The notes under the pieces were generated by a model that saw only the letters and a list, made by a program, of their open reading frames with translations, was not told the origin of the DNA and ran no database searches. Both the position numbers and the translations under genes were made by a program. DNA of 64,000 bases from Escherichia phage vB_Eco_F25. Location of the stretch: the sequence record OP870144.1; one strand, given 5' to 3'. Position 1 is the stretch's first letter, and each line of letters begins with the position of its first letter. Positions 1 to 64,000 of this stretch are shown here, piece by piece.

Positions 1-162
1 AAGAAATCTAATAAAGATGAAAGCGCTATTACTGAGAGTATAAATACTCCTGATACTGAAGCAGCCGGACTGAATTTCGTCACTGAAGCTGTAGAAGATA
101 AATCTGCGCAAGGTGCAGAAGATATTGTAAGTGTATATGCGAAAGTCGCATCTCGTTTCTAA
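1..162 (+). CDS. 22: Prohead core scaffold protein gp22, C-terminal fragment (gene begins upstream of window)
   Basis: Open frame from position 1 ending at TAA 160-162 (…DIVSVYAKVASRF*), immediately upstream of gene 23; assignment by synteny with T4. Confidence 0.5.
   Translation, partial: KKSNKDESAITESINTPDTEAAGLNFVTEAVEDKSAQGAEDIVSVYAKVASRF
39..46 (+). promoter_or_regulatory. Late promoter (TATAAATA) for gene 23
   Basis: Exact TATAAATA about 135 nt upstream of the gene 23 ATG, inside the gene 22 3' end. Confidence 0.6.
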
Positions 163-180
163 TTTTAAAGGTTAACACAA

Positions 181-1746
181 ATGACTATCAAAACTAAAGC
201 TGAACTTTTGAACAAATGGAAGCCATTACTGGAAGGTGAAGGTTTACCGGAAATTGCTAATAGCAAACAAGCGATTATCGCTAAAATCTTTGAAAACCAG
301 GAAAAAGATTTCCAGACAGCTCCGGAATATAAAGACGAAAAAATTGCTCAGGCATTCGGTTCTTTCTTAACAGAAGCTGAAATCGGTGGTGACCACGGTT
401 ACAATGCCACCAACATCGCTGCAGGTCAGACTTCTGGCGCAGTAACTCAGATTGGCCCAGCTGTTATGGGTATGGTACGTCGTGCTATTCCTAACCTGAT
501 TGCTTTCGATATTTGCGGTGTTCAGCCGATGAACAGCCCGACTGGCCAGGTATTCGCGCTGCGCGCAGTATATGGTAAAGATCCAATCGCTTCCGGCGCT
601 AAAGAAGCATTCCACCCAATGTATGGTCCAGATGCAATGTTCTCTGGTCAGGGTGCTGCTAAGAAATTCGCTGCTTTGAAAGCAAGTGATACTCTTGAAG
701 TTGGAACTATTTACACCCACTTCTTCCAGGACACTGGTACTGTGTATCTGCAAGCTACAGAAGCTAAACAAATTGATTCAGGCGCATCTGACGCAGCTAA
801 ATTAGATGCTGAAATTAAGAAACAAATGGAAGCAGGTGTACTGGTAGAAATCGCTGAAGGTATGGCTACTTCTATCGCTGAACTCCAGGAAGGTTTTAAC
901 GGTTCTACCGATAACCCATGGAATGAAATGGGCTTCCGTATCGATAAGCAAGTTATCGAAGCTAAATCTCGTCAGCTGAAAGCTGCTTACTCTATTGAAT
1001 TAGCACAAGACCTCCGCGCTGTTCATGGTATGGATGCTGATGCTGAACTGTCTGGTATTCTGGCTACCGAAATTATGCTGGAAATCAACCGCGAAGTTGT
1101 TGATTGGATTAACTACTCCGCTCAGGTTGGTAAATCTGGTATGACCCTGACTCCGGGTTCTAAAGCTGGTGTATTCGACTTCCAGGACCCAATCGATATT
1201 CGTGGTGCTCGCTGGGCGGGTGAATCCTTTAAAGCTCTGTTGTTCCAGATTGACAAAGAAGCAGTTGAAATTGCTCGTCAAACCGGTCGTGGTGAAGGTA
1301 ACTTCATTATCGCTTCCCGTAACGTAGTTAACGTTCTGGCTTCAGTTGATACCGGCATTTCTTATGCTGCACAAGGTCTGGCTACCGGCTTTAACACTGA
1401 TACTACCAAGTCAGTATTTGCTGGTGTTCTGGGTGGTAAATACCGTGTATATATCGACCAGTATGCTAAACAGGATTATTTCACTGTAGGTTATAAAGGT
1501 CCGAACGAAATGGATGCTGGTATTTACTACGCTCCATATGTAGCTCTGACTCCACTGCGTGGTTCTGATCCGAAGAACTTCCAACCGGTAATGGGGTTCA
1601 AAACTCGTTACGGTATCGGTATCAACCCATTTGCAGAATCCGCTGCTCAGGCTCCGGCTTCTCGCATTCAGAGTGGTATGCCTTCTATCCTGAACAGCCT
1701 TGGTAAGAACGCTTACTTCCGCCGTGTATATGTTAAAGGTATCTAA
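181..1746 (+). CDS. 23: Major capsid protein gp23
   Basis: 521-aa ORF whose sequence (MTIKTKAELLNKWKPLLEGEGLPEIANSKQAII…) I recognise as T4 gp23; length matches; followed by terminator hairpin. Confidence 0.97.
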   Translation: MTIKTKAELLNKWKPLLEGEGLPEIANSKQAIIAKIFENQEKDFQTAPEYKDEKIAQAFGSFLTEAEIGGDHGYNATNIAAGQTSGAVTQIGPAVMGMVRRAIPNLIAFDICGVQPMNSPTGQVFALRAVYGKDPIASGAKEAFHPMYGPDAMFSGQGAAKKFAALKASDTLEVGTIYTHFFQDTGTVYLQATEAKQIDSGASDAAKLDAEIKKQMEAGVLVEIAEGMATSIAELQEGFNGSTDNPWNEMGFRIDKQVIEAKSRQLKAAYSIELAQDLRAVHGMDADAELSGILATEIMLEINREVVDWINYSAQVGKSGMTLTPGSKAGVFDFQDPIDIRGARWAGESFKALLFQIDKEAVEIARQTGRGEGNFIIASRNVVNVLASVDTGISYAAQGLATGFNTDTTKSVFAGVLGGKYRVYIDQYAKQDYFTVGYKGPNEMDAGIYYAPYVALTPLRGSDPKNFQPVMGFKTRYGIGINPFAESAAQAPASRIQSGMPSILNSLGKNAYFRRVYVKGI

Positions 1747-1761
1747 TCTTTGACGATTTAA

Positions 1762-1790
1762 GGGACCTTCGGGTCCCTTTAGTTGTTTTT
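1762..1790 (+). terminator. Rho-independent terminator after gene 23
   Basis: Hairpin GGGACC-TTCG-GGTCCC followed by a T-rich run. Confidence 0.7.
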
Positions 1791-1794
1791 ATGG

Positions 1795-1802
1795 TATAAA
1801 TA
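1795..1802 (+). promoter_or_regulatory. Late promoter (TATAAATA) for gene 24
   Basis: Exact TATAAATA 28 nt upstream of the gene 24 ATG, after the gene 23 terminator hairpin. Confidence 0.65.
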
Positions 1803-1829
1803 AATCATATAAACTGAAAGGAAAGCGCA

Positions 1830-3113
1830 ATGGCTAAAATCAACGAACTTCTGCGCGAATCAACCACAACGAATAGCAACTCAATCGGTCGCCCAAATCT
1901 CGTTGCTTTGACTCGCGCTACCACTAAATTAATATATTCTGACATTGTAGCAACGCAAAGAACTAATCAACCTGTTGCTGCTTTTTATGGTATCAAATAC
2001 CTTAACCCAGACAACGAATTTACATTTAAAACTGGTGCTACTTATGCTGGCGAAGCTGGATATGTAGACCGAGAAAAAATCACAGAATTAACAGAAGAGT
2101 CTAAATTAACTCTCAATAAAGGCGATTTATTCAAATATAATAATATCGTTTATAAAGTATTAGAAGATACACCATTTGCTGATATTGAAGAAAGTGATTT
2201 AGAATTAGCTCTTCAGATTGCAATTGTTCTTTTAAAGGTTCGTCTATTTTCTGACGCAGCGTCAACAAGCAAATTTGAAAGCTCTGATAGTGAAATTGCG
2301 GATGCTAGATTCCAGATTAATAAATGGCAAACCGCAGTTAAATCTCGTAAACTTAAAACTGGTATCACGGTTGAATTAGCACAAGATTTAGAAGCAAATG
2401 GATTCGATGCTCCTAATTTCTTAGAAGATTTGCTTGCAACTGAAATGGCAGATGAAATCAATAAAGATATTCTGCAGTCTTTGATTACAGTATCAAAACG
2501 TTATAAAGTTACAGGAATTACTGATACTGGATTCATTGATTTGAGTTATGCATCTGCACCTGAAGCTGGTCGTTCATTATACCGAATGGTATGTGAAATG
2601 GTTTCGCATATCCAAAAAGAATCAACTTATACAGCAACGTTCTGTGTTGCTTCAGCTCGTGCCGCTGCGATTCTTGCTGCATCTGGTTGGTTAAAACATA
2701 AACCAGAAGATGATAAATATCTTTCACAAAATGCCTACGGGTTCTTAGCTAATGGTTTACCGCTTTATTGCGATACTAATAGCCCATTAGATTATGTAAT
2801 CGTTGGCGTAGTAGAAAATATCGGTGAAAAAGAAATTGTTGGATCAATTTTCTATGCTCCGTATACAGAAGGTCTCGACTTAGATGACCCTGAACATGTA
2901 GGTGCATTTAAAGTTGTGGTTGATCCAGAAAGCTTACAACCGTCTATCGGTTTATTAGTTAGATATGCTTTATCTGCAAATCCTTACACCGTAGCAAAAG
3001 ATGAAAAAGAAGCAAGAGTAATTGATGGTGGAGACATGGATAAAATGGCGGGTCGTTCAGATTTGTCTGTTTTATTAGGTGTTAAGCTACCGAAAATTAT
3101 CATTGATGAATAA
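1830..3113 (+). CDS. 24: Capsid vertex protein gp24
   Basis: 427-aa ORF directly after gene 23 with its own TATAAATA late promoter; gp23 paralogue position; length matches T4 gp24. Confidence 0.93.
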   Translation: MAKINELLRESTTTNSNSIGRPNLVALTRATTKLIYSDIVATQRTNQPVAAFYGIKYLNPDNEFTFKTGATYAGEAGYVDREKITELTEESKLTLNKGDLFKYNNIVYKVLEDTPFADIEESDLELALQIAIVLLKVRLFSDAASTSKFESSDSEIADARFQINKWQTAVKSRKLKTGITVELAQDLEANGFDAPNFLEDLLATEMADEINKDILQSLITVSKRYKVTGITDTGFIDLSYASAPEAGRSLYRMVCEMVSHIQKESTYTATFCVASARAAAILAASGWLKHKPEDDKYLSQNAYGFLANGLPLYCDTNSPLDYVIVGVVENIGEKEIVGSIFYAPYTEGLDLDDPEHVGAFKVVVDPESLQPSIGLLVRYALSANPYTVAKDEKEARVIDGGDMDKMAGRSDLSVLLGVKLPKIIIDE

Positions 3114-3118
3114 AACAA

Positions 3119-3142
3119 AGGGACCGAAAGGTCCCTTTTTAT
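3119..3142. terminator. Bidirectional terminator between gene 24 (+) and rnlB (-)
   Basis: Hairpin AGGGACC-GAAA-GGTCCCT flanked by A-run and T-run, between convergent genes. Confidence 0.7.
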
Positions 3143-4147
3143 TTAGCTCACCAACTCAATCCAAGCCGGACGAAGTACATCTTGTACCATTTTAACTAAT
3201 TCCTTTTTAACCAAAGAAGGATTATCCGCTTGAGTTAGAGTAATACCTTCACGAGAAGTTTCTTCCAAAATATCTTGAACAGTTAATCCCATCACCTTTC
3301 CAAAATCTTTTGGACCAATTTCGCCAATTTTGGAAATAACGTTATTTACTCGGTTCAATGTAACATAACAAGCTAAAATTCCAACCAATTTATTATCAGC
3401 TTCTGACAATTCAACTTTAGCTTTAATAGGCTTATCAGACTTTTTCTTTTCACTAAATTTAGAGTTCTTGCATTTAATCGCTACGCGATTGCCATTAGGC
3501 ATCCAAGAAGGATAGCAAGGTTTCAATACATATCCTTCAGCAGTAAATACTTCGCCTTTTGCTTCGGCATTCCAGACGCATTTATTTGCATCAACTAATC
3601 CAGCATGGTCTACTGTAAAATTATAATCTTGGACGACAGAATCTAAATCATTTGGCAATTTAATAAGCTCTTCAAATTTACCGCGACCTAAAAGTGGAGC
3701 CATTTTAAATTTAAATGTATTACAGAATGATTCCATCATATAATCATCGACATAAGTCACATCACCGCTTTCGGTAGTAACAATAATGTCAAATACATAA
3801 AAATCTTTATCGCCATAATCGACATTCTTCTGAATGCCAGGTCCAGCGAATTCGCCAAAAACTTGATAAGATACAACTGCTGAAGTTTCCATAATATCTT
3901 GTACTGCTTTAATGGAATCAGTGTAATTCTTTAGAATAATTTCATACCCAAAGAAATCTTCAGCAGGAAGAATAGGACCAGTACGTTTAGCACAAGTTGC
4001 TTTATCGCGCTCAATAATCAACGAGAAATTTGTACCATGAATCTTTTCACGAGCTACCCATTCGCCGCCAGTCAATCCTAAACTGTAAAGTTTTTCAATG
4101 AATTTAGAATTGTAATGATTTTCAAGACTGCTATACTTTTTAAACAT
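3143..4147 (-). CDS. rnlB: RNA ligase 2 (Rnl2)
   Basis: 334-aa ORF; N-terminus [43 protein letters not shown] contains the ligase KxHGxN nucleotidyl-transfer motif; T4 position between 24 and hoc. Confidence 0.9.
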
Positions 4148-4156
4148 AATTAATCC

Positions 4157-4435
4157 TCAGAATGTAATTTCTAACCAATCACCATCACGCTGGTCACTAT
4201 TGACTTTAAAGCTAAATCCTTCTTTTCTCAGCCAATCACCAATTTCTTCAGTAATCAATTTATCACGAGCAGTACAATAATAACTAAAATATGTTTTACC
4301 TTGTTCAGCTGCTTTATTAGCAAGTTCCGAAAAATCTTTAATAAAACACTCTAGCTTAAACTGTTTGCTTTTAAGTGCTTTTTCGCGTAATTGATTAGCA
4401 AAAGATTCATTTTCATAAAGATCATACTGTTCCAT
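4157..4435 (-). CDS. Hypothetical protein (positional equivalent of T4 24.2)
   Basis: 92-aa ORF, tightly packed and co-oriented with rnlB. Confidence 0.55.
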   Translation of the reverse strand: MEQYDLYENESFANQLREKALKSKQFKLECFIKDFSELANKAAEQGKTYFSYYCTARDKLITEEIGDWLRKEGFSFKVNSDQRDGDWLEITF

Positions 4436-4637
4436 TTTTCACCTTTTTATTAATATGTCTTTTTCTATAGACAACTTTTTCTCGAGTCTCAAATTTATTC
4501 TTAGCAGTCATAGCTCGAGCCCATAATACAGCTACTTCCTTTGCCTGTAAGTTCAATTCACGAGCAATTTCAATGAATGACTTTCCAGACTCATGGAGTG
4601 TAAACACCACAACCTCAGTTCTCATAATCAATCTCAT
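4422..4637 (-). CDS. Hypothetical protein (positional equivalent of T4 24.3)
   Basis: 71-aa ORF overlapping downstream ORF by 14 nt; co-oriented early-gene block. Confidence 0.5.
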   Translation of the reverse strand: MRLIMRTEVVVFTLHESGKSFIEIARELNLQAKEVAVLWARAMTAKNKFETREKVVYRKRHINKKVKNGTV

Positions 4638-4725
4638 GTTATCGAGTTGGTGCCATTATATACATCGTTTTCTGATTGCGTTTTGTGTGCTTTCAAAATG
4701 AAGAAAGGGGCCGAAGCCCCTGAGA

Positions 4726-5856
4726 TTATGGATAGGTATAGATGATACCAGTTTCTAAAGCAGTTTTATGAATGATGTATCCATTACGCGATTCTTGAAC
4801 ATCAACTTCTGGATAGTCTTTCATCATCTTCTGAAGAGTGTAACGATGCAGATAGTATTTACTGTCTGGATCTTCAGTTTTCCAATCTTTACCTTCTTCA
4901 GTCATTTTTTGGATTTCATCCATAACCCACCAACCGCACCAGATATAAGCTGAGCTACGATGTGGAAGAGGATGAACATAAGGTAATTCACCTTCTGGTT
5001 CCGGAGCAACTTTATCAGTTACCTGAACTTGACCTTCTGCTGTAATAGTTTTGCTATCATAATCAGTGGCAGTAACAGTTGCAGTAACTTCAATAGTTTG
5101 ACTTCCAATAGATGATGTATCAACGGTGTATACATTAGTTGACCCTTCTACAGGAGAAGAATCTTTCTTCCATGAATACGTAATTTGCGCTTCTTCCGGA
5201 GCATCAGTAACATTAGCAGTAAATGTAGCCGAAGCATCTTGCTGAACATTAATAGAAGGAGGAGTCAATGTAACCTGTGGATTCATTGTCTTCTTATTAA
5301 CTGTCAATGATACTTCATTAGAAGTAACTTCTTTTGCATCATAATCTGCCGCGGTTACTTGAGCTACGCATTTAATTCTTTTTACTCCACTTGTAGTTGG
5401 AGTGTAATTGAATGTAGCACTAGTTGCTTCGCCCACAGGAGAACCGTCAACGTACCATTGATATGTAGCAGTTGCGCCCGATGGCTGCGAAGCTAAAGCA
5501 GCAGTAAATTCAACAGCTGTTCCAATTACTCCTTCTGGAGGACTATTAGGAGTTACAGCTAAAGTAGTTGTCTGTGTCTTATTTTGAACTGTGATAGTTG
5601 TAGTAGCTTCTGCTGTTTCAGCATCAGTATCTGGAACTGGGTTTGTTGCAACTACTTTAATAGTTTTTTGACCGGCAGGTCCTTTTAATACATAACTAAA
5701 AGTTGCAGATGTTTCTTCCTGTGGAACATCATCTACAGTCCAAGCATATGTAATAGGTCCATCTCCAGTTTGACCACTGGGTGTAGCAGTAAACTGCTGA
5801 GTCTGATCTATAACTCCAGTAGGTGTTTTAGGAGTTATATCAACTGTAAAAGCCAT
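4726..5856 (-). CDS. hoc: Highly immunogenic outer capsid protein Hoc
   Basis: 376-aa ORF (T4 Hoc length); Thr/Val-rich tandem Ig-like domains followed by a Trp-rich C-terminal capsid-binding segment; position between 24.3 and inh. Confidence 0.88.
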   Translation of the reverse strand: MAFTVDITPKTPTGVIDQTQQFTATPSGQTGDGPITYAWTVDDVPQEETSATFSYVLKGPAGQKTIKVVATNPVPDTDAETAEATTTITVQNKTQTTTLAVTPNSPPEGVIGTAVEFTAALASQPSGATATYQWYVDGSPVGEATSATFNYTPTTSGVKRIKCVAQVTAADYDAKEVTSNEVSLTVNKKTMNPQVTLTPPSINVQQDASATFTANVTDAPEEAQITYSWKKDSSPVEGSTNVYTVDTSSIGSQTIEVTATVTATDYDSKTITAEGQVQVTDKVAPEPEGELPYVHPLPHRSSAYIWCGWWVMDEIQKMTEEGKDWKTEDPDSKYYLHRYTLQKMMKDYPEVDVQESRNGYIIHKTALETGIIYTYP

Positions 5857-5865
5857 AAGTTATCC

Positions 5866-6546
5866 TTATTTTAATGTTACGAAAGAAGAGTTGCGTGTTT
5901 CACGAATTAAAACTGATCCGTCACGGTTAATGTAGTAAATTAAGCTAAATAAAGTTTGGTGTGCCGACGCATGCTCAAAACTTGTTGGGTGAGATTTCCA
6001 ATCAGGAGTTTCAGCAATCCATTGATAAATCCACCAAGGAACAGTGCAGAATCCTGGATTTTTTCCAATCAGCTGAAGATTCGGACTAAAGTTTTCCGGA
6101 AGAGTAAATACAGACGGCTTTTCAGATTCAATAATCTCAGCTACAGCTTGTTCAAATTTTTCTTCAACAAAAGGAGTATCTTCAATCAAAACATCGGTAT
6201 TTTCGGGAATTTTATCCGTTTCTACTACTTCAATTTTAATATCAGATTTAACCGGAGAATCAATCAGAAGTGCTGCTTCTGGATTGACTTCTTCATCGTC
6301 ATATTTTAATCCCTCTGCAGCATCAGCAGCATCAATTAAGTCTTTAATAGATAACCCATCAGTTTCTGGCATAGGTTCACTAGCGAGCTTCTGGAGGGCT
6401 TCTTCAATATCAGCAACGATATTATCAAAAGATTTATTCTTTTTGACCTTTATACCAAACTGTTCAGCGTATTCAGCTAATTTAGCTTTAGCTTCTTTAT
6501 TATCATCAAGAGCCTTCAGCTCTGCAATATAATCTTTATCTATCAT
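5866..6546 (-). CDS. inh: Inhibitor of prohead protease (Inh)
   Basis: 226-aa acidic ORF immediately upstream of hoc on the same strand; T4 synteny. Confidence 0.75.
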   Translation of the reverse strand: MIDKDYIAELKALDDNKEAKAKLAEYAEQFGIKVKKNKSFDNIVADIEEALQKLASEPMPETDGLSIKDLIDAADAAEGLKYDDEEVNPEAALLIDSPVKSDIKIEVVETDKIPENTDVLIEDTPFVEEKFEQAVAEIIESEKPSVFTLPENFSPNLQLIGKNPGFCTVPWWIYQWIAETPDWKSHPTSFEHASAHQTLFSLIYYINRDGSVLIRETRNSSFVTLK

Positions 6547-6559
6547 AATATTTCCTCAG

Positions 6560-6567
6560 TATAAATA
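6560..6567 (+). promoter_or_regulatory. Candidate late promoter upstream of segE
   Basis: TATAAATA 29 nt upstream of the segE ATG. Confidence 0.4.
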
Positions 6568-6595
6568 TAGATATATTTATTACTCGGAAAATAGT

Positions 6596-7213
6596 ATGTA
6601 CCACTTTGTATATGAAACAACAAATCTAATAAATGGTAAAAAGTATATAGGAAAACACTCTACTGATGACTTGAATGATGGTTACCTTGGTTCCGGTAAG
6701 GCAATTCAGCAGGCTATAAAGAAATATGGTGAAAACAATTTCTCTAGAACAATACTAAAAGAGTTTAAAACTTCCGAAGAAGCGTACATGTATGAAGAAG
6801 AAATTATAACTCCTGAAATAATAAAAAGCAAAAATTATTATAATATGAAACCTGGTGGAATTGGTGGAATTGTTATGACTACAGAGGTTATAGCAAAGAT
6901 GAAAGAATCTTCCGCTAAGAGATTTGAAAACTCACCGGGCACGGTATTAGGTACAACTTGTTACACTAATGGAACTAAAAATATTTTTATTAAACCTGGA
7001 GAACTTGTTCCAGAAGGATTTGTAAAAGGGATGGTTCATCCTAATAGAAAGTCCAGAAAAGGATGTAAAGTCAAACCGACTACCACAGGAACTTTTTGGG
7101 TCAATAATGGCGTAATAAATAAATTAATACAACCAGACGGTATTATTCCCGACGGATTTATTAAAGGTCGTCTCATGAAAAGAGATTCTAAAGGCAAATT
7201 TAGTAAGGCATAA
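6596..7213 (+). CDS. segE: GIY-YIG homing endonuclease SegE
   Basis: 205-aa ORF with N-terminal GIY-YIG-type motif (HFVYETTNLINGKKYIGKH); located between inh and uvsW as in T4. Confidence 0.8.
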   Translation: MYHFVYETTNLINGKKYIGKHSTDDLNDGYLGSGKAIQQAIKKYGENNFSRTILKEFKTSEEAYMYEEEIITPEIIKSKNYYNMKPGGIGGIVMTTEVIAKMKESSAKRFENSPGTVLGTTCYTNGTKNIFIKPGELVPEGFVKGMVHPNRKSRKGCKVKPTTTGTFWVNNGVINKLIQPDGIIPDGFIKGRLMKRDSKGKFSKA

Positions 7214-7215
7214 TT

Positions 7216-8724
7216 ATGGATATTAAAGTACATTTTCACGACTTCAGTCATGTACGCATCGATTGTGAAGAGAGCACGTTCCACGAATTAAGAGATTTCT
7301 TTTCGTTTGAGGCCGATGGATATAGATTTAACCCTCGCTTCAGATATGGCAACTGGGATGGAAGAATCCGTCTTTTAGATTATAATCGTCTTCTTCCATT
7401 CGGCTTAGTCGGGCAAATTAAAAAGTTCTGTGATAACTTTGGCTATAAAGCCTGGATTGACCCACAAATTAACGAAAAAGAAGAATTATCAAGAAAAGAT
7501 TTTGATGAATGGCTTTCTAAATTAGAAATCTATTCAGGAAATAAAAGAATTGAACCACACTGGTATCAAAAAGATGCAGTGTTCGAAGGATTAGTTAATC
7601 GTCGTAGAATTCTTAATCTTCCAACATCCGCCGGTAAATCATTAATTCAAGCTTTGCTTGCGCGATATTATTTGGAAAATTATGAAGGTAAAATTCTTAT
7701 CATTGTTCCAACAACTGCCTTAACAACTCAGATGGCTGATGACTTTGTTGACTATCGTTTATTCAGTCATGCAATGATAAAGAAAATTGGTGGCGGAGCA
7801 TCAAAAGATGATAAATATAAAAATGATGCACCAGTCGTTGTTGGTACATGGCAAACTGTAGTAAAACAACCAAAAGAATGGTTCTCACAGTTTGGAATGA
7901 TGATGAATGATGAATGCCATCTTGCTACAGGAAAAAGTATTTCATCTATCATATCAGGTTTAAATAACTGTATGTTTAAATTTGGTTTGTCTGGTTCATT
8001 ACGTGACGGCAAAGCCAATATCATGCAGTATGTTGGAATGTTTGGTGAAATATTTAAGCCAGTAACGACCTCTAAATTAATGGAAGATGGACAAGTAACT
8101 GAGTTAAAAATTAATAGTATTTTTCTTCGCTATCCCGATGAGTTCACTACTAAATTAAAGGGAAAAACTTACCAAGAAGAAATAAAAATTATTACTGGGC
8201 TCAGTAAAAGAAATAAATGGATCGCTAAATTAGCTATTAAGCTTGCACAAAAAGATGAAAACGCTTTTGTCATGTTTAAACATGTATCGCATGGTAAAGC
8301 TATTTTCGATTTAATTAAAAATGAATACGATAAAGTTTATTACGTATCAGGGGAAGTTGATACCGAAACCCGCAATATAATGAAAACCTTAGCTGAAAAT
8401 GGTAAAGGAATAATTATAGTAGCTAGTTATGGTGTATTTTCTACTGGTATTTCAGTTAAAAATCTACATCACGTTGTTTTAGCGCACGGTGTTAAATCAA
8501 AAATCATTGTATTACAAACAATCGGTCGTGTATTACGTAAGCATGGTTCTAAGACAATAGCAACAGTCTGGGATCTTATAGATGACGCGGGCGTTAAGCC
8601 AAAATCTGCTAATACGAAAAAGAAATATGTTCATTTGAACTATCTTTTAAAACACGGCATTGATCGTATTCAGCGCTACGCAGATGAAAAATTTAATTAC
8701 GTAATGAAAACAGTTAATTTATAA
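7216..8724 (+). CDS. uvsW: UvsW DNA/RNA helicase
   Basis: 502-aa ORF; recognised sequence MDIKVHFHDFSHVRIDCEESTFHELRDFF…; SF2 helicase motifs (PTSAGKS Walker A, DECH box). Confidence 0.95.
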   Translation: MDIKVHFHDFSHVRIDCEESTFHELRDFFSFEADGYRFNPRFRYGNWDGRIRLLDYNRLLPFGLVGQIKKFCDNFGYKAWIDPQINEKEELSRKDFDEWLSKLEIYSGNKRIEPHWYQKDAVFEGLVNRRRILNLPTSAGKSLIQALLARYYLENYEGKILIIVPTTALTTQMADDFVDYRLFSHAMIKKIGGGASKDDKYKNDAPVVVGTWQTVVKQPKEWFSQFGMMMNDECHLATGKSISSIISGLNNCMFKFGLSGSLRDGKANIMQYVGMFGEIFKPVTTSKLMEDGQVTELKINSIFLRYPDEFTTKLKGKTYQEEIKIITGLSKRNKWIAKLAIKLAQKDENAFVMFKHVSHGKAIFDLIKNEYDKVYYVSGEVDTETRNIMKTLAENGKGIIIVASYGVFSTGISVKNLHHVVLAHGVKSKIIVLQTIGRVLRKHGSKTIATVWDLIDDAGVKPKSANTKKKYVHLNYLLKHGIDRIQRYADEKFNYVMKTVNL

Positions 8725-8749
8725 GGGCTTCGGCCCTTTGGAGAAAAAG

Positions 8750-8980
8750 ATGTTACTAGGATTTAAACAATTTCTTTATGAAGCTTCTATTGATGAATTT
8801 ATGGGTAAAATTGCCTCTTGTCAAACATTAGAAGGTTTAGAAGAACTTGAAGCTTATTATAAGAAAAGAGTCAAAGAAACTGAATTAAAAGATACTGATG
8901 ACATCTCTGTAAGAGATGCTTTGGCAGGAAAAAGAGCTGAATTAGAAGATTCAGACGATGAAGTAGAAGAAAGCTTTTAA
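8750..8980 (+). CDS. uvsW.1: UvsW.1 small acidic protein
   Basis: 76-aa ORF from ATG 8750 with GGAG RBS 6 nt upstream; the track ORF starts earlier at a TTG codon (8738). Confidence 0.7.
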   Translation: MLLGFKQFLYEASIDEFMGKIASCQTLEGLEELEAYYKKRVKETELKDTDDISVRDALAGKRAELEDSDDEVEESF

Positions 8981-9035
8981 ATTAAAAAAGGCCCAACCAA
9001 AAAGGAAGGGCCAAAACTATAGACTAAAGGTCACA

Positions 9036-9203
9036 CTATAGCAAAAGTTGTGTTTCATTTAATTGTTCTTCCGAACTTTCTGAAACTGGTAGTTCTTTAA
9101 TGTAATTATAGCAAGGCCCAGGATGTACAGGACCTTTGTCTGTTTCAACAACCAATGCAGAATCGATTGGAGTTTTACAGACAACACAAATCTTATCTGA
9201 CAT
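9036..9203 (-). CDS. Small Cys-containing protein (positional equivalent of T4 uvsY.-2)
   Basis: 55-aa ORF found by manual translation (MSDKICVVCKTPIDSALVVETDKGPVHPGPCYNY…); GAGGAG RBS; below track length cutoff. Confidence 0.45.
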   Translation of the reverse strand: MSDKICVVCKTPIDSALVVETDKGPVHPGPCYNYIKELPVSESSEEQLNETQLLL

Positions 9204-9231
9204 GATTGTCTCCTCTGAATTATATATCTAT

Positions 9232-9456
9232 TTATACAACTCTCATATGCATATCAATGCCCATATCTTTAGAATAAAAATATTCATCAAGATATCCGGC
9301 AAATTTTCCTTTAATATAAAGGACATCTTCACCACACGGGTGGTCGGCCAGGATACGAATATCCTGACGCTTAAGATTATGCTTTTTCATTAAGAATTGA
9401 ATTTCCGTTTCAAATTCTTCTTCATAATTAAAAGCATCATCAATGCTATATCTCAT
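9232..9456 (-). CDS. Hypothetical protein (positional equivalent of T4 uvsY.-1)
   Basis: 74-aa ORF directly downstream of uvsY with 1-nt overlap. Confidence 0.6.
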   Translation of the reverse strand: MRYSIDDAFNYEEEFETEIQFLMKKHNLKRQDIRILADHPCGEDVLYIKGKFAGYLDEYFYSKDMGIDMHMRVV

Positions 9457-9869
9457 TATTTTCCAGCCTCAAATGCTCGCATGTCTTGAATATGCTTAAT
9501 AGCAAATCCACGTGATTTAATAGCATCAAGAGCTCCGCTACAGAAATCCAATAAAATCCCCCAATATTGTAACGAGGTATCAACCTTTAAAACATCCTTA
9601 TCAGCTGATAGAACTGTTTTCATTTCTGATTTCTCGTAACGATCCATACTAAATTCATCACCATCTCCTCGTCCCGAGTAGTAGTCTAATCTAGCTTTAA
9701 GAGCAACTTTTTTCTGTGCGTCAATTCTAAGCATTTCCTTTTTAATACTTGAATGCTTATTAAGCCATTTACTATATAACATCACATTATTAGCTGCTTC
9801 ATACTGTAATTTAGTCGAATCTATAAACACATCTTTCTTCAATTCTTCTTGAAGATCTTCTAATCTCAT
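9456..9869 (-). CDS. uvsY: UvsY recombination mediator protein
   Basis: 137-aa ORF; sequence MRLEDLQEELKKDVFIDSTKLQYEAANNVMLYSKWLNKH… recognised as T4 UvsY; MotA-type middle promoter upstream. Confidence 0.95.
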   Translation of the reverse strand: MRLEDLQEELKKDVFIDSTKLQYEAANNVMLYSKWLNKHSSIKKEMLRIDAQKKVALKARLDYYSGRGDGDEFSMDRYEKSEMKTVLSADKDVLKVDTSLQYWGILLDFCSGALDAIKSRGFAIKHIQDMRAFEAGK

Positions 9870-9909
9870 ATTGTTCTCTATTCAATTGTTATTGGATGGA
9901 CTTAGATTC

Positions 9910-9937
9910 ATTATACCACGTTTTAACGTGAAGCATT
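9910..9937 (-). promoter_or_regulatory. MotA-dependent middle promoter for uvsY
   Basis: Minus strand reads aTGCTTCA-13 nt-TATAAT just upstream of the uvsY ATG. Confidence 0.5.
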
Positions 9938-10334
9938 ATACCCTATTACTGGAAGCCAGTTGCAGTTTTATCTGCTCAATATCATCAGGATTATCGATGA
10001 CCGAAAAGCGTATTTCTACTATCAGAGTATAATCATCATAAACCGGTATTACATTAACTGCTAATTTATCAATACGTGGCTCATAGTTTCTTACTGCGCT
10101 TTCGATATTACGCTCAACCGTGTCAGCAGTAAGAGGAGTCATATTCTCAAAAAGCTGGTCAGATAAATCACATCCAAATTCCGGGTCAAACGGTCTCGAC
10201 CCTTTTCTGGTTGTAATAATTCCCAAAAGGCTATTTTTAATTGACCTTAATCCAAGGGATCTGGAAACATCTTTGTTCCAATCCATTTTCATTTCCGGGT
10301 CAATATCAGAATAAAGCTTATTAATATTTGCCAT
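9936..10334 (-). CDS. 25: Baseplate wedge protein gp25
   Basis: 132-aa ORF (T4 gp25 length); recognised sequence; overlaps gene 26 stop. Confidence 0.92.
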   Translation of the reverse strand: MANINKLYSDIDPEMKMDWNKDVSRSLGLRSIKNSLLGIITTRKGSRPFDPEFGCDLSDQLFENMTPLTADTVERNIESAVRNYEPRIDKLAVNVIPVYDDYTLIVEIRFSVIDNPDDIEQIKLQLASSNRV

Positions 10335-10960
10335 TATAGTAACTCAAAGAACTCTTTGAGGCCTCTTATTACGTGAGCATGGGTTTTTCCACACTCTGGA
10401 CATTTAATTGGAACAGCCAAATAAACGGTAGGCTTTAAAAGCATATCTTTTATAGCTACAATATCTGACTCTGTGATGATAGAATATAAATCTTCCAGTT
10501 CTTTTTCATTTAAGTCTTCAACTGGAATGCTTTCCCCGTTAGCGTGAATCGTTTCTATGCATGATACTATCATATGGGCTATATTTTTATCATCAAAAAT
10601 TTTAGGGTATCGGAATTTAATTTTAATGTCACCCAGTGTATACCAGAGGTCTTCTGATGCATCTATTTGTGTATGTAATAGATTTATATGGGTTGGTATT
10701 TCAGTTCCACAGGTGCACTTCCAGGAGTTTTCGTGATTAACTTCGCCGAGAGAATGTGCCCATAAATGAATCAGCAGTAGTTCTGATTCTTGGCGGTTTA
10801 AATCTTTTGCATTTGTGCAGTCTTTGATTAGCTTTTTAACAATTACTTCTACGGAACCATTATTTTTGGCAGTAATAAGTTCTAGATATTCTTTAAGCGT
10901 GAATGCGCGACAATTGATTATTTTAGAACCAACTCTCACATCAAATTTGTATTCATACAT
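10334..10960 (-). CDS. 26: Baseplate hub protein gp26
   Basis: 208-aa ORF divergent from gene 51, sharing an intergenic late-promoter region; T4 synteny and length. Confidence 0.88.
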
Positions 10961-10982
10961 ATTTAGCTCCTTTATTTATCAT

Positions 10983-10993
10983 ATTTATAAATA
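10983..10993. promoter_or_regulatory. Overlapping divergent late promoters for genes 26 (-) and 51 (+)
   Basis: TATTTATAAATA reads TATAAATA on both strands (10986-10993 plus strand, 10983-10990 minus strand) in the 50-bp 26/51 intergenic region. Confidence 0.55.
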
Positions 10994-11010
10994 GAATAAA
11001 AGGAGCATCT

Positions 11011-11760
11011 ATGGCAAACATTATTCGTTGTAAATTACCAGATGGTGTTCATCGTTTTAAACCATTTACGGTAGAAGATTATCGAGATTTTTTGTTAGTT
11101 CGAAACGATATAGAACATCGGTCACCACAAGAACAAAAAGAAGTAATTACTGATTTAATTGATGATTATTTTGGAGACTATCCGAAGACTTGGCAACCAT
11201 TTATATTTTTACAGGTATTTGTAGGGTCAATAGGTAAAACTAAAGTACCGGTCACATTTGTATGTCCAAAATGTAAAAAAGAAAAGACAGTTCCATTTGA
11301 AATATATCAAAAAGAATTAAAGGAACCTGTTTTTGATGTAGCTAATGTTAAAATTAAATTAAAGTTTCCTTCTGAGTTTTATGAAAATAAAGCAAAGATG
11401 ATTACTGAAAATATTCATTCAGTCCAAGTAGATGAAATTTGGTATGATTGGAAGGAAATTAGTGAATCAAGTCAAATAGAACTTGTTGATGCCATCGAGA
11501 TAGAAACATTAGAAAAAATTCTCGATGCAATGAATCCTATTAATTTAACTCTACATATGTCATGCTGTAATAAGTATGTAAAAAAATACACTGATATAGT
11601 AGACGTATTTAAGCTATTAGTTAATCCAGATGAGATATTTACTTTTTATCAAATTAATCACACACTCGTAAAAAGTAATTATAGCTTAAATTCAATAATG
11701 AAAATGATTCCTGCTGAACGTGGATTCGTATTAAAACTGATTGAGAAGGATAAACAATAA
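11011..11760 (+). CDS. 51: Baseplate hub assembly protein gp51
   Basis: 249-aa ORF; TATAAATA late promoter at 10986-10993; first gene of the 51-27-28-29-48-54 block. Confidence 0.88.
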
Positions 11761-12932
11761 TGAGTATGTTGCAACGCCCCGGATATCCAAATCTCAGCGT
11801 TAAATTATTTGATAGCTACGACGCTTGGAGTAATAATAGATTTGTTGAATTAGCTGCTACTATTACTACATTAACTATGCGGGATTCTCTTTATGGCCGA
11901 AATGAAGGAATGCTACAGTTTTATGATTCTAAAAACATCCATACAAAAATGGATGGAAATGAAATAATTCAGATTTCTGTAGCTAATGCAAATGATATTA
12001 ATAATGTTAAAACACGAATTTATGGATGTAAGCATTTTTCCGTGTCAGTAGATTCAAAAGGTGATAACATCATTGCTATTGAATTGGGAACTATTCATTC
12101 TATAGAAAATCTTAAATTTGGTAGACCATTTTTCCCTGATGCAGGTGAATCTATAAAAGAAATGCTTGGCGTCATTTATCAGGATCGCACATTATTAACT
12201 CCAGCAATAAATGCTATAAATGCTTATGTTCCTGATATTCCATGGACTAGCACATTTGAAAACTATTTGTCATATGTAAGAGAAGTTGCTCTAGCTGTAG
12301 GAAGCGACAAATTTGTATTTGTGTGGCAAGACATCATGGGAGTTAACATGATGGACTATGATATGATGATAAATCAAGAACCATATCCAATGATTGTCGG
12401 TGAGCCGTCTTTAATAGGTCAATTCATCCAAGAATTAAAATATCCATTAGCATATGATTTCGTTTGGTTGACTAAATCGAATCCTCACAAACGCGACCCA
12501 ATGAAAAATGCTACTATTTATGCTCATTCATTTTTAGATTCTTCATTGCCAATGATTACTACAGGAAAGGGCGAAAACTCTATTGTAGTGTCAAGGTCAG
12601 GTGCTTATTCTGAAATGACTTATAGGAATGGCTATGAAGAAGCTATTCGTCTTCAAACTATGGCACAATATGACGGCTATGCTAAATGTTCTACTGTCGG
12701 TAATTTTAACTTGACTCCTGGCGTTAAAATTATTTTTAATGATAGTAAAAACCAATTTAAAACAGAATTTTACGTTGATGAAGTTATCCATGAATTATCC
12801 AATAATAATTCAGTAACTCATCTATATATGTTCACTAATGCAACGAAACTGGAAACAATAGACCCAGTTAAGGTTAAAAATGAATTTAAATCTGATACTA
12901 CCACTGAAGAAAGTAGTTCTTCCAATAAGTAA
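11760..12932 (+). CDS. 27: Baseplate hub protein gp27
   Basis: 390-aa ORF; start overlaps gene 51 stop (TAATG); T4 synteny and length. Confidence 0.92.
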
Positions 12933-13413
12933 TAAAGAAGTTTCTATTCCTAAAATGGGTCTTAAACATTATAACATTTTAAAAGATGTTAAAGGTCCTG
13001 ATGAAAATTTAAAACTTCTTATTGATTCTATTTGTCCGAATTTATCACCGGCAGAAGTTGATTTCGTTTCTATTCATTTATTGGAATTTAATGGAAAGAT
13101 TAAATCTCGTAAAGAAATAGATGGTTATACTTATGACATTAATGATGTTTATGTGTGCCAAAGATTAGAATTTCAATACCAAGGAAATACATTTTATTTT
13201 AGACCTCCTGGAAAATTTGAACAATTTTTAACGGTGAGCGATATGTTATCTAAATGCTTGCTTAAGGTCAATGATGAAGTTAAAGAAATTAATTTTCTTG
13301 AGATGCCAGCATTCGTTTTAAAATGGGCAAATGATATTTTTACAACTTTAGCAATTCCTGGCCCTAATGGTCCAATAACTGGAATTGGCAATATTATTGG
13401 ATTATTTGAATGA
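12880..13413 (+). CDS. 28: Baseplate hub distal subunit gp28
   Basis: 177-aa ORF overlapping the end of gene 27; T4 length. Confidence 0.85.
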
Positions 13414-15182
13414 AAAAGCCACAAGAAATGCAAACGATGCGTAGAAAAGTTATTTCAGATAATAAACCAACACAGGAAGCGGCTAAATCCGCTTCCAACA
13501 CTTTATCTGGACTTAATGATATATCTACGAAATTGGATGATGCTCAAGCTGCTTCTGAATTAATAGCTCAAACTGTCGAAGAAAAATCGAATGAAATAGT
13601 TGGAGCAATTGGTAACGTAGAAAGCGCAGTGAGTGATACTACTGCCGGTTCTGAGTTAATTGCTGAAACTGTTGAAATTGGCAACAATATTAATAAAGAA
13701 ATCGGTGAATCACTCGGGAGCAAATTAGATAAATTAACAAGTTTACTAGAGCAAAAAATTCAGACAGCTGGAATTCAACAGACTGGGACTAGTTTAGCCA
13801 CAGTTGAAAGCGCTATTCCTGTTAAAGTCGTTGAGGATGATACTGCTGAATCTGTGGGTCCTTTATTACCGGCTCCCGAAGCAGTTAATAATGATCCTGA
13901 CGCTGATTTTTTCCCTACCCCTCAACCAGTTGAGCCAAAGCAAGAATCACCAGAAGAAAAACAGAAAAAAGAAGCATTTAACTTAAAATTATCTCAAGCT
14001 TTAGATAAATTAACAAAGACTGTTGATTTTGGATTTAAGAAATCCATTTCAATTAGTGATAAAATATCAAGCATGTTATTTAAGTATACTGTCAGTGCTG
14101 CTATTGAAGCCGCTAAAATGACTGCAATGATATTGGCTGTTGTTGTTGGAATAGACCTGTTGATGGTTCATTTTAAATACTGGTCAGATAAATTTTCAAA
14201 AGCCTGGGATTTATATAGTACTGATTTTACTAAATTCTCTAGCGAAACCGGAACATGGGGTCCTTTATTACAGAGCATCTTTGATTCTATTGATAAAATT
14301 AAACAACTTTGGGAAGCGGGAGATTGGGGTGGTTTGACTGTAGCTATCATAGAAGGACTTGGAAGTGTTCTTTTTAATTTAGGAGAGCTTATTCAATTAG
14401 GTATGGCTAAATTATCTGCAGCAATTCTTCGAGTCATTCCTGGTATGAAGGATACTGCTGATGAAGTAGAAGGAAGAGCATTGGAAAATTTCCAAAATTC
14501 TACTGGAGCATCTCTCAATAAAGAAGACCAAGAAAAAGTTGCAAATTATCAAGATAAACGAATGAACGGAGACCTTGGTCCAATAGCAAAAGGATTAGAT
14601 AAAATTGCTAATTGGAAAACTCGTGCATCTAATTGGATTCGTGGGGTTGATAATAAAGAAGCACTAACTACCGACGAAGAACGCGCAGCAGAAGAAGAAA
14701 AATTAAAGCAACTTTCACCTGAAGAAAGAAAAAATGCTTTAATGAAGGCTAATGAAGCCCGTGCCGCAATGATTCGCTTTGAAAAATATGCTGATTCAGC
14801 TGATATGAGTAAAGACTCAACGGTTAAATCTGTTGAATCTGCCTATGAAGACCTTAAAAAACGGATGGATGACCCGGATTTAAACAATTCACCGGCAGTT
14901 AAAAAAGAACTTGCTGCTAGATTTTCTAAAATTGATGCTACTTATCAAGAGCTCAAGAAAAATCAGCCTAATGCCAAACCTGAAACTTCTGCTAAATCGC
15001 CAGAAGCAAAACAAGTCCAGGTAATAGAAAAGAACAAAGCACAGCAAGCTCCTGTTCAACAAGCATCTCCTTCGATCAATAATACTAATAACGTTGTTAA
15101 GAAAAATACTGTCGTTCATAATATGACACCCGTAACGAGCACGACTGCTCCTGGTGTATTTGATGCGACTGGAGTTAATTAA
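13410..15182 (+). CDS. 29: Baseplate hub / tail length determinator gp29
   Basis: 590-aa ORF, ATGA-overlapped start, long alpha-helical tape-measure-like composition; T4 length. Confidence 0.92.
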   Translation: MKKPQEMQTMRRKVISDNKPTQEAAKSASNTLSGLNDISTKLDDAQAASELIAQTVEEKSNEIVGAIGNVESAVSDTTAGSELIAETVEIGNNINKEIGESLGSKLDKLTSLLEQKIQTAGIQQTGTSLATVESAIPVKVVEDDTAESVGPLLPAPEAVNNDPDADFFPTPQPVEPKQESPEEKQKKEAFNLKLSQALDKLTKTVDFGFKKSISISDKISSMLFKYTVSAAIEAAKMTAMILAVVVGIDLLMVHFKYWSDKFSKAWDLYSTDFTKFSSETGTWGPLLQSIFDSIDKIKQLWEAGDWGGLTVAIIEGLGSVLFNLGELIQLGMAKLSAAILRVIPGMKDTADEVEGRALENFQNSTGASLNKEDQEKVANYQDKRMNGDLGPIAKGLDKIANWKTRASNWIRGVDNKEALTTDEERAAEEEKLKQLSPEERKNALMKANEARAAMIRFEKYADSADMSKDSTVKSVESAYEDLKKRMDDPDLNNSPAVKKELAARFSKIDATYQELKKNQPNAKPETSAKSPEAKQVQVIEKNKAQQAPVQQASPSINNTNNVVKKNTVVHNMTPVTSTTAPGVFDATGVN

Positions 15183-15190
15183 GGAATAAT

Positions 15191-16285
15191 ATGGCAATTG
15201 TTAAAGAAATAACTACTGATTTAATTAAAAAGTCCGGTGAGAAAATTTCAGCCGGACAGAGCACTAAATCAGAAGTAGTAACTAAAACATACACTGCCCA
15301 GTTTCCAACTGGGCGTGCTAGTGGTAATGACACTACAGGGGACTTCCAGGTAACAGATCTATATAAGAATGGATTATTATTTACTGCATACAATATGTCA
15401 TCTAGGGATTCTGGAAGTCTTAGATCGATGAGATCTAACTACTCTTCTTCATCTTCGAGTATTTTAAGTACAGCTAGAAACACTATTAGTAGTACAGTAT
15501 CAAAATTATCAAATGGATTAATATCAAATAATAATTCAGGAACAATAAGTAAAGCTCCTGTCGCAAACATTCTTTTACCGAGATCTAAATCTGATGTTGA
15601 CACATCATCACATAGATTTAATGATGTTCAAGAAAGCCTTATCAGTAGAGGCGGAGGTACTGCTACTGGTGTGCTAAGTAATGTTGCTTCAACCGCAGTA
15701 TTTGGGGCACTGGAAAGTATAACACAAGGTATAATGGCTGATAATAATGAACAGATTTATACGACAGCCAGAAGTATGTATGGTGGTGCTGAAAATAGAA
15801 CTAAAGTGTTTACATGGGATTTGACTCCACGTTCAACAGAAGATTTAATGGCTATTATTAATATCTATCAATATTTTAACTATTTTTCTTATGGTGAAAC
15901 AGGTAAATCTCAATATGCTGCTGAAATAAAGGGGTATTTAGATGATTGGTATCGTTCTACGTTAATTGAACCTTTATCTCCGGAAGACGCAGCTAAAAAT
16001 AAAACACTATTTGAGAAAATGACAGCAAGTTTAACGAACGTTCTAGTAGTTTCAAACCCGACAGTTTGGATGGTGAAAAACTTTGGCGCAACATCTAAGT
16101 TTGATGGAAAAACGGAAATATTTGGTCCATGCCAAATACAGAGCATTAGATTTGATAAAACACCTAATGGTAACTTTAACGGATTAGCTATTGCTCCAAA
16201 CCTCCCTAGTACATTTACTCTCGAGATTACTATGAGAGAAATTATCACGTTAAACCGTGCTTCTTTATATGCGGGGACTTTTTAA
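15191..16285 (+). CDS. 48: Baseplate tail-tube junction protein gp48
   Basis: 364-aa ORF (T4 gp48 length) following gene 29. Confidence 0.92.
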   Translation: MAIVKEITTDLIKKSGEKISAGQSTKSEVVTKTYTAQFPTGRASGNDTTGDFQVTDLYKNGLLFTAYNMSSRDSGSLRSMRSNYSSSSSSILSTARNTISSTVSKLSNGLISNNNSGTISKAPVANILLPRSKSDVDTSSHRFNDVQESLISRGGGTATGVLSNVASTAVFGALESITQGIMADNNEQIYTTARSMYGGAENRTKVFTWDLTPRSTEDLMAIINIYQYFNYFSYGETGKSQYAAEIKGYLDDWYRSTLIEPLSPEDAAKNKTLFEKMTASLTNVLVVSNPTVWMVKNFGATSKFDGKTEIFGPCQIQSIRFDKTPNGNFNGLAIAPNLPSTFTLEITMREIITLNRASLYAGTF

Positions 16286-17250
16286 TGTATTCTTTAGAGG
16301 AATTTAATAATCAAGCAATAAACGCAGATTTCCAACGTAATAATATGTTTAGCTGCGTTTTTGCAACAACTCCATCAACTAAAAGCTCTTCGTTGATAAG
16401 TTCAATTAGCAACTTTTCTTATAATAACTTGGGCCTAAATTCAAATTGGTTAGGATTAACTCAAGGTGATATTAATCAGGGAATTACCACGCTAATTACA
16501 GCTGGCACACAAAAACTAATAAGAAAATCAGGAGTCAGTAAATATCTTATTGGTGCCATGAGTCAACGTACTGTCCAGAGTTTATTAGGCTCATTTACAG
16601 TTGGTACATATTTAATTGACTTCTTTAACATGGCATATAACTCATCTGGATTGATGATATACTCTGTAAAAATGCCAGAGAATAGATTATCCTATGAAAC
16701 TGACTGGAACTATAATTCTCCTAATATTCGTATAACTGGGAGAGAATTAGACCCTTTGGTTATTTCATTTAGAATGGATTCAGAAGCTTGTAACTATCGT
16801 GCAATGCAAGACTGGGTTAACTCCGTTCAAGACCCAGTAACTGGATTACGTGCTTTGCCACAAGATGTCGAGGCAGATATTCAGGTTAATCTTCATTCTC
16901 GTAATGGATTGCCTCATACTGCGGTGATGTTCACCGGATGCATTCCAATATCAGTGAGCGCTCCTGAGTTATCATATGATGGAGATAACCAAATAACTAC
17001 ATTTGATGTTACTTTTGCGTATAGAGTGATGCAGGCTGGAGCAGTTGATAGACAAGCTGCGCTTGAATGGCTTGAATCTGCTACTATAAATGGTATTCAA
17101 AGCGTTCTCGGAAATAGTGGAGGTGTTACTGGACTATCTAATTCGCTTTCACGACTCAGTAGATTAGGTGGAACTGCAGGAAGCATTTCAAACATTAATA
17201 CTATGACAGGAATTGTCAATTCGCAAAGTAAAATATTAGGAGCAATATAA
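16285..17250 (+). CDS. 54: Baseplate tail-tube initiator gp54
   Basis: 321-aa ORF overlapping gene 48 stop; followed by strong bidirectional terminator hairpin. Confidence 0.92.
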   Translation: MYSLEEFNNQAINADFQRNNMFSCVFATTPSTKSSSLISSISNFSYNNLGLNSNWLGLTQGDINQGITTLITAGTQKLIRKSGVSKYLIGAMSQRTVQSLLGSFTVGTYLIDFFNMAYNSSGLMIYSVKMPENRLSYETDWNYNSPNIRITGRELDPLVISFRMDSEACNYRAMQDWVNSVQDPVTGLRALPQDVEADIQVNLHSRNGLPHTAVMFTGCIPISVSAPELSYDGDNQITTFDVTFAYRVMQAGAVDRQAALEWLESATINGIQSVLGNSGGVTGLSNSLSRLSRLGGTAGSISNINTMTGIVNSQSKILGAI

Positions 17251-17254
17251 CAAT

Positions 17255-17285
17255 GGGGACCGAAAGGTCCCCATATTTTTATTTA
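17255..17285. terminator. Bidirectional terminator between gene 54 (+) and the alt.-3-like ORF (-)
   Basis: Hairpin GGGGACC-GAAA-GGTCCCC followed by ATATTTTT. Confidence 0.7.
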
Positions 17286-17569
17286 CGGAATGAAATGAAA
17301 GCAGCAACTGAAGCAACTAAACTGTCTTCAATATAAACTTCAATTTTTACCGGAGCTTCTGACTCAAATTTACCTGTTACTACACCCTGAAAAATACTTT
17401 CAGTCTGTTCTGGCTTTGAAAAATTTTCAGAAGGAAAAATTCCAAATTTTTTATCTGTTCCGAAAATTTTGATAAATTCATCATAAACTGCTTCATTAAA
17501 AGCGTTATCAGCAGGAATAACGCCTTCAACTACAAGTTCTTGACCTAAAAAGCGTAAAGAAGATTTCAT
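17279..17569 (-). CDS. Hypothetical protein (positional equivalent of T4 alt.-3)
   Basis: 96-aa ORF downstream of an early promoter at 17601-17630. Confidence 0.55.
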   Translation of the reverse strand: MKSSLRFLGQELVVEGVIPADNAFNEAVYDEFIKIFGTDKKFGIFPSENFSKPEQTESIFQGVVTGKFESEAPVKIEVYIEDSLVASVAAFISFRK

Positions 17570-17580
17570 TTTGTGTTCCT

Positions 17581-17632
17581 CATGTTATGTTAGTAAGACT
17601 ACTATAACACAACACGAGGGACTTGTAAACTA
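17581..17632. repeat. Copy 1 of a roughly 50-bp early promoter / 5'-leader cassette (partner at 31311-31362)
   Basis: CATGTTATGTtAGTAAGACTACTATAACACAACAcGAGGGACTTGTAAAC, identical to the copy upstream of alc except for 2 positions. Confidence 0.7.
17601..17630 (-). promoter_or_regulatory. Early promoter (GTTTACA-17-TATAGT) upstream of the alt.-3-like ORF
   Basis: Minus strand GTTTACAagtccctcgtgttgtgtTATAGT; near-identical to the alc promoter at 31333-31362. Confidence 0.6.
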
Positions 17633-17989
17633 CATTTTGAACTTTTAGTACGCGTAATAGGCATGCGTCGATTTTATACTGTTTCATTGTTTGAAGAGCA
17701 GTATCAAAAACAGCATTAATGACACCAATTGGATTTCCACCCAAGTTTTTAAGCTTAACTAATGATAGTTTCTCATTAACACCTATCATTACGATATGCA
17801 TCATTTTGTCGCCTGGTTTAACGTTTTATCTGTATCACCGCCAGAGGTGTATGTACAAAATCTAAATCCAGGAAGCACGCTTTCTTCGCCGGCTTGAATA
17901 GCAAAAATTTGTGGTATTTTATGCTTAGGATTTAAGTTAACAACCGGCGCCGAAGCGCCGTCAAATAATTCTGTAATAAGTTCCATGAT

Positions 17990-20077
17990 TTATCCTTGAA
18001 CGAACTTGTAAGGCATGTTTGCAATATCTATGCAAGACGCAATAATTCCAAGAGATGATTCTACTTTCTGTTTAACATTTGATGAAACAAATGATGCAAA
18101 GTCAACTCTATCTTCTATATCACCTGTCATTGTAACCAATTCACCAGTTTCCATTAAATGGTCTCCGTCATAGATTACCGATTCGGTGAGTTCTTCTGTG
18201 GTCATAACTTCAGCTTGAATGAGTTTTGTATTATTAGATGTTGTTCCGTCATTATTAGAAGCATCAGTTATTTTATTAACTTTGACCATCAATCCGCGCG
18301 GTAGAATAACTTCAGCTTCTGTTGCTATTCCGAGACTTCCTGGATATACAACATTAACTTTATGAGCTCCATCAATTGCCCATCCTATTTGAACTTTAAC
18401 GTATTCAGGATTTTCTTTATACGCTCTTATTTCGCTTGGATTAATAGTTATTCCTTCTTCATTTTTATCAACTGTCAATTCATTACGAGCTTCTGGTTCT
18501 AAAAGACCAATACCAGCATGTGTAATTCCAAAACGTCCAAAAATGATAGGAGTTAAAGAAGTAGATACAAAATTTCTGAAATAGAACACTTTATTTTTAA
18601 CTAGTGCTTCGTATATAGGAGCAGTCATGCTTTGAGCACGATAAACTGTAATGCCTTCTGGTATACGGTCACCATTTTCAAAAGCTGAATCTAAGTTATT
18701 TATAGCAGATTCAATTTCTTTTTCACTCATTACATCATATCGTTCTGGATTGTAACGACCCAAAAGAAGATTATTGATGTCAGTATATCCTGAACCACAA
18801 TACTCTCTAATGCCGCGCTTTTGTGATGGAGTATATTTAGAACCATCACGGGCAATAGTAATATCAATCATTGGACCTGCACCAATTCCAGAAAAACTGT
18901 AAATCATTCGTTTGAGGAATTTAGTTTTTGCTGCGTTCCAGGAATTTTTAGTTATTTCTTCCCAGACTTCATCTGGTTGTCCTTTACGATTTTTATTATG
19001 ATTAGCAAGCCATTTATCTTTATAATCTTCAAAGAATTGATTTACAGCTGCTGCGTATTTCTCTAAACATTTTATTGAAGTAGTTGGTTCATTTTTAATT
19101 GCATTAAAAATTACTTCTTTAATTTTTTCTGAAACTTCATTAACCTCACTTTTTGAAAAGAATTTATAGTCATAGTGAAGTTCATCTGCGGTTCCTTCGG
19201 CAATAATTTTTGCTGCCTTAGTTTTAGAAGCTAATGAATTAATTCCAAGCTTCATTTCTTCTGCTTCGGGAATTAAAGGAGCTGTAGCAGGTTTATTGAA
19301 ATTAGCTGCGGTAGATTCATATTTCTGGAATAATTCGCTTTCAAATCTAGAAGATTCTAATGACTGACTTTGCGCAATTGCTCTACGGGAAATTTTAACT
19401 TTAACGATTACAGCTTGGTCAGAACGTTTATCATTTTCTTGTGCAATAGATGCTGCAATTGCCTCATTTTTAGTTACTTGGGCTCCAGTATCTTTATTGA
19501 TATAAACATCACCGACTTTTGATTCAACTTTAGTAAAGAGCTCGGTACTAATTTCCGGAACTCCTGGAATGTCTTCTAGTGATACATTTTTGCGATGTAT
19601 AAGAATATATGCGTACTTTTTATCATAATCCCAGAGTTCCTTAAGAAGGACGTATCTACCACCTGAACGACTACGGATAAGTCTATCAGCAATAACTTGA
19701 ATTTGTCGAGCTTGGCCAGCAGTTTTAGACTTAAGAATACGAAGCATACAAGCATCAATTTTATATTGACGCATTGTTTGCATTGCAACAGTAAAAACTG
19801 AATTGATATAATTAATTGGGCTTGGACCAAGACCTTTTAATTTAGCAATTGAACCTTTAGCAGTTAATGTAAAAGGAACAATATGCATCATTTTATCGCC
19901 CATCTTTAAATCGCGATTAGTATCACCTCCAGATGTATAGGTACATAAACGAAAGCCTGGTTGTTCAATTGCATCATCAACATGAACTGAAAAAATTTGT
20001 GGTATTTTCTTCTTTGGATTTAAGTTTGTAATCGGAAGAGTAGTATCTTCGTCAAATAATTCTGTAATGAGTTCCAT
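17990..20077 (-). CDS. alt: Alt ADP-ribosyltransferase (virion-packaged, modifies host RNA polymerase)
   Basis: 695-aa ORF from second ATG (GAGG RBS 5 nt upstream); sequence MELITELFDEDTTLPITNLNPKKKIPQIFSVHVDD… recognised; late promoter TATAAATA on - strand at 20101-20108. Confidence 0.92.
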   Translation of the reverse strand: MELITELFDEDTTLPITNLNPKKKIPQIFSVHVDDAIEQPGFRLCTYTSGGDTNRDLKMGDKMMHIVPFTLTAKGSIAKLKGLGPSPINYINSVFTVAMQTMRQYKIDACMLRILKSKTAGQARQIQVIADRLIRSRSGGRYVLLKELWDYDKKYAYILIHRKNVSLEDIPGVPEISTELFTKVESKVGDVYINKDTGAQVTKNEAIAASIAQENDKRSDQAVIVKVKISRRAIAQSQSLESSRFESELFQKYESTAANFNKPATAPLIPEAEEMKLGINSLASKTKAAKIIAEGTADELHYDYKFFSKSEVNEVSEKIKEVIFNAIKNEPTTSIKCLEKYAAAVNQFFEDYKDKWLANHNKNRKGQPDEVWEEITKNSWNAAKTKFLKRMIYSFSGIGAGPMIDITIARDGSKYTPSQKRGIREYCGSGYTDINNLLLGRYNPERYDVMSEKEIESAINNLDSAFENGDRIPEGITVYRAQSMTAPIYEALVKNKVFYFRNFVSTSLTPIIFGRFGITHAGIGLLEPEARNELTVDKNEEGITINPSEIRAYKENPEYVKVQIGWAIDGAHKVNVVYPGSLGIATEAEVILPRGLMVKVNKITDASNNDGTTSNNTKLIQAEVMTTEELTESVIYDGDHLMETGELVTMTGDIEDRVDFASFVSSNVKQKVESSLGIIASCIDIANMPYKFVQG

Positions 20078-20100
20078 CATATCCTCTCTAGTGTTTATTC

Positions 20101-20108
20101 TATTTATA
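20101..20108 (-). promoter_or_regulatory. Late promoter (TATAAATA) for alt
   Basis: Minus-strand TATAAATA about 24 nt upstream of the alt ATG; consistent with Alt being a virion protein. Confidence 0.6.
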
Positions 20109-20129
20109 AAATTAAAGGCCCGAAGGCCT

Positions 20130-20318
20130 TTAGTAATCTAGTGGTAAGAGAGTACGATATATTTCAAACTTTGGTCCTTTTTCATAGGCATCAAATGTTT
20201 CTGTAAATTTATTATAAGCGTATGCATCTACAAATTCGAGAATGACTTGTGATACAGAAGTAGAAACATCTCCACCTTCTTTTTGAGCAATGACAATTGT
20301 TTCTAAGTAAGCTTTCAT
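20130..20318 (-). CDS. Hypothetical 62-aa protein, translationally coupled to DNA ligase
   Basis: ORF start overlaps gene 30 stop by 4 nt (ATGA). Confidence 0.5.
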   Translation of the reverse strand: MKAYLETIVIAQKEGGDVSTSVSQVILEFVDAYAYNKFTETFDAYEKGPKFEIYRTLLPLDY

Positions 20319-21778
20319 AGACCAGTTACCTCATGAAAATCACCAAATACATCCTCGAATGTATTAGCTTTAGTTTTATCTTCACGTAAACGAATCGCAA
20401 TCGGAAGAAATAATTTAACGTAATCAGTACGTCCATCTAATTTTACCCAGCCGTTGCATTCGCACTCTAGAATTTTTCCAATATAATAATTTTGGTTTTC
20501 CATAATGCGAGTACGGTCAAGTTCATGCGATTTTACGCCGGCTTTATCTTTTAAGCCTGAACCAGCATTTACTTTAATTTTTCCACACTCTGACTCAAGA
20601 ATAAATCCACCTGCTTTAGTAGGGTCTTTACGGTGAGGATAAATTCCTACAATTTTTAAATCAACATCAATTACTTCTTTAAATTTATAAAGATTTTTTG
20701 AACGAGCATTTTCCCATAATCCATCGATATTTTTGAGAATAATACCTTCAAGACCTTGGTCAATATACTTTTTGTAAATTACCTTAGCTTCATCTAGGTT
20801 ATTTACTACTTGGTTTTCAATTAAAATTACTTTATCATAGCCTGATGTCATTTGTTCTAGTTTAGAAAAACGTACATCATATTTTAAACGAAACGCCGGA
20901 AGACCGTATATTTCTACCAACGGAACATAATCCCAGACCTGAAACTTCATGCATTGAGCTTCTTTTTCTGAAATAGTTCCCTTTAAAGATTTATTAGCGA
21001 TTCCATTAGAAGTAGTACGTGATTCAGCTACTTCGGCGAATTCTTTAGCTTTACTAATTTCAGGATAAGCATCAAAAAGAAAATCTAGGCCTTCTGGCTC
21101 CTTTTCAACTTGCTCATGGTATACCAATTCGCCATCAATTAACACACCTTCTGGATGAATCTGGCGAGCTTCTGCAGTCATTTTGATTAACTCTTCTTTG
21201 AGAAGATCTAATCCTAGATATTCATTACCAGCTCGTGATAAAAGACGAACATCATCTAATTCATCACCTCTGACTTCAGCAAAGCACCGAGCTCCATCAG
21301 CTTTTAATTGGGCAAAGGCTGGAAATTTGATATTCTTATTAATGCCTTTTTCATCATAAGAACTTGCCAGCATTTGAGGTTGTTCAGGAATTAAACCTGG
21401 CCAAACTTTGTTTGCAATAGATACTGATGCACCACATTCAAGGTCTCGCATCATCACCCGACGCAAAACTTCAACATCATCTTTTTTACCGTCAGCAATA
21501 TATCCAGTTAATTCCTCAATTGCCGCATTTCCGGTCAATTTCCGAGTAGCTAACGTGAATTCAATGAAGTCAAGCATATCGGTAAGAGTCAACATTCCAA
21601 AACTCTGGGTAGCAATACCAGGTTTAGGCCATTTCTTGATATAATACTGTAACCCACGAGAATAAGTCAGACGATATACTCGTTTAAGCAATTCATTATC
21701 TTTATTCTTTTCAAGAATTGCTTGCTTCTGCTTAGTTGAACCAATAGATGCTATTTCGTTCAGAATTTTAAGAATCAT
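20315..21778 (-). CDS. 30: ATP-dependent DNA ligase gp30
   Basis: 487-aa ORF (T4 ligase length); sequence MILKILNEIASIGSTKQKQAILEKNKDNELLKRVYRL… recognised; contains ligase KxDG adenylation motif (LKADGARCF). Confidence 0.95.
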   Translation of the reverse strand: MILKILNEIASIGSTKQKQAILEKNKDNELLKRVYRLTYSRGLQYYIKKWPKPGIATQSFGMLTLTDMLDFIEFTLATRKLTGNAAIEELTGYIADGKKDDVEVLRRVMMRDLECGASVSIANKVWPGLIPEQPQMLASSYDEKGINKNIKFPAFAQLKADGARCFAEVRGDELDDVRLLSRAGNEYLGLDLLKEELIKMTAEARQIHPEGVLIDGELVYHEQVEKEPEGLDFLFDAYPEISKAKEFAEVAESRTTSNGIANKSLKGTISEKEAQCMKFQVWDYVPLVEIYGLPAFRLKYDVRFSKLEQMTSGYDKVILIENQVVNNLDEAKVIYKKYIDQGLEGIILKNIDGLWENARSKNLYKFKEVIDVDLKIVGIYPHRKDPTKAGGFILESECGKIKVNAGSGLKDKAGVKSHELDRTRIMENQNYYIGKILECECNGWVKLDGRTDYVKLFLPIAIRLREDKTKANTFEDVFGDFHEVTGL

Positions 21779-22044
21779 TGTTCATCCTTTAGAGTTTGGT
21801 TTACAGCTCTATTATAAATCAATTCATCATTAAGCTCAGTCAAAGACCTATGGTACGTGGTTCTAACTTTATTTCCTTGCATCCAGTGCTTGACGTAAAT
21901 AAAACCTTGCTCTACACATTTTTTAAAAATTCGTTCGTCTTTTTGAGCTCGGAATTCTGGATTGCATCTAAAAAATTGATTTACGTGACCGTAATCACGT
22001 GTAGTATTACCTTCATTTTCATAAATAGTGTGAACGACAAACAT
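21775..22044 (-). CDS. Hypothetical protein (T4 30.1 position)
   Basis: 89-aa ORF overlapping neighbours by 4 nt each side. Confidence 0.6.
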   Translation of the reverse strand: MFVVHTIYENEGNTTRDYGHVNQFFRCNPEFRAQKDERIFKKCVEQGFIYVKHWMQGNKVRTTYHRSLTELNDELIYNRAVNQTLKDEQ

Positions 22045-22886
22045 TAGAATGCTCCTTGGAAAATATTATCACCACTAGTAGGTCTATTATACAAATACTC
22101 TATGCCACCAGGTTTAATATAGTTCCATGTATGAAATGGATGCACATGATATGGATGTGTATAATATGGATGGTATGGATTTAATCCAGGAGTTCTCCAG
22201 GTAGTATTCCAACGAAAAGAATCGTTTTTAATCATCTTTTCAATTACATCTTTTATAGCTTTTTCACTATCAAAACTTTCTTTATTTTCCTTCGATGGAA
22301 AAAGCTTATTCTCTACATCATTCCATGTATAAACTCGCTGAGCGGTTTTTGGAATACTGTCACGCTCCCCTCGAGCCATCCAATAAACAGGAACATTTAA
22401 TATTTCACTCGCATGATCGCAGTGGTGAGCGAGATCGTCAATATAACAAATTACGTTATATTTCTCTTTTGCCTTTTTGAACAACTCTTCTTTTGAAGAA
22501 TCATGACCACACATCAATACTTCTGAGAAGGCACCAGGAAAAAGAGCATTCAAATTAAATTGACGATTCAGCAGAGCGTCAATAGAATCACCCAATGCTG
22601 TAACAGCTACAAAATTATAATCTTCTTTTAATTTGTTAATTACGCACAGGGCATCTTTATATGGAGACAAATAGCGAATAAAATCTGAACGATTATACTT
22701 TTCGATTAATTTAACACCGAGTTCTTCATCGCAATTAAAGAGCTTACCAGGAGAAATAAATTTTTCGTCCTGAATCATTTTTAAAATATGTTCCAACGGA
22801 AGATTATATTTTTGGGCAAAATAAGGAAGGCCCGATTGCCAGCTTAAACACACCCCGTCAATATCAGTCAAAATAGTAGGCTTCAT
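22044..22886 (-). CDS. HAD-superfamily-like hydrolase with His/Pro/Tyr-rich C-terminal tail (T4 30.2 position)
   Basis: 280-aa ORF; N-terminal LTDIDGV resembles HAD motif I (DxDx[T/V]); C-terminus NPYHPYYTHPYHVHPFHTW is a low-complexity H/P/Y repeat. Confidence 0.6.
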   Translation of the reverse strand: MKPTILTDIDGVCLSWQSGLPYFAQKYNLPLEHILKMIQDEKFISPGKLFNCDEELGVKLIEKYNRSDFIRYLSPYKDALCVINKLKEDYNFVAVTALGDSIDALLNRQFNLNALFPGAFSEVLMCGHDSSKEELFKKAKEKYNVICYIDDLAHHCDHASEILNVPVYWMARGERDSIPKTAQRVYTWNDVENKLFPSKENKESFDSEKAIKDVIEKMIKNDSFRWNTTWRTPGLNPYHPYYTHPYHVHPFHTWNYIKPGGIEYLYNRPTSGDNIFQGAF

Positions 22887-23347
22887 AGAGAGTCTCTTAA
22901 TAGGTTTAACACATCAATAAATTCAGCTTCGGTTAGTATTGTATCATCTTTTGTTAGACCACTAGCCATGCTGTGCTTCAAAACTTTTCCTTTCGAGGCT
23001 TGTAATGCATCACGAAAACCCCTGTTTTGGATCGCTGCTTCAAAATATGCATTTGTGTATAATTCTTTCCATGCTGGAGAGTATCTTGAAAATGGAACTC
23101 CAAGCCAGAACAACGTGCCACGGTCCTGAGCTCTAGCATAAGACCTTCCAGCTTGTTGGGCGGCAAGCCCGGATAACCCAAATATACGTCTTTGCTGTTC
23201 AACATTTTTCACCTTACATCCTTGGAGGAATCCTTCGAGACCTCCAAATTGGATACCATCCATAACAAAAGGCCATTGGGCGAAATTACTTAATGCACAT
23301 GATGGCCATCTAAAATTGCTTCTAATCTCTAGCTCAGACATTTTCAA
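22883..23347 (-). CDS. NADAR/YbiA-like domain protein (T4 30.3 position)
   Basis: 154-aa ORF; segment LSNFAQWPFVMDGIQFGGLEGFLQGCK resembles the conserved core of YbiA/NADAR (DUF1768) proteins as I recall it. Confidence 0.55.
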   Translation of the reverse strand: MKMSELEIRSNFRWPSCALSNFAQWPFVMDGIQFGGLEGFLQGCKVKNVEQQRRIFGLSGLAAQQAGRSYARAQDRGTLFWLGVPFSRYSPAWKELYTNAYFEAAIQNRGFRDALQASKGKVLKHSMASGLTKDDTILTEAEFIDVLNLLRDSL

Positions 23348-23540
23348 TACTTATAATTTCAACATCAGCCCAATGACCATAGCAAGGAAGACGAAATTCA
23401 ATTGGCCAGTTAGGGTCCTTTTCTAATATAATAGACTTAACTTGCGGTTCTTCATGTTCATCGGTATACGGACCTTTATATGTTACTTTATATGTGACCT
23501 TAATGTACTGAATTCCAAAAATCTTATTAATTATATTCAT
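23334..23540 (-). CDS. Hypothetical protein (68 aa)
   Basis: ORF with AAGGAA RBS; overlaps upstream ORF end. Confidence 0.5.
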   Translation of the reverse strand: MNIINKIFGIQYIKVTYKVTYKGPYTDEHEEPQVKSIILEKDPNWPIEFRLPCYGHWADVEIISIENV

Positions 23541-23635
23541 ACTAATTCCTTTAATCCATAGATAGGAGATAATTCATCGCCCATACGAAGGTCTTCATTT
23601 CCATCTACCCAGGAAACAATATAAGCCTCTTTTAT

Positions 23636-23734
23636 TTAAATACCACTCCATTTAAATGGAGGTAGAACCTTAGAAATTAATCCAGGTATACCAACTCCCT
23701 TTAATTCAACAGTTTGACCTAAAAAGAATTTCAT
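23636..23734 (-). CDS. Small ORF (32 aa), translationally coupled
   Basis: Manual translation MKFFLGQTVELKGVGIPGLISKVLPPFKWSGI; ATG overlaps the stop of the upstream 95-aa ORF (TAATG). Confidence 0.3.
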   Translation of the reverse strand: MKFFLGQTVELKGVGIPGLISKVLPPFKWSGI

Positions 23735-24021
23735 TAGAACCTCATCTGAAAGCCATGTGATTTAACATTACCGCCGCCAATATCAGAAATATTAATTTCA
23801 CGCGCAATTGAAGGGTCAATGTCAATTTCACGATTGAGTTTAGTGATAGCTAAAGTATCGCGGCCATTTACAGTACGGAACTCTAAAGGGCAGACTATAT
23901 TAACATAGTTTTTAATCGATTCACTAGTAGGTTGCAAATGAGCAGGAAGGTCTTTAGGCGCCTTTGAGAAAACCACTTCACAGAAATTTTTACGGGTATC
24001 AAAATAAGTAGTCATAAACAT
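23734..24021 (-). CDS. Hypothetical protein (95 aa)
   Basis: ORF in co-oriented early block preceded by GC hairpin at 24038-24053. Confidence 0.55.
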   Translation of the reverse strand: MFMTTYFDTRKNFCEVVFSKAPKDLPAHLQPTSESIKNYVNIVCPLEFRTVNGRDTLAITKLNREIDIDPSIAREINISDIGGGNVKSHGFQMRF

Positions 24022-24062
24022 AGTATTTTCCTCAGTAAGGGGCCGAAGCCCCTCATTTTATT

Positions 24063-24428
24063 TTAAATATCAAATTCGTTAAGAACTACATCAAAGATTG
24101 CTTCAAGATGCTCAGGTTTAGCTCTGTTACTCAAAATATGACGAATCCAAGTTTTAACCAGAAGCTTACGATTAACGCCATTCCAGCAAGGATGAGTCCC
24201 TAAATCGCGTTGACGGAAATCATCATCTAATGCGATTTTAAAAGAAGAACCTTCTTTCGTGATTGAAACCGTGATGCCATTTTCAAATCGCATATAAACG
24301 TAGTTAGGAGTCATATACTGTTCAATTTCGCATACTGATCCATTTTGATGTTTCCAAAGGCAGATAGTATCAATAGAACCTGCAATACCATTAGAAACAT
24401 ATTTACGTTCAAAGTTGATGTAGTTCAT
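24063..24428 (-). CDS. Hypothetical protein (121 aa)
   Basis: ORF with early promoter (24464-24494) upstream. Confidence 0.6.
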   Translation of the reverse strand: MNYINFERKYVSNGIAGSIDTICLWKHQNGSVCEIEQYMTPNYVYMRFENGITVSITKEGSSFKIALDDDFRQRDLGTHPCWNGVNRKLLVKTWIRHILSNRAKPEHLEAIFDVVLNEFDI

Positions 24429-24463
24429 TTTTATTCTCCGAGATGTTTAATTGCGGTACAGGT

Positions 24464-24494
24464 ATATAATATCATATCCTGTACCAAAGTAAAC
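24464..24494 (-). promoter_or_regulatory. Early promoter upstream of the 121-aa ORF
   Basis: Minus strand GTTTAC…TATTAT with AT-rich upstream region. Confidence 0.5.
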
Positions 24495-24496
24495 AA

Positions 24497-24829
24497 TTAT
24501 TTTACTACTTTCCAATGTTGCATGTCAAGTTTACCAACTTTTTTCATCTTCTCAATTAAGCGTTCGGCACGTTGGCGGGCTGTAACATAATACCATTCAC
24601 CTAATTCATTTTGTTCAATTTTTCCAACGATTACTGTATTCAATTCATAAATCCAGCCAGTAAAGAAATTATGAACTTGGATTGTAAAGGTGAAATCTGT
24701 TCCCATACCTTCTGTTGTTTCTACTTCAATAATATCACCTTCAACTGCCATTAAGAACCACATAGTTTCATCATATTTACCATTGAAGCATTTAGTTTTA
24801 ACCGCAGCGTTCAGATTAATCGTTTTCAT
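24497..24829 (-). CDS. Hypothetical protein (110 aa)
   Basis: ORF with early promoter (24857-24886) upstream. Confidence 0.6.
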   Translation of the reverse strand: MKTINLNAAVKTKCFNGKYDETMWFLMAVEGDIIEVETTEGMGTDFTFTIQVHNFFTGWIYELNTVIVGKIEQNELGEWYYVTARQRAERLIEKMKKVGKLDMQHWKVVK

Positions 24830-24856
24830 TTTATTCTCCTTTGTTTGTGTAAGATA

Positions 24857-24886
24857 ATACTATCACAAAGGAACTATACTGTAAAC
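24857..24886 (-). promoter_or_regulatory. Early promoter upstream of the 110-aa ORF
   Basis: Minus strand GTTTACA-17-TAGTAT. Confidence 0.5.
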
Positions 24887-24915
24887 AACTTTGTGCAATC
24901 TTTGGAAAATAAAAA

Positions 24916-24935
24916 AGGACTCCCGAAGGAGTCCT
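24916..24935 (-). terminator. Stem-loop downstream of the small basic protein ORF
   Basis: Hairpin AGGACTCC-CGAA-GGAGTCCT. Confidence 0.45.
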
Positions 24936-24939
24936 CAAC

Positions 24940-25158
24940 TTATGCTTTCTGCTTACCAAAACGAGAAGCATCATCTCGAAGAACCGCACGTGCTCGGCGC
25001 ATGATCTTCTCAACAGTTTGATTGATACGAGAGTTCGACCCACGCTTGTAACCAGCGCGTTTAGAATCACCAACTTTCTTTTCAACTGCTTTCTTTGCTT
25101 TAGCTTGTTTTGCCATTATAAATTCTCTTTTAAATGAAAATGCAGGACTTATTGGCAT
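24940..25158 (-). CDS. Small highly basic protein (start ambiguous: 25158 or internal ATG at 25118)
   Basis: 72-aa ORF, Lys/Arg-rich (…MAKQAKAKKAVEKKVGDSKRAGYKRGSNSRINQTVEKIMRRARAVLRDDASRFGKQKA); followed by terminator-like hairpin at 24916-24935. Confidence 0.5.
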   Translation of the reverse strand: MPISPAFSFKREFIMAKQAKAKKAVEKKVGDSKRAGYKRGSNSRINQTVEKIMRRARAVLRDDASRFGKQKA

Positions 25159-25515
25159 TGCCTGCGCAAGCCCTCAAGGGGAACATAGGTTTTTGAATAT
25201 TTAACGACCAGGATAACCATAAACCTCGTCATCATACCTTATAGCTCTTATCTGTTGCACACCGTTAGCTTAAAGGTTCCGGGTTCGATTTCTCGAGGAT
25301 AAGATATATACTGATGGATATATAGGCCTTGAGGCGTACTCCCGATTGGCCATCACCTCGGGGTAGCATGCACTTGCCGCTATAAGAATAACATTCAAGA
25401 GGTACACCGTAAAACTGCCGGGGTCTTAAAACTATAATGATTCGCAAATCATTAATCAGACAGTTCGACGGCTCCTCGATTTTAGCTCACACTAAGGCAG
25501 TGAATCTCCAATAAA

Positions 25516-25764
25516 TTACTTCAGTGTTACCACAAAGTGACGAACTGCTTTTCGTGCAGCAGAAGCCAGAGGCTTAGCATATTTAAGTTCATCTTTTTCC
25601 TGAAGCTCAGCAGCTAATGCAGTTTGAGCAGGATTCAGATGTTTGAAATAACGCAGGATTTCAAGAGCTTCGGCTTCAACATCAATAGATGCGCCATAGT
25701 TTTCGTGACCATTATTCCATGCGTTTCGTTGCAGTTCAAGAGCGTGTTGTAATTGTTTAATCAT
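25516..25764 (-). CDS. rIII: rIII lysis-inhibition accessory protein
   Basis: 82-aa ORF (T4 rIII length); sequence MIKQLQHALELQRNAWNNGHENYGASIDVEAEALEILRYFKHL… recognised; TATAAATA late promoter upstream on - strand. Confidence 0.9.
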   Translation of the reverse strand: MIKQLQHALELQRNAWNNGHENYGASIDVEAEALEILRYFKHLNPAQTALAAELQEKDELKYAKPLASAARKAVRHFVVTLK

Positions 25765-25882
25765 TTAAAAATTCTCGTTAGAGATTAAAACTCGGTAGTC
25801 ACGTTCTTCTGAATTTCATCTTCTTTCGACAGATCTCTCAGTTGTAGACTACCACATAGAATTGAAACTCAATTCATATTAT

Positions 25883-25890
25883 TATTTATA
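25883..25890 (-). promoter_or_regulatory. Late promoter (TATAAATA) upstream of rIII
   Basis: Minus-strand TATAAATA between gene 31 stop and rIII start. Confidence 0.5.
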
Positions 25891-26226
25891 TCACTTATAA
25901 AGACACGGAATAGCTTTATAGTGACAGGTAACGAATTTTTGTTTAATTTCTTTTGGCTGCTTAAGACCCAGAGCTACAAAAGGATGCGGAACGTTTCGAA
26001 TTTGACCAACTGGCAGAGAAGTCAAATCACCAACTTCGCAGAAACCTTCAGGAACATCAGGACCAACAGAGTGAATTACACACAGTTCAGGAACTTCACC
26101 TTGAACACGTTTACCAATAATAAGTCCTGATTCTGTGACTTCTTCATCACCGGCTTGCGCAGGTTCAGAAACTAAAATAACATATTCACCGACAGCACGA
26201 ATTGGTAGCTGTTGTACTTCAGACAT
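25891..26226 (-). CDS. 31: Co-chaperonin gp31 (GroES analogue)
   Basis: 111-aa ORF (T4 gp31 length); recognised sequence; MotA-box middle promoter upstream. Confidence 0.92.
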
Positions 26227-26256
26227 CGTTTTTCCTTTTTGTTAACAGATGAATTA

Positions 26257-26282
26257 ATAATAACAAATAATTCTTAAAGCAT
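26257..26282 (-). promoter_or_regulatory. MotA-dependent middle promoter for gene 31
   Basis: Minus strand reads ATGCTTTA-12 nt-TATTAT about 30 nt upstream of the gene 31 ATG. Confidence 0.5.
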
Positions 26283-26591
26283 TTATTTACCAATAAATTG
26301 GAGTAAATGCTCAACTTTCATACCATTAACAGAAATCAATTTGTCAATAGAAAAACCTCGCCATGCACCGAGTTCAACATCAAATATCGGAATCATATCA
26401 GTAGATTCTTTCCGAGTAGATTCAGTCAATTTACCGGTTTGCATAGTTGGCATAAAGTCAGCATCACGAGTGCCTTTCATAGTACGAATAGTACCATCAG
26501 ACTTTTCAAAAACCACGTTTGAAATACCCATGGACAATTTAGTTTTCAAAATTTCACGAATTGCTACTTTCTGTTCAGTTGTCAATTTCAT
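26283..26591 (-). CDS. Hypothetical protein (T4 31.1 position)
   Basis: 102-aa ORF. Confidence 0.6.
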   Translation of the reverse strand: MKLTTEQKVAIREILKTKLSMGISNVVFEKSDGTIRTMKGTRDADFMPTMQTGKLTESTRKESTDMIPIFDVELGAWRGFSIDKLISVNGMKVEHLLQFIGK

Positions 26592-26828
26592 TTATTTACC
26601 TATTACAGTTTTAATATGGGTTGTTCCACGTTCTTTAAGAGTGGAAAGCAATTTTTGGCATTTTTCTAAATCAGATTTCCAACTATACGGCCTATCAATA
26701 CAAACCCATTCTGACTTATAATACTGTTTCCATTTAGAGAAAAAATATTTCTTATACTCTACAGCAAATGAAATGTTCTCATTAGAATAAGAACTAATTG
26801 CTGTGAGTTGTACCAAACGAAATTTCAT
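26592..26828 (-). CDS. Hypothetical protein (T4 31.2 position)
   Basis: 78-aa ORF, abutting neighbours. Confidence 0.55.
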   Translation of the reverse strand: MKFRLVQLTAISSYSNENISFAVEYKKYFFSKWKQYYKSEWVCIDRPYSWKSDLEKCQKLLSTLKERGTTHIKTVIGK

Positions 26829-27409
26829 TATTCACCACAGAATTCGTTGATATTTTCCCAGTTTAACTTATTCAAGTTTTTCTTAGGAACATTGAACACT
26901 TCAATACCTGCATTTCGCAGAATATCATCCCAGCCAGGTTTATTTTTATCGTATGTTTCGCAATAAACCAGCTTTTTAATACCAGATTGAGCTATCGCTT
27001 TTGCACAATCTGGGCAAGGAGAAAGTGTTACATACATAGTAGCACCTTCAATTGAAGAACCGTTTCGTGCAGCAAACAAAATCGCATTTAGTTCAGCATG
27101 AATTTCATTTTTAGACGACCATTCAGAGTGAGCACTGCGGTGTTCTTTCGCCAAGACAAAACGATCAGTTGAACCAAACGATACGCATTCGGGCTTATGA
27201 CCTTGAATGATAGTATGTTTAGGTTTATTCAGCAACCAACCTTGCTCAGCAGCATAATCACAACAGTTCACACCCCCGGCAGGTGAACCATTATATCCGG
27301 TAGAAATAATACGTCCATTCTTTTCAATTACTGCTCCTACCTTCCAGGAGCAACATTTTGATTCTTGTGATACTAAATATGCAATTTGAAGTACTGTACT
27401 CGCTTTCAT
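26828..27409 (-). CDS. cd: dCMP deaminase
   Basis: 193-aa ORF with cytidine/deoxycytidylate deaminase zinc-binding motifs (HAELNAI … PCPDCAKAI); T4 length. Confidence 0.93.
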   Translation of the reverse strand: MKASTVLQIAYLVSQESKCCSWKVGAVIEKNGRIISTGYNGSPAGGVNCCDYAAEQGWLLNKPKHTIIQGHKPECVSFGSTDRFVLAKEHRSAHSEWSSKNEIHAELNAILFAARNGSSIEGATMYVTLSPCPDCAKAIAQSGIKKLVYCETYDKNKPGWDDILRNAGIEVFNVPKKNLNKLNWENINEFCGE

Positions 27410-27744
27410 TTCATAATCACCAGATAAGCAGATTTAGCAGTTTCAACACGATAAATTTCGTGACGAAGTTTAGTTATACTTTTAATAACAGAACTAATTA
27501 TATTCTGCCCGTCTTTAAAGCGGTTTTTCTTATCAATAAAAATTGCACCAGCCATCTTTTTGTGAAGCTCAACTGGATACTTCGTCACAATAATAGCGTC
27601 ATATACAGAAGGATGAATACTATTCACTAGAGTATCATTCATTAAAGTTATTCTAATGAACTGTGCTGTTTCAGAATCAAGCGCTCTATGATCGCCAGTA
27701 TCATTTTCAAGACAATTATCAATTATATCAGTTAAATTCATCAT
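27406..27744 (-). CDS. Hypothetical protein (T4 cd.1 position)
   Basis: 112-aa ORF, 4-nt overlaps. Confidence 0.55.
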   Translation of the reverse strand: MMNLTDIIDNCLENDTGDHRALDSETAQFIRITLMNDTLVNSIHPSVYDAIIVTKYPVELHKKMAGAIFIDKKNRFKDGQNIISSVIKSITKLRHEIYRVETAKSAYLVIMK

Positions 27745-27977
27745 AGTACGCCATACACCCTTTGTGCTTCAACTAATCCATCAAAATCCAGTTTAAGATG
27801 CGATATTTGATCGCCATCACCTGGATTCACAATTACTAATACTGAACGAGGAGTTTCGGTAATAACACGAACCGATGTTTCGGGAAATCGTTCAGAAACC
27901 TTATTTACCAATTCCTGAGCAAATAGTTTAACTTTTTCTTGGAATTCTTTAACAGTAATTGGTTTTTCACTTAGCAT
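27741..27977 (-). CDS. Hypothetical protein (T4 cd.2 position)
   Basis: 78-aa ORF; early promoter at 28008-28037 upstream. Confidence 0.55.
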   Translation of the reverse strand: MLSEKPITVKEFQEKVKLFAQELVNKVSERFPETSVRVITETPRSVLVIVNPGDGDQISHLKLDFDGLVEAQRVYGVL

Positions 27978-28007
27978 TTCAATTTCCTCATTTATTTTGG
28001 TAGAGCT

Positions 28008-28037
28008 ATAATATCACAACTCTACCGTAAAGTAAAC
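28008..28037 (-). promoter_or_regulatory. Early promoter upstream of the cd.2-position ORF
   Basis: Minus strand GTTTACT-17-TATTAT. Confidence 0.5.
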
Positions 28038-28039
28038 TA

Positions 28040-28315
28040 TTAAATTGCTTTGAATTCTGATGTCTGTGATTCAAAGCGAATATCGCCTTTGATGACTAGC
28101 TCAGCATCAAGACCGAATACGACAATAATATGAGCAGAACCTGGATACAGCGTAATAGCAACAGAATCCACCTGGTCTGGAAGCAAAGTGTTCAATACAT
28201 GAGTCACTTGAGCGTGGATTCGAAGCTCAGCTGCATTATCAAGTTTTTCAAACATATTATTAGCTATAATTTGGCTAAACACTACTTCTACGATTTTAGA
28301 GTAAGTCGGAAACAT
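28040..28315 (-). CDS. Hypothetical protein (T4 cd.3 position)
   Basis: 91-aa ORF. Confidence 0.55.
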   Translation of the reverse strand: MFPTYSKIVEVVFSQIIANNMFEKLDNAAELRIHAQVTHVLNTLLPDQVDSVAITLYPGSAHIIVVFGLDAELVIKGDIRFESQTSEFKAI

Positions 28316-28317
28316 AT

Positions 28318-28518
28318 TTACCTCGCATAATTTTCTTCAAGCCAATTAATAACATCCAACGCATTATCAAAAGTTGAACCATCTATTATTTCTTCTGTTT
28401 CATAATCAAGAATATCTAAGTCTACTCTTCCATCAACAATAGGCCATAAACAAAATAGATATTTCTTTTCTTTTTCAATTTTATCACAAAGTCGATAAAT
28501 CTTTTCTATGTTATTCAT
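28318..28518 (-). CDS. Hypothetical protein (T4 cd.4 position)
   Basis: 66-aa ORF. Confidence 0.5.
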   Translation of the reverse strand: MNNIEKIYRLCDKIEKEKKYLFCLWPIVDGRVDLDILDYETEEIIDGSTFDNALDVINWLEENYAR

Positions 28519-28707
28519 AAGTTTTCCATGGTAAAGGCAGTTTAGTTTTCTTTACTGTTAGTTCAACATCAGGATTCTTTTCTCTTAATTTAAGGCATTC
28601 CTCCCAAGCTCTTATTTCACTAGTGAATACACAAAATTGCCCATTACTAGTACCAACTAAACCACTATTTACAATAACAATAGACCAAGTTTCATGATGC
28701 CACGCCA

Positions 28708-28708
<1 letters not shown>
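28511..28708 (-). CDS. Hypothetical protein (T4 cd.5 position)
   Basis: 65-aa ORF from internal ATG that overlaps the pseT stop (TAATG); the track ORF extends to 28738. Confidence 0.45.
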
Positions 28709-29933
<1,225 letters not shown>

Positions 29934-29936
29934 TTA

Positions 29937-30167
29937 TTATTTCTCAACCAATGATTGAATATAATCATGCAGGTCTTTAGATGCTTTACCCCACTTATTT
30001 TGGTATTCATTTTTAAGATTAGCCCGAGATTGAGCTAATAAAACATCATTAGTTGGAGGTAAAGATTCTAACCGTTGAATCTGGCGTCCATAAATCATTG
30101 CAGCCATCTCGGATTCATAAATCAATCCTTTGAGATGTTCAAATTGATGCCATGAAATCATTTGCAT
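29937..30167 (-). CDS. Hypothetical protein (76 aa)
   Basis: ORF in co-oriented block. Confidence 0.5.
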   Translation of the reverse strand: MQMISWHQFEHLKGLIYESEMAAMIYGRQIQRLESLPPTNDVLLAQSRANLKNEYQNKWGKASKDLHDYIQSLVEK

Positions 30168-30457
30168 TTATCCTCTTTTAGCTCTTGACGATAATAACAT
30201 ATCATAGTTTTTTGGTCATGTACATATCGTTTTACATCATTAAGCCAAATACGAAATTCCTGGGAATCTTCAAATGGCATACCGACCCAAGCTTTACCAT
30301 CAATAACTTTAACTTGCCAAGATAGTTTAGCTTCATCATATGACTTTATTTGTACAGGCCAATTAGGATGAACTGTTTCTTTCTTTACTTCTAGAGGCTT
30401 TGTCGAACAACCAACTAGAAGACCAATAGATAATATTACTGCTGATAGTTTAATCAT
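30158..30457 (-). CDS. pseT.2: Outer-membrane spanin-like lipoprotein (Rz1 equivalent; likely T4 pseT.2)
   Basis: 99-aa ORF with lipoprotein signal peptide and lipobox (MIKLSAVILSIGLLVGCS); immediately follows the TM/coiled-coil partner with 4-nt overlap. Confidence 0.65.
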   Translation of the reverse strand: MIKLSAVILSIGLLVGCSTKPLEVKKETVHPNWPVQIKSYDEAKLSWQVKVIDGKAWVGMPFEDSQEFRIWLNDVKRYVHDQKTMICYYRQELKEDKCK

Positions 30458-30807
30458 TTAGAAAGGTCCTGGATGTCTTCTGCGAACTTGTTGAAGGAGT
30501 TGTTGATTTGTTTTTCAACCAATCCTGGCTTATGGGCCACCACATCCGCCTTCTTTGCGTCTTTGCGCAGTTTTTCATTTTCACGCTCAATAGCAGCAAT
30601 TGCCTCACGATTTTTATTATTCATCGCATCAATATAATTATACTGAATTCGCAAATTGTTTAATGCTAAGGCGTTTTCATTGGCCGTTTTTGTAATTTCT
30701 ACAACAGACGTTTCTAATCTTTCAATTTTATTTTTTAAAATTAAAGAAGTTCCGCCTAATGCAATTACAATTAATAGCAAACCTGCTGTCGTATTACTTA
30801 ATTGCAT
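30454..30807 (-). CDS. pseT.3: Inner-membrane spanin-like protein (Rz equivalent; likely T4 pseT.3)
   Basis: 117-aa ORF: N-terminal TM helix (GLLLIVIALGGTSLIL) followed by a predicted coiled coil. Confidence 0.65.
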   Translation of the reverse strand: MQLSNTTAGLLLIVIALGGTSLILKNKIERLETSVVEITKTANENALALNNLRIQYNYIDAMNNKNREAIAAIERENEKLRKDAKKADVVAHKPGLVEKQINNSFNKFAEDIQDLSK

Positions 30808-31304
30808 AAAGTTTTAATAACCTCTATAATATCGTCTTGAGAAAGACCGTTAATTAAAATATGATGTTCCGCCGGAGATTTAGAAATTTTAAAGCATGCC
30901 GCAACATCTTCTGCCATATCCGATGCACTACGATTTGGATTACTAATTCCAAGACGATGCTTTCCAGTCAAAGGATTAACGATGATATAGCATTTACAAC
31001 TATTGATATGAACATTAGGTTGAGTCTGATTAATGAACACTTCACAATCATACTTAGCGAGTTGATTTTCTAAAAAGACTTTCATCTCCTCAACCGCATC
31101 AGGAAGCATATCACGGGCTTGCTCAAGACGACGATTTCGATATTCTTTAGTGGTCGTTTTCCGCTTGACTTGCTTCGCTAAATCTTTCTTAAGATCGGTG
31201 ATATATCCAACTCGACGATTTCCTTTGAATACAGAAATCCCATCTGTAGTATCACCGTATGCTTCAACGACCATTTCAGTAGTAATAAGCTGCAAATCCA
31301 TCAT
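30798..31304 (-). CDS. alc: Alc, inhibitor of host transcription on cytosine-containing DNA
   Basis: 168-aa ORF (T4 Alc about 167 aa) between pseT.3 and rnlA; early promoter at 31333-31362 upstream. Confidence 0.85.
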   Translation of the reverse strand: MMDLQLITTEMVVEAYGDTTDGISVFKGNRRVGYITDLKKDLAKQVKRKTTTKEYRNRRLEQARDMLPDAVEEMKVFLENQLAKYDCEVFINQTQPNVHINSCKCYIIVNPLTGKHRLGISNPNRSASDMAEDVAACFKISKSPAEHHILINGLSQDDIIEVIKTLCN

Positions 31305-31310
31305 AAAGTC

Positions 31311-31362
31311 CTCATGTTATGTCAGTAAGACTACTATAACACAACATGAGGGACTTGTAAAC
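31311..31362. repeat. Copy 2 of the early promoter / 5'-leader cassette (partner at 17581-17632)
   Basis: CTCATGTTATGTcAGTAAGACTACTATAACACAACAtGAGGGACTTGTAAAC. Confidence 0.7.
31333..31362 (-). promoter_or_regulatory. Early promoter upstream of alc
   Basis: Minus strand GTTTACAagtccctcatgttgtgtTATAGT about 30 nt upstream of the alc ATG. Confidence 0.6.
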
Positions 31363-31365
31363 AGC

Positions 31366-32953
<1,588 letters not shown>

Positions 32954-32980
32954 AATAAAATGGGCCTTGCGGCCCACTCC

Positions 32981-34159
32981 TTAAAAGTATTTTTTAAAAC
33001 TCATCATAACTTTATCATCAACATCATTATCAATCTGTGCAACAAGATAAGATGACAGTTCTACTTCTTGCGGCGCTGATTGAACATTATCAGAATTAAG
33101 GTATTCACGAATCCAAGGATATGGATGTTTAACCGGAGCATCGGTAATCGGGCATGGAAGACCGCACTGTTTCATACGAGATACAGTTAAGTAATCAATA
33201 AAGCTCCACATGCTATTTGTATTTAATCCAGGAACATCGCCATCTTTAAATAAATGAACTGCCCAATCTTTTTCTTGGCGGTTAACTTCCATGAAAATAT
33301 CAACTGCTTCTTGTTCACACTCTTTGGCAATTTTAACCCATTCATCACCATCAGTGCCAAGTTGAAGTTGACGAATAATATATTGTGTACCTTTAAGATG
33401 AAGCTGCTCATCACGTGCAATAAATTTCATAATCTTCGCATTACCTTCCATGATTTCCATGTTCTTATGGAAGTTGAAAGTACATGCAAAGGATACATAA
33501 AAACGAATAGCTTCCAGAGCATTGATAACATGAAGACACAGATAGAGAGACTTCATTAGGTCATGTTTACATTCTTCCATGTGCATAAGACTATTTGAAT
33601 ATGCATCTAAATCATATTCATTTTCGGAAAAACGTTTAAAAATTTCTTTGGCATTTTCCCATTCACGAGTCTTGACTAGAACATCGTCATAATAGCGGCC
33701 AATAGACTCAGCACGTTTCATAATAGCTTCATCTAATACAATTTCATCAAATACCTTCGATGGATCAGTATAAAGATTTCGCATGATATGAGTATACGAA
33801 CGAGAGTGAATAGTTTCACTGAATGTCCATGTAGCAACCCATGTATCAAGACTTGGGTCTGAAATTAACGACATAAGTACAGCAGATGGTGCACGACCCT
33901 GAATGCTATCTAGAAGTGATTGATACTTCAGGTTATTAGTAAAAATATCTTGCTGATATTGAGGAAGCTTGTTAAATTGCGCAGCATCCATCATTAAGTT
34001 TACTTCTTCAGGACGCCAGAAAAATGACAACTGCTTTTCGGTTAAATCTTCAAAAACTTTATGACGTTGAATATCATAACGCGCAATACCAAGACCTGAA
34101 CCAAAAAACATAGGTTCTTTTAAAACATCAACTGGATTTGTATTAAAAACTGTGCTCAT
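32981..34159 (-). CDS. nrdB: Ribonucleotide reductase small subunit NrdB (uninterrupted, no intron)
   Basis: 392-aa continuous ORF with RNR beta di-iron ligand motifs (e.g. EAIRFYVSF, DEQLHL). Confidence 0.93.
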   Translation of the reverse strand: MSTVFNTNPVDVLKEPMFFGSGLGIARYDIQRHKVFEDLTEKQLSFFWRPEEVNLMMDAAQFNKLPQYQQDIFTNNLKYQSLLDSIQGRAPSAVLMSLISDPSLDTWVATWTFSETIHSRSYTHIMRNLYTDPSKVFDEIVLDEAIMKRAESIGRYYDDVLVKTREWENAKEIFKRFSENEYDLDAYSNSLMHMEECKHDLMKSLYLCLHVINALEAIRFYVSFACTFNFHKNMEIMEGNAKIMKFIARDEQLHLKGTQYIIRQLQLGTDGDEWVKIAKECEQEAVDIFMEVNRQEKDWAVHLFKDGDVPGLNTNSMWSFIDYLTVSRMKQCGLPCPITDAPVKHPYPWIREYLNSDNVQSAPQEVELSSYLVAQIDNDVDDKVMMSFKKYF

Positions 34160-34210
34160 AAATTTTCCACTTAGTTAATAGATAGTGACTCGTCCATGAG
34201 TCAAATTATA

Positions 34211-36475
34211 TCATAATTTACAGGATGAACAATCTTCAGCTTTTGGAGTTTCTATTTCATAATCATCAGTACCAGAACCATCACGGGTATTATGATAATA
34301 GAAATTTTTTCCGCCAAAATACCAAAAATACAAAAGGTCATCAATCATTATTGACATTGGAACCTTTCCTTTTGGAAAAATCTGTGGGTCATAATATGTA
34401 TTCGCCGAAGCTGATTGACAAACCCATTTCAGCATAATAGCTACCTGCGTAAGATAAGGTTTATTACCTTTCTTAGCTAATTTCCATGTATAATCATAGA
34501 GGTCTATGTTATGCTCAATATTGGGCACGACTTGATTAAAGGAGCCCTCTTTTGATTCTTTAACAGAGACTGGTCCACGTGGAGGCTCGATACCGTTTGT
34601 ACTGTTAGAAACTTGGGAAGATGACTCACATGGCATAAGTGCTGATAATGTGCTATTACGGATGCCAAAGAGCTTAAGGTCTTCCCGCAGCGACGACCAG
34701 TCACAAACGTATTTTGGAGCTGCGATTTGGTCAATCTTTTTATTGTACCAGTCGATAGGTAATTCGCCTCGAGACCAACGAGTGTCTGAATAATATTCAC
34801 AAGGTCCTTTTTCTTTGGCGAGTTTAATGGATGCTTTAATGAGTCCATACTGTAATCTCTCAAATAATTCATGTGTTAAATCGTTAGCATCTTCATAAGA
34901 AGCAAAGTTACTTGCCAGCCAAGCTGCATAGTTAGTAACACCTACACCGAGGTTACGACGCTTTTTAGCTTTTTCTGCTTCAGGAACTGGATATCCTTGG
35001 TAATCCAAAAGATTATCGAGAGCACGAACTTGGACTTCTGCCAATTCATTAATTTTATCTTGGTCTTGCCAGTCAAAATTATCCAGTACGAATGCAGAGA
35101 GAGTACACAATCCAATTTCAGCATCTGGACTATTCACATCATTTGTTGGAATAGCAATTTCACAACACAAGTTACTCTGACGAATAGGTGCCTTTTCACG
35201 AATAAACGGAGTATAGTTATTCGTATTATCAATGAACTGCACATAAATCCTTGCTGTTCCTGAGCGTTCAGTCATGAGCAATTCAAATAGTTCACGGGCT
35301 TTAATACGCTTTTTACGAATATTAGGGTCTTTTTCTGCTGCTTCGTATAATTCACGGAAACGGTCTTGGTCTTTAAAATAAGAATAATAAAGCTCGCCAC
35401 CCATTTCATGCGGACTGAACAAAGTAATGTAATCGTTCTTTCCGAATCGTTCCATCATCAAATCATTCAGTTGAACACCATAATCCATATGACGAATGCG
35501 GTTTTCTTCTACGCCTTTGTTATTTTTCAAAACAAGAAGATTTTCAACTTCCAAATGCCAAATAGGATAATAAGCAGTAGCAGCGCCGCCACGAATTCCA
35601 CCCTGTGAGCATGATTTAACAGCAGTCTGAAAATGTTTCCAAAAAGGAATAACACCGGTATGGCGTACTTCACCCATGCCAATCTTAGAACCTTCGGCAC
35701 GAATCATACCAACATTAATACCAATTCCAGCGCGTTTGGAGATATATTCAACAATTGAAGCGGAAGCCTTATTGATAGACTTTAATGAATCACCTGCCTC
35801 AATAACAACGCATGAACTAAACTGTCGAGTCGGAGTACGACAGCCAGCCATAATAGGAGTTGGCAATGAAATCTGTCGAGTAGATACTGCTTCATAAAAA
35901 CGAATAACATGTTTTAATCTATCAACAGGTTCATCTTGATGCAATGCCATTCCAATAGTCATAAATGCAAACTGTGGAGTTTCATAAATTTGACCAGTGG
36001 TTTTATCTTTAACTAGATATTTTTCTTTTAATTGCATCGCCCCGGAATAAGTAAATTCCATATCCCGCTCGTGCTTAATTTTTGATTCTAAAAATGTAAT
36101 TTCTTCTGCTGAATATTTTGACAATAATTCAGGGTCATATTTACCTTCATTTACACAGTAAGAAATATGGTCAATAAATGAACGTGGTTCATATTGTCCG
36201 TAAACATGCTTACGAAGAGCAAACATTAAACAGCGCGCAGCTACATATTGATAATCAGGCTCTTCAACCGAAATAGAATTCGCAGCAGCCTTAATTACAA
36301 TGGTTTGAATGTCATCAGTGGTCATTCCATCACGGAGATATGATTTAATATTTTCATATAATTCATAAGGATCTACAGATGTTCCTTCAGCTGCCCAAGA
36401 TAAAACTTTAATAATTTTTTGTGGATCAAAGCTCTGAGAAACACCACTACTTTTGATAACATTAATTAATTGCAT
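34211..36475 (-). CDS. nrdA: Ribonucleotide reductase large subunit NrdA
   Basis: 754-aa ORF (T4 NrdA length) with class Ia RNR active-site region (NLCCEIAIP). Confidence 0.95.
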   Translation of the reverse strand: MQLINVIKSSGVSQSFDPQKIIKVLSWAAEGTSVDPYELYENIKSYLRDGMTTDDIQTIVIKAAANSISVEEPDYQYVAARCLMFALRKHVYGQYEPRSFIDHISYCVNEGKYDPELLSKYSAEEITFLESKIKHERDMEFTYSGAMQLKEKYLVKDKTTGQIYETPQFAFMTIGMALHQDEPVDRLKHVIRFYEAVSTRQISLPTPIMAGCRTPTRQFSSCVVIEAGDSLKSINKASASIVEYISKRAGIGINVGMIRAEGSKIGMGEVRHTGVIPFWKHFQTAVKSCSQGGIRGGAATAYYPIWHLEVENLLVLKNNKGVEENRIRHMDYGVQLNDLMMERFGKNDYITLFSPHEMGGELYYSYFKDQDRFRELYEAAEKDPNIRKKRIKARELFELLMTERSGTARIYVQFIDNTNNYTPFIREKAPIRQSNLCCEIAIPTNDVNSPDAEIGLCTLSAFVLDNFDWQDQDKINELAEVQVRALDNLLDYQGYPVPEAEKAKKRRNLGVGVTNYAAWLASNFASYEDANDLTHELFERLQYGLIKASIKLAKEKGPCEYYSDTRWSRGELPIDWYNKKIDQIAAPKYVCDWSSLREDLKLFGIRNSTLSALMPCESSSQVSNSTNGIEPPRGPVSVKESKEGSFNQVVPNIEHNIDLYDYTWKLAKKGNKPYLTQVAIMLKWVCQSASANTYYDPQIFPKGKVPMSIMIDDLLYFWYFGGKNFYYHNTRDGSGTDDYEIETPKAEDCSSCKL

Positions 36476-36792
36476 AAGTCCTCAACTTGAAAATCGTCTT
36501 TAAACAATCGGTTAACTATATGAGCTATTATATCACCATGACACGGCTTTGGTTTACATGTGCATCCTAGCCTCATTCCACGTAAAGGCTCTAAATGTGC
36601 TTTAGTTATTTCTCCGGATTTAATTCGACGTATAAAATCTTTTTTGAATAATTCAATGGCAGCCTCCCGGCTGCCAGCATCTTTACCGACGTAATTTCCC
36701 CAAAATGTACCACGGTGAATATTAACATCAAAGTCGGATTTATATTTATTCACTACTTGGCATAGACGGCCCGCGCGGTGATAATTCGTCAT
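36466..36792 (-). CDS. Hypothetical Cys/His-motif protein (T4 nrdA.1 position)
   Basis: 108-aa ORF; C-terminal [11 protein letters not shown] motif suggests metal binding. Confidence 0.6.
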
Positions 36793-37021
36793 ATTGTTTT
36801 TCCGTTAAAACAGTAATATCATAATAACAATCTGAAGAAGTTTTAACTGTAGAAATTTTATTATCAAAATACTCACGAGTCATTTTATGAGTATAATATT
36901 TTTTGCCATAAATGATAATAGGCTGATTTGGTCCTGGAACTTCTAACTCGCTTGGGTTAGGAAGTGTAAAAAGAACTACACCAGAAGTATCTTTAAATCG
37001 TAAAATCATATATCCTCTCAA
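36746..37021 (-). CDS. Hypothetical protein (T4 nrdA.2 position)
   Basis: 91-aa ORF. Confidence 0.5.
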
Positions 37022-37032
37022 TTAAATTAAAA

Positions 37033-37344
37033 TTATACCGCCATCTTTCCTTTAATTGACGGATGAGATACATAGTTGTTAAGAACAAAATTATGAGGCT
37101 TTGCAAATTGACTCAACCAAAATACCTGCGATTCTGTGTCCCATTCATCAAATTCATCTGGAAATTTTAATTGTAATTCGCATAAATCCATAGGTTCACG
37201 GCGTAAAATTTCTTTACATTGTTCTACGTGATTCATATAGATATGAGTATTACCACCAGAAAATATCAAATCTCCAGGAATAAGATTACACATTTTAGCT
37301 ACAATATGAACTAACGTAGCATATGATGCAATATTAAATGGAAG
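37033..37344 (-). CDS. td: Thymidylate synthase, exon 2
   Basis: Exon boundary placed from the recalled T4 td intron 3' end (…CATAATG|CTACCG); translation LPFNIASYATLVHIVAKMCNL… continues the TS fold; exons 1+2 give 286 aa. Confidence 0.9.
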   Translation of the reverse strand, partial: LPFNIASYATLVHIVAKMCNLIPGDLIFSGGNTHIYMNHVEQCKEILRREPMDLCELQLKFPDEFDEWDTESQVFWLSQFAKPHNFVLNNYVSHPSIKGKMAV

Positions 37345-38360
37345 CATTATGTTCAGATAAGGTCGTTAATCTTACCCCGGAATTATATCCAGCTGCATGT
37401 CACCATGCAGATCAGACTATATCTCCAACTTGTTAAAGCAAGTTGTCTATCGTTTCGAGTCACTTGACCCTACTCCCCAAAGGGATAGTCGTTAGGCATT
37501 TATGTAGAACCAATTCCATTTATCAGATTTTACACGATAAGTAACTAATCCAGACGAAATTTTAAAATGTCTAGCTGCATCTGCTGCACAATCAAAAATA
37601 ACCCCATCACATGAAATCTTTTTAATATTACTAGGCTTTTTACCTTTCATCTTTTCTGATATTTTAGATTTAGTTATGTCTGAATGCTTATGATTAAAGA
37701 ATGAATTATTTTCACCTGAACGATTTCTGCATTTACTACAAGTATAAGCAGAAGTTTGTATGCGAACACCGCACTTACAAAACTTATGGGTTTCTGGATT
37801 CCAACGCCCGTTTTTACTTCCGGGTTTACTGTAAAGAGCTTTCCGACCATCAGGTCCAAGTTTAAGCATCTTAGCTTTAACAGTTTCAGAACGTTTCTTA
37901 ATAATTTCTTCTTTTAATGGATGCGTAGAACATGTATCACCAAACGTTGCATCAGCAATATTGTATCCATTAATTTTAGAATTAAGCTCTTTAATCCAAA
38001 AATTTTCTCGTTCAATAATCAAATCTTTCTCATATGGAATTTCTTCCAAAATAGAACATTCAAACACATTACCATGTTTGTTAAAAGACCTCTGAAGCTT
38101 TATAGAAGAATGGCATCCTTTTTCTAAATCTTTAAAATGCCTCTTCCATCTCTTTTCAAAATCTTTAGCACTTCCTACATATACTTTATTGTTTAAAGTA
38201 TTTTTAATCTGATAAATTCCGCTTTTCATAAATACCTCTTTAAATATAGAAGTATTTATTAAAGGGCAGTCCTACAATTTAGCACGGGATTGTCTACTAG
38301 AGAGGTTCCCCGTTTAGATAGATTACAAGTATAAGTCACCTTATACTCAGGCCTCAATTA
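37345..38360 (-). mobile_element. Group I self-splicing intron in td (1016 nt) carrying the I-TevI ORF
   Basis: 5' end TAATTGAGGCCTGAGTATAAGGTGACTTATACTTGTAATCTATCTAAACGGGGAACC… recognised as the T4 td intron; length 1016 nt matches; splits an otherwise continuous TS reading frame. Confidence 0.9.
37492..38229 (-). CDS. I-TevI: Intron-encoded GIY-YIG homing endonuclease I-TevI
   Basis: 245-aa ORF (I-TevI length); N-terminal GIY-YIG motif (MKSGIYQIKNTLNNKVYVGSAKDFEKRWKRH); zinc-finger/linker CKCGVRIQTSAYTCSKC. Confidence 0.93.
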   Translation of the reverse strand: MKSGIYQIKNTLNNKVYVGSAKDFEKRWKRHFKDLEKGCHSSIKLQRSFNKHGNVFECSILEEIPYEKDLIIERENFWIKELNSKINGYNIADATFGDTCSTHPLKEEIIKKRSETVKAKMLKLGPDGRKALYSKPGSKNGRWNPETHKFCKCGVRIQTSAYTCSKCRNRSGENNSFFNHKHSDITKSKISEKMKGKKPSNIKKISCDGVIFDCAADAARHFKISSGLVTYRVKSDKWNWFYINA

Positions 38361-38909
38361 ACCCAAGAAAACATCTACTGATCGTTGATACCACTGCAAA
38401 TCCAAATAACCATTACGCACATTAAACTGATAGAACATGTGACAAGGCGGTAATGCCATTTGCTTGAGTTCAGCTGGATTCCATGCTGAAACAACTTGAC
38501 GTCTATCATTTGGCAGTTTTTTAATACGATCAATAACTTCTACAATTTGGTCTACACCGCCAAAATCACGCCATTGTTTTCCATAAATTGGACCAAGTTC
38601 ACCACTATGATATCCTAAATCTTTTGCCTGATTTTCGTAATTTTCATCCCAGACTGTTTTGCCTTGAATTAATGAATCATGCTGAATTAATCGTAAATCA
38701 TTTACATTAGTACTTCCTGATAAAAACCATATTAGCTCAGCAATACAAGCTTTCCAAGCGAGCTTCTTAGTTGTTACTGCAGGAAAACCTTTAGTTAAAT
38801 CCCAGCGCAATTTAGTACCGAACAAAGCAATTGTTCCTGTGCCTGTTCGGTCATCAGTTTCATAGCCATTTTCAAAAATGTCTTTAATTAAATCTTGGTA
38901 TTGTTTCAT
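38361..38909 (-). CDS. td: Thymidylate synthase, exon 1
   Basis: 183 codons ending …RSVDVFLG at the intron 5' splice site; TS active-site Cys region (ALPPCHMFYQF). Confidence 0.92.
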
Positions 38910-38953
38910 TTAGTACCTTATATAAATTATAATACATTTTATGAAGCTAATAA

Positions 38954-39313
38954 TCAATACGGTTTAGCATCAAATTTTCTTTCAATTTCAGGCGTGAAAT
39001 ATAATTCTTTACCGCGTTTGGAAAAGCGACCAATAATATGATAATTATTCTCATCAAACGTAATATTGCCAATATCCATAGCTTTCAACCAAATATCGAT
39101 ATTTCTGTCAAGCTTTATATCAAAATTCCAATACGGAGAACTATTACCGAAAATACTGCAAGCGGATTCAGTGAAACAACTGCTATAAATCTTGTCTTTA
39201 GGAACTACTAATTGATAGACGCCTTTAATAAACTGAGGACCCTGCCATTTAGGTTGTTTCGCGTCTTTTTCTAATAGAATAGGGTAATAATTAAAGCTCA
39301 TATTTTCCGCCAC
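38954..39313 (-). CDS. Hypothetical protein (119 aa) inserted between frd and td
   Basis: Uninterrupted ORF filling a roughly 410-bp gap between frd stop and td start; co-oriented; no recognisable motif. Confidence 0.55.
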   Translation of the reverse strand: MAENMSFNYYPILLEKDAKQPKWQGPQFIKGVYQLVVPKDKIYSSCFTESACSIFGNSSPYWNFDIKLDRNIDIWLKAMDIGNITFDENNYHIIGRFSKRGKELYFTPEIERKFDAKPY

Positions 39314-39321
39314 GCGTTATT

Positions 39322-40148
<827 letters not shown>

Positions 40149-40158
40149 ATTATTTTCC

Positions 40159-40401
40159 TTAAACAGACTTTTTCACAATTTTCCAATCAGCTTTAAACTG
40201 TTCAACGTCAGAATAGTAAATCCAAAATCCCGCGCTTTCTCCATCTTCATAAAGAGGACATCCATCACATTCATCTTCCCACCCCATATCGCGTAAAAGG
40301 CGTTCAGCTTTTTCAACAAGCTCAGAATCTTTACCGATGATATTAAAATACCATTTACCTCTAACTTCTGAATCTTTGATGCTCTGGCGTTGTAATCTCA
40401 T
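40159..40401 (-). CDS. Hypothetical protein (T4 frd.2 position)
   Basis: 80-aa ORF. Confidence 0.6.
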   Translation of the reverse strand: MRLQRQSIKDSEVRGKWYFNIIGKDSELVEKAERLLRDMGWEDECDGCPLYEDGESAGFWIYYSDVEQFKADWKIVKKSV

Positions 40402-40509
40402 TTTATTCTCCTTAGCAAGCTTTAATCAAAAGATATAAACAGACCAACATAACTGCTGCCATAATATAAGGTGCGAACATTTTCTTTTCTCCATTAGTTT
40501 TGATAGGGT

Positions 40510-40539
40510 AATAGTATCACACTACTACCCTTCTGTAAA
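40510..40539 (-). promoter_or_regulatory. Early promoter upstream of the frd.2-position ORF
   Basis: Minus strand GTTTACA-17-TACTAT. Confidence 0.5.
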
Positions 40540-40941
40540 CTACTTTTTGAAAGTTTTTCGCAAAAGTTCAATGATTTCATCTACATTGTTTTCGTCAACA
40601 ATGCAGTGAATTTTTGTTACGCCAGAAACCTTGTCTTTGACTTCATCTTCTTCAGAAGTTGGTTCTTTATATTCGCGGAAACAATAAAACTCTTCTTCAC
40701 TAAGTTCAAAATAATCATCACCCATACCATCATCATTATAGATTTCACCATTAGCACAAATGATTTCGGTTACATAATCAAAGCCATCTAAACTTGATAT
40801 TGATTTAACTTCAAACCAACCACCATTTTCTTGAATGATGCCGACCATATTAGCATTTGATGAACTAATATCAATGAAAGATTTAATACGGTGTGGATTT
40901 AACTCGTATTTTTTGCCGATTTCCATTTTGATTTTCCTCAT
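40540..40941 (-). CDS. Hypothetical protein (133 aa)
   Basis: ORF preceded by GC hairpin at 40948-40965. Confidence 0.6.
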   Translation of the reverse strand: MRKIKMEIGKKYELNPHRIKSFIDISSSNANMVGIIQENGGWFEVKSISSLDGFDYVTEIICANGEIYNDDGMGDDYFELSEEEFYCFREYKEPTSEEDEVKDKVSGVTKIHCIVDENNVDEIIELLRKTFKK

Positions 40942-40971
40942 TTTAATAGGGGCTTAATAGCCCCTTGATAA

Positions 40972-41199
40972 TTATTGTTCAATCATTCCCATGTAAAATT
41001 CTGTGTCTTCAGCATCCATACCATCACAATATTCATTAGCCATAAAGCGGGTGAGGTCTTCAAGAGGACCTTCAATAACGATTTGAATACTCCAAAACTT
41101 AGAATCTTGCACGCTTGTGATACTAAGTTCAGGATAACGATTACGAATAATCTCTTCAATATATTCAAAATCAACGATGTCAATATCAACTTTAGCCAT
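40972..41199 (-). CDS. Hypothetical protein (75 aa from internal ATG)
   Basis: Start chosen at MAKVDIDIV… just downstream of an early promoter (41243-41272); the track ORF extends to 41262 and would include the promoter. Confidence 0.5.
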
Positions 41200-41242
41200 A
41201 TTGTTTTCCTCTTTAATCATCAGCAGTATTGCCGATAGTTGT

Positions 41243-41272
41243 ATAGTACCATGGAAGAACAAGGATGTAAAC
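41243..41272 (-). promoter_or_regulatory. Early promoter downstream of the gene 32 terminator
   Basis: Minus strand GTTTACA-17-TACTAT with A/T-rich UP-like element; member of a near-identical promoter family (see 58516 and 62145). Confidence 0.55.
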
Positions 41273-41280
41273 AGTTTTGT

Positions 41281-41321
41281 GAAAAATTTTTAAAATAAAA
41301 AAGGGGACCTCTAGGGTCCCC
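41281..41321 (-). terminator. Terminator downstream of gene 32
   Basis: Hairpin GGGACC-TCTA-GGGTCCC followed on the minus strand by a U-run. Confidence 0.65.
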
Positions 41322-41343
41322 AATTAATTAGTAATATAATCTA

Positions 41344-42249
41344 TTAAAGGTCATTCAAAAGGTCATCCAGGTCCGTGTCATCAGCACTAGATGAACTGCC
41401 AGAGCTTGAGCTCATAAAATCATCTTCAGTTTTTGTTTTGAAGTCATCAACATTGAATGCATCCAAATCATCAGCAACTTTATCAGCTTTCTTAGCGGCA
41501 GTTGCTGCGGCACCACCCATAGCAGCAGTTCCCATAACTTGACTGAACTTAGTGCTCAGTTCTTCAAACGATTTGAATTTATCTTTAGAAGTCATTTCAG
41601 AAAGGTCAACCATTTGTTCGAACAGTTCTTTCTGGAAAGATTCATCATCAATGTTTGGAATCGCAGATTGATTCAGGAATTTAGATTCATCGTAGTTACT
41701 AAAACCAGAAACTTGTTTAACTTTCAGTACAAAGTTAGCACCTTCCCACGGACAAGTTACATCAACCGGAGTTTCACCCATTTCAACATCAACCGCAATC
41801 ATCGCGTTGATTTTATCCCAGATTTTCTTACCGAAACGATATTTAAATACTTTACCTTCATTTTCTGGAGCAGCTGGGTCTTTTACAACAAGAATATTAG
41901 CCCAGTAAGAAGTTTTACGTTTAACAAGACTGTACTCTTTATTGTCAGTGTTGTACAGATCATTTTTACTGATGTACTGACATACTGGACAAGAATCGTA
42001 ATCACCATGGGTAGATGAACATGTTTCAATATACCATTTACCATTTTTCTTGAAACCGTGATTTACAAGAATTGCGAATGGTGCTTGTTCATCATTTTTA
42101 GACGGAAGAAAACGAATTACTGCTTGACCGTTACCCGCATTATCGAGTTTCAGTTTCCACTCGCCTTTATCTTCAGAAGAAAAACCTTTATTGCCATTCA
42201 GTTTAGCCATTTGTGCAGCAAGTTCAGCAGTAGATTTACGTTTAAACAT
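41344..42249 (-). CDS. 32: Single-stranded DNA-binding protein gp32
   Basis: 301-aa ORF; sequence [51 protein letters not shown]… recognised; acidic Ser/Asp-rich C-terminus; known autoregulatory leader upstream. Confidence 0.97.
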
Positions 42250-42312
42250 TTTATTTCCTTTTTAATTTAATTTAATTAACAGTTGGTGCTATGACACTTT
42301 ACCTCATAGCTG
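42250..42312 (-). promoter_or_regulatory. Gene 32 mRNA translational operator (autoregulatory leader)
   Basis: Minus strand reads GCTATGAGGTAAAGTGTCATAGCACCAACTGTTAATTAAATTAAATTAAAAAGGAAATAAAATG: pseudoknot-forming segment followed by UUAAA repeats, as described for T4 gene 32. Confidence 0.7.
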
Positions 42313-42936
42313 GCATAATTCGCAATACTCTGGGTCTTCGAGAGGTATCCAACCTGAGTTGAAATACTTTACCATCGATTTAGCAGTTGTATCAGTTATA
42401 TTTATATTACCTTTAACTCTTCGCCATCCGGGAGTTTTACCGTACAGATTAGAGGATAATAATAACACATAATTCTCGTAAGCAATATGAGATAATTTCC
42501 AAGACTCTATATTAGCTCGTGATGTTTTCCAAGGTCTAAAATCGTCACGGTTCATATAATTAGCCAATCTCATATGCTCTCTAACTTCCGGGTCTTTTGC
42601 TGGATGAGTTTCACCACTCACACCAAATCCACCACCAGCATATACCAGATTAAAATAGTCTGGATTATCTCTGGCATTTACTTCAAGTTGGTATTTTCGT
42701 TCTGCTTCAATAACATCCAAGTCATCATCAATTTGAATTATTTTAACGCTCGGTTTTTGAAGCATTAGCGCATTCAAAAATCTTTTTTGTTTACATGAGC
42801 TCCAGTATTCCTTTCCGGAAGAGTCATATATTATTCCGTTCTCAAATGAGCAATTTAATTTACTACCGATATAGTAGTATGGCGGAGTCTTATTTTTGAC
42901 ACGGTCTTCAAATGTAAACCAATATACTATATTCAT
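42304..42936 (-). CDS. segG: GIY-YIG-like homing endonuclease (SegG-like; T4 32.1 position)
   Basis: 210-aa ORF between genes 59 and 32; N-terminal IVYWF…YYYIGSK resembles a GIY-(10 to 11)-YIG motif. Confidence 0.6.
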   Translation of the reverse strand: MNIVYWFTFEDRVKNKTPPYYYIGSKLNCSFENGIIYDSSGKEYWSSCKQKRFLNALMLQKPSVKIIQIDDDLDVIEAERKYQLEVNARDNPDYFNLVYAGGGFGVSGETHPAKDPEVREHMRLANYMNRDDFRPWKTSRANIESWKLSHIAYENYVLLLSSNLYGKTPGWRRVKGNINITDTTAKSMVKYFNSGWIPLEDPEYCELCQL

Positions 42937-42937
42937 A

Positions 42938-43591
42938 TCAATACTTACAAGATTTCACAGTTTCAATGAAAACATTTTTAGCTTTCTGTGAATCAATATT
43001 TAAAATTTTTCTATAAGCCTTTAACTTTATAGAATAATTATTCCAGACTAAATTATCAGTCTGTTCATCGTGTTTATCAATTATATTTAAAAACGAATCA
43101 AGCAAGATAAACGTTTCAAACGAAATTATATTCGATTGAAGTAGTTTAAAAATATAACTTGATTGAACTTTTGGATTATACTCAAAGATTTCTTTAAAAG
43201 CAGAAACTTCAACTTTCTTACTAAAATAATAAATGTTGCGAATATCTTCTTCAAACTTAAATTTAATTTGCTTTAAGCGTCCGATATATTCACGATAAAA
43301 CACAAGTGCATCAGCGTCAGAGATGTCGCCAATCCAAGCATCCTGGTTAGCAACAAGATTGCTTATAAAGATTAAAGCAAGTTCCTTTAATTTATATTTT
43401 TCTGATAACTTCTGGAAAAAATACTTATCCCTTCGCTTTTGATAAGCGGCATCAGACACCCGCATGCACCAATTATACTTAATAACATCATACTTTCCAT
43501 TCATATGTTGTTTTATCATTAAGTATAATTTATAAACTGATTTACCATCAATGTATCTTTCACCACCAGCAGGCATGCGGAGTTTAATCAT
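42938..43591 (-). CDS. 59: Helicase loader gp59
   Basis: 217-aa ORF (T4 gp59 length); recognised sequence MIKLRMPAGGERYIDGKSVYKLYLMIKQHMNGKYD…. Confidence 0.93.
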   Translation of the reverse strand: MIKLRMPAGGERYIDGKSVYKLYLMIKQHMNGKYDVIKYNWCMRVSDAAYQKRRDKYFFQKLSEKYKLKELALIFISNLVANQDAWIGDISDADALVFYREYIGRLKQIKFKFEEDIRNIYYFSKKVEVSAFKEIFEYNPKVQSSYIFKLLQSNIISFETFILLDSFLNIIDKHDEQTDNLVWNNYSIKLKAYRKILNIDSQKAKNVFIETVKSCKY

Positions 43592-43926
43592 AGTAGAAAA
43601 TCTAATGTATTAGTTTTTTCACAACGAACAACAGAAGGACGTAAAAGATTTTCGTCAATAGCTTCTGACTGAATTTTTTCAATTATACCCGAAGGAATAA
43701 ATTTAGCAAATTGAGTTTCAGGAATAGAATTTTCTTCCAAGAATGCTGTCGTAGCTTCAAGATAACTCATTCCAAACTCTTCTACCATTTTTTCAATAAT
43801 AAATCCATTTTCTTGACGATCAAGAAGCTTTGCTATTTCATCCTTTTCTTTCTTAATTGAAAGTTCTTTTTCTGAAAGACCGGTCTCATCGACCGGACGA
43901 ATGTCATTTAGAGAAAACTGTGTCAT
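43588..43926 (-). CDS. 33: Late transcription co-activator gp33
   Basis: 112-aa protein from ATG 43926 (MTQFSLNDIRPVDETGLSEKELS…); the track ORF has 3 extra N-terminal codons. Confidence 0.88.
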   Translation of the reverse strand: MTQFSLNDIRPVDETGLSEKELSIKKEKDEIAKLLDRQENGFIIEKMVEEFGMSYLEATTAFLEENSIPETQFAKFIPSGIIEKIQSEAIDENLLRPSVVRCEKTNTLDFLL

Positions 43927-44173
43927 AAAGTTCAACTACCTCTTCAGTTTCAGCTTCAAACACATCACGGTTATCTTTATGATACAAAGCTAATAGACGA
44001 TTAAACATCTTACCATCAACGCCAAGTTCATCTTTGGCACGAATTCGAATATCTTTAATCAGTTCATTATAACCGGAAATTTTCAGTTTATGATCAGATG
44101 CTTCTTTAATAAATTTAGCCAAGTCTTCGCCATGGATAGCTTCATCAAATTCAACCATTTCTTTTTTAGCCAT
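43904..44173 (-). CDS. dsbA: DsbA double-stranded DNA-binding protein
   Basis: 89-aa ORF (T4 DsbA length) upstream of and overlapping gene 33. Confidence 0.85.
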   Translation of the reverse strand: MAKKEMVEFDEAIHGEDLAKFIKEASDHKLKISGYNELIKDIRIRAKDELGVDGKMFNRLLALYHKDNRDVFEAETEEVVELYDTVFSK

Positions 44174-44181
44174 TATTCACC

Positions 44182-45099
44182 TCAAAATTCATTAATGCTA
44201 TTAGTTAATTTAGAAAGACCCGCTTTTACAAAATATGAATAAATTTTGCCACGCGGTGGTAATTTATATGAATTATAGTAATTCACAATGTTTGAAGCAA
44301 TATTATCAGGAATATAATCAAAATCAATTAGAACTAAATTTTCTTTGTATCGATTATATTCAGATTCGGTGAGAAGCACCTTAGCTTGCTCACGGTCATT
44401 AGCAATAGCTTCAACGATTGAAGTTTTCATTGAAGGAGTTCGTTCACCTTCAACTCTGGTAAACCAAAAGTCAGATCGTACTTTAACTGAAGCGACGTTA
44501 TCCTTTTTGTCGCCTTTAAGGATTTTAGTCATACAGTCAATTTCAGCAGAACCGCTTTTAATTTTAACCCATTTCTTGTGCATCGGTGACCATTGCTTAA
44601 CATTTGGGTATTTGTGAAGTTGAGTAAAGTCACCATCCGATGAAATGATTAAAATCTTATGTCCTTCTAAAGAGAACTTTTTAACAAGAACAGCAATATG
44701 GTCATCTGCTTCATACTTATCAATATCCATAACAATGTATGGCATATAAGCTTTCAATTCATCTATAACTTTATGGCTGGATTCAAAATAACCTTCCCAG
44801 TCCCAAGTAGATTCTTCTCGTGCTTTTCCACGGTTTTTCTTATAGTAATAAGCAAAATCACGACGCCAGTATCCAGATTTCGCGTTATCGATACACAGTA
44901 CAATTTTAGTGTATCCAAGAGTTTTTGCTTTTTTGACATTAAACTTAATTGAGTTCAATATCAAATGACGAACCATTGATAAATTAATTTTTTCTTTATC
45001 TGGAAAGTTTACTAAAGCAGTCGAAAGTGCAATTTGACTAAAGTCAATTAAGCAAATTCCTTCTTTGTAATCTTCATCCAGCATCATTTCTAAATCCAT
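44182..45099 (-). CDS. rnh: RNase H (5'-3' exonuclease, FEN-1 family)
   Basis: 305-aa protein from ATG 45099 (MDLEMMLDEDYKEGICLIDFSQIAL…) with GAGG RBS; recognised as T4 RNase H. Confidence 0.93.
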   Translation of the reverse strand: MDLEMMLDEDYKEGICLIDFSQIALSTALVNFPDKEKINLSMVRHLILNSIKFNVKKAKTLGYTKIVLCIDNAKSGYWRRDFAYYYKKNRGKAREESTWDWEGYFESSHKVIDELKAYMPYIVMDIDKYEADDHIAVLVKKFSLEGHKILIISSDGDFTQLHKYPNVKQWSPMHKKWVKIKSGSAEIDCMTKILKGDKKDNVASVKVRSDFWFTRVEGERTPSMKTSIVEAIANDREQAKVLLTESEYNRYKENLVLIDFDYIPDNIASNIVNYYNSYKLPPRGKIYSYFVKAGLSKLTNSINEF

Positions 45100-45161
45100 A
45101 TGAACCTCGTTCAATTAGTGAGATTTCTATTATATACCATCCAAATCTTAAAGTAAACAAG

Positions 45162-45169
45162 TATAAATA
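45162..45169 (+). promoter_or_regulatory. Late promoter (TATAAATA) for gene 34
   Basis: Exact TATAAATA 35 nt upstream of the gene 34 ATG. Confidence 0.65.
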
Positions 45170-45203
45170 CTTATTATTGAAAACACAATAGGAGCCCGGG
45201 AGA

Positions 45204-48200
45204 ATGGCCGAGATTAAAAGAAAGTTCAGAGCAGAAGACGGTCTGGACGCAGGTGGTGATAAAATAATCAACGTAGCTTTAGCTGATCGTACCGTAGGAA
45301 CTGACGGTGTAAACGTTGATTACTTAATTCAAGAAAACACAGTTCAACAATATGATCCAACTCGTGGATATTTAAAAGATTTTGTAATCATTTATGATAA
45401 CCGCTTTTGGGCTGCAATAAATGATATTCCAAAACCAGCAGGAGCTTTTAATAGCGTACGATGGAGAGCGTTACGCACTGATGCAAACTGGACAACTGTT
45501 TCGTCAGGACCTTATCAATTAAAATCAGGCGAATCGATTTCAGTTAACACCGCAGCGGGTAATGACATTACATTTACTTTGCCATCTTCTCCAATTGATG
45601 GTGATACTATCGTTCTCCAAGATATTGGAGGAAAACCTGGAGTTAACCAGGTTTTAATTACAGCTCCGGTACAAAGCATTGTAAACTTTAGAGGTCAACA
45701 AGTACGCTCAGTACTAATGACTCATCCAAAATCACAGATAGTTTTAATTTTTAGTAATCGTCTGTGGCAAATGTATGTTGCTGATTATAGCAGAGAAGCG
45801 GCAGTTGTAACGCCAGCGAGTCTTTATCAAGCGCAATCAAACGATTTTATCGTGCGTAGATTTACTTCTGCTTCAGCAATTAATATTAAACTTCCTAGAT
45901 TTGCTAATCATGGGGATATTATTAATTTTGTTGATTTAGATAAATTAAATCCGTTATATCATACTATCGTTACTACATACGATGAAACGACTTCAGTACA
46001 AGAAGTTGGAACTCATTCCATTGAAGGCCGTACATCTATTGATGGTTTCTTAATGTTTGATGATAATGAGAAATTGTGGAGATTATTTGACGGGGATAGT
46101 AAAGCACGTTTACGCATTATAACAACTAATTCAAACATCCGTCCAAATGAAGAAGTCATGGTATTTGGCGCGAATAATGGAACAACTCAAACGATTGAAC
46201 TTCAGCTTCCAACTGATATTTCTATCGGTGATACTGTTAAGATTTCCATGAATTACATGAGAAAAGGACAAACAGTTAAAATCAAAGCTGCCGGTGAAGA
46301 TAAAATTGCTTCTTCAGTTCAATTGTTGCAATTTCCAAAACGTTCAGAATACCCACCTGAAACTAAATGGGTGACTGTTCAAGAATTAGTTTTTAATGGC
46401 GAAACCAATTATGTTCCAGTTTTACAGCTTGCTTATATCGAAGATTCCGATGGAAAATATTGGGTTGTACAGCAAAACGTTCCAACTGTAGAAAGAGTAG
46501 ACTCTTTAAATAATTCTACTAGAGCAAGATTAGGTGTAATTGCATTAGCTACACAGGCTCAAGCTAATGCAGATTTAGAAAATTCTCCACAAAAAGAATT
46601 GGCAATTACTCCAGAAACGTTAGCTAATCGTACTGCTACAGAAACTCGTAGAGGTATTGCAAGAATAGCAACAACTGCGCAAGTAAACCAGGATACCACA
46701 TTCTCTTTTGCAGATGACCTTATCATCACTCCTAAAAAGTTGAATGAAAGAACTGCTACAGAAACTCGCAGAGGTGTCGCAGAAATTGCTACGCAACAGG
46801 AAACTAATACAGGTACTGATGATACTACAATCATTACTCCTAAAAAGCTTCAAGCTCGCCAAGGTTCTGAATCATTATCTGGTATTGTAACTTTTGTATC
46901 TACTGCAGGTGCTACTCCGGCTTCTAGCCGTGAATTAAATGGTACGAATGTTTATAATAAAAACACTAATAACTTAGTTGTTTCACCTAAAGCCTTGGAT
47001 CAGTATAAAGCTACTCCAACACAGCAAGGTGCGGTAATTTTAGCAGTTGAAAGTGAAGTAATTGCTGGACAAAGTCAAGAAGGATGGGCAAATGCGGTTG
47101 TAACGCCAGAAACGTTACATAAAAAGACATCAACTGATGGAAGAATTGGTTTAATTGAAATTGCTACTCAAAGTGAAGTTAATACAGGAACTGATTATAC
47201 TCGTGCAGTCACTCCTAAAACTTTAAATGACCGTAGAGCAACTGAAAGTTTAAGTGGTATAGCTGAAATTGCTACACAAGTTGAATTCGACGCAGGCGTC
47301 GACGATACTCGTATCTCTACACCATTAAAAATTAAAACTAGATTTAATAGTACTGATCGTACTTCTGTTGTTGCTCTATCTGGATTAGTTGAATCAGGAA
47401 CTCTCTGGGACCATTATACCCTTAATATTCTTGAAGCAAATGAGACACAACGTGGTACACTTCGTGTGGCTACACAAGTTGAAGCTGCTGCTGGAAAATT
47501 AGATAATGTTTTAATAACTCCTAAAAAGCTTTTAGGTACTAAATCTACCGAATCACAAGAAGGTGTTATTAAAGTTGCAACTCAGTCTGAAACTGTGGCT
47601 GGAACGTCAGCGAACACTGCTGTATCTCCAAAAAATTTAAAATGGATTGTACAGAGTGAACCTACCTGGGCAGCTACTACTGCGATAAGAGGTTTTGTTA
47701 AAACTTCATCTGGTTCAATTACATTTGTCGGTAATGATACAGTCGGTTCTACCCAAGATTTAGAACTGTATGAGAAAAATAGCTATGCAGTATCACCATA
47801 CGAATTAAACCGTGTATTAGCAAATTATTTGCCATTAAAAGCAAAAGCTGCAGATAGTAATTTATTGGATGGTCTAGATTCATCTCAGTTCATTCGTAGG
47901 GATATTGCGCAGACGGTTAATGGTTCACTAACCTTAACTCAACAAACGAATCTGAGTGCCCCTCTTGTATCATCTAGTACTGCTACGTTCGGTGGATCAG
48001 TTTCAGCAAATAGTACATTAACTATTTCTAATACTGGAACAGCAACTCGATTGATTTTTGAGAAAGGACCTCAAACTGGAACAAACCCAGCCCAAACGAT
48101 GACTGTTAGAGTGTGGGGAAATCAATTTAGTGGGGAATTAGATACAACGCGTTCTACCGTATTTGAAGTTAGTGATGAAACATCTAGTCATTTTTATTCT

Positions 48201-49073
48201 CAGCGCAATAAAGCCGGAAATATAACATTTAATATCAACGGTACAGTAACACCGATAAATGTTAATGCTTCAGGAACATTGAATGCAAATGGAGTAGCAA
48301 CATTTGGTAATTCAGTCACTGCAACTGGTGAAATTATTTCTCGAAGCGCAAATGCTTTCCGTGCTATTAACGGAAATTATGGTTTCATTGTTCGCAATGA
48401 TGGATCAGTAACGAATTTTATGCTTACTGCATCGGGTGATCAGACTGGTGGATTTAATGGATTACGTCCTTTGGCTATTAATAATGCATCTGGTCAAGTA
48501 ACGATTGGTGAAAGCTTAATCATCGCCAAAGGTGCTACTATAAATTCTGGTGGTTTAACTGTTAATTCGAGAATTCGTTCTCAAGGTACTAAAACTTCTG
48601 ATTTATATACCCGTGCGCCAACATCTGATACTGTAGGATTCTGGTCAATTGATATTAATGATTCAGCTACTTATAACCAGTTCCCAGGTTATTTTAAAAT
48701 GGTTGAAAAAACTAATGAAGTGACTGGTCTTCCATATTTAGAACGTGGCGAAGAAGTTAAATCTCCTGGTACATTGACTCAGTTTGGTAACACACTTGAT
48801 TCGCTTTACCAAGATTGGATTACTTATCCAACAACTCCAGAAGCGCGTACCACTCGTTGGACCCGCACATGGCAGAAAACCAAAAATTCTTGGTCAAGTT
48901 TTGTTCAGGTATTTGATGGAGGTAACCCTCCTCAACCGTCTGATATCGGTGCTTTACCATCTGATAATGCTACAATGGGTAATCTTACTATTCGTGATTT
49001 CTTACGAATTGGTAATGTTCGCATTATTCCTGACCCAGTGAATAAAACTGTTAAATTTGAATGGGTTGAATAA
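45204..49073 (+). CDS. 34: Long tail fibre proximal subunit gp34
   Basis: 1289-aa ORF (T4 gp34 length) with late promoter at 45162-45169; internal tandem repeats (ATETRRG-type motifs). Confidence 0.95.
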   Translation: MAEIKRKFRAEDGLDAGGDKIINVALADRTVGTDGVNVDYLIQENTVQQYDPTRGYLKDFVIIYDNRFWAAINDIPKPAGAFNSVRWRALRTDANWTTVSSGPYQLKSGESISVNTAAGNDITFTLPSSPIDGDTIVLQDIGGKPGVNQVLITAPVQSIVNFRGQQVRSVLMTHPKSQIVLIFSNRLWQMYVADYSREAAVVTPASLYQAQSNDFIVRRFTSASAINIKLPRFANHGDIINFVDLDKLNPLYHTIVTTYDETTSVQEVGTHSIEGRTSIDGFLMFDDNEKLWRLFDGDSKARLRIITTNSNIRPNEEVMVFGANNGTTQTIELQLPTDISIGDTVKISMNYMRKGQTVKIKAAGEDKIASSVQLLQFPKRSEYPPETKWVTVQELVFNGETNYVPVLQLAYIEDSDGKYWVVQQNVPTVERVDSLNNSTRARLGVIALATQAQANADLENSPQKELAITPETLANRTATETRRGIARIATTAQVNQDTTFSFADDLIITPKKLNERTATETRRGVAEIATQQETNTGTDDTTIITPKKLQARQGSESLSGIVTFVSTAGATPASSRELNGTNVYNKNTNNLVVSPKALDQYKATPTQQGAVILAVESEVIAGQSQEGWANAVVTPETLHKKTSTDGRIGLIEIATQSEVNTGTDYTRAVTPKTLNDRRATESLSGIAEIATQVEFDAGVDDTRISTPLKIKTRFNSTDRTSVVALSGLVESGTLWDHYTLNILEANETQRGTLRVATQVEAAAGKLDNVLITPKKLLGTKSTESQEGVIKVATQSETVAGTSANTAVSPKNLKWIVQSEPTWAATTAIRGFVKTSSGSITFVGNDTVGSTQDLELYEKNSYAVSPYELNRVLANYLPLKAKAADSNLLDGLDSSQFIRRDIAQTVNGSLTLTQQTNLSAPLVSSSTATFGGSVSANSTLTISNTGTATRLIFEKGPQTGTNPAQTMTVRVWGNQFSGELDTTRSTVFEVSDETSSHFYSQRNKAGNITFNINGTVTPINVNASGTLNANGVATFGNSVTATGEIISRSANAFRAINGNYGFIVRNDGSVTNFMLTASGDQTGGFNGLRPLAINNASGQVTIGESLIIAKGATINSGGLTVNSRIRSQGTKTSDLYTRAPTSDTVGFWSIDINDSATYNQFPGYFKMVEKTNEVTGLPYLERGEEVKSPGTLTQFGNTLDSLYQDWITYPTTPEARTTRWTRTWQKTKNSWSSFVQVFDGGNPPQPSDIGALPSDNATMGNLTIRDFLRIGNVRIIPDPVNKTVKFEWVE

Positions 49074-49081
49074 GAGGTATT

Positions 49082-50197
49082 ATGGAAAAATTTATGGCAG
49101 AGTTTGGACAAGGATATGTCCAAACGCCATTTTTATCGGAAAGTAATTCAGTAAGATATAAAATAAGTATAGCGGGTTCTTGCCCGCTTTCTACCGCAGG
49201 GCCTTATGTTAAATTTCAAGATAATCCTGTAGGAAGTCAAACATTTAGTGCAGGTCTTCATTTAAGAGTTTTTGACCCTTCCACGGGAGCATTGGTTGAT
49301 AGTAAGTCATATGTTTTTTCTACTTCAAATGATACAACATCTGCTGCTTTTGTTAGTTTCATGAATTCTTTTTCAAGCAATAGACTTGTTGCCATATTAA
49401 CTAGCGGAAAGGTTAATTTTCCTCCTGAAGTAGTATCTTGGTTAAGAACGGCAGGAACATCTGCTTTTCCATCTGATTCTTTATTGTCAAGATTTGACGT
49501 ATCATATGCTGCCTTTTACACTTCTTCTAAAAGAGCTATCGCACTAGAGCATGTTAAACTGAGTAACAGAAAAAGCACAGATGACTATCAAACTATATTA
49601 GACGTAGTATTTGATAGTTTAGAAGATGTTGGAGCGACAGGATTTCCTAAAAGAACATATGAAAGCGTTGAGCAATTTATGTCAGCTGTTGGTGGAACTA
49701 ATAACGAAATTGCACGTCTACCTACAGCATCTGCAATAAGTAAACTTTCTGACTATAATTTAATTCCTGGAGATGTTCTTTATCTTAAAGCACAACTATA
49801 TGCTGATGCTGATTTATTAGCGTTGGGAACTACTAATATTTCAATTCGTTTTTATAATGCGTCGAATGGATATATTTCCTCTACCCAAGCTGAGTTTACT
49901 GGGCAAGCTGGGTCTTGGGAGTTAAAGGAAGATTATGTAGTTGTTCCTGAAAATGCAGTAGGATTTACGATATACGCACAGAGAACTGCACAAGCGGGTC
50001 AAGGTGGTATGAGAAATTTAAGCTTTTCTGAAGTGTCAAGAAATGGTGGCATTTCAAAACCTGCTGAATTTGGCGTTAATGGCATTCGAGTTAATTATAT
50101 CTGCGAATCTGCTTCACCTCCGGATATAATGGTACTTCCTACACAAGCATCGTCTAAAACTGGTAAAGTGTTTGGGCAAGAATTTAGAGAAGTTTAA
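49082..50197 (+). CDS. 35: Long tail fibre hinge connector gp35
   Basis: 371-aa ORF between genes 34 and 36; terminator hairpin downstream. Confidence 0.92.
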   Translation: MEKFMAEFGQGYVQTPFLSESNSVRYKISIAGSCPLSTAGPYVKFQDNPVGSQTFSAGLHLRVFDPSTGALVDSKSYVFSTSNDTTSAAFVSFMNSFSSNRLVAILTSGKVNFPPEVVSWLRTAGTSAFPSDSLLSRFDVSYAAFYTSSKRAIALEHVKLSNRKSTDDYQTILDVVFDSLEDVGATGFPKRTYESVEQFMSAVGGTNNEIARLPTASAISKLSDYNLIPGDVLYLKAQLYADADLLALGTTNISIRFYNASNGYISSTQAEFTGQAGSWELKEDYVVVPENAVGFTIYAQRTAQAGQGGMRNLSFSEVSRNGGISKPAEFGVNGIRVNYICESASPPDIMVLPTQASSKTGKVFGQEFREV

Positions 50198-50202
50198 ATT
50201 GA

Positions 50203-50229
50203 GGGAGCCTTCGGGCTCCCTTTTTCTTT
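50203..50229 (+). terminator. Terminator after gene 35
   Basis: Hairpin GGGAGCC-TTCG-GGCTCCC followed by TTTTTCTTT. Confidence 0.7.
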
Positions 50230-50236
50230 ATAAATA
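50229..50236 (+). promoter_or_regulatory. Late promoter (TATAAATA) for gene 36
   Basis: Exact TATAAATA 24 nt upstream of the gene 36 ATG, after the gene 35 terminator. Confidence 0.65.
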
Positions 50237-50259
50237 CTATTAAAATAAAGGGGCATACA

Positions 50260-50916
50260 ATGGCTGATTTAAAAGTAGGTTCAACAACTGGAGGCTCTGT
50301 CATTTGGCATCAAGGAAATTTTCCATTGAATCCAGCCGGTGACGATGTACTCTATAAATCATTTAAAATATATTCAGAATATAATAAACCACAAGCTGCT
50401 GATAACGATTTCGTTTCTAAAGCTAATGGTGGTACATATTTAAATAAAGTAATTTTTAATAAAGGAATGACTGTTCCTGGTGCTGGGTCAGGTGACAACG
50501 GTATTTTTGCCGGTCCTGGTGATAATGCTACATATGATACTACAAATATGGATATTGTTTCATGGTATGGTATCGGCTTTAAATCATCACAAGGGGCAGC
50601 AGGTAGAACTGTAGTAATTAACACACGAAACGGAGATATTAGCTCAAAGGGTGTAATTGAAGCATCACAAATACGCGCAACTTCGTTATCACCAGTAAAT
50701 AATTATGACCTTACGAGAAAAGATTATGTTGATGGAGCAATAAATATTGTTACAACAAATGCAAACTCTAGAGTATTACGCTCTGGAGACACTATGATAG
50801 GAAATTTAACTGCGCCAAACCTTTTTTCACAGAATCCTGCATCTCAACCCTCGCATGTTCCGCGATTTGACCAAATCGTAATTAAGGATTCTGTTCAAGA
50901 TTTCGGCTATTATTAA
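50260..50916 (+). CDS. 36: Long tail fibre distal connector gp36
   Basis: 218-aa ORF with TATAAATA late promoter at 50229-50236. Confidence 0.92.
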   Translation: MADLKVGSTTGGSVIWHQGNFPLNPAGDDVLYKSFKIYSEYNKPQAADNDFVSKANGGTYLNKVIFNKGMTVPGAGSGDNGIFAGPGDNATYDTTNMDIVSWYGIGFKSSQGAAGRTVVINTRNGDISSKGVIEASQIRATSLSPVNNYDLTRKDYVDGAINIVTTNANSRVLRSGDTMIGNLTAPNLFSQNPASQPSHVPRFDQIVIKDSVQDFGYY

Positions 50917-50924
50917 GAGGACTT

Positions 50925-53900
50925 ATGGCTACTTTAAAACAAATACAATTTAAAAGAAGCAAAACGGCAGGTCAACGTCCAGCTGCTTCAGTATTAGCCG
51001 AAGGTGAATTGGCTATAAACTTAAAAGACCGTGTACTTTTTACTAAAGATGACCAGGGAAATATTATTGATTTAGGTTTTGCTAAAGGCGGTAGTATTGA
51101 CGGGAATGTTATTCATAAAGGCAATTATAACCAAACTGGAGATTATACTTTAAACGGTACATTCACCCAGACTGGTAATTTTAATTTAACCGGTATTGCT
51201 CGAGTAACTCGTGATATTATTGCTGCTGGGCAGATTATGACTGAAGGCGGAGAACTTATTACAAAAAGTTCAGGTACATCACATGTTCGTTTTCATGATT
51301 CAGCTGACCGTGAACGTGGAATCATTTTTTCTCCTGCTAATGATGGATTAACTACACAAGTAATTAACATCAGAGTTCAAGATTACAAAGCTGGTTCAGA
51401 AAACACTTTCGCTTTTAATGGAAATGGTTTGTTTTCTTCACCAGAAGTTTTTGGGTGGAAATCTGTATCAACTCCGGTAATTTATACCAATAAAGTTATC
51501 ACCAATAAAAAGGTTAAAGATGATTATGACATCTATTCGATGGCAGACAATGTTCCATTATCTGAAAGCACTACTGCTATTAATCATCTTCGTGTTATGC
51601 GTAATGCAGTTGGTTCTGGTATTTTCCATGAAGTTAAAGATAATGATGGAATAACATGGTATAGTGGAGATGGATTAGATGCTTATCTGTGGTCATTTAC
51701 CTGGAGCGGCGGAATTAAATCAAGCCACTCAATTTCTATCGGTTTAACACCCGGACCTAAGGATTACTCAATATTAGGACCGTCTAGTATCGCTTTAGGA
51801 GATAATGATACTGGATTTAAATGGCATCAAGACGGATATTATTTCAGTGTTAATAATGGCACAAAAACGTTTTTATTTAGCCCTAGCGAAACAACTAGCC
51901 TAAGAAAATTTGTAGCTGGGTATTCTACTAATGGAACCGATTTAACTACTCCTCCGACTGAAAACTATGCTCTTGCTACTGTCGTGACATATCACGACAA
52001 TAACGCGTTTGGAGATGGTCAGACTCTTTTAGGATATTATCAAGGCGGTAACTATCATCATTATTTCCGCGGCAAGGGCACTACAAACATTAATACTCAC
52101 GGAGGGTTATTAGTTACTCCTGGTAATATTGATGTTATTGGCGGTTCTGTTAATATCGATGGTAGAAATAATAATTCAACTTTAATGTTTAAAGGCTATA
52201 CCATAGGTCAAAGTTCCGTTGATAATATGTATATAGCTGTTTGGGGAAATACTTTTACTAATCCAAGCGAAGGCACCCGTAAAAATGTCATGGAAATTTC
52301 TGATGATATTGGATGGATGCATTATATTCAACGTAATAAAGATAATACGGTTGAAGCCGTATTAAATGGTCAACAAACAATTAATGAAAATATTATTGCG
52401 AAAAAGGATATTTGGGTTGACCGAGCAGTTCATACCATTGGCGAAATCACTACAAATGCTGTTAATGGTCTTCGTATTTGGAACAATGATTACGGAGTTA
52501 TTTTTAGACGCTCAGAAGAAAGTCTTCATATTATTCCTACAGCATTTGGCGAAGGAGAAACCGGTGATATTGGGCCTTTACGTCCTCTCAGCGTAGCTTT
52601 AAATTCCGGTAAAGTTACTATTCCAGATTTACAGTCAAGTTATAATACGTTCGCTGCAAATGGTTATATTAAATTTGCTGGTCATGGGGCTGGTGCCGGT
52701 GGTTATGATATTCAGTATTCACAAGCTGCTCCTATTTTCCAAGAAATCGATGATGCTGCTGTAAGCAAATATTATCCTATTGTTAAACAGAAGTTTTTAA
52801 ACGGTAAAGCTGTCTGGTCTTTAGGTACTGAAATTAATTCAGGTACATTTGTTTTACATCATCTAAAAGAAGATGGTTCACAAGGCCATACATCAAGATT
52901 TAATGCTGATGGTACAGTTAATTTCCCCGATAACGTTCAAGTCGGCGGCGGTGAAGCTACTATTGCTCGTAATGGTAATATTTTCTCAGATATTTGGAAA
53001 TCGTTTACTTCTGCGGGAGAAACCACAAATATTCGCGATGCAATAGCTACTCGTGTTTCTAAAGAAGGCGACACGATGACTGGTAAATTGACTTTATCAG
53101 CAGGCAATGATGCTCTCGTTTTAACTGCGGGCGAAGGTGCTTCGTCACATATCCGTAGTGATGTAGGTGGTACAAATAACTGGTATATAGGCAAAGGTGG
53201 CGGCGACAACGGTCTAGGTTTTTACAGTTACATTACACAGGGTGGTGTATACATAACAAATAACGGCGAAATATCGCTTTCTCCTCAAGGTCAAGGAACA
53301 TTTAATTTTAATAGAGACCGCCTTCATATAAACGGTACACAATGGGTTGCGCACCAAGCTGGTGATTGGGGAAACCAATGGCGACAAGAAGCGCCGATAT
53401 TTGTAGATTTTGGCAATGTCGGTAATGATAGTTATTACCCGATTATCAAAGGAAAATCTGGTATTACTAATGAAGGATACATATCGGGTGTTGATTTTGG
53501 TATGCGACGCACTACTAACCAATGGGCTCAGGCTATTATCCGTGTTGGTAACCAGGAAAATGGTTCTGACCCACAAGCTATCTATGAATTTCACCACAAT
53601 GGAGTTCTGTATGCTCCTAATATGGTTCAAGCTGGAGCAAGATTATCAGCTGGCGGTGGTGATCCGGTATGGCAAGGCGCATGCGTTGTTATTGGTGATA
53701 ATGATACTGGATTAGTTCATGGCGGTGATGGACGAATTAACATGGTTGCAAATGGAGTGCATATTGCTTCATGGTCTTCATCCCATCATGAACACACTGG
53801 GCTTTGGGCCACCGACGGCGCGTTTTGGACTGAAACCGGAAGAGCTATTATTTCATTTGGACATTTAATTCAACAAAATGACAGCTATTCAACATATGTC

Positions 53901-54254
53901 CGCGATGTTTATGTCCGCTCTGATATTCGTGTTAAAAAGGACCTAGTTAAATTTGAAAATGCTTCACAAACACTTTCAAAAATTAACGGTTACACTTATA
54001 TGCAGAAGCGAGGCCTAGATGAAGAAGGCAATCAGAAATGGGAACCTAACGCCGGTTTGATAGCTCAAGAAGTTCAAGCTATTTTGCCTGAATTAGTTGA
54101 AGGTGACCCTGATGGCGAAGCTTTACTTCGTTTAAACTATAACGGTGTAATTGGTTTAAATACAGCTGCAATCAATGAGCATACTGCAGAAATTGCGGAA
54201 CTTAAATCAGAAATTGAAGAACTTAAAGCATTAGTTAAATCATTGTTAAAATAA
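50925..54254 (+). CDS. 37: Long tail fibre distal subunit gp37 with C-terminal chaperone-like domain
   Basis: 1109-aa ORF after gene 36; C-terminal segment (…[38 protein letters not shown]… followed by coiled coil) resembles intramolecular-chaperone domains of phage fibres. Confidence 0.92.
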
Positions 54255-54285
54255 TAAGAGGGGCTTCGGCCCCTTGGAGGTTTAT

Positions 54286-55059
54286 ATGGCAGTAGCAGGA
54301 CCGTGGGTAGGATCGTCTGCAGTAGTTAATACAGGACAAAATTGGATGGGTGGTGCCGCGCAGAGATTGAGAATGGGAATTCCGTTTTGGATGAGTAATA
54401 TGATAGGTCGATCTGTTGAAGTAATTCACACACTTGGAGCGGACCATAACTTCAATGGTCAATGGTTCCGAGATAGATGTTTTGAGGCAGGTAGTACACC
54501 TATAGTGTTTAATATCACTGGAGATTTAGTATCATATTCTAGAGACGTTCCTTTATTCTTCATGTACGGAGATACACCGAATGAATATGTTCAACTGAAT
54601 ATACATGGTGTAACGATGTATGGACGTGGCGGTAATGGCGGTAGCAATAGTCCTGGCTCAGCTGGAGGTCATTGTATTCAAAACGATATTGGTGGGAGAC
54701 TAAGAATCAATAATGGCGGAGCTATTGCAGGCGGTGGCGGCGGCGGTGGCGGCGGTAACTACGGTAGACTATCATTTGGTGGTGGTGGTGGTCGCCCATT
54801 CGGTGCTGGCGGGTCTTCCTCTCATATGAGTTCTGGTGCAACTGCTGGCTCCATTTCCGCTCCGGGTGCAGGATCTGCTGGTGAGGGGTCTCTTTGGGTA
54901 TATACAGGCGGGAATGGCGGTGAAGTTGGCTCAGCAGGAGGTAGATGTAATATTCATGGGAACGGTACAGAATATAACGGTGGTGCTGCTGGTTATGCCG
55001 TCATAGGGTCTACACCGACATGGCAAAACGTTGGAGCAATATATGGTCCAAGAGTATAA
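54286..55059 (+). CDS. 38: Receptor-recognising adhesin gp38 (T2-type, glycine-rich motifs)
   Basis: 257-aa protein from ATG 54286 (GGAGG RBS; the track ORF begins at a TTG codon); several poly-Gly motifs ([17 protein letters not shown]) separated by variable segments. Confidence 0.85.
54722..54790 (+). repeat. GGY codon tract encoding the poly-glycine motif of gp38
   Basis: ggcggtggcggcggcggtggcggcggtaac… simple-sequence tract within gene 38. Confidence 0.6.
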
Positions 55060-55089
55060 TTTGAATAAATATCCTTAAAAGGAGGGTCT

Positions 55090-55746
55090 ATGGCAGCACC
55101 TAGAATATCATTTTCGCCCTCTGATATTCTGTTGGGTGTTCTAGATCGCTTGTTCAAAGATAACGCTACCGGGAAGGTTCTTGCTTCCCGAGTAGCTGTC
55201 GTAATTCTTTTGTTTATAATGGCGATTGTTTGGTATAGGGGAGATAGTTTCTTTGAGTACTATAAGCAATCAAAGTATGAAACATACAGTGAAATTATTG
55301 AAAAGGAAAGAAATGCACGCTTTGAATCTGTCGCCCTGGAACAACTCCAGATAGTTCATATATCATCTGAGGCAGACTTTAGTGCGGTGTATTCTTTCCG
55401 CCCTAAAAACTTAAACTATTTTGTTGATATTATAGCATATGAAGGAAAATTACCTTCAACAATAAGCGAAAAATCACTTGGAGGATATCCTGTTGATAAA
55501 ACTATGGATGAATATACAGTTCATTTAAATGGACGTCATTATTATTCCAACTCAAAATTTGCTTTTTTACCAACTAAAAAGCCTACTCCCGAAATAAACT
55601 ACATGTACAGTTGTCCATATTTTAATTTGGATAATATCTATGCTGGAACGATAACCATGTACTGGTATAGAAATGATCATATAAGTAATGACCGCCTTGA
55701 ATCAATATGTTCTCAGGCGGCCAGAATATTAGGAAGGGCTAAATAA
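55090..55746 (+). CDS. t: Holin T
   Basis: 218-aa ORF (T4 holin length); N-terminal TM helix (VAVVILLFIMAIVWY) with large periplasmic C-terminal domain; recognised sequence. Confidence 0.93.
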   Translation: MAAPRISFSPSDILLGVLDRLFKDNATGKVLASRVAVVILLFIMAIVWYRGDSFFEYYKQSKYETYSEIIEKERNARFESVALEQLQIVHISSEADFSAVYSFRPKNLNYFVDIIAYEGKLPSTISEKSLGGYPVDKTMDEYTVHLNGRHYYSNSKFAFLPTKKPTPEINYMYSCPYFNLDNIYAGTITMYWYRNDHISNDRLESICSQAARILGRAK

Positions 55747-56019
55747 TTATTTGTTTGTATACATCTCTAGATATCGATATACACCCTCAAAACCCTCGTT
55801 GAATTCGTCGATGAGGGTTTTCTTATCTTCTTGAGTTAATTCAGAAACAATTTTACGGAATGAATTCTGATTTAACTTTCTACCTTCATGCGTTACTCCA
55901 ATCTCATTCAGAAATGCAATAAAATTAGCACGATTCTCAACAATATCTTCTCTGGAAAATTTAATCAAAATAGATGCAACAGTAATAATTTCACGAACTG
56001 TATCAATGTTTTTATTCAT
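55747..56019 (-). CDS. asiA: Anti-sigma-70 factor AsiA
   Basis: 90-aa ORF; sequence MNKNIDTVREIITVASILIKFSREDIVENRANFIAFLNEIGVTHEGRKL… recognised as T4 AsiA. Confidence 0.93.
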   Translation of the reverse strand: MNKNIDTVREIITVASILIKFSREDIVENRANFIAFLNEIGVTHEGRKLNQNSFRKIVSELTQEDKKTLIDEFNEGFEGVYRYLEMYTNK

Positions 56020-56028
56020 TAACTACAC

Positions 56029-56184
56029 CACTCAATTAGTTGACTTTATTATAATATCATCAGACGCTTGATTTGTAAACTGGTCTGTGTTATTTTCTTC
56101 AAAAATTTTTTCTACGAATTCCTTGAACGACTCACGTTCCTGAGCTACATTATGCTCGATTACCTTTTCAAGATTATGACTCAT
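56029..56184 (-). CDS. Small acidic ORF (51 aa), translationally coupled to arn
   Basis: Manual translation MSHNLEKVIEHNVAQERESFKEFVEKIFEENNTDQFTNQASDDIIIKSTN; its ATG overlaps the arn stop (ATGA). Confidence 0.35.
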
Positions 56185-56459
56185 TCAAAATAATCTTCAA
56201 TTTCGTAATCATGGATATAAATCATTATAGTTTTTAATACATCATCAATACTTTTTCCTGGAGCTGGAATTACGTAAAAATATCCCGCCTTTGAGTTATC
56301 TTTATAAGTTCCAACCAAGAAATCATTATTTTCAAGATGTAGTTCTTCAACTAATTCATCGACAATTGAGTGGTATAAATTTGGTAGAAACTTATATAGC
56401 TTTTCTAGAATGTCAATTTTGATTGTATATTGAACCACAGATTGAGAATCAATAATCAT
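56181..56459 (-). CDS. arn: Arn anti-restriction protein (McrBC inhibitor)
   Basis: 92-aa acidic ORF (T4 Arn length) in the asiA-motA interval. Confidence 0.8.
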   Translation of the reverse strand: MIIDSQSVVQYTIKIDILEKLYKFLPNLYHSIVDELVEELHLENNDFLVGTYKDNSKAGYFYVIPAPGKSIDDVLKTIMIYIHDYEIEDYFE

Positions 56460-56542
56460 AGACCTTCCCCTTATGTTTCTGTTTGCGATTAGATTCTTTA
56501 AACGCTTTCTTCTTATCTTTATGAACAGAAGCTTTATTAAAA

Positions 56543-56761
56543 TTATGTTTTGCGACTAAATTGTTCATAGTGCTGAATTACCTCTCTTAAACATTTGCAT
56601 GTGAATGAAAACTTTTTAGCTACACCACATTCAAATATATGTTCTCTTAAATCACGTGTGTCAGTATATCCCATCTTAACAATAAAATACCGTATTAAAT
56701 TTTTATCTTTATCATTGAGAGAATTAAAATAGTCAGATTTTGAATTAATTTCCCTGGCCAA
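56543..56761 (-). CDS. Hypothetical protein (T4 arn.1 position)
   Basis: 72-aa ORF. Confidence 0.5.
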   Translation of the reverse strand: MAREINSKSDYFNSLNDKDKNLIRYFIVKMGYTDTRDLREHIFECGVAKKFSFTCKCLREVIQHYEQFSRKT

Positions 56762-57041
56762 ATTGAATCACCTTCAGTTGGCGTTTTAGCTCTTTTATCA
56801 TCTCTTCATTCATCGCAATATAAAGATCGCGTAAAGCAGGTTTTAGCATTCCATTTACTGGAGAACTAAATGGACATACATAATCTTTTCCTACAAGCTT
56901 TTTAGTGAATTCCATATCACAGAACTTAAATCCCGGCTCATTGGTATAAATTCCCCAATTAGTTGACATCATTTTATTAGCATATTCCAGTGCCTGAATT
57001 TGATTCATAATTCCATCAATTTGAAACTTTTTAATATTCAT
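56745..57041 (-). CDS. Hypothetical protein (T4 arn.2 position)
   Basis: 98-aa ORF overlapping neighbours. Confidence 0.55.
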   Translation of the reverse strand: MNIKKFQIDGIMNQIQALEYANKMMSTNWGIYTNEPGFKFCDMEFTKKLVGKDYVCPFSSPVNGMLKPALRDLYIAMNEEMIKELKRQLKVIQFGQGN

Positions 57042-57502
57042 TAGTAAAGGTCCTCAGAGTAAAGTTCTTTTTCACTACCACCACGTTCAATACGTACTTG
57101 TCCAGCGTAAGTTGCAATAATCATTGCTTCTTCACGTGTCCAATAATTACTATATTGGTCAATAAACCCTTGGTCATCATCACAAACTTGTTGAGTAACT
57201 AATTGAGGTTTAACTACATCTAAAACTTCTGCCATATCTTTAGAATAATGACGAGCACCTGGAATAATAAGAGTTCGTCCATCTTTTAATTTAAAACGAT
57301 TAGCTGCACAGACAATTCGTCGTTGATACTTTTGGTTTTCATCCCAGTACGCAGTCTGCCAACAGATTTCAGGAACTTCATCTAAAACATTTTGTTCTGT
57401 ATATTCACCACCGTAAGAAGCTAATTTAGCAGCCAGACTTTCCGGAGTCTCACGAGATAAAGCTTTATCTAACAGAGCTAAACGTTCTTTAAAAGTTTTC
57501 AT
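57041..57502 (-). CDS. Hypothetical protein (T4 arn.3 position)
   Basis: 153-aa ORF. Confidence 0.6.
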
Positions 57503-57828
57503 TTAAACCATCCTTTAATACGTTGCCACAAAGTTTTCTGTTGAGCTTTGTTAACACCAATTGAGCGAATAACCGGTTGAGATTCCTGGAATTCTTTATA
57601 ATCAGCAAGGTAAATTTCGTAAGCTGCATCCGTAAATGAACTTATCGCTGCCATAAAATTATTGCGAATACCTACCGGAGCATCTTTACTTTCACGAATA
57701 ATCATGTATTTACCAGTCTTAATCTTTACAATAGTTCCAAGATAAGCTCCATGGTACCAAATATCCCAACCCTCTTGAGTAGGTTCTGCGCAACGACGAA
57801 GTTCATTGACAATTTCTAACTTGTTCAT
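57499..57828 (-). CDS. Hypothetical protein (T4 arn.4 position)
   Basis: 109-aa ORF, 4-nt overlap. Confidence 0.6.
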
Positions 57829-57838
57829 TATTTATTCC

Positions 57839-58474
57839 TCACAGTTCAGATGCTACAGTGATTACTGCTTCAATGTTTTCTGCCGAGCGTTTAATGTCAA
57901 GATACACATTACCGTTTTTAGCGATTTTACATGACATTCCGATATCAGTGAATTTCTGAATATGGTGTTCCATCATTTTGTATCCAAAAATTCGCATATT
58001 TCCATTGTTGTTAATTTCAAAATTACGAATTCCGTGAGTGCGTTTTTCTAAAATAGCGAGATAGTTACTGCGATAAGTTTCAACCTTTTTAAGAACAAAT
58101 CCATTTTCATCTAAAAGTTTTAACATGAAGTCTTTATCTTCTTCCATATCGGAAGTAATCTCGCGAGCTTTACGAGTTGCTCGTTTTTTCAGCAGTTCCG
58201 GAGCATTTTCTTGTGCGTATAAAGTTGCTGCATTTGAAATAATATCCTGAGCTTCACCAGTAATGATTAATCCATCACCAGATTTCTCCACCAGGCCTTT
58301 TTTAATCAATACCCCAATATTACTATTAACTACTGCGTTACCTAAATCTGGATGCACCTCACGAACTTCTGCAGCTGTAATGAAATCTTTCTTAGCAATA
58401 GTAATTAAAATCGCGGCAGTTTTTTCATTCAGAACATCGTTAGAAGCTTTGATGATGTAAGTTACTTTAGACAT
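57839..58474 (-). CDS. motA: MotA middle-transcription activator
   Basis: 211-aa ORF; sequence MSKVTYIIKASNDVLNEKTAAILITIAKKDFITAAEVREVHPDLGNAVV… recognised; early promoter at 58516-58545. Confidence 0.95.
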   Translation of the reverse strand: MSKVTYIIKASNDVLNEKTAAILITIAKKDFITAAEVREVHPDLGNAVVNSNIGVLIKKGLVEKSGDGLIITGEAQDIISNAATLYAQENAPELLKKRATRKAREITSDMEEDKDFMLKLLDENGFVLKKVETYRSNYLAILEKRTHGIRNFEINNNGNMRIFGYKMMEHHIQKFTDIGMSCKIAKNGNVYLDIKRSAENIEAVITVASEL

Positions 58475-58515
58475 TTTCTAATCTCCGTAATTCTGTATCA
58501 GTAGTTGATAGTTGT

Positions 58516-58545
58516 ATAGTACCACAGTATGCTTTGGTTGTAAAC
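58516..58545 (-). promoter_or_regulatory. Early promoter for motA
   Basis: Minus strand GTTTACA-17-TACTAT, 42 nt upstream of the motA ATG, with A/T-rich upstream element. Confidence 0.6.
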
Positions 58546-58560
58546 CGTTTTGTGAAAAAA

Positions 58561-58596
58561 TTTTTGAAATAAAAAAGGGAGAGCCTCGGCTCTCCC
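58561..58596 (-). terminator. Terminator downstream of the motA.1-position ORF
   Basis: Hairpin GGGAGAGCC-TC-GGCTCTCCC followed on the minus strand by a U-run. Confidence 0.6.
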
Positions 58597-58601
58597 TAAA
58601 A

Positions 58602-58751
58602 TTACTGCATGACTGTGATAACTGTCATGATAACACGTTGAATTCCGAACGCAAGAAGACCTCCTGCTACGGCTGGAACAACGCCTAAACCCGCCAGTAA
58701 AATGCTACCAGATACTAATGCAGCGCTTGTAATACCAATGAATGGACTCAT
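58602..58751 (-). CDS. Small hydrophobic membrane protein (T4 motA.1 position)
   Basis: 49-aa ORF by manual translation (MSPFIGITSAALVSGSILLAGLGVVPAVAGGLLAFGIQRVIMTVITVMQ); start overlaps gene 52 stop; terminator downstream. Confidence 0.5.
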   Translation of the reverse strand: MSPFIGITSAALVSGSILLAGLGVVPAVAGGLLAFGIQRVIMTVITVMQ

Positions 58752-60076
58752 TTGATTTCCTCTAAATCTTTAGTGTATTCAGTAACTACATCAGTAGTTT
58801 TCCAATATTCATTTTCTTCTTTTTTAGCTTTAGCTTCTTCAGCAAGTTTCTTTGCTTCATCGGAAGTCATATGAAAAATATTCATTCCAACTAGTTTATC
58901 AACATAAGAAGAATACATATCGATTTTCGAAAGTTCTTCGGTCAGTTCTTTGCGAGTTTTACCCTGTACAACGATTTCACCTGAAATTACTTTCTTAATG
59001 AAATGTGCCTTGGCAAAGGCTAAACGAAAAGCTGATTCAGTTTCTTTAATTTTGTTATCAATTCGTTTTTGGACATAAGTTTTACGAACTTCAACGAAGT
59101 CTTTAATTAAATCAACTACGTTATCGTAAACTTGCAGCTTTCCTTTCTCATTAATGACTGTAATATTTTGGGAACGACGCTCAATCAACCCGAAGTCTTT
59201 CATGATTTTTGCATGGCGTTCTTCTTCGTTATCACTCAAAGCGTATTCTTTGCGGAATTTAACTTTAAAGCCAAAGCCATGCTCACCACAAGCATCATCC
59301 CACGTAATGAAGCCTTTATCTTCAAGTGGGTCTAAGATTTTACTCACATAAGTTTCACGATCATACTTATACGGAATCTCAGTGATATGCATTTGAGTTC
59401 GTGAAGTAAACTTATATGTTCCACGAATTTCATATTGCCCATCAATTTCAGCGACTTCACCACGAAATTCTGGGAATTCTACCTTCGGTTTAGTTATTTT
59501 CTTTCCTTGAAGAGCTTGCAGTACAGCTTTCTTAACAGAAGAAACACTATGAGGAAGAATGTAAGTTGCATAACCAGTTGCAATACCGGAAACGCCATTA
59601 AGAAGAACAGTAGGAATAATAGGCAAATAGAAAGCAGGCGGAATGTGTTCTTTATCTTGATGTACCGGAGCATATTCAGTATCTTTATATACGTTATAGA
59701 AATTTTTACTTACACGAGCAAAAATATAACGACTTGCCGCTGCTTTTTGAACAGTACGAGAACCAAAGTTTCCTTGACCATCTAACAGAGGAAAGTTATT
59801 ATTCCAAGTGTTAGCCATCAAAGCACCTGCGTCTTGTGCAGAGTTTTCGCCATGGTGATATCCAAGGTCCGCTACACCACCTGCGATAGAAGCGAGCTTA
59901 TGAAACTTATCTTTATTTCCTCGTGCCAAATCAAGAGCTCGAGCAATAACAAATCGTTGAACTGGCTTAAATCCATCAATCATATTTGGAATAGCACGAT
60001 TTTCAACCGTGTACATAGCATAAGCCAATGCTTCATTATCAATGATACTTTTTAAATCGCGATTATTCAGTTGCAT
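58748..60076 (-). CDS. 52: DNA topoisomerase II medium subunit gp52
   Basis: 442-aa ORF (T4 gp52 length); GyrA-like N-terminus with active-site region; recognised sequence. Confidence 0.95.
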   Translation of the reverse strand: MQLNNRDLKSIIDNEALAYAMYTVENRAIPNMIDGFKPVQRFVIARALDLARGNKDKFHKLASIAGGVADLGYHHGENSAQDAGALMANTWNNNFPLLDGQGNFGSRTVQKAAASRYIFARVSKNFYNVYKDTEYAPVHQDKEHIPPAFYLPIIPTVLLNGVSGIATGYATYILPHSVSSVKKAVLQALQGKKITKPKVEFPEFRGEVAEIDGQYEIRGTYKFTSRTQMHITEIPYKYDRETYVSKILDPLEDKGFITWDDACGEHGFGFKVKFRKEYALSDNEEERHAKIMKDFGLIERRSQNITVINEKGKLQVYDNVVDLIKDFVEVRKTYVQKRIDNKIKETESAFRLAFAKAHFIKKVISGEIVVQGKTRKELTEELSKIDMYSSYVDKLVGMNIFHMTSDEAKKLAEEAKAKKEENEYWKTTDVVTEYTKDLEEIK

Positions 60077-60080
60077 AAAT

Positions 60081-60221
60081 TTACCATACTAGTGAATGTA
60101 GTGCCATAATAACATCAGAAATGAAAAGCACGACTTGAATTAATCCGAACATTACTCCATAATATAGTGCTACTAATAAAGTAGCAAGGGCTAATGAATA
60201 GCCCAAGATTTTCTTAATCAT
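60081..60221 (-). CDS. Small hydrophobic membrane peptide (46 aa; T4 52.1 position)
   Basis: Manual translation MIKKILGYSLALATLLVALYYGVMFGLIQVVLFISDVIMALHSLVW; ATG overlaps the stop of the upstream peptide. Confidence 0.45.
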   Translation of the reverse strand: MIKKILGYSLALATLLVALYYGVMFGLIQVVLFISDVIMALHSLVW

Positions 60222-60372
60222 TAGTAGATAACAACACAAATGTTAAATATGCACACATACCCTGAGCTAAAGCTTGCGAAAACACACTGCTGGCATCAAT
60301 ACAGATAGTTAAAACACATGCTACTATCCAACAAATAAATGAAATAACTCCTAATAATTTTGCAATATTCAT
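60214..60372 (-). CDS. Small hydrophobic membrane peptide (52 aa; candidate ac)
   Basis: Manual translation MNIAKLLGVISFICWIVACVLTICIDASSVFSQALAQGMCAYLTFVLLSTND; GAGGAAAAT RBS; sits where T4 ac lies, between stp and gene 52. Confidence 0.5.
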   Translation of the reverse strand: MNIAKLLGVISFICWIVACVLTICIDASSVFSQALAQGMCAYLTFVLLSTND

Positions 60373-60379
60373 ATTTTCC

Positions 60380-60460
60380 TCACTGGCGTCTTCGGACGCC
60401 TTTGGTTTTAAGATTGTTACGATAGAACTGCATCACGTGTTCGTTGTGGAAATTACTCAT
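60380..60460 (-). CDS. stp: Stp peptide (modulator of the host PrrC/EcoprrI system)
   Basis: 26-aa [29 protein letters not shown]; first 22 residues match T4 Stp as I recall it; ATG overlaps the ndd stop. Confidence 0.85.
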
Positions 60461-60918
60461 TAATATGCCTGTAAAACAAATTTAAAGTTATCAGCCAACA
60501 TACGGTTCATTTCTTCAAGTGTTTGATACTCAGAATGATGATTACGAGTAAACGCCAAAGCTAACTGACCTTTTCCAAATCCCGTCGTTAGAGGTTTCAT
60601 CTTAGAAGCAGGCAGATAAAACACTGTGTATGGAACATTGTTATTTGCAATAGTACGCGCAAGTTGAGACCGGCATTGACGAATATGACTTAAAACCGCA
60701 CTGAATCCTTGCTTAGAACGCTGATTACCTACATAAAATCGTGCAGACACACATGGATTACTAAATGGACGACCATCTAATTTACTTACTAAAAAGTAAA
60801 ATCCAGGTTTAGATAAAATATCTTTATGCGGAGTTCCTAAAAACCATTCACCACCCTTGATTGTACCAATAACAGTTGCGCCTGCATTGTTCAGATCAGT
60901 AACAGTCATGTATTTCAT
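60460..60918 (-). CDS. ndd: Ndd nucleoid disruption protein
   Basis: 151-aa protein from ATG 60918 ([26 protein letters not shown]…) with AGGAA RBS; the track ORF is N-terminally extended. Confidence 0.9.
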
Positions 60919-60978
60919 ATTAATTTCCTCTAAATTATTTTCTACTCCAAGGCCGCATGAATACACACGGCCATTAAA

Positions 60979-61194
60979 TTAATCGTCGCAGTCGACGCTC
61001 AATTCCCAGAATTCTTCTACGGTATAAGTTTCAGTATCATTTTCAATACAGAAACGTTCATTACTGTTATTTGCTAAAGTAGCATTAACTGTCGGTTTCT
61101 CGCTAGTGCTCTTAAGAGGTGAAATACGAATTAACTGATCACCGTTATCTAAACAGAAAATTTCACCAACTTTTACATCTTTAAAACTTTTCAT
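60979..61194 (-). CDS. Hypothetical protein (T4 ndd.1 position)
   Basis: 71-aa ORF. Confidence 0.5.
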   Translation of the reverse strand: MKSFKDVKVGEIFCLDNGDQLIRISPLKSTSEKPTVNATLANNSNERFCIENDTETYTVEEFWELSVDCDD

Positions 61195-61309
61195 AATTCA
61201 CCTCAAGGAGTATAAAATCCGAATGCAGTTGTTGACCATCCCATCCAATATGGAAAATTTGCACCAATGTAAAACATAAGAATATAAAACCAACCGCTCA
61301 ACAAATTCA

Positions 61310-61528
61310 TCATTTTACACCATTCCAAATTGTTTCAACCACAGATTTTAAACCATTTTGATGAATATCAATTCCGACTACTGTCATCAAATAGATTCCA
61401 ACTACAACTGAACCTAAGGCAAAAATCAGCATAAAAATGAATAAAGCCGGAAAAATATTATCGAAAAACCATTCAATAAATGTAAAAGCACTGCGTTTAC
61501 GCTTCATATTTTCCTCACATAAATCCAA
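61310..61528 (-). CDS. Hypothetical small membrane protein
   Basis: 72-aa ORF with two hydrophobic segments (FPALFIFMLIFALGSVVVGIYLMTVVGI). Confidence 0.45.
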   Translation of the reverse strand: MDLCEENMKRKRSAFTFIEWFFDNIFPALFIFMLIFALGSVVVGIYLMTVVGIDIHQNGLKSVVETIWNGVK

Positions 61529-61627
61529 AGTAAGCGTTTAATACATCAATCATTAAAACGATTGGGAATATACTCAAAACTACTAATATTATAACTACAT
61601 TCCATATAGCTTTAACAATCTTTTTCA
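61515..61627 (-). CDS. Small hydrophobic peptide (37 aa)
   Basis: MKKIVKAIWNVVIILVVLSIFPIVLMIDVLNAYFGFM from internal ATG; early promoter at 61657-61686 directly upstream. Confidence 0.4.
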
Positions 61628-61656
61628 TTTTCTGTTCCTCCGTAGTTGATAGGGTA

Positions 61657-61686
61657 ATAATACCACAGAGGAACAGTCTTGTAAAC
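61657..61686 (-). promoter_or_regulatory. Early promoter within the ndd-denB small-ORF cluster
   Basis: Minus strand GTTTACA-17-TATTAT. Confidence 0.5.
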
Positions 61687-61903
61687 AACTTTTTTAAAAA
61701 TATTCGTAATAAATGTGAATACCAATCACTACTGCCGAAACTTGCGCAACCCACCACGCACAAGCAATAAGTACAGAATTAAAAATTTTCATAATAACCT
61801 CATCACAAAAGTAAATGTTAAACAAATTAATGGAATACTAATTAACCAAACGAAACACCACCATAATGAACTCATAGTTCAATCTCAACGATTTTCATTT
61901 TAC

Positions 61904-62110
61904 TCAATAATCCGCTAAAAGATCGACGATTGCATCACGAAGACACTTATTCGCAATACGTTTAAGAGCAATTTCAGTTTCTGGAGCATTTTGAATAATC
62001 ATTGAATTCAATTCAGCCTCAGCAAACTGAAGTTCTTTAACTAATTCAGCTTTATATTTTCCTTGCCCTTTCTTAGCTTTTGCTCGTTTTAATTCAGCTG
62101 TAGTAAACAT
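61904..62110 (-). CDS. Hypothetical protein (T4 denB.1 position)
   Basis: 68-aa protein from internal ATG (MFTTAELKRAKAKKGQ…) with GGAG RBS; the longer track ORF would run through the early promoter at 62145-62174. Confidence 0.5.
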   Translation of the reverse strand: MFTTAELKRAKAKKGQGKYKAELVKELQFAEAELNSMIIQNAPETEIALKRIANKCLRDAIVDLLADY

Positions 62111-62144
62111 TTTATTCTCCAAATCTGTATCAGTTGATAGTTGT

Positions 62145-62174
62145 ATAGTACCACAGTCCTTGTGGTATGTAAAC
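62145..62174 (-). promoter_or_regulatory. Early promoter between denB and the denB.1-position ORF
   Basis: Minus strand GTTTACA-17-TACTAT; near-identical to the motA promoter. Confidence 0.55.
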
Positions 62175-62190
62175 TGTTTTGTGAAAATTT

Positions 62191-62748
62191 TTAAATGGAA
62201 AGATACCATCCGTTGTAGTTGCTTTTTCTCACAACCTTACGAAGGTCTTCTCTATCACCGATGAACTTCGGAGTGTACTGGATGACACCTGGATGAATTT
62301 CTTTAGTGTTGAATATAATTATACAGTCAGCGACTTGATGATTCAGAATGGGCCCTAGATTTATTCCAGAACCGTATGGATACTCCCCGCTGCATCCGGT
62401 TGTTACCGAAATCCAACGTGAGTCAGTTTGATGTGTCTTAACTTCTACACGAAGCCCGCAGTATCTTGGGTGTGCCAATACATCCCATGCGTATGTATAC
62501 GGGTCATTAACATCCTCTTGGCCTTTGTTAACATACCCGCTCAGCCAGTCTGCTACAAAAAATTCTGCGTACACAGCGATACGGCATCTTTCGATGACTT
62601 CTGCTTTATCCTGATTAGGATTTTGTTTTAAAGAGTATCTTGCTGTATCAGCAATTTTGACCTTCATTTCACTAGTCAAGTCACTGTTCGATAGTGTAAA
62701 TGTCGGAATCTGAAATAGTCTCTGTAAACCCGGATTCGTTTTCTGCAT
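62191..62748 (-). CDS. denB: Endonuclease IV (cytosine-DNA-specific)
   Basis: 185-aa ORF (T4 EndoIV length); recognised sequence MQKTNPGLQRLFQIPTFTLSNSDLTSEMKVKIADTARYSLKQ…. Confidence 0.9.
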   Translation of the reverse strand: MQKTNPGLQRLFQIPTFTLSNSDLTSEMKVKIADTARYSLKQNPNQDKAEVIERCRIAVYAEFFVADWLSGYVNKGQEDVNDPYTYAWDVLAHPRYCGLRVEVKTHQTDSRWISVTTGCSGEYPYGSGINLGPILNHQVADCIIIFNTKEIHPGVIQYTPKFIGDREDLRKVVRKSNYNGWYLSI

Positions 62749-62832
62749 TAAACTTTCCTTTTACGTCGGAATCACTGATATTCATACAAAATCATTGTTT
62801 CCCTTAAAACAAAAGGGCCGAAGCCCCTTATT

Positions 62833-63027
62833 TTATTTGAATTGTGCAATTCTTTTTTCTAAACACTCTGCGTAAGATTTCATTGAGATGAACTGTGAAA
62901 GCAGCAGTTCTTGCTCAACTGCACTAACCGTTAGAAACTTTGTGCTTTCTAAAAATTTGCTCAGTGCATTAATTTTGAGCATTAATTGATCGTATTCTTC
63001 TTTTACTCGTGCTTGATAACCTAACAT
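62833..63027 (-). CDS. Hypothetical protein (64 aa)
   Basis: ORF between rIIB and denB bounded by GC hairpins on both sides. Confidence 0.5.
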   Translation of the reverse strand: MLGYQARVKEEYDQLMLKINALSKFLESTKFLTVSAVEQELLLSQFISMKSYAECLEKRIAQFK

Positions 63028-63059
63028 AATTTTCCTTAATATGATAAGGGCCGAAGCCC

Positions 63060-63998
63060 TTATTTAAATTGTTCAGTAACGTCTTCAACTACTTCGTATT
63101 GGCAGGTACGCATTTTAGCATCGTTGTAATCAATCGGAATTGATACTACATCACGCGGATGTACTTTAACTTTTACAACTCGGCTAGTTGAACTACCAAA
63201 GTGACGAATATAAGATTTAGAACATACATGCAGACCACGAGAACAAGTTTGTGTATCATCGTCATTCACACGAGTACGCGGCATTTTAACTACTTTACCA
63301 GGACTGTTATCAAAGGTGTTTGAGTGACAGTCAAAGTAGTTGTCACGAACTACTTTCCAAGCATAGAAGTAACCATCTTCTGTAATTTCAATATCGTTTG
63401 CTACCAAGAAATCAAAGAGTCGAGATACCGCTTTTTGGCTTGGGTTTTCCAACAGATTTTCCAAGAACGGAAAATAAAATTCAAAGTTTTCACCTTTTTC
63501 CATCGAATCGAGAATACGATCAACTAAACCAGACCGTAATTCGATATTTTGATAGAACAAGCTTCCGCCTTCAATTCGAACATCGCCGGAAATATATTTT
63601 TCAACAGCGCGACGAACATTAATTTTTTGTGCCGCTTCTTCCAACTTATCTGCTACAAGCAGATTAAGAATTTCCTGGAAGTTTGAATGAGTATTAGGAG
63701 TTGCGTTATAAGTTACACCGTCAACAGTAATTGAAATGAATTTTTTAGAAGCATTCCAAATAATGTCAGATTTAGCAACTGGAGCAATAACTGCATCGCT
63801 ATTAACTTTAACTGTAATATCACCGCTAATAGTAACTTTAGAGCGTTTAGCTTCTTCAGCATTTTTCAAAACACGACGAATTGTGTCAACCGATACACCT
63901 TGCCAATCAGCCAATTCCTGTTGGGTGTAATTACCACTTGAATACAATTTAACAATTTCAGCTTGTTCGTTTTTGGTCAGGCATTTAATATTGTACAT
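63060..63998 (-). CDS. rIIB: rIIB protein (rapid lysis / Rex exclusion phenotype)
   Basis: 312-aa ORF (T4 rIIB length); sequence MYNIKCLTKNEQAEIVKLYSSGNYTQQELADWQGVSVDTIRRVLKN… recognised. Confidence 0.93.
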   Translation of the reverse strand: MYNIKCLTKNEQAEIVKLYSSGNYTQQELADWQGVSVDTIRRVLKNAEEAKRSKVTISGDITVKVNSDAVIAPVAKSDIIWNASKKFISITVDGVTYNATPNTHSNFQEILNLLVADKLEEAAQKINVRRAVEKYISGDVRIEGGSLFYQNIELRSGLVDRILDSMEKGENFEFYFPFLENLLENPSQKAVSRLFDFLVANDIEITEDGYFYAWKVVRDNYFDCHSNTFDNSPGKVVKMPRTRVNDDDTQTCSRGLHVCSKSYIRHFGSSTSRVVKVKVHPRDVVSIPIDYNDAKMRTCQYEVVEDVTEQFK

Positions 63999-64000
63999 AA

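Follow-up and report, generated by a model that had tools for sequence, protein, structure and literature searches.

The stretch of DNA analysed here, referred to as the window, comprises 64,000 nucleotides of Escherichia phage vB_Eco_F25 (OP870144.1) and belongs to a T4-like Tequatrovirus, the region 17250-18100 being 98.4-98.9% identical to T4 and its close relatives. At the locus of interest, the minus strand carries, in this order, alt, an open reading frame (ORF) of 61 amino acids, an ORF of 74 amino acids, and alt.-3, followed by a terminator and then by gene 54 on the plus strand. The product of alt is a virion-packaged, injected ADP-ribosyltransferase. The two short ORFs are called alt.-1 and alt.-2 after their T4 counterparts, and their codons are numbered after alt2, a second and diverged alt paralogue present in full length in related phages. 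The genes and signals of the locus are the following:

20108-20101: late promoter TATAAATA, upstream of alt, which places alt.-1 and alt.-2 on the late alt transcript.
17990-20080, minus strand: alt, 696 amino acids from the first of two ATG codons (PF03496, E 1.8e-37), annotated as alt in related records.
17801-17986, minus strand: alt.-1, 61 amino acids, consisting of alt2 codons 1-56 and then 5 out-of-frame codons.
17580-17804, minus strand: alt.-2, 74 amino acids, consisting of alt2 codons 62-115 and then a junk tail that runs through the deletion junction and the promoter.
17279-17569, minus strand: alt.-3, 96 amino acids, DUF5498 (PF17602, E 1.4e-64), the gene served by a 54-nt promoter cassette.
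17253-17274, both strands: bidirectional terminator hairpin in the gap between alt.-3 and gene 54, from a terminator scan.

The alt.-1 and alt.-2 ORFs overlap in the sequence ATGA. The alt gene of the window is of the 696/697-amino-acid type, as in RB27, T2, and F26, the T4 gene being of the 682-amino-acid type. The terminator between alt.-3 and gene 54 is also annotated in fPS-90 and PhAPEC2, and no Rfam family was found anywhere in the window.

Both short ORFs re-encode the N-terminal part of Alt. In BLASTP comparisons, alt.-1 is 58% identical to Alt residues 2-63 (E 3e-23) and alt.-2 is 61% identical to residues 64-117 (E 7e-21), thereby bearing out an earlier sequence-only reading of this DNA, which had described a partial and frameshifted alt-type duplicate just downstream of alt at essentially the same coordinates. 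At the DNA level, alt and the remnant share direct repeats of 116 nt (72% identity), 31 nt (94%), and 23 nt (91%) at a spacing of about 2,088-2,091 nt, and a gapped local alignment extends over about 335 nt. The remnant ORFs match the Alt family phrog_802 at profile positions 2-61 and 64-118, out of 674. Besides, each of them matches a PHROG family of its own, namely phrog_23015 for alt.-1 (E 3.9e-45) and phrog_15247 for alt.-2 (E 6.5e-39). Pfam detects no domain in either ORF, and the ADP-ribosyltransferase catalytic domain is absent.

This stump is the already described alt.-1/alt.-2 pair of T4 and, as such, an ordinary feature. The comparison with T4 that had been recommended was run and reveals orthologous ORFs, about 98% identical: over 851 nt the window and T4 share 98.4% of their nucleotides, the remnant ORFs lie at the same position between alt and alt.-3 and on the same strand, and the T4-type deletion junction and -1 frameshift are both present in the window, which adds one further -1 at the junction. 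Due to this single A fewer, alt.-2 comprises 74 amino acids in the window versus 67 in T4. Regarding what was known of these ORFs, the T4T record HM137666 attributes alt.-1/alt.-2 to a deletion and a further frame shift in a second alt copy, according to the T4 record MT984581.1 the first part of alt was duplicated and acquired a stop codon and a new start, and Nolan et al. 2006 (PMC1524935) count the two ORFs among the paralogous duplications of alt. As to their origin, the T4T note is more accurate than the older T4 note. The additions made here are the exact anatomy of the junction, its occurrence in 90 of 499 records, and indications of continued decay.

The source of the stump emerges from related phages. 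A search with the stump matched 549 phage records, 497 of which cover at least 80% of the query, and the match usually ends at query base 347, inside a gene annotated as 'Alt-like RNA polymerase ADP-ribosyltransferase'. In RB27 and T2, which were checked directly, alt is followed by the 2,058-nt alt2 gene (685 amino acids, labelled alt.-2 in RB27), then by a 60-nt gap and alt.-3. The alt2 product shares 42% identity with Alt, being far closer to it over the first 240 residues and the C-terminus; it retains the YR-Q, FVSTSL, and EAEVILPRG motifs, and in RB27 its ADP-ribosyltransferase domain is intact (Pfam E 5.9e-20). Between the intact alt2 of RB27, RB14, T2, and others and the remnant, the first 347 nt are 94-98% identical and the flanks are the same, whereas the intact gene encodes 685 amino acids with the ADP-ribosyltransferase domain and the window is devoid of codons 117-680. 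More precisely, the remnant is 96-97% identical at the nucleotide level to the 5' end of alt2 from RB27 and T2, versus about 72% to alt, and therefore stems from alt2 and not from a recent alt copy. The earlier description of a duplicate of alt thus holds as far as a decayed alt-type copy is concerned, but its source is the diverged second paralogue rather than alt itself. In total, alt2 is intact in about 409 of 499 related phage records, the T4-type allele being found in 90. T4 hence belongs to a minority: a second virion-type ADP-ribosyltransferase, probably an active one, has been lost from about 18% of the Tequatrovirus records, which bears on studies of Alt targets confined to T4.

The way in which alt2 was truncated can be read from the following features:

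17824-17827, minus strand: frameshift site, with four A residues versus five in intact alt2 (GATACAAATAAAAACG changed to GATACAGAT-AAAACG).
17641-17648, minus strand: deletion junction, the surviving 9-bp repeat, here CTAAAAGT, with one A lost compared to CTAAAAAGT.
17631-17640, minus strand: 3' end of alt2, which together with the GT of the repeat forms the last 12 nt of the alt2 frame, GTTCAAAATGTA, as in RB27 and T2.

In RB27, CTAAAAAGT occurs at locus position 3843 (alt2 codons 114-116) and again at 5542 (20 nt before the stop codon), the two copies being 1,699 bp apart. A single copy is found at the junction in T4T, fPS-90, F26, pSe_SNUABM_01, and two IMG/VR contigs, all of which read ...GCGTACTAAAAAGTTCAAAATGTAGTTTAC..., a sequence that comprises one repeat copy and, after it, the final 12 nt of alt2 with its TAG. 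Both endpoints of the deletion are located inside the alt2 reading frame, and no promoter-like sequence is present at the left one. The right endpoint ends 10 nt upstream of the -35 box of the next promoter, and the last 17 nt of alt2, stop codon included, survive after the junction. In the 499 records, a junction probe is spanned over at least 80% of its length in 90 cases, a count that a second search also returned; in the others, the match begins only at probe base 37, where the repeat starts. A 9-bp direct repeat flanking the lost segment on either side, one copy of which persists, corresponds to the textbook case of a short-repeat deletion (Albertini et al. 1982, as cited in PMC4122927). 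Judging from its endpoints, the deletion is therefore microhomology-mediated, and not promoter-mediated. The illegitimate recombination that had been put forward as the origin of the stump is supported in this form, CTAAAAAGT standing at both ends of the intact allele.

Since 1,699 bp is not divisible by three, the frame past the junction is junk. Further upstream, an alignment of the window, T4T, and the two IMG/VR contigs with four intact copies locates the loss of one A from a run of five; it is this loss, common to all deletion-bearing genomes examined, that divides the stump into its two ORFs. The ATG codons of alt2 and alt.-3 lie 2,118 nt apart in the intact allele, 418 nt in the T4-type allele, and 417 nt in the window, where the extra A loss at the junction makes alt.-2 end 7 codons later than in T4. 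From these data we infer the order of events. The Tequatrovirus ancestor would have carried alt and alt2 in tandem, followed by alt.-3. In the T4 lineage, slipped mispairing or illegitimate recombination between the CTAAAAAGT repeats would have removed 1,699 bp, so that alt2 codon 116 became fused out of frame to the final few alt2 codons. A one-base loss in the A5 run, at codon 54-55, would then have split the stump into alt.-1 and alt.-2, and the later loss of a further A at the junction of the window would have altered only the junk tail of alt.-2.

Next to the stump lies the promoter of alt.-3, a close relative of which is found elsewhere in the window:

17577-17630, minus strand: cassette of alt.-3, a 54-nt early promoter and leader with the -35 box GTTTAC (17630-17625), a 17-nt spacer, the -10 box TATAGT (17606-17601), and the Shine-Dalgarno sequence GAGGA (17581-17577).
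31309-31362, minus strand: cassette of alc, between the stop codon of rnlA, which lies upstream, and alc (PF17527, E 1.5e-90), the gene downstream; 52 of 54 positions are identical to the alt.-3 copy.

Exactly two matches to the 54-nt pattern exist in the window; they differ from each other at 2 of 54 positions, and no match was obtained in 100 shuffles. For the 27 promoter-like sites of the window, the identity of 52/54 between the alc and alt.-3 copies compares with 32/54 for the next best pair and with a median of 19/54, and the alt.-3 promoter is the best promoter-like site on the minus strand (10/12, with TG). The near-identity between the promoter/leader segment and the region upstream of alc, 13.7 kb away, is thus confirmed, with the correction that the block measures 54 nt, from the -35 box to the Shine-Dalgarno sequence, and not 50.

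In RB27 and T2, in which alt2 is intact, the same cassette lies within the 60 nt that separate alt2 from alt.-3; the TAG stop codon of alt2 overlaps the -35 box, its G being the first base of GTTTAC. Identity with the alc-type promoter is found in phages with and without the deletion. In Dhakavirus, Mosigvirus, Marfavirus, and Kanagawavirus, a promoter starts at TAGTTTAC right after the alt-type gene that precedes alt.-3, and a promoter at that position is therefore ancestral. As judged from these genomes, the cassette is not a scar but the early promoter, leader, and ribosome-binding site that alt.-3 already possessed, left unchanged by the deletion; its identity with the alc promoter is, on the same grounds, an event separate from the deletion.

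In the light of these comparisons, the stump is very probably the remnant of a deleted alt2 and the promoter beside it the resident early promoter of alt.-3. The older annotation, according to which only the first part of alt was duplicated and no full-length second copy ever existed in the lineage, follows the note in MT984581.1 and the wording of Nolan et al. 2006 (PMC1524935), but is hardly credible, given the much greater similarity of the stump to the 5' end of full-length alt2 than to alt, the persistence of the last nucleotides of alt2 past the junction, and the location of this junction on a repeat found at both ends of the intact allele. The sequence-only reading had also raised promoter-mediated recombination. 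In this view, the stump would have arisen via the early-promoter cassette, in a PeSL-type exchange with the alc copy, and the promoter fused at the breakpoint would be part of the scar. Deletions and swaps in T4-type phages have indeed been attributed to cassettes of the PeSL type (PMC2839356, PMC4122927), the right breakpoint lies close to the -35 box in an A/T-rich stretch, and a second copy of the cassette is available 13.7 kb away. Nevertheless, RB27 and T2 carry the cassette at the same place after an intact alt2, both breakpoints coincide with the 9-bp repeat within the alt2 frame, the left one is without any promoter-like sequence, and an exchange between the direct cassettes would delete 13.7 kb including the DNA ligase gene. 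Such an origin is accordingly given a very low probability, and the proposal of a promoter-mediated event does not stand.

Besides its origin, the fate of the stump after the deletion has to be considered. In three of the seven deletion-bearing genomes examined (F26, pSe_SNUABM_01, and fPS-90), codon 6 of alt.-1 is changed from GAA to TAA, which makes any alt.-1 product look dispensable. Compared to RB27 alt2, the frame-restored remnant shows 10 synonymous and 4 non-synonymous codon differences, numbers too small to bear on selection, most of the differences also predating the deletion. The stump is read here as a decaying pseudogene. Conversely, alt.-1 and/or alt.-2 might be kept as functional small proteins, for instance as a peptide that retains the N-terminal MELITE propeptide of Alt, enters the prohead, or competes with Alt in packaging. 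Both ORFs are open in T4, in the window, and in two IMG/VR contigs, both lie on the late alt transcript, and both have their own PHROG families; in addition, the Shine-Dalgarno sequence AAGGA is positioned 6 nt upstream of the alt.-1 ATG, and alt.-2 starts within the ATGA overlap. Moreover, alt.-1 retains MELITE, the Alt region cut off by the prohead protease, and it is known that the gp21 protease removes the N-terminal propeptide of Alt and that proteins are loaded into T4 heads by means of N-terminal targeting sequences (PMC9026906). It is thus possible that N-terminal Alt fragments are produced from alt.-1, in which case the Alt.-1 peptides would include LFDGASAPVVNLNPK and IPQIFAIQAGEESVLPGFR. 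A retained function is yet improbable in view of the nonsense codon in relatives, of the C-terminal tail of alt.-2, which a further frameshift has made different in T4 and in the window, of the lack of any Pfam domain, and of the full gene carried instead by about 80% of the relatives. A programmed frameshift fusing alt.-1 and alt.-2 was also considered and rejected: the ATGA overlap suggests a restart, a +1 shift would be required, no known slippery motif was found, and alt.-1 is knocked out in relatives.

Coming back to the cassette, RNA folding predicts a hairpin at alt.-3 (17575-17622, minus strand; dG -23.0 kcal/mol, z -5.2) and another one at alc (about 31306-31356, minus strand; dG -24.8 kcal/mol, z -4.9), and none of the shuffles folded as well as either of them. 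In the predicted structure, the 5' arm consists of the promoter spacer and the 3' arm holds the Shine-Dalgarno sequence, with GAGG paired. The -10 box and the expected transcription start site, placed near 17594 by position only, fall in the apical part, 3' of the 5' arm. The hairpin is not followed by a terminator-like run of U residues.

Upstream of alc, the same architecture, namely GTTTAC, a first arm, the -10 box, and a second arm with the Shine-Dalgarno sequence, is kept in seven genera, with differing stem sequences. The hairpin is predicted in STP4-a (Gelderlandvirus), UFV01 (Karamvirus), Mineola (Jiaodavirus), Bp7 (Dhakavirus), HMGUkp2 (unclassified Straboviridae), and CHI14 (Winklervirus), with z-scores from -3.2 to -7.3 in per-sequence folds with shuffles, and is absent in RB69 and TH54. 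The stem arms include CCGTTTTGTT/AACCAAACGG, CCATTTGGTT/AACCAAATGG, CATCAG/CTGATG, CGTTTGTT/AACAAACG, and CATTTCGTT/AACGAAATG. When eight alc leaders were aligned with MAFFT, RNAalifold returned no consensus structure, since the stems are out of register between genera. The alc hairpin may thus have been kept by compensatory change in at least seven Tevenvirinae genera, an argument built on per-sequence folds and as such weaker than a formal covariation test. At the alt.-3 promoters of four other genera, the predicted hairpin is short and lies within the spacer only (z from +0.6 to -2.0).

Within each of eight Tequatrovirus genomes, the alc and alt.-3 copies are identical at 49 to 54 of 54 positions. 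The alt.-3 cassette is polymorphic and mosaic, displaying either TTCCTTA or TCCCTCG, and either TATAATAAT or TATAGTAGT, and one of its haplotypes is identical to the alc copy. In the window, the 5' arm of the alt.-3 copy carries GTCC, which is of the alc type: at alc it pairs with GGAC, and at alt.-3 it leaves a C-A mismatch with GGAAC; the alt.-3 copy of T2 carries GTTCC, which pairs perfectly. In IMG/VR, the DNA pattern and the proteins Alc and Alt.-3 all led to the same five T4-like contigs only, the wider sample being the GenBank phage collection. Taken together, there is about an even chance that the cassette was copied from alc to alt.-3 in the Tequatrovirus ancestor, where it would have replaced a promoter without the long hairpin, and it was perhaps converted again, or re-homogenised, in some lineages; the direction of transfer and the gene conversion rest on the eight Tequatrovirus genomes and about 12 outgroup loci. 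The similarity of the two copies could also reflect an old duplication under purifying selection or a shared early consensus, in the absence of any directional transfer or continuing conversion. Strong purifying selection would likewise yield copies that are 91-100% identical in all eight genomes, T4 early promoters have an extended common consensus, and the alc and alt.-3 loci of Mosigvirus also have a common, different type of promoter and leader. This alternative seems rather unlikely, since the 52/54 identity stands far apart from that of any other promoter pair and spans non-consensus positions of the spacer and leader, since the alt.-3 copy is polymorphic, with mosaic haplotypes that include one equal to the alc copy, and since the long hairpin is ancestral at alc and absent at alt.-3 outside Tequatrovirus.

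By its anatomy, the cassette is an element of the PeSL type. Its sequence, TTTACA-17-TATAGT with an upstream TG, fits the PST/T4 PeSL promoter consensus TTTACW-N17-TAYWAT (PMC4122927), and its predicted fold agrees with the stem-loop part of the PeSL definition (PMC2839356). Like the PeSLs described by Arbiol et al. 2010 (PMC2839356) and Comeau et al. 2014 (PMC4122927), it associates a sigma-70-type promoter with a predicted stem-loop over the -10 box, has a Shine-Dalgarno sequence and an ATG at its 3' end, recurs at unrelated loci, and is adjacent to an indel. A PeSL-type rearrangement would involve a crossover within two cassettes; the deletion described here bypassed the cassette, both breakpoints being in the alt2 coding sequence and the left one having no cassette. 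In addition, whereas PeSLs were proposed to act as terminators or attenuators, the presence of the Shine-Dalgarno sequence in the 3' arm would rather suggest a translational role.

With a start site located 3' of the 5' arm, the RNA made from the cassette's own promoter would be devoid of this arm, leaving GAGGA free, whereas in read-through RNA coming from alt/alt2 or from rnlA, GAGGA would be paired. An early promoter combined with such a Shine-Dalgarno hairpin could therefore work as a transplantable gate for immediate-early expression only, in which the promoter's own transcripts alone would be translated and read-through RNA from middle or late transcription further upstream would be silent, a proposal that is made tentatively and that we consider somewhat short of an even chance. 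A comparable situation is known for the T4 genes e, soc, 49, and I-TevI, in which a hairpin hides the ribosome-binding site and an internal late promoter gives rise to translatable RNA (Uzan and Miller 2010, PMC3014915); that review lists neither alc nor alt.-3. The cassette resembles these genes in its predicted Shine-Dalgarno helix, the 5' strand of which is encoded upstream of or across the promoter, but differs from them in that its promoter is of the early sigma-70 type instead of the late TATAAATA type. Its predicted effect would be to confine translation to the immediate-early period, as opposed to the late period for e, soc, 49, and I-TevI. If true, this gate would extend the late-promoter mechanism of these four genes to early promoters, and the PeSL stem-loops would gain a translational function. 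The alc/alt.-3 pair provides a small and testable case of a promoter-embedded hairpin, predicted to hide a ribosome-binding site, that would have been moved between loci. Cleavage of the leader by RegB was considered and rejected, GAGGA being devoid of the GGAG target. Finally, the same promoter/hairpin design is observed at another early promoter of the window (61686).

Beyond the alc and alt.-3 cassettes, the fold prediction at other strong early promoters of the window placed the -10 box within a hairpin at three sites, all on the minus strand:

-35 box at 61686, minus strand: strong early promoter with a hairpin around the -10 box
-35 box at 24494, minus strand: strong early promoter with a shorter hairpin
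-35 box at 28037, minus strand: strong early promoter with a shorter hairpin

At 61686, CTGTTCCTC within the spacer is predicted to pair (dG -23.2 kcal/mol, z -4.2) with GAGGAACAG, which includes the Shine-Dalgarno sequence, and the shorter hairpins at 24494 (z -4.7) and 28037 (z -3.7) enclose the -10 box alone. No such hairpin was obtained for the promoters 45158 and 56080 when folded likewise. Taken together, these predicted folds suggest that a hairpin enclosing the -10 box is a general design among early promoters, in agreement with the type of the promoter-early stem-loops (PeSLs) of T4-type phages.

One cassette type, other than that of Tequatrovirus, is common to the promoters of alc and alt.-3 in Mosigvirus and Dhakavirus; it comprises GTTTACAARCAC, a spacer with a short internal hairpin, TACTAT and, as leader, ATCAACAACAYGAGGA (related-phage loci L032, RB69 alc; L040, RB69 alt.-3; L041 and L037, PhAPEC2; L036, FB). 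Since these promoters share their type, the alc and alt.-3 loci are alike in another genus too, via another cassette. Upstream of alc in the Gaprivervirus Escherichia virus TH54 (L030), neither a GTTTAC promoter nor a hairpin hiding the Shine-Dalgarno sequence was found. The sequence 5' of alc in this phage also appears unlike the rnlA end found in other phages.

Regarding the alt2 remnant, codon 6 of alt.-1 is changed from GAA to TAA in all three of F26 (L002), pSe_SNUABM_01 (L003) and fPS-90 (L017), thereby cutting alt.-1 short after MELIT; their records annotate alt.-2 alone, in some under the name 'ADP-ribosyltransferase'. In the deletion-bearing phages vB_EcoM_F1 (H49) and FL23 (H55), the matches to the remnant span 350 nt (96.7% identity) and 360 nt (94.2% identity), respectively, compared to 358-359 nt otherwise, which suggests further small indels in the remnant.

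Two sequence elements lie upstream of alt:

20132-20113: terminator-like hairpin TAAAGGCCTTCGGGCCTTTA, from a sequence scan
20108-20101: late-promoter motif TATAAATA, directly after the hairpin

In the light of this late-promoter motif, the remnant ORFs would probably be transcribed late, together with alt. The alt gene itself starts with two ATGs (20074-20080, MMELITE...) and codes for 696 aa in total, the annotated lengths being 682 aa in T4 and 697 aa in RB27, T2 and F26. The N-terminal propeptide of Alt is listed with 7 residues in a review (PMC9026906). Provided that the first ATG is used, this length would be consistent with cleavage after MMELITE.

Finally, the product annotation of the T2 record AP018813.1 (L016) is unreliable and should not be trusted: many names are plainly mis-transferred, 'DNA ligase' being given, for example, to a 117-aa ORF at the pseT.3 position while the real ligase is a 'hypothetical protein', and 'major capsid protein' to small early ORFs.

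What the first reader, a model, noticed from the sequence alone, without database searches (positions are those of the whole stretch)
22044..22886. HAD-like hydrolase with an unusual His/Pro/Tyr-rich C-terminal tail
The N-terminus carries LTDIDGV, resembling HAD phosphatase motif I, while the last 60 residues include NPYHPYYTHPYHVHPFHTWNY, a compositionally biased HPY repeat. Such tails could bind metal or mediate phase separation or targeting. The gene sits in the non-essential gene 30 island, where host-interaction functions tend to cluster.
Basis: seen in the sequence. Interest (0 to 1): 0.4.

Follow-up and report, generated by a model that had tools for sequence, protein, structure and literature searches.

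The report
T4 gene 30.2: nucleotidase-like HAD phosphatase
This is the T4-type phage gene 30.2: a well-conserved, uncharacterised enzyme that looks like a small-molecule (nucleotide) phosphatase. It carries a floppy, fast-evolving tail whose His/Pro/Tyr run is a short DNA repeat, so it is an ordinary enzyme with a curious appendage.

Summary
Window 22044..22886 (- strand) encodes a 280-aa protein with ILTDIDGV at residues 5-12 and NPYHPYYTHPYHVHPFHTWNY at 236-256. It is the orthologue of T4 gene 30.2 in a Tequatrovirus, in an overlapping gene string: adfN(30.3)-30.2-30.1-DNA ligase.

Residues 1-195 are a confident HAD fold with all four catalytic motifs invariant (D8/D10, T96, K132, D150/D151) and a helical C1 cap. 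The closest relatives by sequence profile, by fold and transitively through Pfam are 5'(3')-deoxyribonucleotidases (NT5C).

Residues 196-280 are predicted disordered. This tail is missing from most of the wider family and differs between genera. The HPY run is a 15-nt tandem repeat whose copy number varies between close relatives, and its histidines are not conserved, so metal binding is unlikely. The tail is still under weak purifying selection (pN/pS 0.29 against 0.04 for the core). It carries short semi-conserved motifs (W..PG; G-I-E-Y-L..QPT).

GGIEYLY resembles the gp45 sliding-clamp motif LDFL[FY]. Support is weak: p is about 0.03, the motif is replaced in about 27% of Tequatrovirus records, and it is non-aromatic at +4 elsewhere.

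Verdict: a divergent member of a known enzyme family with a variable disordered tail. Modest interest.

The parts
22044..22886 (-). Gene 30.2 orthologue, 280 aa (stop codon 22044-22046)
   Evidence: ORF list. 100% protein identity to Escherichia phage UoN_LDJ77_1 and about 94-96% to T4-type phages. T4 30.2 (NP_049815.1) is annotated 'hypothetical protein'. PHROG 420, function unknown, E=3.6e-92.
22302..22886 (-). HAD-fold catalytic core, residues 1-195
22851..22865 (-). HAD motif I, D8-I-D10-G-V (nucleophile Asp8, acid/base Asp10)
   Evidence: D8, D10 and G11 are invariant in 38 homologues. D8 and D10 are at least 90% conserved in 142 distant representatives.
22623..22847 (-). Helical C1 cap inserted after motif I (about residues 14-88), carrying invariant W16, S18, Y64, S67
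   Evidence: AF2 helices 16-26, 32-40, 46-49, 54-65, 68-72 and 77-86. Invariant columns. W16 aligns with the Phe of cdN 'DGVLADF', and Y64..F69 aligns with cdN 'YESPGF'.
22593..22604 (-). HAD motif II, V-T96-A-L
   Evidence: A97 is invariant; T96 is at least 90% conserved and is Ser in one homologue.
22491..22493 (-). HAD motif III, Lys132
   Evidence: Invariant in both the 38-sequence and the 142-sequence alignments.
22434..22439 (-). HAD motif IV, Asp150-Asp151 (Mg2+ ligands)
   Evidence: Invariant in 38 homologues. D151 is at least 90% conserved in 142 representatives.
22047..22301 (-). C-terminal extension, residues 196-280, predicted mostly disordered
   Evidence: pLDDT below 50 for 225-231, 242-263 and 267-280 with a 38-sequence alignment, and for 222-280 with a tail-only-class alignment. 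Absent or different in many homologues. pN/pS 0.29.
22227..22268 (-). Amphipathic helix, residues 207-220 (SEKAIKDVIEKMIK)
   Evidence: AF2 helix 207-220; the 211-220 block has mean pLDDT 84. A helix-like K/E/L-rich segment sits at this position in most tail classes.
22185..22202 (-). T-W-R-T-P-G motif (residues 229-234), part of a W-x-x-P-G block shared by several tail classes
   Evidence: W230 is at least 90% conserved in 19 tail-bearing homologues. It is also present in Mosigvirus, whose tail is otherwise different.
22119..22181 (-). His/Pro/Tyr-rich run, residues 236-256; 15-nt tandem repeat at 22131-22172
   Evidence: TRF period 15, 2.8 copies, 81% matches. Length and sequence vary among close relatives (278-287 aa; TB004 has an extra NPYYTHPY unit; T4 has N/Q where the window has H).
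22077..22106 (-). G-I-E-Y-L-Y-N-R-P-T block (residues 261-270), the most conserved part of the distal tail
   Evidence: E263 is invariant; Y264, P269 and T270 are at least 90% conserved in 19 homologues of 47-96% identity. AF2 places a one-turn helix at 262/263-266 in both models. It resembles the gp45-binding LDFL[FY] motif. In IMG/VR the exact back-translated motif is found only in 30.2 homologues.
22052..22057 (-). AAGGAG Shine-Dalgarno of gene 30.1, lying inside the last codons (Q277-G278-A279) of 30.2
   Evidence: Read directly from the sequence...TTC CAA GGA GCA TTC TAA TG. This may explain part of the conservation of the extreme C-terminus FQGAF seen.

Best explanation
The gene encodes a Mg2+-dependent phosphomonoesterase of the HAD superfamily. 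It belongs to a divergent, largely phage-borne branch related to the NT5C family, the 5'(3')-deoxyribonucleotidases. The inferred mechanism is as follows. Asp8 attacks the phosphate of a small phospho-ester to form an aspartyl-phosphate. Asp10 acts as the general acid/base. Thr96 and Lys132 hold the phosphate, and Asp150/Asp151 hold Mg2+. The helical C1 cap (W16, Y64 and neighbours) closes over the substrate, which is most likely a nucleoside or deoxynucleoside monophosphate. The enzyme would therefore trim or clean the nucleotide pool early in infection, next to the ligase and other DNA-metabolism genes. The last 85 residues are not part of the enzyme. They form a lineage-specific, intrinsically disordered extension made of an amphipathic helix, an aromatic/proline-rich spacer and a short C-terminal motif. 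The spacer's HPY run comes from slippage of a 15-nt repeat. The tail probably works as a flexible tether to an unidentified partner, or has only a weak accessory role. Shown here: the fold, the motifs, the family link, the disorder prediction, the repeat origin and the variability of the tail. Inferred: catalysis, nucleotide substrate and any tethering role.
Confidence: 0.7

Rival explanations
1. The distal tail motif (KPGGIEYLYNRPT) is a docking site for the gp45 sliding clamp. It would tether the phosphatase to replication forks, alongside DNA polymerase, ligase and the late-transcription factors, which use L-D-F-L-[F/Y/L].
For: T4 ligase loop EPEGLDFLFD and gp43 C-terminus EKASLDFLFG bind gp45 (PMC6212786). 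T4 gp55 ends in SLDFLYEAND and gp33 in TLDFLL. A six-frame scan of the T4 genome for [LIVM][DE][FYW][LIMF][FYW] gives 7 hits: gp43, gp55, ligase, 30.2, one buried site in beta-glucosyltransferase, one in a small hydrophobic ORF and one in a non-coding frame. A PSSM built only from the C-termini of gp55 homologues ranks the four known sites 1, 2, 4 and 8, and the 30.2 site 19th of 56,173 positions. That gives a chance of about 0.03 for an 85-residue tail. Shuffling the tail gives p=0.02. Natural gp55 variants include LEFLY, VEFLY and LDYLY, so E, V and Y are tolerated. AF2 puts a one-turn helix on the motif, as in the ligase peptide bound to gp45. Another tail class ends in a PIP-like [DT]L[RK]AYY. 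One distant homologue is fused to a PHROG 'DNA polymerase' module.
Against: With plain frequency pseudocounts the site ranks only 54th-168th of 58,183. In other genera the motif is GTGIEYL[N/T/L/K/D/M/S]xQPT, with no aromatic residue at +4, and it scores like background. The conserved QPT has no counterpart in clamp motifs. About 133 Tequatrovirus-type records carry GDAGYFNR instead, against about 366 with GGIEYLY. Mosigvirus has an unrelated tail end. Ile at position 0 was not seen in the gp55 motifs selected for the PSSM. No binding data exist.
Confidence: 0.15
2. The protein is a DNA end-healing 3'-phosphatase, like the phosphatase domain of T4 polynucleotide kinase or eukaryotic PNKP/Tpp1. 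It would prepare dirty nicks for the adjacent DNA ligase.
For: Conserved neighbourhood with DNA ligase from T4 to Aeromonas phage Aeh1 and in Cronobacter and Enterobacter phages. Weak PHROG hit to polynucleotide kinase, E=0.004. BFVD lists some PNK phosphatases at E of about 1e-5.
Against: The protein has a roughly 75-residue helical C1 cap. In the HAD superfamily such caps go with small-molecule substrates, while enzymes acting on macromolecules (PNK and PNKP phosphatases) are capless; this is established knowledge from Burroughs et al. 2006 and was not re-derived here. Nucleotidases score far better than PNK phosphatases.
Confidence: 0.08
3. The His/Pro/Tyr tail is a metal-binding or phase-separating module that is central to function.
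For: Extreme local composition, 14 of 21 residues H/P/Y. Aromatic-rich disordered regions can drive condensation (general knowledge).
Against: The histidines are not conserved even within the genus: T4 has NPYNPYHPYQTHPFQTWNY. The run is a variable-copy 15-nt repeat. It is absent outside Tequatrovirus, and the whole tail is absent in most of the family.
Confidence: 0.05

Closest known systems
Mammalian cytosolic and mitochondrial 5'(3')-deoxyribonucleotidases (cdN/NT5C, mdN/NT5M; Pfam PF06941)
   Same: HAD Rossmannoid core with a helical C1 cap. Motif I D-x-D-G-V, with an aromatic residue eight positions after the nucleophile (W16 against Phe). Motif spacing is almost the same as in cdN: D8/D10, T96, K132, D150/D151. 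These enzymes give the best PDB profile hit and the most compact structural superpositions.
   Different: Only 14-20% identity. The query itself does not reach the Pfam NT5C threshold. It has an extra 85-residue disordered tail, its substrate is unknown, and it is a phage early gene.
Bacillus phage PBS1 Dtm, a dTMP phosphatase of family PF06941 (PMC12697855)
   Same: A phage-encoded NT5C-type HAD nucleotidase acting on the dNMP pool, identified in the same way through structural similarity to mdN at about 16% identity.
   Different: PBS1 removes dTMP in order to build dU-DNA. T4-type phages keep thymine, so the same substrate would be harmful. No direct sequence comparison was made here.
gp45 sliding-clamp binding motifs of T4 gp43, gp55, gp33 and DNA ligase (PMC6212786)
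   Same: A short hydrophobic motif (G-I-E-Y-L-Y against [S/G/T]-L-D-F-L-[F/Y/L]) in a flexible segment preceded by Gly/Pro/Ser and predicted to form one helical turn.
   Different: No position of the four-residue core is identical to the consensus apart from Leu. The motif is not at the extreme C-terminus. It is followed by a conserved QPT, is replaced in about a quarter of close relatives, and lacks the +4 aromatic in other genera.
Phosphatase domain of T4 polynucleotide kinase (PseT)
   Same: A HAD-superfamily DxD phosphatase encoded in the same genome region, with a weak PHROG similarity.
   Different: PseT's phosphatase is capless and acts on nucleic-acid 3' ends. gp30.2 has a C1 cap and resembles mononucleotidases much more closely.

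Membership tests
HAD superfamily (phosphatase branch) | Rossmannoid alpha/beta core fold | tested here: met
HAD superfamily (phosphatase branch) | Motif I DxD (nucleophile plus acid/base Asp), motif II Ser/Thr, motif III Lys, motif IV acidic pair | tested here: met
   D8-x-D10, K132 and D150-D151 are invariant, and T96 is nearly invariant, in 38 homologues. D8, D10, K132 and D151 are 90-100% conserved in 142 distant representatives. The second Asp separates it from haloacid dehalogenases.
HAD superfamily (phosphatase branch) | Mg2+-dependent phosphoryl transfer through an aspartyl-phosphate intermediate | not testable with these tools
   Needs an enzyme assay with a D8N control.
NT5C / 5'(3')-deoxyribonucleotidase family (PF06941) | Match to the Pfam model above its gathering score | tested here: not met
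   The query has no NT5C hit at E<=1. However, 34 of 142 family representatives hit NT5C at E<=0.001 (best 4.2e-10), and three checked individually score 29-33 bits against a cut-off of 24.8. Membership is therefore transitive only.
NT5C / 5'(3')-deoxyribonucleotidase family (PF06941) | Structural similarity to cdN/mdN, including the helical C1 cap inserted after motif I | tested here: met
NT5C / 5'(3')-deoxyribonucleotidase family (PF06941) | Aromatic cap residues that stack on the base (Phe at nucleophile+8 in cdN/mdN; from my own knowledge of the cdN/mdN structures) | tested here: inconclusive
   W16, invariant or at least 90% conserved, aligns with the Phe of cdN 'DGVLADF', and Y64 aligns with the Tyr of 'YESPGF' in the profile alignment. 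No ligand-bound model was made.
NT5C / 5'(3')-deoxyribonucleotidase family (PF06941) | dNMP phosphatase activity | not testable with these tools
   Needs a biochemical substrate screen.
gp45 clamp-interacting proteins (T4 LDFL[FYL] / PIP-like motif) | Motif matching the consensus in a flexible or terminal segment | tested here: inconclusive
   GGIEYLY ranks 19th of 56,173 with a substitution-aware gp55-derived PSSM, but only 54th-168th with frequency-only scoring. Shuffle p=0.02.
gp45 clamp-interacting proteins (T4 LDFL[FYL] / PIP-like motif) | Motif conserved among orthologues that share the same clamp | tested here: not met
   Replaced by GDAGYFNR in about 133 of about 500 Tequatrovirus-type records. 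The +4 position is N/T/K/D/M/S in other genera. Absent in Mosigvirus.
gp45 clamp-interacting proteins (T4 LDFL[FYL] / PIP-like motif) | Physical binding to gp45 | not testable with these tools
Capless HAD nucleic-acid 3'-phosphatases (T4 PseT / PNKP type) | No cap domain, giving an open active site for polymer ends | tested here: not met
   A cap of about 75 residues is predicted with high confidence. The PHROG PNK hit is only E=0.004.
His-rich metal-binding tails | Conserved histidines | tested here: not met
   H is replaced by N/Q in T4, sb1 and others. The run varies in copy number and is absent outside the genus.

The most novel reading that the evidence does not exclude
The disordered tail is a replisome tether. 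Its GGIEYLY-type motif, and the PIP-like LRAYY end of another tail class, would dock on the gp45 sliding clamp or another fork protein. A nucleotidase would then be held at the replication fork beside the clamp-bound ligase, for example to destroy non-canonical or signalling dNMPs where host DNA is recycled. The two tail alleles in Tequatrovirus would then reflect tuning of, or an arms race over, this contact.
Probability: 0.15. Interest if true: 0.6.

Novelty: new member of a known kind. Interest (0 to 1): 0.3.

Why it matters
Gene 30.2 is present in more than 1,400 sequenced T4-like phages, usually beside DNA ligase, yet it is still 'hypothetical' in the T4 reference genome. Placing it as a nucleotidase-type HAD phosphatase gives a direct biochemical test and adds a possible missing player to T4 nucleotide metabolism. 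Defence systems are now known to sense or deplete nucleotides, so this matters for that field too. The tail is a clean example of a fast-evolving disordered appendage on a strongly conserved phage enzyme. If it proves to be a clamp or replisome tether, that would extend the 'tool-belt' of the T4 clamp. On present evidence the finding is ordinary: a divergent member of a known enzyme family.

Tried and rejected
- **Library searches.** Direct searches of Pfam and NCBIfam gave no meaningful hit. A single-sequence PDB search gave nothing below E=1.
- **Literature.** Searches for gp30.2 and gene 30.2 found nothing on this protein, only papers on its neighbour gp30.3/AdfN. Papers on nucleotide-sensing defences do not mention it.
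- **Extreme C-terminus as a clamp motif.** I tested whether GDNIFQGAF is an RB69-type clamp motif (SLEDIFGF-like). It does not rank in the top 400 with a gp43-derived PSSM. Its conservation is at least partly explained by the overlapping Shine-Dalgarno of gene 30.1.
- **Enrichment of clamp-like motifs across all tail classes.** The signal over shuffles is only mild (7 of 58 tails with p<0.05). The sequences are related, and the best sites often lie in the proximal helix, so this is not convincing.
- **Motif scan of IMG/VR.** A back-translated GIEYLxxQPT pattern gave 6 matches, all inside 30.2 homologues. No other protein shares the motif.
- **Second AF2 run.** An alignment restricted to tail-bearing homologues, made to see whether the tail docks on the core, showed no docking; residues 222-280 stay below pLDDT 50.
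- **Frameshift check in Mosigvirus.** I checked whether its different tail is a frameshifted version hiding GIEYL. It is not.
- **Other.** The afdb50 fold library was unavailable. The context of a polymerase-fused homologue was uninformative.

Full report
**What is there.** The window comes from a Tequatrovirus. DNA around the finding is 97.8% identical to Escherichia phage Ec_O157kw, and 713 phage records match it. The ORF at 22044..22886 on the - strand encodes 280 aa. It is the orthologue of T4 gene 30.2, which the T4 reference still calls 'hypothetical protein' (NP_049815.1). It sits in a string of overlapping early genes on the - strand:
- 30.3 at 22883..23347
- 30.2 at 22044..22886
- 30.1 at 21775..22044 (DUF3045)
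- DNA ligase at 20315..21778

The overlaps are ATGA between 30.3 and 30.2, and TAATG between 30.2 and 30.1. The H/P/Y bias of the second (14 of 21 residues) is the most extreme in any ORF of the window.

**The core is a HAD phosphatase.**
- Neither Pfam nor NCBIfam recognises the protein. PHROGs places it in family 420, function unknown.
- A search of 5.8 billion proteins gave 100 homologues. In an alignment of 38 of them, D8, D10, G11, W16, S18, Y64, S67, R108, N111, K132, D150, D151 and R172 are invariant, and T96 is nearly so. These positions map onto HAD motifs I (DxDGV), II (T), III (K) and IV (DD).
- AlphaFold2 on this alignment gives pLDDT of 87-98 for residues 1-190, with the Rossmannoid strand order and a helical insertion at residues 16-86 immediately after motif I. 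That insertion is a C1 cap.
- The DxD pair separates the protein from haloacid dehalogenases and places it in the phosphatase/phosphomutase branch.

**Which HAD family.** Four lines of evidence point to the 5'(3')-deoxyribonucleotidase family (NT5C, PF06941).
1. The profile of the 38 homologues finds mouse cytosolic deoxyribonucleotidase as its only PDB hit below E=0.01 (E=0.0086). That alignment matches motif I, puts W16 on the Phe of 'DGVLADF', and puts Y64/F69 on 'YESPGF'.
3. An exhaustive profile search of 1.84 billion cluster representatives finds 1531 relatives at E<=1e-3, most of them 190-215 aa long. Of the best 141 plus the query, 34 hit Pfam NT5C (best E=4.2e-10), against 15 for 'Hydrolase' and 11 for HAD_2. 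Three of the ten checked individually exceed the NT5C gathering score over almost the full model.
4. Among predicted viral structures, the hits beyond the orthologues are largely proteins named 5' nucleotidase, nucleotidase or deoxyribonucleotidase.

The link is transitive. The query itself fails the Pfam threshold, and fold scores do not exclude other C1-capped HAD families. I therefore call it NT5C-like rather than a proven member. A functional precedent in phages exists: PBS1 Dtm, a PF06941 dTMP phosphatase (PMC12697855). The core is under very strong purifying selection, with pooled pN/pS of 0.04 and 17-39 synonymous against 0-9 non-synonymous differences between close relatives.

**Genomic context.** tblastn finds the gene in 1439 phage records across Straboviridae: Escherichia, Klebsiella, Aeromonas, Acinetobacter, Vibrio and others.
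- It lies next to or near DNA ligase in T4, Karamvirus PG7, Mosigvirus, Aeh1 and the Cronobacter and Enterobacter phages.
- It lies near 7-deazaguanine synthesis genes in a KVP40-type phage.
- It lies next to a clamp-loader gene in the Pseudomonas jumbo phage Paride.
- The upstream neighbour 30.3 is AdfN, a NADAR DNA ADP-ribosylglycohydrolase that defeats DarTG1 (bioRxiv 10.1101/2024.07.11.602962). PG7 lacks 30.3 but keeps 30.2, so the two are not obligatorily linked.
- No paper on gp30.2 itself was found.

**The tail.** Residues 196-280 are predicted disordered, apart from an amphipathic helix at 207-220 and a one-turn helix at 262/263-266. This holds with both the broad alignment and an alignment limited to tail-bearing homologues.
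- About 40% of the homologue clusters end within 20 residues of the core, and most of the wider family is core-only.
- Where a tail exists it falls into several unrelated-looking classes...GTGIEYLxxQPT......[DT]L[RK]AYY...IPEWAKFP...ALLG...PWVQTPLRPF......DWWNN.RITC; and the Mosigvirus ...WWTIQNFPLDSSKWTWSINC. They share only a general plan of helix, then W-x-x-P-G, then an aromatic/proline-rich stretch.
- The HPY run is encoded by a 15-nt tandem repeat in 2.8 copies. Among six close relatives the protein is 278-287 aa long because units are gained or lost, and several histidines are N or Q in T4. This argues against a metal site.
- The tail is not neutral. Pooled pN/pS is 0.29. Within 19 tail-bearing homologues of 47-96% identity, E263 is invariant, and W230, Y264, P269 and T270 are at least 90% conserved.
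- The last codons also carry the AAGGAG ribosome-binding site of gene 30.1. This may explain part of the conservation of FQGAF.

**A clamp-binding motif?** KPGGIEYLYNRPT resembles the gp45-binding motif of the T4 ligase loop (EPEGLDFLFD) and the gp43 C-terminus (EKASLDFLFG), both described in PMC6212786. It also resembles gp55 (SLDFLYEAND) and gp33 (TLDFLL).

In favour:
- A permissive regex hits only seven places in the six-frame T4 genome. Three are known clamp sites and one is 30.2.
- A PSSM built only from the C-termini of gp55 homologues ranks the known sites 1, 2, 4 and 8, and the 30.2 site 19th of 56,173. This corresponds to a chance of about 0.03 for an 85-residue tail. Shuffles of the tail give p=0.02.

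Against:
- With frequency-only scoring the site ranks only 54th-168th.
- In other genera the residue after L is N/T/L/K/D/M/S and the site scores like background.
- The conserved QPT has no parallel in clamp motifs.
- About 133 Tequatrovirus-type records carry a second allele, GDAGYFNR, against about 366 with GGIEYLY. The substitutions cluster in this short stretch while the flanks are nearly identical.
- Mosigvirus lacks the motif in any frame.

I rate clamp binding as a lead worth a peptide-binding experiment (about 15%), not a finding.

**Conclusion.** The gene is a divergent, NT5C-like HAD phosphatase that is highly conserved in T4-like phages. Its substrate is unknown, and a nucleoside monophosphate is the best guess. 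The eye-catching His/Pro/Tyr stretch is a repeat-generated spacer in a lineage-specific disordered tail, not a metal-binding module. The tail carries short motifs under weak selection whose partner is unknown. This is a new, divergent member of a known enzyme kind, of modest interest.

Noticed in passing
window 22883-23347 (-): The upstream gene is 30.3 (Pfam PF08010, E=5e-70). Since 2024 it is known as AdfN, a NADAR DNA ADP-ribosylglycohydrolase that neutralises the DarTG1 defence system. Its stop overlaps the 30.2 start (ATGA).
   Followed up: partly
window 20339-20365 (-), ligase residues 472-480: Besides the published gp45-binding loop (EPEGLDFLFD, about nt 21071-21100), the ligase C-terminus ...NTFEDVFGDFHEVTGL resembles the RB69-type polymerase clamp motif SLEDIFGF. 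It ranks 18th of 55,503 with a gp43-derived PSSM. PG7 ligase keeps NTFADIWGDF, and its loop reads PLDDIFGDL. This could be a second clamp contact or simply part of the OB fold.
   Followed up: no
protein P0014: One homologue cluster (302 aa, 3 members) has the 30.2 core fused in frame to a DUF3045 (gene 30.1) domain in place of the tail. This is either a real fusion hinting at a 30.2-30.1 functional link or an assembly or frameshift artefact.
   Followed up: no
window 22052-22057 (-): A perfect AAGGAG Shine-Dalgarno for gene 30.1 lies inside codons 277-279 of 30.2, 7 nt before the overlapping TAATG. The extreme C-terminus of 30.2 is therefore under double constraint.
   Followed up: partly
Tequatrovirus records; window 22080-22127: The distal tail exists as two discrete alleles in the genus: GGIEYLYNRPT in about 366 records and GDAGYFNR[F/L]T in about 133. 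Several non-synonymous changes and a 3-nt indel are packed into about 30 nt between nearly identical flanks. This suggests recombination or diversifying selection at this spot.
   Followed up: partly
L021 6001-7776 (protein P0337, Antarctic marine metagenome): A 591-aa protein has a 30.2-like HAD domain at residues 386-583, fused to an N-terminal module that matches PHROG 24943 'DNA polymerase' (E=1.7e-34) but no Pfam family. A family A DNA polymerase gene lies 3 kb upstream.
   Followed up: partly
window 22978-23205 (-): A 75-aa ORF lies in another frame inside 30.3. It corresponds to the T4 annotation 30.3' (internal translation in a different frame).
   Followed up: no
T4 rnh (L002 29788-30705), residue 258: T4 RNase H, reported to interact with gp45, contains NLVLIDFDYIPDN. 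This scores among the top 25 or so BLOSUM matches to LDFL[FYL] in the T4 proteome.
   Followed up: no

Follow-up and report, generated by a model that had tools for sequence, protein, structure and literature searches.

Gene 30.3 of Escherichia phage vB_Eco_F25 is very probably adfN, a minimal NADAR-superfamily ADP-ribosylglycohydrolase acting against DarTG1

NADAR proteins reverse the guanine ADP-ribosylation written by DarT1, and a histidine typical of the phage members was remarked on when this activity was described (Schuller et al., 2023; PMC11543638). A study published in Toxins in 2024 used the name 'gp30.3 proteins' for the phage NADARs; in it, T4 NADAR hydrolyzed G-ADPr in vitro, did not hydrolyze T-ADPr, and gave uninfected E. 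coli no protection from DarT1 (PMC11125620). Later work found that T4 NADAR acts weakly on RNA G-ADPr, at a level markedly below that of the E. coli C7 NADAR, and the enzymes listed in later work as removing C-ADPr do not include the phage NADAR. Johannesman et al. (Nat Commun, 2025; PMC11825919) renamed T4 gene 30.3 adfN (anti-DarT factor NADAR) and found AdfN to be both necessary and sufficient against DarTG1. After deletion of adfN, T4 and T2 no longer formed plaques on DarTG1 hosts, RB69 was rescued by ectopic expression of the gene, and purified T4 AdfN removed ADP-ribose from DNA (PMC11825919). The protein did not counter DarTG2, was fully effective only in T-even infection, where it may need another phage protein, and barely rescued T5 or Bas25 (PMC11825919). 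The function of T4 gp30.3 is already established, and the role of the gene described here is thus not new.

The window analyzed in this study is a stretch of 64,000 nucleotides from Escherichia phage vB_Eco_F25 (OP870144.1). The region between positions 20300 and 25200 is ∼97% identical to many T4-like phages and represents a T4-like (Tequatrovirus) genome segment, in which the genes follow the T4 order 30 (ligase), 30.1, 30.2, 30.3, 30.4, and on to 30.7. An open reading frame at 22883..23347 on the minus strand had been singled out in a first-pass annotation made from the sequence alone. This frame is present and is a real gene, since its product matches Pfam PF08010 (Phage_30_3) with an E-value of 5.1e-70 (234 bits, gathering score 36) over the full length of the profile (positions 1-138 of 138) and has homologs in 1510 phage records by tblastn, far beyond what chance would give. 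The protein also matches phrog_652, is 100% identical to the copy of Shigella phage ESh17, and shares 150 of 152 residues (99%) with T4 gp30.3 (NP_049816). Both substitutions relative to T4 are conservative, the window protein having R107 in place of K and M125 in place of I, and M125 is the consensus residue of the family in a 49-sequence alignment. The length of 154 aa reported earlier is probably not the true one, however, as it follows the mechanical ORF list in starting at TTG 23347. Two codons further inside lies ATG 23341, from which a protein of 152 aa beginning MSELEIR would be made. This ATG is the likely start of adfN, because the T4 ortholog is annotated with 152 aa and the published numbering of E36 and K43 fits only the 152-aa form. 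The coordinates of the gene and of the features discussed below are listed in Table 1.

Table 1. Positions of adfN, its sequence features and neighboring elements in the window.
Feature	Position	Strand	Description
adfN / gene 30.3 CDS	22883..23341	(-)	152 aa plus TGA stop (22883..22885); likely start ATG 23341..23339; based on ORF list, sequence, T4 gp30.3 identity and PF08010
NADAR core motif LSNFAQWPFVMDGIQFGGLEGFLQGCK	23213..23293	(-)	residues 17-43; stretch named in the first-pass annotation; family profile aligns to YbiA residues 29-82 (2b3w, E=0.0056)
E36, catalytic glutamate	23234..23236	(-)	codon GAA; invariant in 49 family members
K43, catalytic / ADP-ribose-contacting lysine	23213..23215	(-)	codon AAG; at least 90% conserved among 49 family members
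H123	22973..22975	(-)	codon CAC; invariant in the 49-sequence alignment; last beta-strand (120-123 in the model); marks gp30.3-type NADARs
C-terminal helix, residues 138-151	22889..22930	(-)	intact; ORF open to residue 152; helix in the AlphaFold2 model
Gene 30.3' frame	22978..23205	(-)	75 aa, +1 frame inside adfN
Gene 30.4	23334..23540	(-)	68 aa; upstream neighbor of 30.3; phrog_2042 (E=6e-34), T4 annotation
Gene 30.2	22044..22886	(-)	280 aa; downstream of 30.3; HAD-like (perhaps NT5C-like) phosphatase core at ∼residues 1-200 and variable His/Pro/Tyr-rich tail
gp30.2 tail	22047..22290	(-)	His/Pro/Tyr-rich (NPYHPYYTHPYHVHPFHTW...)
Gene 30.5 region	∼23541..23735	(-)	stop at ∼23636-23638
Hairpin (AGGGGCCGAAGCCCCT)	24038..24053		GC-rich; between 30.7 and 30.6
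Promoter candidate	24499..24528	(-)	sigma-70-like, near consensus; TTGACA-18-TAAAAT, 11/12 matches; just upstream of 30.7
Alt ADP-ribosyltransferase homolog	17990..20080	(-)	696 aa

The resemblance to the YbiA/NADAR family had been proposed from the conserved core, and it was borne out by comparison of profiles and predicted structure. When searched by itself, the window protein gave no PF08719 (NADAR) match at E<=1 in Pfam, no match in NCBIfam, none to the DarG models of PADLOC and nothing significant among PDB sequences with phmmer, so that it is linked to the NADAR superfamily by transitive matches, by profiles and by its predicted fold. For this purpose we relied on an alignment of 49 full-length gp30.3 family members, which is the basis of the conservation counts, the profile and the structural model. 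PF08719 is matched by 18 of these 49 members, the best with an E-value of 1.5e-7, and the family profile run against the PDB found E. coli YbiA (2b3w) across the motif region (Table 1). The AlphaFold2 model built from the alignment has a pLDDT of 92.9 and a pTM of 0.88, and the top three PDB matches of this model in Foldseek are exactly the three NADAR structures, with YbiA among them. Together, these data support membership of the window protein in the NADAR superfamily, with a predicted NADAR fold.

The comparison of profiles and predicted structure with NADAR/YbiA, suggested earlier as a check, thus returned a NADAR link, and it also showed the catalytic residues to be in place. The Glu and Lys of the E..FQ..K motif are present in the window protein as E36 and K43, and in the family-profile alignment to 2b3w they lie opposite the Glu and Lys of YbiA. 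In T4 AdfN, the E36A exchange abolishes activity in vitro; in vivo, rescue is weakened by this exchange and likewise by K43A (PMC11825919). The residue in the last strand distinguishes the branches of the superfamily: YbiA has Glu there, DarG1 has Asp, and phage NADARs have His (PMC11125620, PMC11543638). The C-terminal helix is lost in the RB69 allele, which is frameshifted and DarTG1-sensitive, and both the RB69 truncation and a C-terminal truncation mutant of T4 AdfN have lower activity (PMC11825919).

The first-pass annotation had considered the protein a plausible phage counter-defense factor that reverses the guanine ADP-ribosylation made by DarT. Precisely this has been demonstrated for the 99%-identical T4 protein, in vitro (PMC11125620) and by deletion, complementation and the E36A and K43A exchanges (PMC11825919). 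We therefore consider it very probable that the window gene is adfN (T4 gene 30.3), encoding a minimal single-domain ADP-ribosylglycohydrolase of the NADAR superfamily that acts against DarTG1. Enzymatic activity, guanine specificity and the anti-DarTG1 phenotype come from the literature on the T4 protein, and we infer them for the window allele from sequence identity; with R107 and M125 as the only differences, this allele would be expected to behave like T4 AdfN. According to this model, DarT1 would ADP-ribosylate guanines of the phage DNA when a T4-like phage infects a DarTG1 cell, and replication would be blocked. AdfN would then hydrolyze the N-glycosidic bond between guanine and ADP-ribose with the help of E36, K43 and the phage-type H123, unmodified guanine would be restored, and replication could proceed. 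In this way, the phage would bring along its own orphan antitoxin of the DarG1 type. The simple picture of a free-standing antitoxin is nevertheless incomplete, since AdfN-T4 does not neutralize DarT1 in uninfected E. coli, and T5 and Bas25 are barely rescued by it.

The neighboring gene product gp30.2 had been called a HAD-like hydrolase; in keeping with this, all four HAD catalytic motifs are found in it. The protein is 95% identical to T4 gp30.2. Motifs I-IV correspond to D8-I-D10-G-V, T96, K132 and D150-D151 in an alignment of 33 homologs; apart from T96, which is nearly invariant, these residues (D8, D10, K132, D150 and D151) do not vary. While gp30.2 of the window alone gave no Pfam match above threshold, PF00702 was matched by 8 of the 33 homologs (best 3.5e-4) and NT5C by 4 of them (best 1.2e-4), and the gp30.2 profile retrieved a 5'(3')-deoxyribonucleotidase (2jao) from the PDB with an E-value of 0.017. 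These profile matches make 'HAD-like' a reasonable designation for gp30.2, with an NT5C-like phosphatase as our best guess. The last ∼80 residues of gp30.2 are variable and are replaced or absent in many homologs, although the pattern GIEYL.N.PT recurs near the C-terminus in many of those that keep the tail. Compared with T4, the tail in the window has a 2-aa insertion and several substitutions.

The HAD-like gene had been placed upstream of the NADAR gene, which is incorrect: on the coding minus strand it lies downstream. It had further been argued that the 4-nt overlap of the two genes indicates translational coupling and a functional pair. The overlap itself is real, with the TGA of 30.3 and the ATG of 30.2 sharing the sequence ATGA, but it is not distinctive, as all junctions from 30.4 to gene 30 overlap. 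The TGA of 30.4 sits 8 nt inside 30.3 (ATGTCTGA), 30.2 and 30.1 overlap by 1 nt, and 30.1 and gene 30 by 4 nt. In a linkage test, 80 viral loci with gp30.3 relatives were searched with a gp30.2 profile over 6 kb on each side. A 30.2 homolog was found within this distance in 19 of the 80 loci; 30.3 and 30.2 were directly juxtaposed only in the 13 close relatives (at least 84% identity) that carry 30.2 and in one other locus. Among the divergent loci, 6 of 66 have a 30.2 homolog within 6 kb, and as five of these six also carry a ligase, 30.2 appears to travel with gene 30 and not with 30.3. The proposed functional pair of NADAR and HAD-like protein is thus not backed by conserved linkage, and overlaps are the norm along this string of genes.

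These data bear directly on the idea that gp30.2 and gp30.3 form an obligate two-enzyme module. In such a module, gp30.2 would either supply the T-even-specific function on which AdfN depends in vivo or act on ADP-ribose after its release or on a phosphorylated intermediate. The overlapping stop and start codons, the four HAD motifs and the wide occurrence of both genes in T4-like phages, with 1510 records for 30.3 and 1452 for 30.2 and a nearly identical distribution over genera, are consistent with this idea, as are the adjoining position of the two genes in RB69-like loci, where rescue works, and the need of AdfN-T4 for T-even infection and possibly for another phage protein (PMC11825919). 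However, the coupling is generic, the linkage data tie 30.2 to gene 30, and the similar genus counts, on which the judgment of co-occurrence at genome level was based, are confounded by common descent within the Straboviridae. Moreover, purified AdfN-T4 needs no partner for its activity in vitro, and expression of adfN by itself is enough for complementation (PMC11825919). An obligate module is for these reasons very unlikely. A role of gp30.2 as a T-even-specific helper, which might remove a phosphorylated by-product, recycle ADP-ribose or bring AdfN to the phage DNA under replication, beside the ligase, seems just as improbable, but if true it would account for the restriction of AdfN-T4 action to T-even infection.

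The main substrate of the enzyme could differ from the lesion made by DarT1 and be another ADP-ribosylated nucleic acid, either RNA carrying ADP-ribosylated guanosine or DNA with lesions made by other guanine-specific ART toxins of the pierisin/ScARP-like or YarT-like type. The products of several writers are open to NADARs, and T4 NADAR hydrolyzes ScARP-made G-ADPr on DNA and also on RNA (PMC11125620 and later work). Yet the activity of T4 NADAR on RNA is markedly weaker than that of the E. coli C7 NADAR, no further in vivo target is known, and the loss of plaquing on DarTG1 upon adfN deletion is complete (PMC11825919), which makes a different main substrate unlikely. A housekeeping N-glycosidase of the YbiA type that clears reactive intermediates of the riboflavin pathway, or an accessory enzyme of NAD salvage, in either case with no part in evading defense, is extremely improbable. 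It is true that YbiA is a top structural match and that some homologs carry the JGI label 'YbiA (DUF1768)'. The glutamate in the last strand that defines YbiA is replaced by an invariant His, however, no riboflavin or NAD-salvage genes lie nearby, and the experimental phenotype is specific for DarTG1 (PMC11825919), so that published genetics effectively refute this explanation.

Several further observations were made in the surrounding region. Inside adfN lies a +1-frame ORF corresponding to 30.3' of T4, which is annotated there as 'internal translation in a different reading frame'. Of 14 close relatives, among them alleles of ∼85% identity, 13 keep this frame open, but it is not conserved across divergent homologs, whose longest open stretch has a median of 47 codons; we found no good evidence for 30.3' as a real gene. 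In gene 30.5, the CAA that T4 has as codon 33 reads TAA in the window, which cuts the 65-aa T4 ORF to 32 aa and explains why no ORF of at least 40 aa was listed between 30.4 and 30.6. A scan for promoters and terminators yielded, besides a hairpin past the ligase region, one promoter candidate in front of 30.7; the 21 promoters found were no better than the 22.8 expected from shuffled sequence. The candidate upstream of 30.7 is possibly the early promoter for transcription of 30.7 through gene 30. Another hairpin, located between 30.7 and 30.6, differs from T4 in one loop base. On the same strand as the NADAR gene and 2.8 kb downstream of it, the window encodes a homolog of the ADP-ribosyltransferase Alt. 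Overall, it is 71% identical to T4 Alt and mosaic, with residues 1 to ∼246 and the last ∼100 residues nearly identical and a far more diverged center, which suggests that the central part may have been replaced by recombination. A link between the NADAR gene and the phage's own Alt would be speculation.

Taken together, the window gene represents a phage-carried orphan antitoxin that would erase a defensive DNA modification, a role established for the T4 protein in papers from 2023 to 2026. The present analysis is confirmatory: the family assignment of the first-pass annotation proved correct, its start codon and order of genes were amended, and the pairing of 30.3 with 30.2 was shown to lack conserved linkage.

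Among the described systems, T4 AdfN is the closest counterpart. It likewise has 152 aa, occupies the same place between 30.4 and 30.2 upstream of the DNA ligase gene, and shares E36, K43, H123 and the C-terminal helix with the window protein. The NADARs of the DarG1 type (BC4488 family), such as G. lovleyi NADAR (8bat) and E. coli C7 NADAR, are only ∼15% identical to the phage protein, have Asp where the latter has His123, and carry extra N-terminal elements, whereas the phage protein is the bare core without them. DarG1 is encoded beside DarT1 and neutralizes it in uninfected cells, while AdfN-T4 is an orphan and does not. In the window, gp30.3 has no DarT neighbor, its adjoining genes being 30.4 and 30.2. 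With no adjacent DarT, His123 in place of Asp and no PADLOC match, the window protein is not a DarG1 component of a DarTG1 system; it would work like DarG1, but as a member of an orphan phage branch. Members of the YbiA family, represented by E. coli YbiA (2b3w) and P. nicotianae NADAR (8bau), show 17-21% identity to the phage protein and differ from it in that their last strand carries a catalytic Glu instead of His, and YbiA itself is a housekeeping N-glycosidase with a role in riboflavin metabolism. Finally, AdfN-Bas32 and AdfN-Bas60, the NADARs of T5-like and Vequintavirinae phages, resemble AdfN-T4 in being phage-borne, directed against DarTG1 and guanine-specific (PMC11825919). In contrast to AdfN-T4, they stem from other NADAR branches through independent acquisition, need no T-even infection and neutralize DarT1 in uninfected cells (PMC11825919).

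Follow-up and report, generated by a model that had tools for sequence, protein, structure and literature searches.

Why does a phage genome in which one gene follows almost directly upon another leave several hundred nucleotides untranslated between rIII and 30.9, and what does this stretch encode? No lytic phages have been studied better than T4 and its relatives, and the window analyzed here (64,000 nt of Escherichia phage vB_Eco_F25, sequence record OP870144.1) is a Tequatrovirus (T4-like) segment in which genes 31, rIII, and 30.9 all lie on the minus strand, as they do in T4. The original prediction, made from the letters alone, placed an ORF-free gap at 25159-25515 and offered three readings of it: a small structured RNA, a long regulatory leader for the basic protein downstream, or the scar of a decayed or excised gene. 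The first of these is now strongly supported by covariation, by conservation above that of the flanking genes, and by the lack of a conserved ORF.

The rIII-30.9 gap and its coding capacity

An ORF-poor segment does exist at this place, but the limits first given to it were too narrow. The untranslated stretch between rIII and 30.9 is 399 nt long (25117-25515) and carries a chain of modules on the minus strand (Table 1). This length follows from placing the start of 30.9 at ATG 25116, which opens with MAKQ, the start found in 30.9 homologues including the 58-aa T4 protein (NP_049823), and not at ATG 25158; the earlier boundary at 25159 stems from this upstream ATG, which lengthens the 30.9 ORF. 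The gap is as unusual for the tightly packed window as had been claimed. With a crude gene set the median intergenic distance is 6 bp, and only four gaps reach 200 bp or more, at least one of which is an artifact of a diverged gene. The rIII-30.9 gap is among the largest truly non-coding stretches of the window.

Within the gap, the ORFs at 25265-25447, 25270-25407, and 25149-25235 matched no PHROG family, and their sole Pfam match was a weak, sub-threshold one to BA14K for 25149-25235 (16.9 bits vs. a cut-off of 26). No reading frame is open throughout the homologues, most of which have stops in every frame, and none of the homologous phages examined has a gene at this position, so that no intact coding counterpart of a gene frameshifted in vB_Eco_F25 was found among them. 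In GenBank, the region is usually unannotated or overlaid with tiny "hypothetical proteins." The gene 30.9 product itself has no Pfam match and no solved relative.

Table 1. Features of the rIII-30.9 region, in minus-strand order (window coordinates).
Feature	Position	Strand	Description
Gene 31	25891-26226	minus	
TATAAATA	25883-25890	minus	upstream of rIII; T4 late-promoter motif, putative here
Gene rIII	25516-25764	minus	PHROG 1457, E = 5e-44; upstream neighbor of the gap
Module D	25480-25509	minus	5-bp stem, bulged U, YWWA tetraloop, then GCUAAAA
Module E	25396-25478	minus	long branched hairpin, common to T4 and T6; folded
Core domain	25238-25386	minus	about 149 nt, 8 helices; from RNAalifold, model R1, pair counts, and single-sequence folds
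Core helix P1	25379-25386 with 25238-25245	minus	8 bp, closing; window letters CUUAUAGC/GCUAUAAG
Core invariant strand	25367-25378	minus	GGCAAGUGCAUG
Core helix 2	25376-25378 with 25325-25327	minus	GGC (start of GGCAAGUGCAUG) with GCC
Core helix Pa	25335-25366	minus	conserved bulged A
Core hairpin Pb	25305-25324	minus	
Core helix Pd	25298-25304 with 25246-25252	minus	
Core hairpin Pc	25284-25297	minus	GAAA cap
Core invariant junction	25253-25284	minus	ACCCGGAACC..GCUAACGGUGUGCAACA; includes helix 8
Module B	25185-25233	minus	H-type pseudoknot, conserved linker CGUUAAAUAUUCAAAA; also in T4
Module C1	25165-25184	minus	small CCC/GGG hairpin, then GCUUGCG
Module C2	25132-25165	minus	hairpin GCAGG..CCUGC, U-rich tail, just 5′ of the 30.9 ribosome-binding site
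Gene 30.9	24940-25116	minus	58 aa, very basic; PHROG 1427, E = 2e-31, no function label
Intrinsic terminator	24915-24936	minus	9-bp stem, UUCG loop, U tract, just after 30.9; first strong one downstream

A structured RNA domain in the center of the gap

A BLAST search with the gap against 50,697 phage records gave matches in about 1000 T4-like phages, although the whole gap is present in only about 180. For its central domain (the core), 23 homologous regions were found, 21 of them unique; 16 sequences were folded with RNAalifold, and a covariance model (R1; 148 positions, 43 pairs) was used for searches, with E-values that come from a shortened calibration. R1 scores 181 bits in the window, 120-184 bits in the copies, and 79-90 bits in a divergent set. 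In the final alignment (21 sequences, both loci), which is fitted to the model in a way that flatters the structure and represents roughly 6-8 independent lineages, 97.7% of the core cells are standard pairs, as opposed to 26-43% when the 3′ partners are moved by 1-3 columns; two-sided changes occur in 27 of the 43 pairs, and the observed covariation score was reached by none of 500 shuffles. The check across T4-like phages that had been proposed along with the prediction thus finds compensatory changes in six of the eight core helices (P1, Pa, the Pa tip helix, Pb, Pd, and Pc). Helix 8 (ACCCG/CGG-UG) shows one compensatory change, from C:G to U:A, in the divergent copies, and helix 2 (GGC/GCC) does not vary in any copy aligned. 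Most core helices are also recovered in minimum free energy (MFE) folds of the single window, Klebsiella, and phiEap-3 copies. The GC-rich inverted repeats first noticed in the gap are therefore real, being RNA helices with covariation support.

That the core RNA is read from the minus strand follows from its frequent G-U pairs (e.g., 13-14 UG at one pair of Pb and 7 GU within Pa), each of which would become an A-C mismatch if the complement were transcribed. At its tip, Pc carries GAAA (in a few copies GUAA or UAAA), which is legible as such on the minus strand only. This also settles the T-loop-like motif GGTTCGAT, which is present at 25282-25289 of the plus strand but simply complements the 3′ strand of Pc together with the adjoining start of the junction. 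As part of a hairpin and a junction read on the wrong strand, that is, antisense to the fold, it gives no hint of a tRNA. The failure to fold a tRNA from the gap was in turn confirmed by ARAGORN, which finds 0 genes in the whole window, and Rfam gives no tRNA or tmRNA match in the gap at E ≤ 10.

About 45 unpaired junction bases of the core are invariant. No difference occurs among the 21 sequences in GGCAAG-N-GCAUG, the bulged A of Pa, GGCCUAU, ACC-N-GGA-N-CC, or GCUAAC-N-GUGUGCAAC. Two palindromes, CAUG and GGCC, are also invariant. Between the two locus types, about half of the stem positions differ, always in a compensatory manner, and all three terminal loops differ in both sequence and length. 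As stems and loops vary while the junction strands stay identical, it must be the multi-helix junction, not the loops, that is under constraint. A search for further tertiary pairs by column covariation was abandoned, as the difference between the two locus types dominated the signal.

Distribution and conservation of the core

By BLAST, the core is present in 403 phage records, mainly from phages of Klebsiella (158), Escherichia (129), Shigella (27), Enterobacter (27), and Yersinia (18), with Salmonella, Citrobacter, Serratia, Raoultella, Erwinia, and others as further hosts. In every rIII-type locus inspected, across genera, it lies between rIII and 30.9, always upstream of 30.9 and at a distance of 100-150 nt. 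Between phage genera, the core is 94-100% identical, vs. 74-84% for rIII, 70-87% for 30.9, and 68-80% for gp31. For instance, a comparison with one Klebsiella phage gives 94% identity for the core and 75% for rIII. JS98-type (Dhakavirus-type) phages share 99-100% of the core and 93-96% of the whole gap with the window, while in these same phages rIII is 83-84%, 30.9 73-74%, and gp31 78-80% identical. A further comparison of core and genes points the same way. Core identity of 99-100% between Tequatrovirus and Dhakavirus may reflect recent recombination and not selection alone.

T4 itself has only part of this region. Its rIII-30.9 gap (244 bp, unannotated) aligns with that of the window at the flanks only; the central ~150 nt are missing, and a search of the whole T4 genome with R1 is negative at E ≤ 10. 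Since T4 grows well despite lacking the core, any function of the core is dispensable in the laboratory. Wider scans with exact patterns, which divergent members escape, covered IMG/VR, one genome per bacterial species, and JGI/ENA metagenomes; only T4-like phage contigs were genuine. Three bacterial and four metagenomic pattern matches fail R1 and were set aside as chance.

A second locus near uvsY

The second locus came to light through a 37-nt BLAST match in Yersinia phage JC221, where a complete but divergent copy of the core (89.6 bits) lies downstream of uvsY and uvsY.-2. Related copies have the same position in Slopekvirus phiEap-3, Klebsiella phage CPRSA, Citrobacter phage Citrof4, Cronobacter phage GAP161, and two IMG/VR contigs. 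In this uvsY-type locus, the core follows uvsY/uvsY.-2 and converges on uvsW.1, and 30.9 is not there. P1 is preceded at a distance of a few nt by a conserved TAAATA, and in phiEap-3 this motif is extended to the full TATAAATA; about 150-200 nt past the RNA there is a GC-rich hairpin between A and T runs, which we read as a probable bidirectional terminator. At five of the seven uvsY-type loci, no conserved ORF follows the RNA; the other two (phiEap-3 and JC221) share a micro-ORF of 27-28 codons there. A small CCC/GGG hairpin accompanies the core at these loci as well, a D-type hairpin lies beside it in JC221, and several of them have a "stem + CGUUAA-A-rich" element.

Flanking modules and Tequatrovirus alleles

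The order on the minus strand is D, E, core, B, C1, C2, and then the ribosome-binding site of 30.9. Module D is also found beside the core at loci of Klebsiella and Enterobacter phages and of Yersinia JC221, and by eye its stem appears as CAC/GUG, CGC/GCG, or UGC/GCA. In the window it shares TTCACTGCC with the type I-F CRISPR repeat; D was nevertheless rejected as a CRISPR-repeat mimic, as it lacks the repeat's hairpin and the TTCACTGCC match is lost in other phages. Module E shows one compensatory change (GCCGU/ACGGU to GCCAU/AUGGU in L016), and it is partly deleted in PinkRuby and missing in UGKSEcP1.

In module B, the outer stem P1 occurs as GAC/GUC, GGC/GCC, GUG/CAC, GUU/AAC, or GUC/GAC, and the loop pairs as P2 with the segment 3′ of the conserved linker CGUUAAAUA..CAAAA. 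P2 changes in blocks (GGUU/AACC, UGUGAG/CUCACA, GUAGU/ACUAC, and UUAGUAGUU/AACUACUAA). The pairing was compared by script, the MAFFT alignment having set P2 out of register; loop and tail form on average 5.7 Watson-Crick pairs with their own partner and 4.2 across classes, a modest statistic, and the case for the predicted pseudoknot rests mainly on three distinct pair sets. Module C1 lies beside the core in nearly all loci, mostly 3′ of it and in L012 and EcS1 5′ of it. As C1 can sit on either side, a pairing of its CUUG with the CAAG at the 5′ end of the core was attractive; it was discarded because it is not kept in Citrof4 or JC221. C2 did not pass the terminator scan, its loop being longer than 8 nt. 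The order of modules varies between phages, B and D being 5′ of the core in Klebsiella phages. Upstream of rIII, the window has a hairpin that is homologous to the hairpin upstream of 30.9 in Klebsiella phages.

Six alleles were compared within Tequatrovirus. The window type has the full D-E-core-B-C chain. T4 is without the core, in T6 the core is replaced by an unrelated 44-nt insert, and in CT01 D is fused into mid-core, leaving a truncated core copy. PinkRuby has lost part of E and is without the core, and UGKSEcP1 has B and C only. Modules B and C are thus invariant in six of six alleles, and D, E, and the core are optional.

Transcription context

The transcription context was assessed by consensus scans only. 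The TATAAATA motif is the late promoter of T4, and its occurrence upstream of rIII is a possible source of late transcripts running through the gap. Inside the gap no sigma-70-type promoter was called, nor was any terminator-like site called between rIII and 30.9; a Klebsiella phage has the same arrangement, with the terminator after 30.9.

Comparison with known RNA classes

The search of Rfam that had been suggested for the gap yielded no relevant family. With 4227 families (Rfam 15), E ≤ 10, and permissive filters, neither locus type of the core gave a relevant match, and the only matches within the gap were to rli22 (16.9 bits vs. 80) and a snoRNA model (15.8 vs. 85), without meaningful overlap with the core. 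No description of the core was found by sequence string or keyword in the incompletely searchable literature. Judged by Rfam 15 and the literature that could be searched, the core is new at the level of the family, and it founds an RNA family absent from Rfam and carried by T4-like phages of Enterobacterales. In kind it is not new, for it belongs with the conserved structured phage non-coding RNAs that have no assigned function. Among these, T4 rnaC and rnaD, about 120-140 nt long, are likewise structured, have no assigned function, and come from non-coding DNA on the gene strand; unlike the core, they lie in the tRNA cluster and have a tRNA-like 3′ part. A closer kinship was rejected, as there is no sequence resemblance and R1 finds neither in the T4 genome. 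The pRNA of phi29 is another phage-encoded multi-helix RNA (about 120-170 nt) that does not regulate its neighboring gene, but it belongs to a different phage family. Rfam includes a pRNA family, and no Rfam family matches the core; to our knowledge, T4-type packaging needs no RNA.

Like riboswitch aptamers, the core has a conserved fold with a covarying P1 closure and stems, an invariant junction, and variable peripheral loops. Unlike them, it matches no Rfam family and has no coherent set of genes downstream, 30.9 following at one locus and either no conserved ORF or an unrelated micro-ORF at uvsY. No expression platform was recognized by eye or in MFE folds, and the modules between core and ribosome-binding site differ between phages. 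The small self-cleaving ribozymes of phages resemble the core in their patchy presence at non-coding sites, independence of context, and compact fold with a conserved center; the core is larger and confined to one phage lineage, and Rfam gives no match to hammerhead, twister, twister-sister, pistol, hatchet, HDV, glmS, or VS. The pattern of the core fits ligand- or protein-binding aptamers and ribozymes alike, and the two are not separable in silico. The idea that the RNA mimics, or is antisense to, E. coli 16S, 23S, and 5S rRNA, tRNA-Ile, or tRNA-Ala was dismissed, exact matches being no longer than 11 nt, as with shuffled sequences.

Module B resembles preQ1-I, which is likewise an H-type pseudoknot with an A-rich linker. 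A guanidine-III- or preQ1-like identity was not upheld: the architecture is similar, but Rfam gives no match and the "ACGR"-like bases are not conserved in Klebsiella phages. The T-even gene 32 mRNA has a pseudoknot operator in an untranslated region near an A/U-rich sequence (PMC3014915). B shares with it the H-type fold, the untranslated location in T-even RNA, and an A/U-rich neighbor, but differs in sequence and locus. RegB/S1 cleavage requires a single-stranded GGAGRAYARAA (PMC1702504), and the two GGAGs in the gap, followed by AUUCACU and CCGUCGA, do not agree with this consensus. PeSL cassettes are documented intergenic modules of T4-type phages (PMC2839356, PMC4122927), shuffled between loci and phages as the gap modules are. 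However, a PeSL consists of a promoter and one stem-loop, while the eight-helix core lacks a promoter consensus. The early-promoter consensus of PeSLs in the T4 group (TTTACW-N17-TAYWAT; PMC4122927) was not found in a promoter scan of the gap; the nearest sequence by eye (TTTACG-N17-TATTCT, 8/12) is not conserved in other genera.

Possible functions of the core

We favor, with a confidence slightly above even, the view that the core is an accessory, stand-alone structured non-coding RNA domain within mRNA that would act via its conserved junction. The gap would then be an untranslated part of the rIII/30.9 transcription unit, built of independently folding modules, and the core would be transcribed in read-through RNAs that start at the late motif ahead of rIII and at earlier promoters, if any; at the uvsY locus, it may be made from a late promoter of its own. 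As P1 closes the domain and the domain moves as a unit, the core would be expected to fold autonomously. Its active part is probably the multi-helix junction, since the junction alone is frozen, and this could form a pocket for a protein or small ligand or a catalytic center. The core would act neither via its variable hairpin loops nor by masking the ribosome-binding site of 30.9. Two observations count against a stand-alone role: the core always precedes 30.9 by 100-150 nt at the rIII locus, where it may act in cis, and a conserved micro-ORF follows two of the seven uvsY-type copies. That it might represent a new class, either a self-cleaving or otherwise catalytic ribozyme or a free-standing aptamer that binds a host protein or small signaling molecule as a sponge or decoy in counter-defense, is a doubtful extension of this view; if true, it would explain the gene-like accessory distribution, the frozen junction, and the independence of neighbors. 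In a search for a partner protein, the ORFs of the window that are missing from T4 amounted to three small ORFs and a T2-type gp38, none of which was informative.

Alternatively, the whole structured region could be the 5′ UTR of 30.9, in which a ligand or protein (e.g., gp30.9, RIII, or S1) sets translation or stability. The synteny of rIII, RNA, and 30.9 in every rIII-type locus agrees with such a leader, as do the invariance of B and C directly 5′ of the 30.9 ribosome-binding site, the extremely basic nature of gp30.9, and the binding of ribosomal protein S1 reported for RIII (PMC9409239). From this reported binding, S1 would also be a candidate partner of pseudoknot B, as a lead only. As an account of the core, however, we consider a leader unlikely, because uvsY-proximal copies occur without 30.9 (five of seven without any conserved ORF downstream), while T4, T6, PinkRuby, and UGKSEcP1 retain 30.9 together with B and C and do without the core. 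In Klebsiella phages, B lies upstream of the core and far from the ribosome-binding site; alternative pairing of the P1 3′ strand with this site was not seen; and no known riboswitch class matches. Of the leader as originally proposed, the part that may stand is pseudoknot B and hairpins C, which we infer to be better candidates than the core for the actual leader of 30.9. The modules might instead be passive, a site of processing or a barrier to decay by host RNases (RNase E, RNase III, 3′ exonucleases) that uncouples the half-lives of the rIII and 30.9 messages. Stable hairpins are abundant in T-even intergenic regions, 30.9 is followed by a terminator with a UUCG cap, the fold of the region is more stable than that of shuffled sequences (z = -2.3), and modules are shuffled between intergenic regions, such as the rIII-upstream hairpin shared with Klebsiella phages. 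A barrier requires stems, though, and not some 45 invariant unpaired bases; here the stems drift and the junction is frozen, and the core is better conserved than the genes it would serve, which makes a passive role quite improbable.

A selfish, DNA-level recombination cassette of the PeSL type, spreading among co-infecting T4-like phages and conserved through gene flow, would account for the patchy presence, the mosaic alleles, the shuffled module order, and a near-100% identity across genera whose genes are ~75-84% identical, and it has precedents in T4-type phages (PMC2839356, PMC4122927). Strand-specific G-U pairs and covariation in many helices across the deeply diverged type 1, type 2, PS2, and EcS1 copies nevertheless demand selection on an RNA fold, and the core is without the early promoter, and has more than the simple stem-loop, of a PeSL; this explanation is very unlikely. 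Barely credible is a decayed or excised protein gene, or a degenerate tRNA. The small "hypothetical proteins" of many GenBank records and the GGTTCGAT motif might suggest either, but no frame is open across homologues, PHROG gives no match and Pfam a single sub-threshold one, no homologous phage examined has a gene here, the stem changes are compensatory and not synonymous, and the tRNA searches were negative, with GGTTCGAT antisense to the fold. The preferred reading of the core as a stand-alone domain, and not primarily a leader of 30.9, agrees with its occurrence without 30.9 and that of 30.9 without it.

The core is a complex, covariation-supported fold in about 400 sequenced phages, many of which are therapeutic isolates against E. 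coli, Shigella, Klebsiella, and Enterobacter. It has probably been overlooked because the model phage T4 is without it and because annotation pipelines overlay the region with spurious small ORFs. Since near-identical phages differ naturally in whether they have the core (the window type, T4, T6, CT01, and UGKSEcP1), its function is directly testable through allele swaps. T4's own 244-bp rIII-30.9 gap, for its part, holds a conserved pseudoknot that has gone unannotated.

A second structured cassette and the modules of the T4 gap

The intergenic region between gene 31 and rIII of the window holds a hairpin module, GGUAGUCUACAACUGAGAGAUCUGUCGAAAGAAGAUGAAAUUCAGAAGAACGUGACUACC, whose homologue lies directly 5' of 30.9 in the Klebsiella phages, Citrobacter phage Moon and Serratia phage PS2. 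The hairpin has three nested stems, all of which covary between the window and these 30.9-upstream homologues: GGUAGU/ACUACC vs. GGGAGC/GCUCCC, CUGA/UCAG vs. CCGA/UCGG, and AUCU/AGAU vs. AACU/AGUU. The GGUAGUCUACAACUGAGAGAUCUGUCGAAAGAAGAUGAAAUUCAGAAGAACGUGACUACC hairpin is a second structured 5'-UTR cassette, behind which the gene differs between phages.

In T4, the rIII-30.9 gap carries no annotated feature, and contains hairpin modules D and E, module B (a covarying H-type pseudoknot) and hairpin module C. In Shigella phage CT01, hairpin D is joined to the 3' half of the core, the structured RNA domain of the gap, at ...CCUUAGU|AUAUAUC..., a fusion that abolishes core helices P1, Pa, and Pb. 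This allele is a natural truncation and a ready-made loss-of-function variant.

Coordinates of features in the window, T4, and related phages
Feature	Position	Strand	Remarks
T4 rIII-30.9 gap	NC_000866 130541-130784 (= L026 2042-2285; L002 753-996)		244 bp
30.9 ORF, long form	24940-25158		72 aa from ATG 25158
Module D part with UUCACUGCC	25488-25509	-
Truncated core allele	L053 473-625		Shigella phage CT01
ORF without T4 counterpart	29613-29933	-	tblastn
ORF without T4 counterpart	38954-39301	-	tblastn
ORF without T4 counterpart	39903-40148	-	tblastn
ORF without T4 counterpart	54286-55059	+	tblastn
Micro-ORF	L048 ~1394-1480		phiEap-3
Micro-ORF	L006 ~1343-1426	-	JC221
GGUAGUCUACAACUGAGAGAUCUGUCGAAAGAAGAUGAAAUUCAGAAGAACGUGACUACC hairpin module	25790-25860	-	gene 31 to rIII intergenic region

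Rejected likenesses

The top Rfam match near the region was Atu_C8 (24901-24984, - strand; 31 bits, E = 4e-4, against a gathering score of 50); it was rejected, as the match is a UUCG-capped intrinsic terminator behind 30.9 that shares only a generic terminator shape. UUCACUGCC, together with the GCUAAAA tail of module D, has a likeness to the type I-F CRISPR repeat. Module D lacks the hairpin of that repeat, and the likeness is lost in other phages; we judge it to be chance.

Neighboring reading frames

Several GenBank records annotate the long form of 30.9. Homologues favor the 58-aa form, with its start at 25116. Some records label 30.9 or rIII "1,4-alpha-glucan branching enzyme," which is evidently a mis-annotation.

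Downstream of the uvsY-type copy of the core RNA, phiEap-3 and JC221 share a conserved micro-ORF, unannotated in the phiEap-3 record, with the common C-terminal end ...RR(T/N)LLRRP(M/I)EFTFG(G/E)VID(N/K)IPS(I/S)KG(M/Q)*; it is absent behind this copy in Citrof4, GAP161, and CPRSA. Only four ORFs of the window had no tblastn match in T4. Three are small proteins with no assigned function; the remaining one encodes a gp38 adhesin rich in glycine, taken to be of the T2 type in place of T4's gp38.

Follow-up and report, generated by a model that had tools for sequence, protein, structure and literature searches.

Which T4 homing elements are present

Differences among T-even phages in the homing endonucleases and introns that they carry have been described since the 1980s. 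The DNA studied here, a stretch of 64,000 nt (referred to as the window), is a segment of a Tequatrovirus (T4-like) genome spanning gene 23 to rIIB. The question raised by its ribonucleotide reductase and thymidylate synthase loci was which of six T4 elements the phage carries, and whether their combination reveals its affiliation. The initial annotation had taken the pattern, together with the type of the gp38 adhesin, to indicate a T2-like relative rather than T4 itself.

In alignment with T4, the window was collinear at ~95% identity and all genes were intact; gene 23, for instance, corresponds to T4 positions 104945-106510. Three of the six elements were present: the td group I intron with I-TevI, segE and segG. 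The sites of the other three, namely segD, mobE with nrdB.1, and the nrdB intron with I-TevIII, were unoccupied (Table 1). Within the six loci these three elements accounted for the only large gaps relative to T4, and this alignment showed no trace of segD, mobE or the intron at the empty sites. The T4 RefSeq annotation confirmed the initial statement that T4 has segD, mobE and the nrdB intron at these places. No tRNA was found in the window by ARAGORN.

Backbone identity, calculated over 512 shared 100-nt chunks, was 95.7% to T4 and 95.8% to T2. Of these chunks, 191 were nearer to T4 and 188 nearer to T2. Identity with phage T4 was ruled out by the backbone value, by the absence of segD, mobE/nrdB.1 and the nrdB intron, and by gp37 and gp38, which are unrelated in type.

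Four ORFs of the window are extra relative to T4 (29613-29933, 38954-39313, 39903-40148 and 61904-62209). They were considered as unrecognised homing endonucleases and rejected, since no Pfam nuclease domain was found in them. PHROG places all four in families without a known function, and counterparts of the first three are annotated in T2 and/or T6.

Table 1. Positions of the genes, elements and sites discussed in the text
Feature	Position	Strand	Description
gene 23 (major capsid protein)	181..1746	plus	521 aa; 96.4% aa identity to T4 gp23
gene 23-24 spacer, unoccupied segD site (assumed homing site, see text)	1747..1829	plus	83 bp
gene 24 (capsid vertex protein)	1830..3113	plus	427 aa; 99.1% aa identity to T4 gp24
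segE, free-standing GIY-YIG homing endonuclease, between inh and uvsW	6596..7213	plus	
nrdB	32981..34159	minus	1179 nt, 392 aa, uninterrupted single ORF; Pfam Ribonuc_red_sm
empty nrdB intron insertion site	33483..33484	minus	...TTTGCAT^GTACTTTC...
hypervariable NrdB cassette	33560..33646	minus	about aa 172-200
nrdB nt 114-131, T2-type sequence around MobE nick site	34029..34046	minus	
nrdA-nrdB spacer, unoccupied mobE/nrdB.1 site	34160..34210	minus	51 bp; hairpin 34203-34186
nrdA	34211..36475	minus	754 aa, uninterrupted; 98.5% aa identity to T4 NrdA, full length
td exon 2	37033..37344	minus	312 nt; splice-junction reconstruction
td group I intron	37345..38360	minus	1016 nt
I-TevI ORF	37492..38229	minus	245 aa, intact
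td exon 1	38361..38909	minus	549 nt; 5' splice site ...CTTGGGT|TAATTGAGG, same as T4
segG, free-standing GIY-YIG homing endonuclease, between genes 32 and 59	42304..42936	minus	
gp38, T2-family tail-fibre adhesin	54286..55059	plus	Pfam GP38 E 1.5e-69 + Gp38_N

The td intron and its flanks

The initial description of td as a gene split by a group I intron of 1016 nt with an intact I-TevI ORF proved right in coordinates and in size. When the intron was removed, an open thymidylate synthase frame of 286 aa resulted, and the junctions matched those of T4. The junctions were placed by BLAST and reading-frame reconstruction; a three-way MAFFT alignment of intron-bearing and intronless td genes put the intron in the wrong position. 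At the gathering threshold Rfam gave no match in the entire window. In a local E-value scan the group I model RF00028 matched the td intron at 37393-37623 (42.5 bits, E 5.7e-9; the gathering score is 50), and the catalytic core is probably split by the 738-nt ORF. The T4 td intron has been shown experimentally to be self-splicing. In annotation, td has to be entered as a single gene with splicing rather than in two pieces.

The I-TevI protein is the same as that of T4 in all 245 of its amino acids and contains the GIY-YIG (2e-18), I-TevI_ZnF (1e-20) and I-TevI_DNA-bd (3e-32) domains of Pfam. The intron differs from the T4 copy by two substitutions and one single-base indel (99.7% identity) and from the T6 copy by one substitution; at least 12 other phages have a copy with 100% identity to it. 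Relative to T4 there were only 3 differences in the 1016 nt of the intron. This is fewer than the 34 in the 549 nt of the first td exon (Fisher p 4e-13), and intron divergence was also lower than the ~4.3% of the backbone (p 1e-15).

Exon 2 contains a variant cassette of T6/ECML-134 type (37087-37204), and over the exon there were 13 differences from T6 versus 72 from T4; chunk 37101-37200 had no match in T4 or T2. Exon 1, at about 94-95% identity, showed no marked affinity to T4 or T6. Only on the exon 2 side was a clean tract of co-conversion seen.

segE and segG

The genes initially described as segE and segG-like were borne out as such, with 98.0% and 100% amino acid identity to their T4 counterparts (7 of 618 and 2 of 633 nucleotides differing, respectively). 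SegE matched the Pfam family SegE_GIY-YIG (E 3e-9). SegG had no Pfam match and was assigned by phrog_7504, a homing endonuclease family (E 1e-133). segE is absent from T2, and segG is absent from T2, T6 and ECML-134.

The published targets of SegE and SegG are uvsW and gene 32 (PMC2988022). In the window both neighbouring target genes carry donor-type (co-converted) sequence. The 5' end of uvsW (7301-7400), which adjoins segE, is 98% identical to T4 versus 81% to T2, and the 5' end of gene 32 (42001-42300), which adjoins segG, is 99-100% identical to T4 versus 89-95% to T2. T4-like ends of this kind are what homing accompanied by co-conversion would leave.

The empty sites

The distance of 83 bp given initially for the gap between genes 23 and 24 was correct. 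In T4 this gap holds segD, a gene of 672 nt on the opposite strand (T4 annotation and alignment). The spacer of the window agrees with that of T2 in 81 of 83 nucleotides and contains a terminator-like hairpin (1760-1779) and the late-promoter-like motif TATAAATA. That it represents an unoccupied homing site is an assumption, because mobility of SegD has never been demonstrated (PMC2988022).

The nrdB gene is, as had been noted, one continuous ORF of 392 codons. It encodes a member of the small-chain ribonucleotide reductase family (Pfam) and aligns end to end with the intronless nrdB of T2 and with the spliced nrdB of T4. According to the T4 RefSeq annotation the T4 intron, 598 nt long and containing a defective I-TevIII, lies between homologous T and G residues, and the alignment of the window with T4 breaks at this site. 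The reported gap of 51 bp between nrdA and nrdB was also found; T4 has 700 bp in its place, with nrdB.1 and mobE. This spacer is identical to T2 in 51 of 51 nucleotides, and the identity with T2 (100%) extends over nt 1-272 of nrdB, including the MobE nick site, which has been mapped to nrdB nt 122-126 (PMC2790892). T4 nrdB differs from the window at many positions in nt 101-140.

MobE-sensitive alleles have been distinguished by the polymorphic nt 114-131, which adjoin the conserved codons for FFWRPEE (PMC2790892). The window has no mobE, no nrdB intron and the T2 sequence at nt 114-131, and so has the features of a sensitive recipient allele of T2 type. Since its nrdB contains exactly the sequence that MobE nicks in T2, the phage is predicted to act, in crosses (mixed infection) with T4, as recipient of mobE and, in trans, of the nrdB intron.

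A hypervariable cassette in NrdB

nrdB also contains a hypervariable cassette (Table 1), of which at least six discrete types were distinguished in 120 near-identical NrdB proteins. Its nucleotide identity to T2, T4, T6 and ECML-134 is 46-56%, versus 93-100% elsewhere in nrdB; divergence is highest at the cassette and decays over about 150 nt on each side. In E. coli R2 it corresponds by alignment to residues about 170-190. T4 and T6, both of which have an HNH gene beside nrdB, share one cassette type.

It could be imagined, although we consider it rather improbable, that the cassettes at NrdB aa 172-200 and in exon 2 of thymidylate synthase, which interrupt enzymes otherwise near-identical among phages, are balanced polymorphisms, kept and shuffled by endonuclease-driven gene conversion or escape, or by selection from a host factor able to recognise the surfaces concerned. 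Both cassettes occupy phage-specific segments of the protein surface and are near enough to homing-endonuclease sites for co-conversion. If this were true, a single process would underlie the mosaic of endonucleases as well as that of cassettes. Ordinary recombination, together with simple drift in a surface loop that tolerates change, explains the NrdB cassette data equally well.

Origin of the pattern

The elements carried are near-identical to T4 or T6 copies despite ~4% divergence of the backbone, occupied sites and their flanks are of T4 or T6 type, and empty sites are of T2 type. With high confidence we regard the window as a normal Tequatrovirus segment whose element set differs from those of T4, T2 and T6 through independent gain of each element. 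Homing would have brought the elements in and co-converted the sequence beside them. Their independent assortment is also apparent from the differing subsets in T2, T6 and ECML-134, and from an intronless td in contigs whose NrdB is identical to that of the window (see below). By analogy with published work on the T4 elements, the td intron would splice itself out to give the 286-aa thymidylate synthase. I-TevI, SegE and SegG would cut td, uvsW and gene 32 in co-infecting relatives whose alleles lack the elements, after which the element genes would be copied in through double-strand-break repair. We infer splicing, cleavage and homing in this phage from the identity of its elements to the characterised ones. 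In crosses with T2-like phages it is predicted to serve as donor of the td intron, segE and segG.

Database counts show that the elements missing from the window are the rarer ones. Whole or near-whole copies numbered 196 for the td intron, 166 for segE and 141 for segG in about 500-550 Tequatrovirus-level records, versus 53 for segD (55 with any match) and 21 for full-length mobE; the frequencies are rough, since some of the records counted are GenBank/RefSeq duplicates and many are laboratory stocks of T4. The 118 copies of the nrdB intron include those in phages of other genera. Elements were counted one at a time, and the combined pattern was inspected in five genomes.

Alternatively, the empty sites could be secondary, an ancestor having possessed segD, mobE and the nrdB intron and having lost them by recombination with T2-like alleles or by precise deletion. 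A cycle of gain, degeneration and loss has been proposed for homing endonucleases and is discussed in PMC2988022, and I-TevIII of T4 is already defective. Moreover, a block at ~33901-34300, comprising the 5' end of nrdB, the spacer and the 3' end of nrdA, is 99-100% identical to T2 while the rest is ~96% identical, which suggests recent exchange there. Homing is, however, strongly biased to gain, the element-free condition is the majority state according to the segD and mobE counts above, and the sites are free of remnants. 'Never invaded' and 'replaced' fit the data alike; as a general account of the empty sites, secondary loss appears unlikely.

The alternation of near-identical T4-like and T2-like blocks, and the fact that no database record exceeds ~97% identity to the window, might also suggest a chimeric contig in which two T4-like phages, present in one infection or sequenced together, were assembled as one. 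Such an artefact is very improbable: the six-locus pattern recurs in Shigella phage ESh32, which was sequenced independently, all genes are intact and collinear, and block-wise mosaicism is normal in Tequatrovirus genomes.

That the phage might be T2 itself or closely derived from it, the view towards which the initial annotation leaned, is extremely improbable. The segD and mobE sites are empty and, like nt 1-272 of nrdB, identical or nearly identical to those of T2, NrdB has 392 aa in both, and some ORFs absent from T4 (e.g. one between frd and td) occur in T2, but comparison with the T2 genome refuted the assignment: T2 has an intronless td and neither segE nor segG, its NrdB cassette is different, and at 95.8% the backbone is no closer to it than to T4. 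The gp38 argument held in part. The protein does belong to the T2-type adhesin family and does not genuinely resemble T4 gp38, yet its identity to T2 gp38 is only 45%, and that of gp37 to its T2 counterpart only about 32%. Thus 'not T4' and the T2 type of the empty sites stood, whereas 'T2-like relative' went too far, the backbone being equidistant from T4 and T2 and three elements that T2 lacks being present.

The element pattern is diagnostic of neither the T4 nor the T2 lineage, and the practical point is that the phage is neither. The homing-endonuclease mosaic is correct as described. It is also ordinary and of a known kind, because such variation is well documented and at least one phage already published has this combination. 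A detailed review covers how T-even phages vary in the homing endonucleases and introns that they carry, T4 being the outlier (PMC2988022). Beyond correct annotation, the finding has little significance.

Comparison with known phages

The td intron of T4 shares with that of the window the insertion site, the sequences of the 5' and 3' splice sites, 1013 of 1016 positions and the 245-aa endonuclease. The intron in the T4 RefSeq record is one base longer, and the copy closest to that of the window is in T6. Unlike in T4, exon 2 is of T6/ECML-134 type, including a variant thymidylate synthase segment of ~35 aa, and its first bases (CTTCCA) are T2-like. SegE and SegG of T4 occupy the same positions (inh/uvsW and 32/59) beside the same T4-like target flanks, with no differences of note.

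T2 has none of the six elements. Its nrdA-nrdB region, the MobE-sensitive recipient of Wilson & Edgell 2009 (PMC2790892), likewise lacks mobE, nrdB.1 and the nrdB intron. Further downstream T2 nrdB differs, the window having its own cassette at aa 172-200 with 46% nucleotide identity to T2.

T6 has a td intron one nucleotide different from that of the window, the same td exon 2 cassette and an uninterrupted nrdB. It differs in lacking segG, in having a gene for a 213-aa HNH/NUMOD3 endonuclease between nrdA and nrdB, where the window has none, and in its NrdB, which is of 388 aa and contains the T4-type cassette. In ECML-134 the td intron and segE are present and segG is absent. Two contigs with a 100% identical NrdB and 98.5% nucleotide identity over window positions 30000-37011 represent a different phage, with an intronless td.

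The same pattern at all six loci (td intron with I-TevI, segE and segG present; segD, mobE and the nrdB intron absent) was found in Shigella phage ESh32 (ON528742). Its gene 23-24 and nrdA-nrdB spacers are also 83 bp and 51 bp long, and with just 95.8% nucleotide identity over shared chunks it is a different phage.

Homing-endonuclease elements and empty sites

In the stretch corresponding to the window T4 has six homing-endonuclease elements and no others. Besides segE, segG and the td intron, the T4 RefSeq record shows segD between genes 23 and 24, nrdB.1 with mobE in the nrdA-nrdB interval, and an nrdB gene with a 598-nt intron, whose I-TevIII is defective. This confirmed the T4 layout given in the initial annotation and, because T4 has only these six elements there, its inventory was complete. 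Its coordinates and sizes (ORFs, spacers and the td reconstruction) were all correct, and the gene described as segG-like proved to be segG itself. In the alignment of the window to T4, breaks were found exactly at segD, nrdB.1/mobE and the nrdB intron.

Coordinates of the features in the window
Feature	Position	Strand	Size	Remark
gene 23-24 spacer	gene 23 end 1746, gene 24 start 1830		83 bp	
hoc	5000-5700			parts match T4 poorly; ~5400 poor against T2 as well
segE	6596-7213			98% protein identity to T4 gene
alt	18300-19300			parts match T4 poorly; the one alt gene encodes 696 aa
small insertions relative to T4	29613-29933, 39903-40148 and 61904-62209 (all three minus strand); 25235-25391			
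nrdB	32981-34159	minus	392 codons	one ORF
NrdB cassette	33560-33646	minus	~29 aa	aa ~172-200
nrdA	34211-36475			51-bp spacer to nrdB
td exon 2	37344-37033		312 nt	
td exon 2 variant segment	37087-37204	minus	~35 aa	part of thymidylate synthase
td intron	38360-37345		1016 nt	
I-TevI ORF	38229-37492		245 aa	inside td intron
td exon 1	38909-38361		549 nt	
ORF between frd and td	38954-39313	minus		PHROG 1928 (unknown function)
segG	42304-42936			100% protein identity to T4 gene
gp37 and gp38	50925-55059		gp37 1109 aa	remote from T4 and T2 alike

An open 286-aa thymidylate synthase frame was obtained only when 1016 nt were removed at the T4 splice junctions. The protein encoded in the intron did not differ from T4 I-TevI in any amino acid, and its GIY-YIG, zinc-finger and DNA-binding domains were all present. 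At the Rfam gathering threshold the td group I intron gave no hits; in a local scan the match was confined to the 3' half of the core (37393-37623) and scored 42.5 bits, below the cutoff of 50. The catalytic core is probably interrupted by the ORF. The element is identified as the td intron by where it is inserted, by the open frame that its removal restores and by its 99.7% identity to the T4 copy. Automated RNA annotation would make td look like a pair of gene fragments, which is how it stands in several deposited genomes.

The empty sites, as judged by sequence, are of the T2 type: the nrdA-nrdB spacer was identical to that of T2 in 51 of 51 nt and the 23-24 spacer in 81 of 83, and nt 1-272 of nrdB were 100% identical. 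All six elements are missing from T2 (AP018813; no segE or segG, td intronless), which has spacers of likewise 83 and 51 bp and an uninterrupted 392-codon nrdB. The data fit sites that were never invaded as well as sites that were invaded earlier and then replaced by an empty allele; the block comprising the 5' part of nrdB, the spacer and the 3' part of nrdA, 99-100% identical to T2, is compatible with a recent exchange.

T6 has the td intron with I-TevI and an uninterrupted nrdB but no segG, and carries a gene for a 213-aa HNH/NUMOD3 endonuclease between nrdA and nrdB (5145-5786 of the T6 sequence used for comparison). T4 has mobE (141 aa, HNH) and nrdB.1 (83 aa, NUMOD3) instead (11717-12417 of the T4 sequence used). 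The T6 protein is matched by MobE in its N-terminal part (65% identity over residues 1-117) and by nrdB.1 in its C-terminal part (98.8% identity over residues 131-213), so the T4 pair resembles a longer endonuclease in split or mosaic form.

Relationship to T4 and T2

From gene 23 to rIIB the window was collinear with T4 (~95% nucleotide identity). Among 50,697 phage records searched the top matches were Tequatrovirus isolates (96-97%), and no identical record was found. Over 512 shared 100-nt chunks backbone identity was 95.7% to T4 and 95.8% to T2, with 191 chunks closer to T4 and 188 closer to T2. These values mark a distinct T4-like phage, to which T2 is no nearer than T4. The initial annotation was thus right that this is not T4 itself, but "T2-like relative" is a poor description: the backbone is equidistant, and T2 lacks the half of the listed elements that had been recorded as present. 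The gp38 adhesin, also taken as a pointer to T2, does belong to the T2-type family but is only 45% identical to T2 gp38. The N-terminal part of gp37 was ~32-34% identical to T4 and to T2 each, and the divergence of both proteins would imply a distinct receptor specificity. T2 and Shigella phage ESh32 have two alt-like genes in tandem; the window has one.

The endonuclease gene pattern is not a lineage marker. Two contigs (NCBI GCA_021683455.1 and Logan SRR17762126) encode an NrdB 100% identical to that of the window and are 98.5% identical over 30000-37011, yet td is intronless in both, so element content does not follow the backbone but assorts independently. Both contigs are T4-like phage within assemblies labelled E. 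coli, and the Logan contig has a small GIY-YIG-like ORF at the denA position.

Conservation of the carried elements

In the td intron 3 of 1016 positions differed from T4 and one from T6, as opposed to 34 of 549 for td exon 1 against T4 (Fisher p 4e-13); a 100% identical intron was found in at least 12 other phages. Differences from T4 were 2/633 nt in segG and 7/618 nt in segE, against ~4.3% in the backbone. By this comparison the carried elements are far more conserved than the surrounding sequence. Splicing, cleavage and homing would be expected from their identity to the characterised T4 elements. Identity to T4 and T2 was 98% and 81%, respectively, for the 5' end of uvsW, adjoining segE, and 99-100% and 89-95% for that of gene 32, adjoining segG. 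The published targets of SegE and SegG are uvsW and gene 32 (PMC2988022); T4-like ends in these genes are what homing would be expected to leave if flanking markers were co-converted, the most likely origin of the pattern.

The MobE nick in T2 nrdB was mapped at nt 122-126, in a polymorphic stretch (nt 114-131) adjoining the FFWRPEE codons (PMC2790892). Since the window has exactly the T2 sequence at nt 114-131, its phage is predicted to be a recipient of mobE and, in trans, of the nrdB intron in mixed infection with T4.

Variant segments and additional ORFs

The 120 closest proteins contained at least six discrete types of the NrdB cassette that do not resemble one another; outside the cassette NrdB was nearly invariant (98-100% conserved). 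The cassette aligns to E. coli R2 residues ~170-190 and includes a 12-residue insertion. One type is common to T4 and T6 (388-aa NrdB); those of the window, T2 and ECML-134 differ from it and from one another. Nucleotide divergence in nrdB peaked at the cassette and decayed over ~150 nt on either side. The td exon 2 segment had no nucleotide match to T4 or T2 and was 98% identical to T6 and ECML-134; in the two contigs, the closest nrdA/nrdB relatives, it is of the T4/T2 type, with intronless td.

The ORF between frd and td, without a Pfam domain, is missing in T4, whose frd and td genes overlap, and has counterparts in T2, T6, ECML-134 and ESh32. Three of the small insertions contain ORFs of 106, 81 and 101 aa (PHROG families of unknown function); no nuclease domain was found in the ORFs of the insertions.

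Distribution of the elements

Whole or nearly whole copies were counted element by element in ~500-550 Tequatrovirus-level records; the counts are rough, since they take in GenBank/RefSeq duplicates and numerous stocks of T4. The td intron was found in 196 records, segE in 166, segG in 141, the nrdB intron in 118 (phages of other genera included), segD in 53 (55 with any match) and full-length T4-type mobE in 21 (140 with partial matches). The window thus has the commoner elements and is without the rarer ones. In ECML-134 the td intron and segE are present and segG is absent.

The endonuclease mosaic is a correct observation and already known, a verdict left unchanged by the NrdB cassette, the td exon 2 segment and the correspondence of mobE and nrdB.1 to the T6 protein. 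Chimeric assembly is unlikely, and unnecessary as an explanation, because ESh32 (ON528742), 95.8% identical to the window overall, shows the identical six-locus pattern, likewise with 83-bp and 51-bp spacers.
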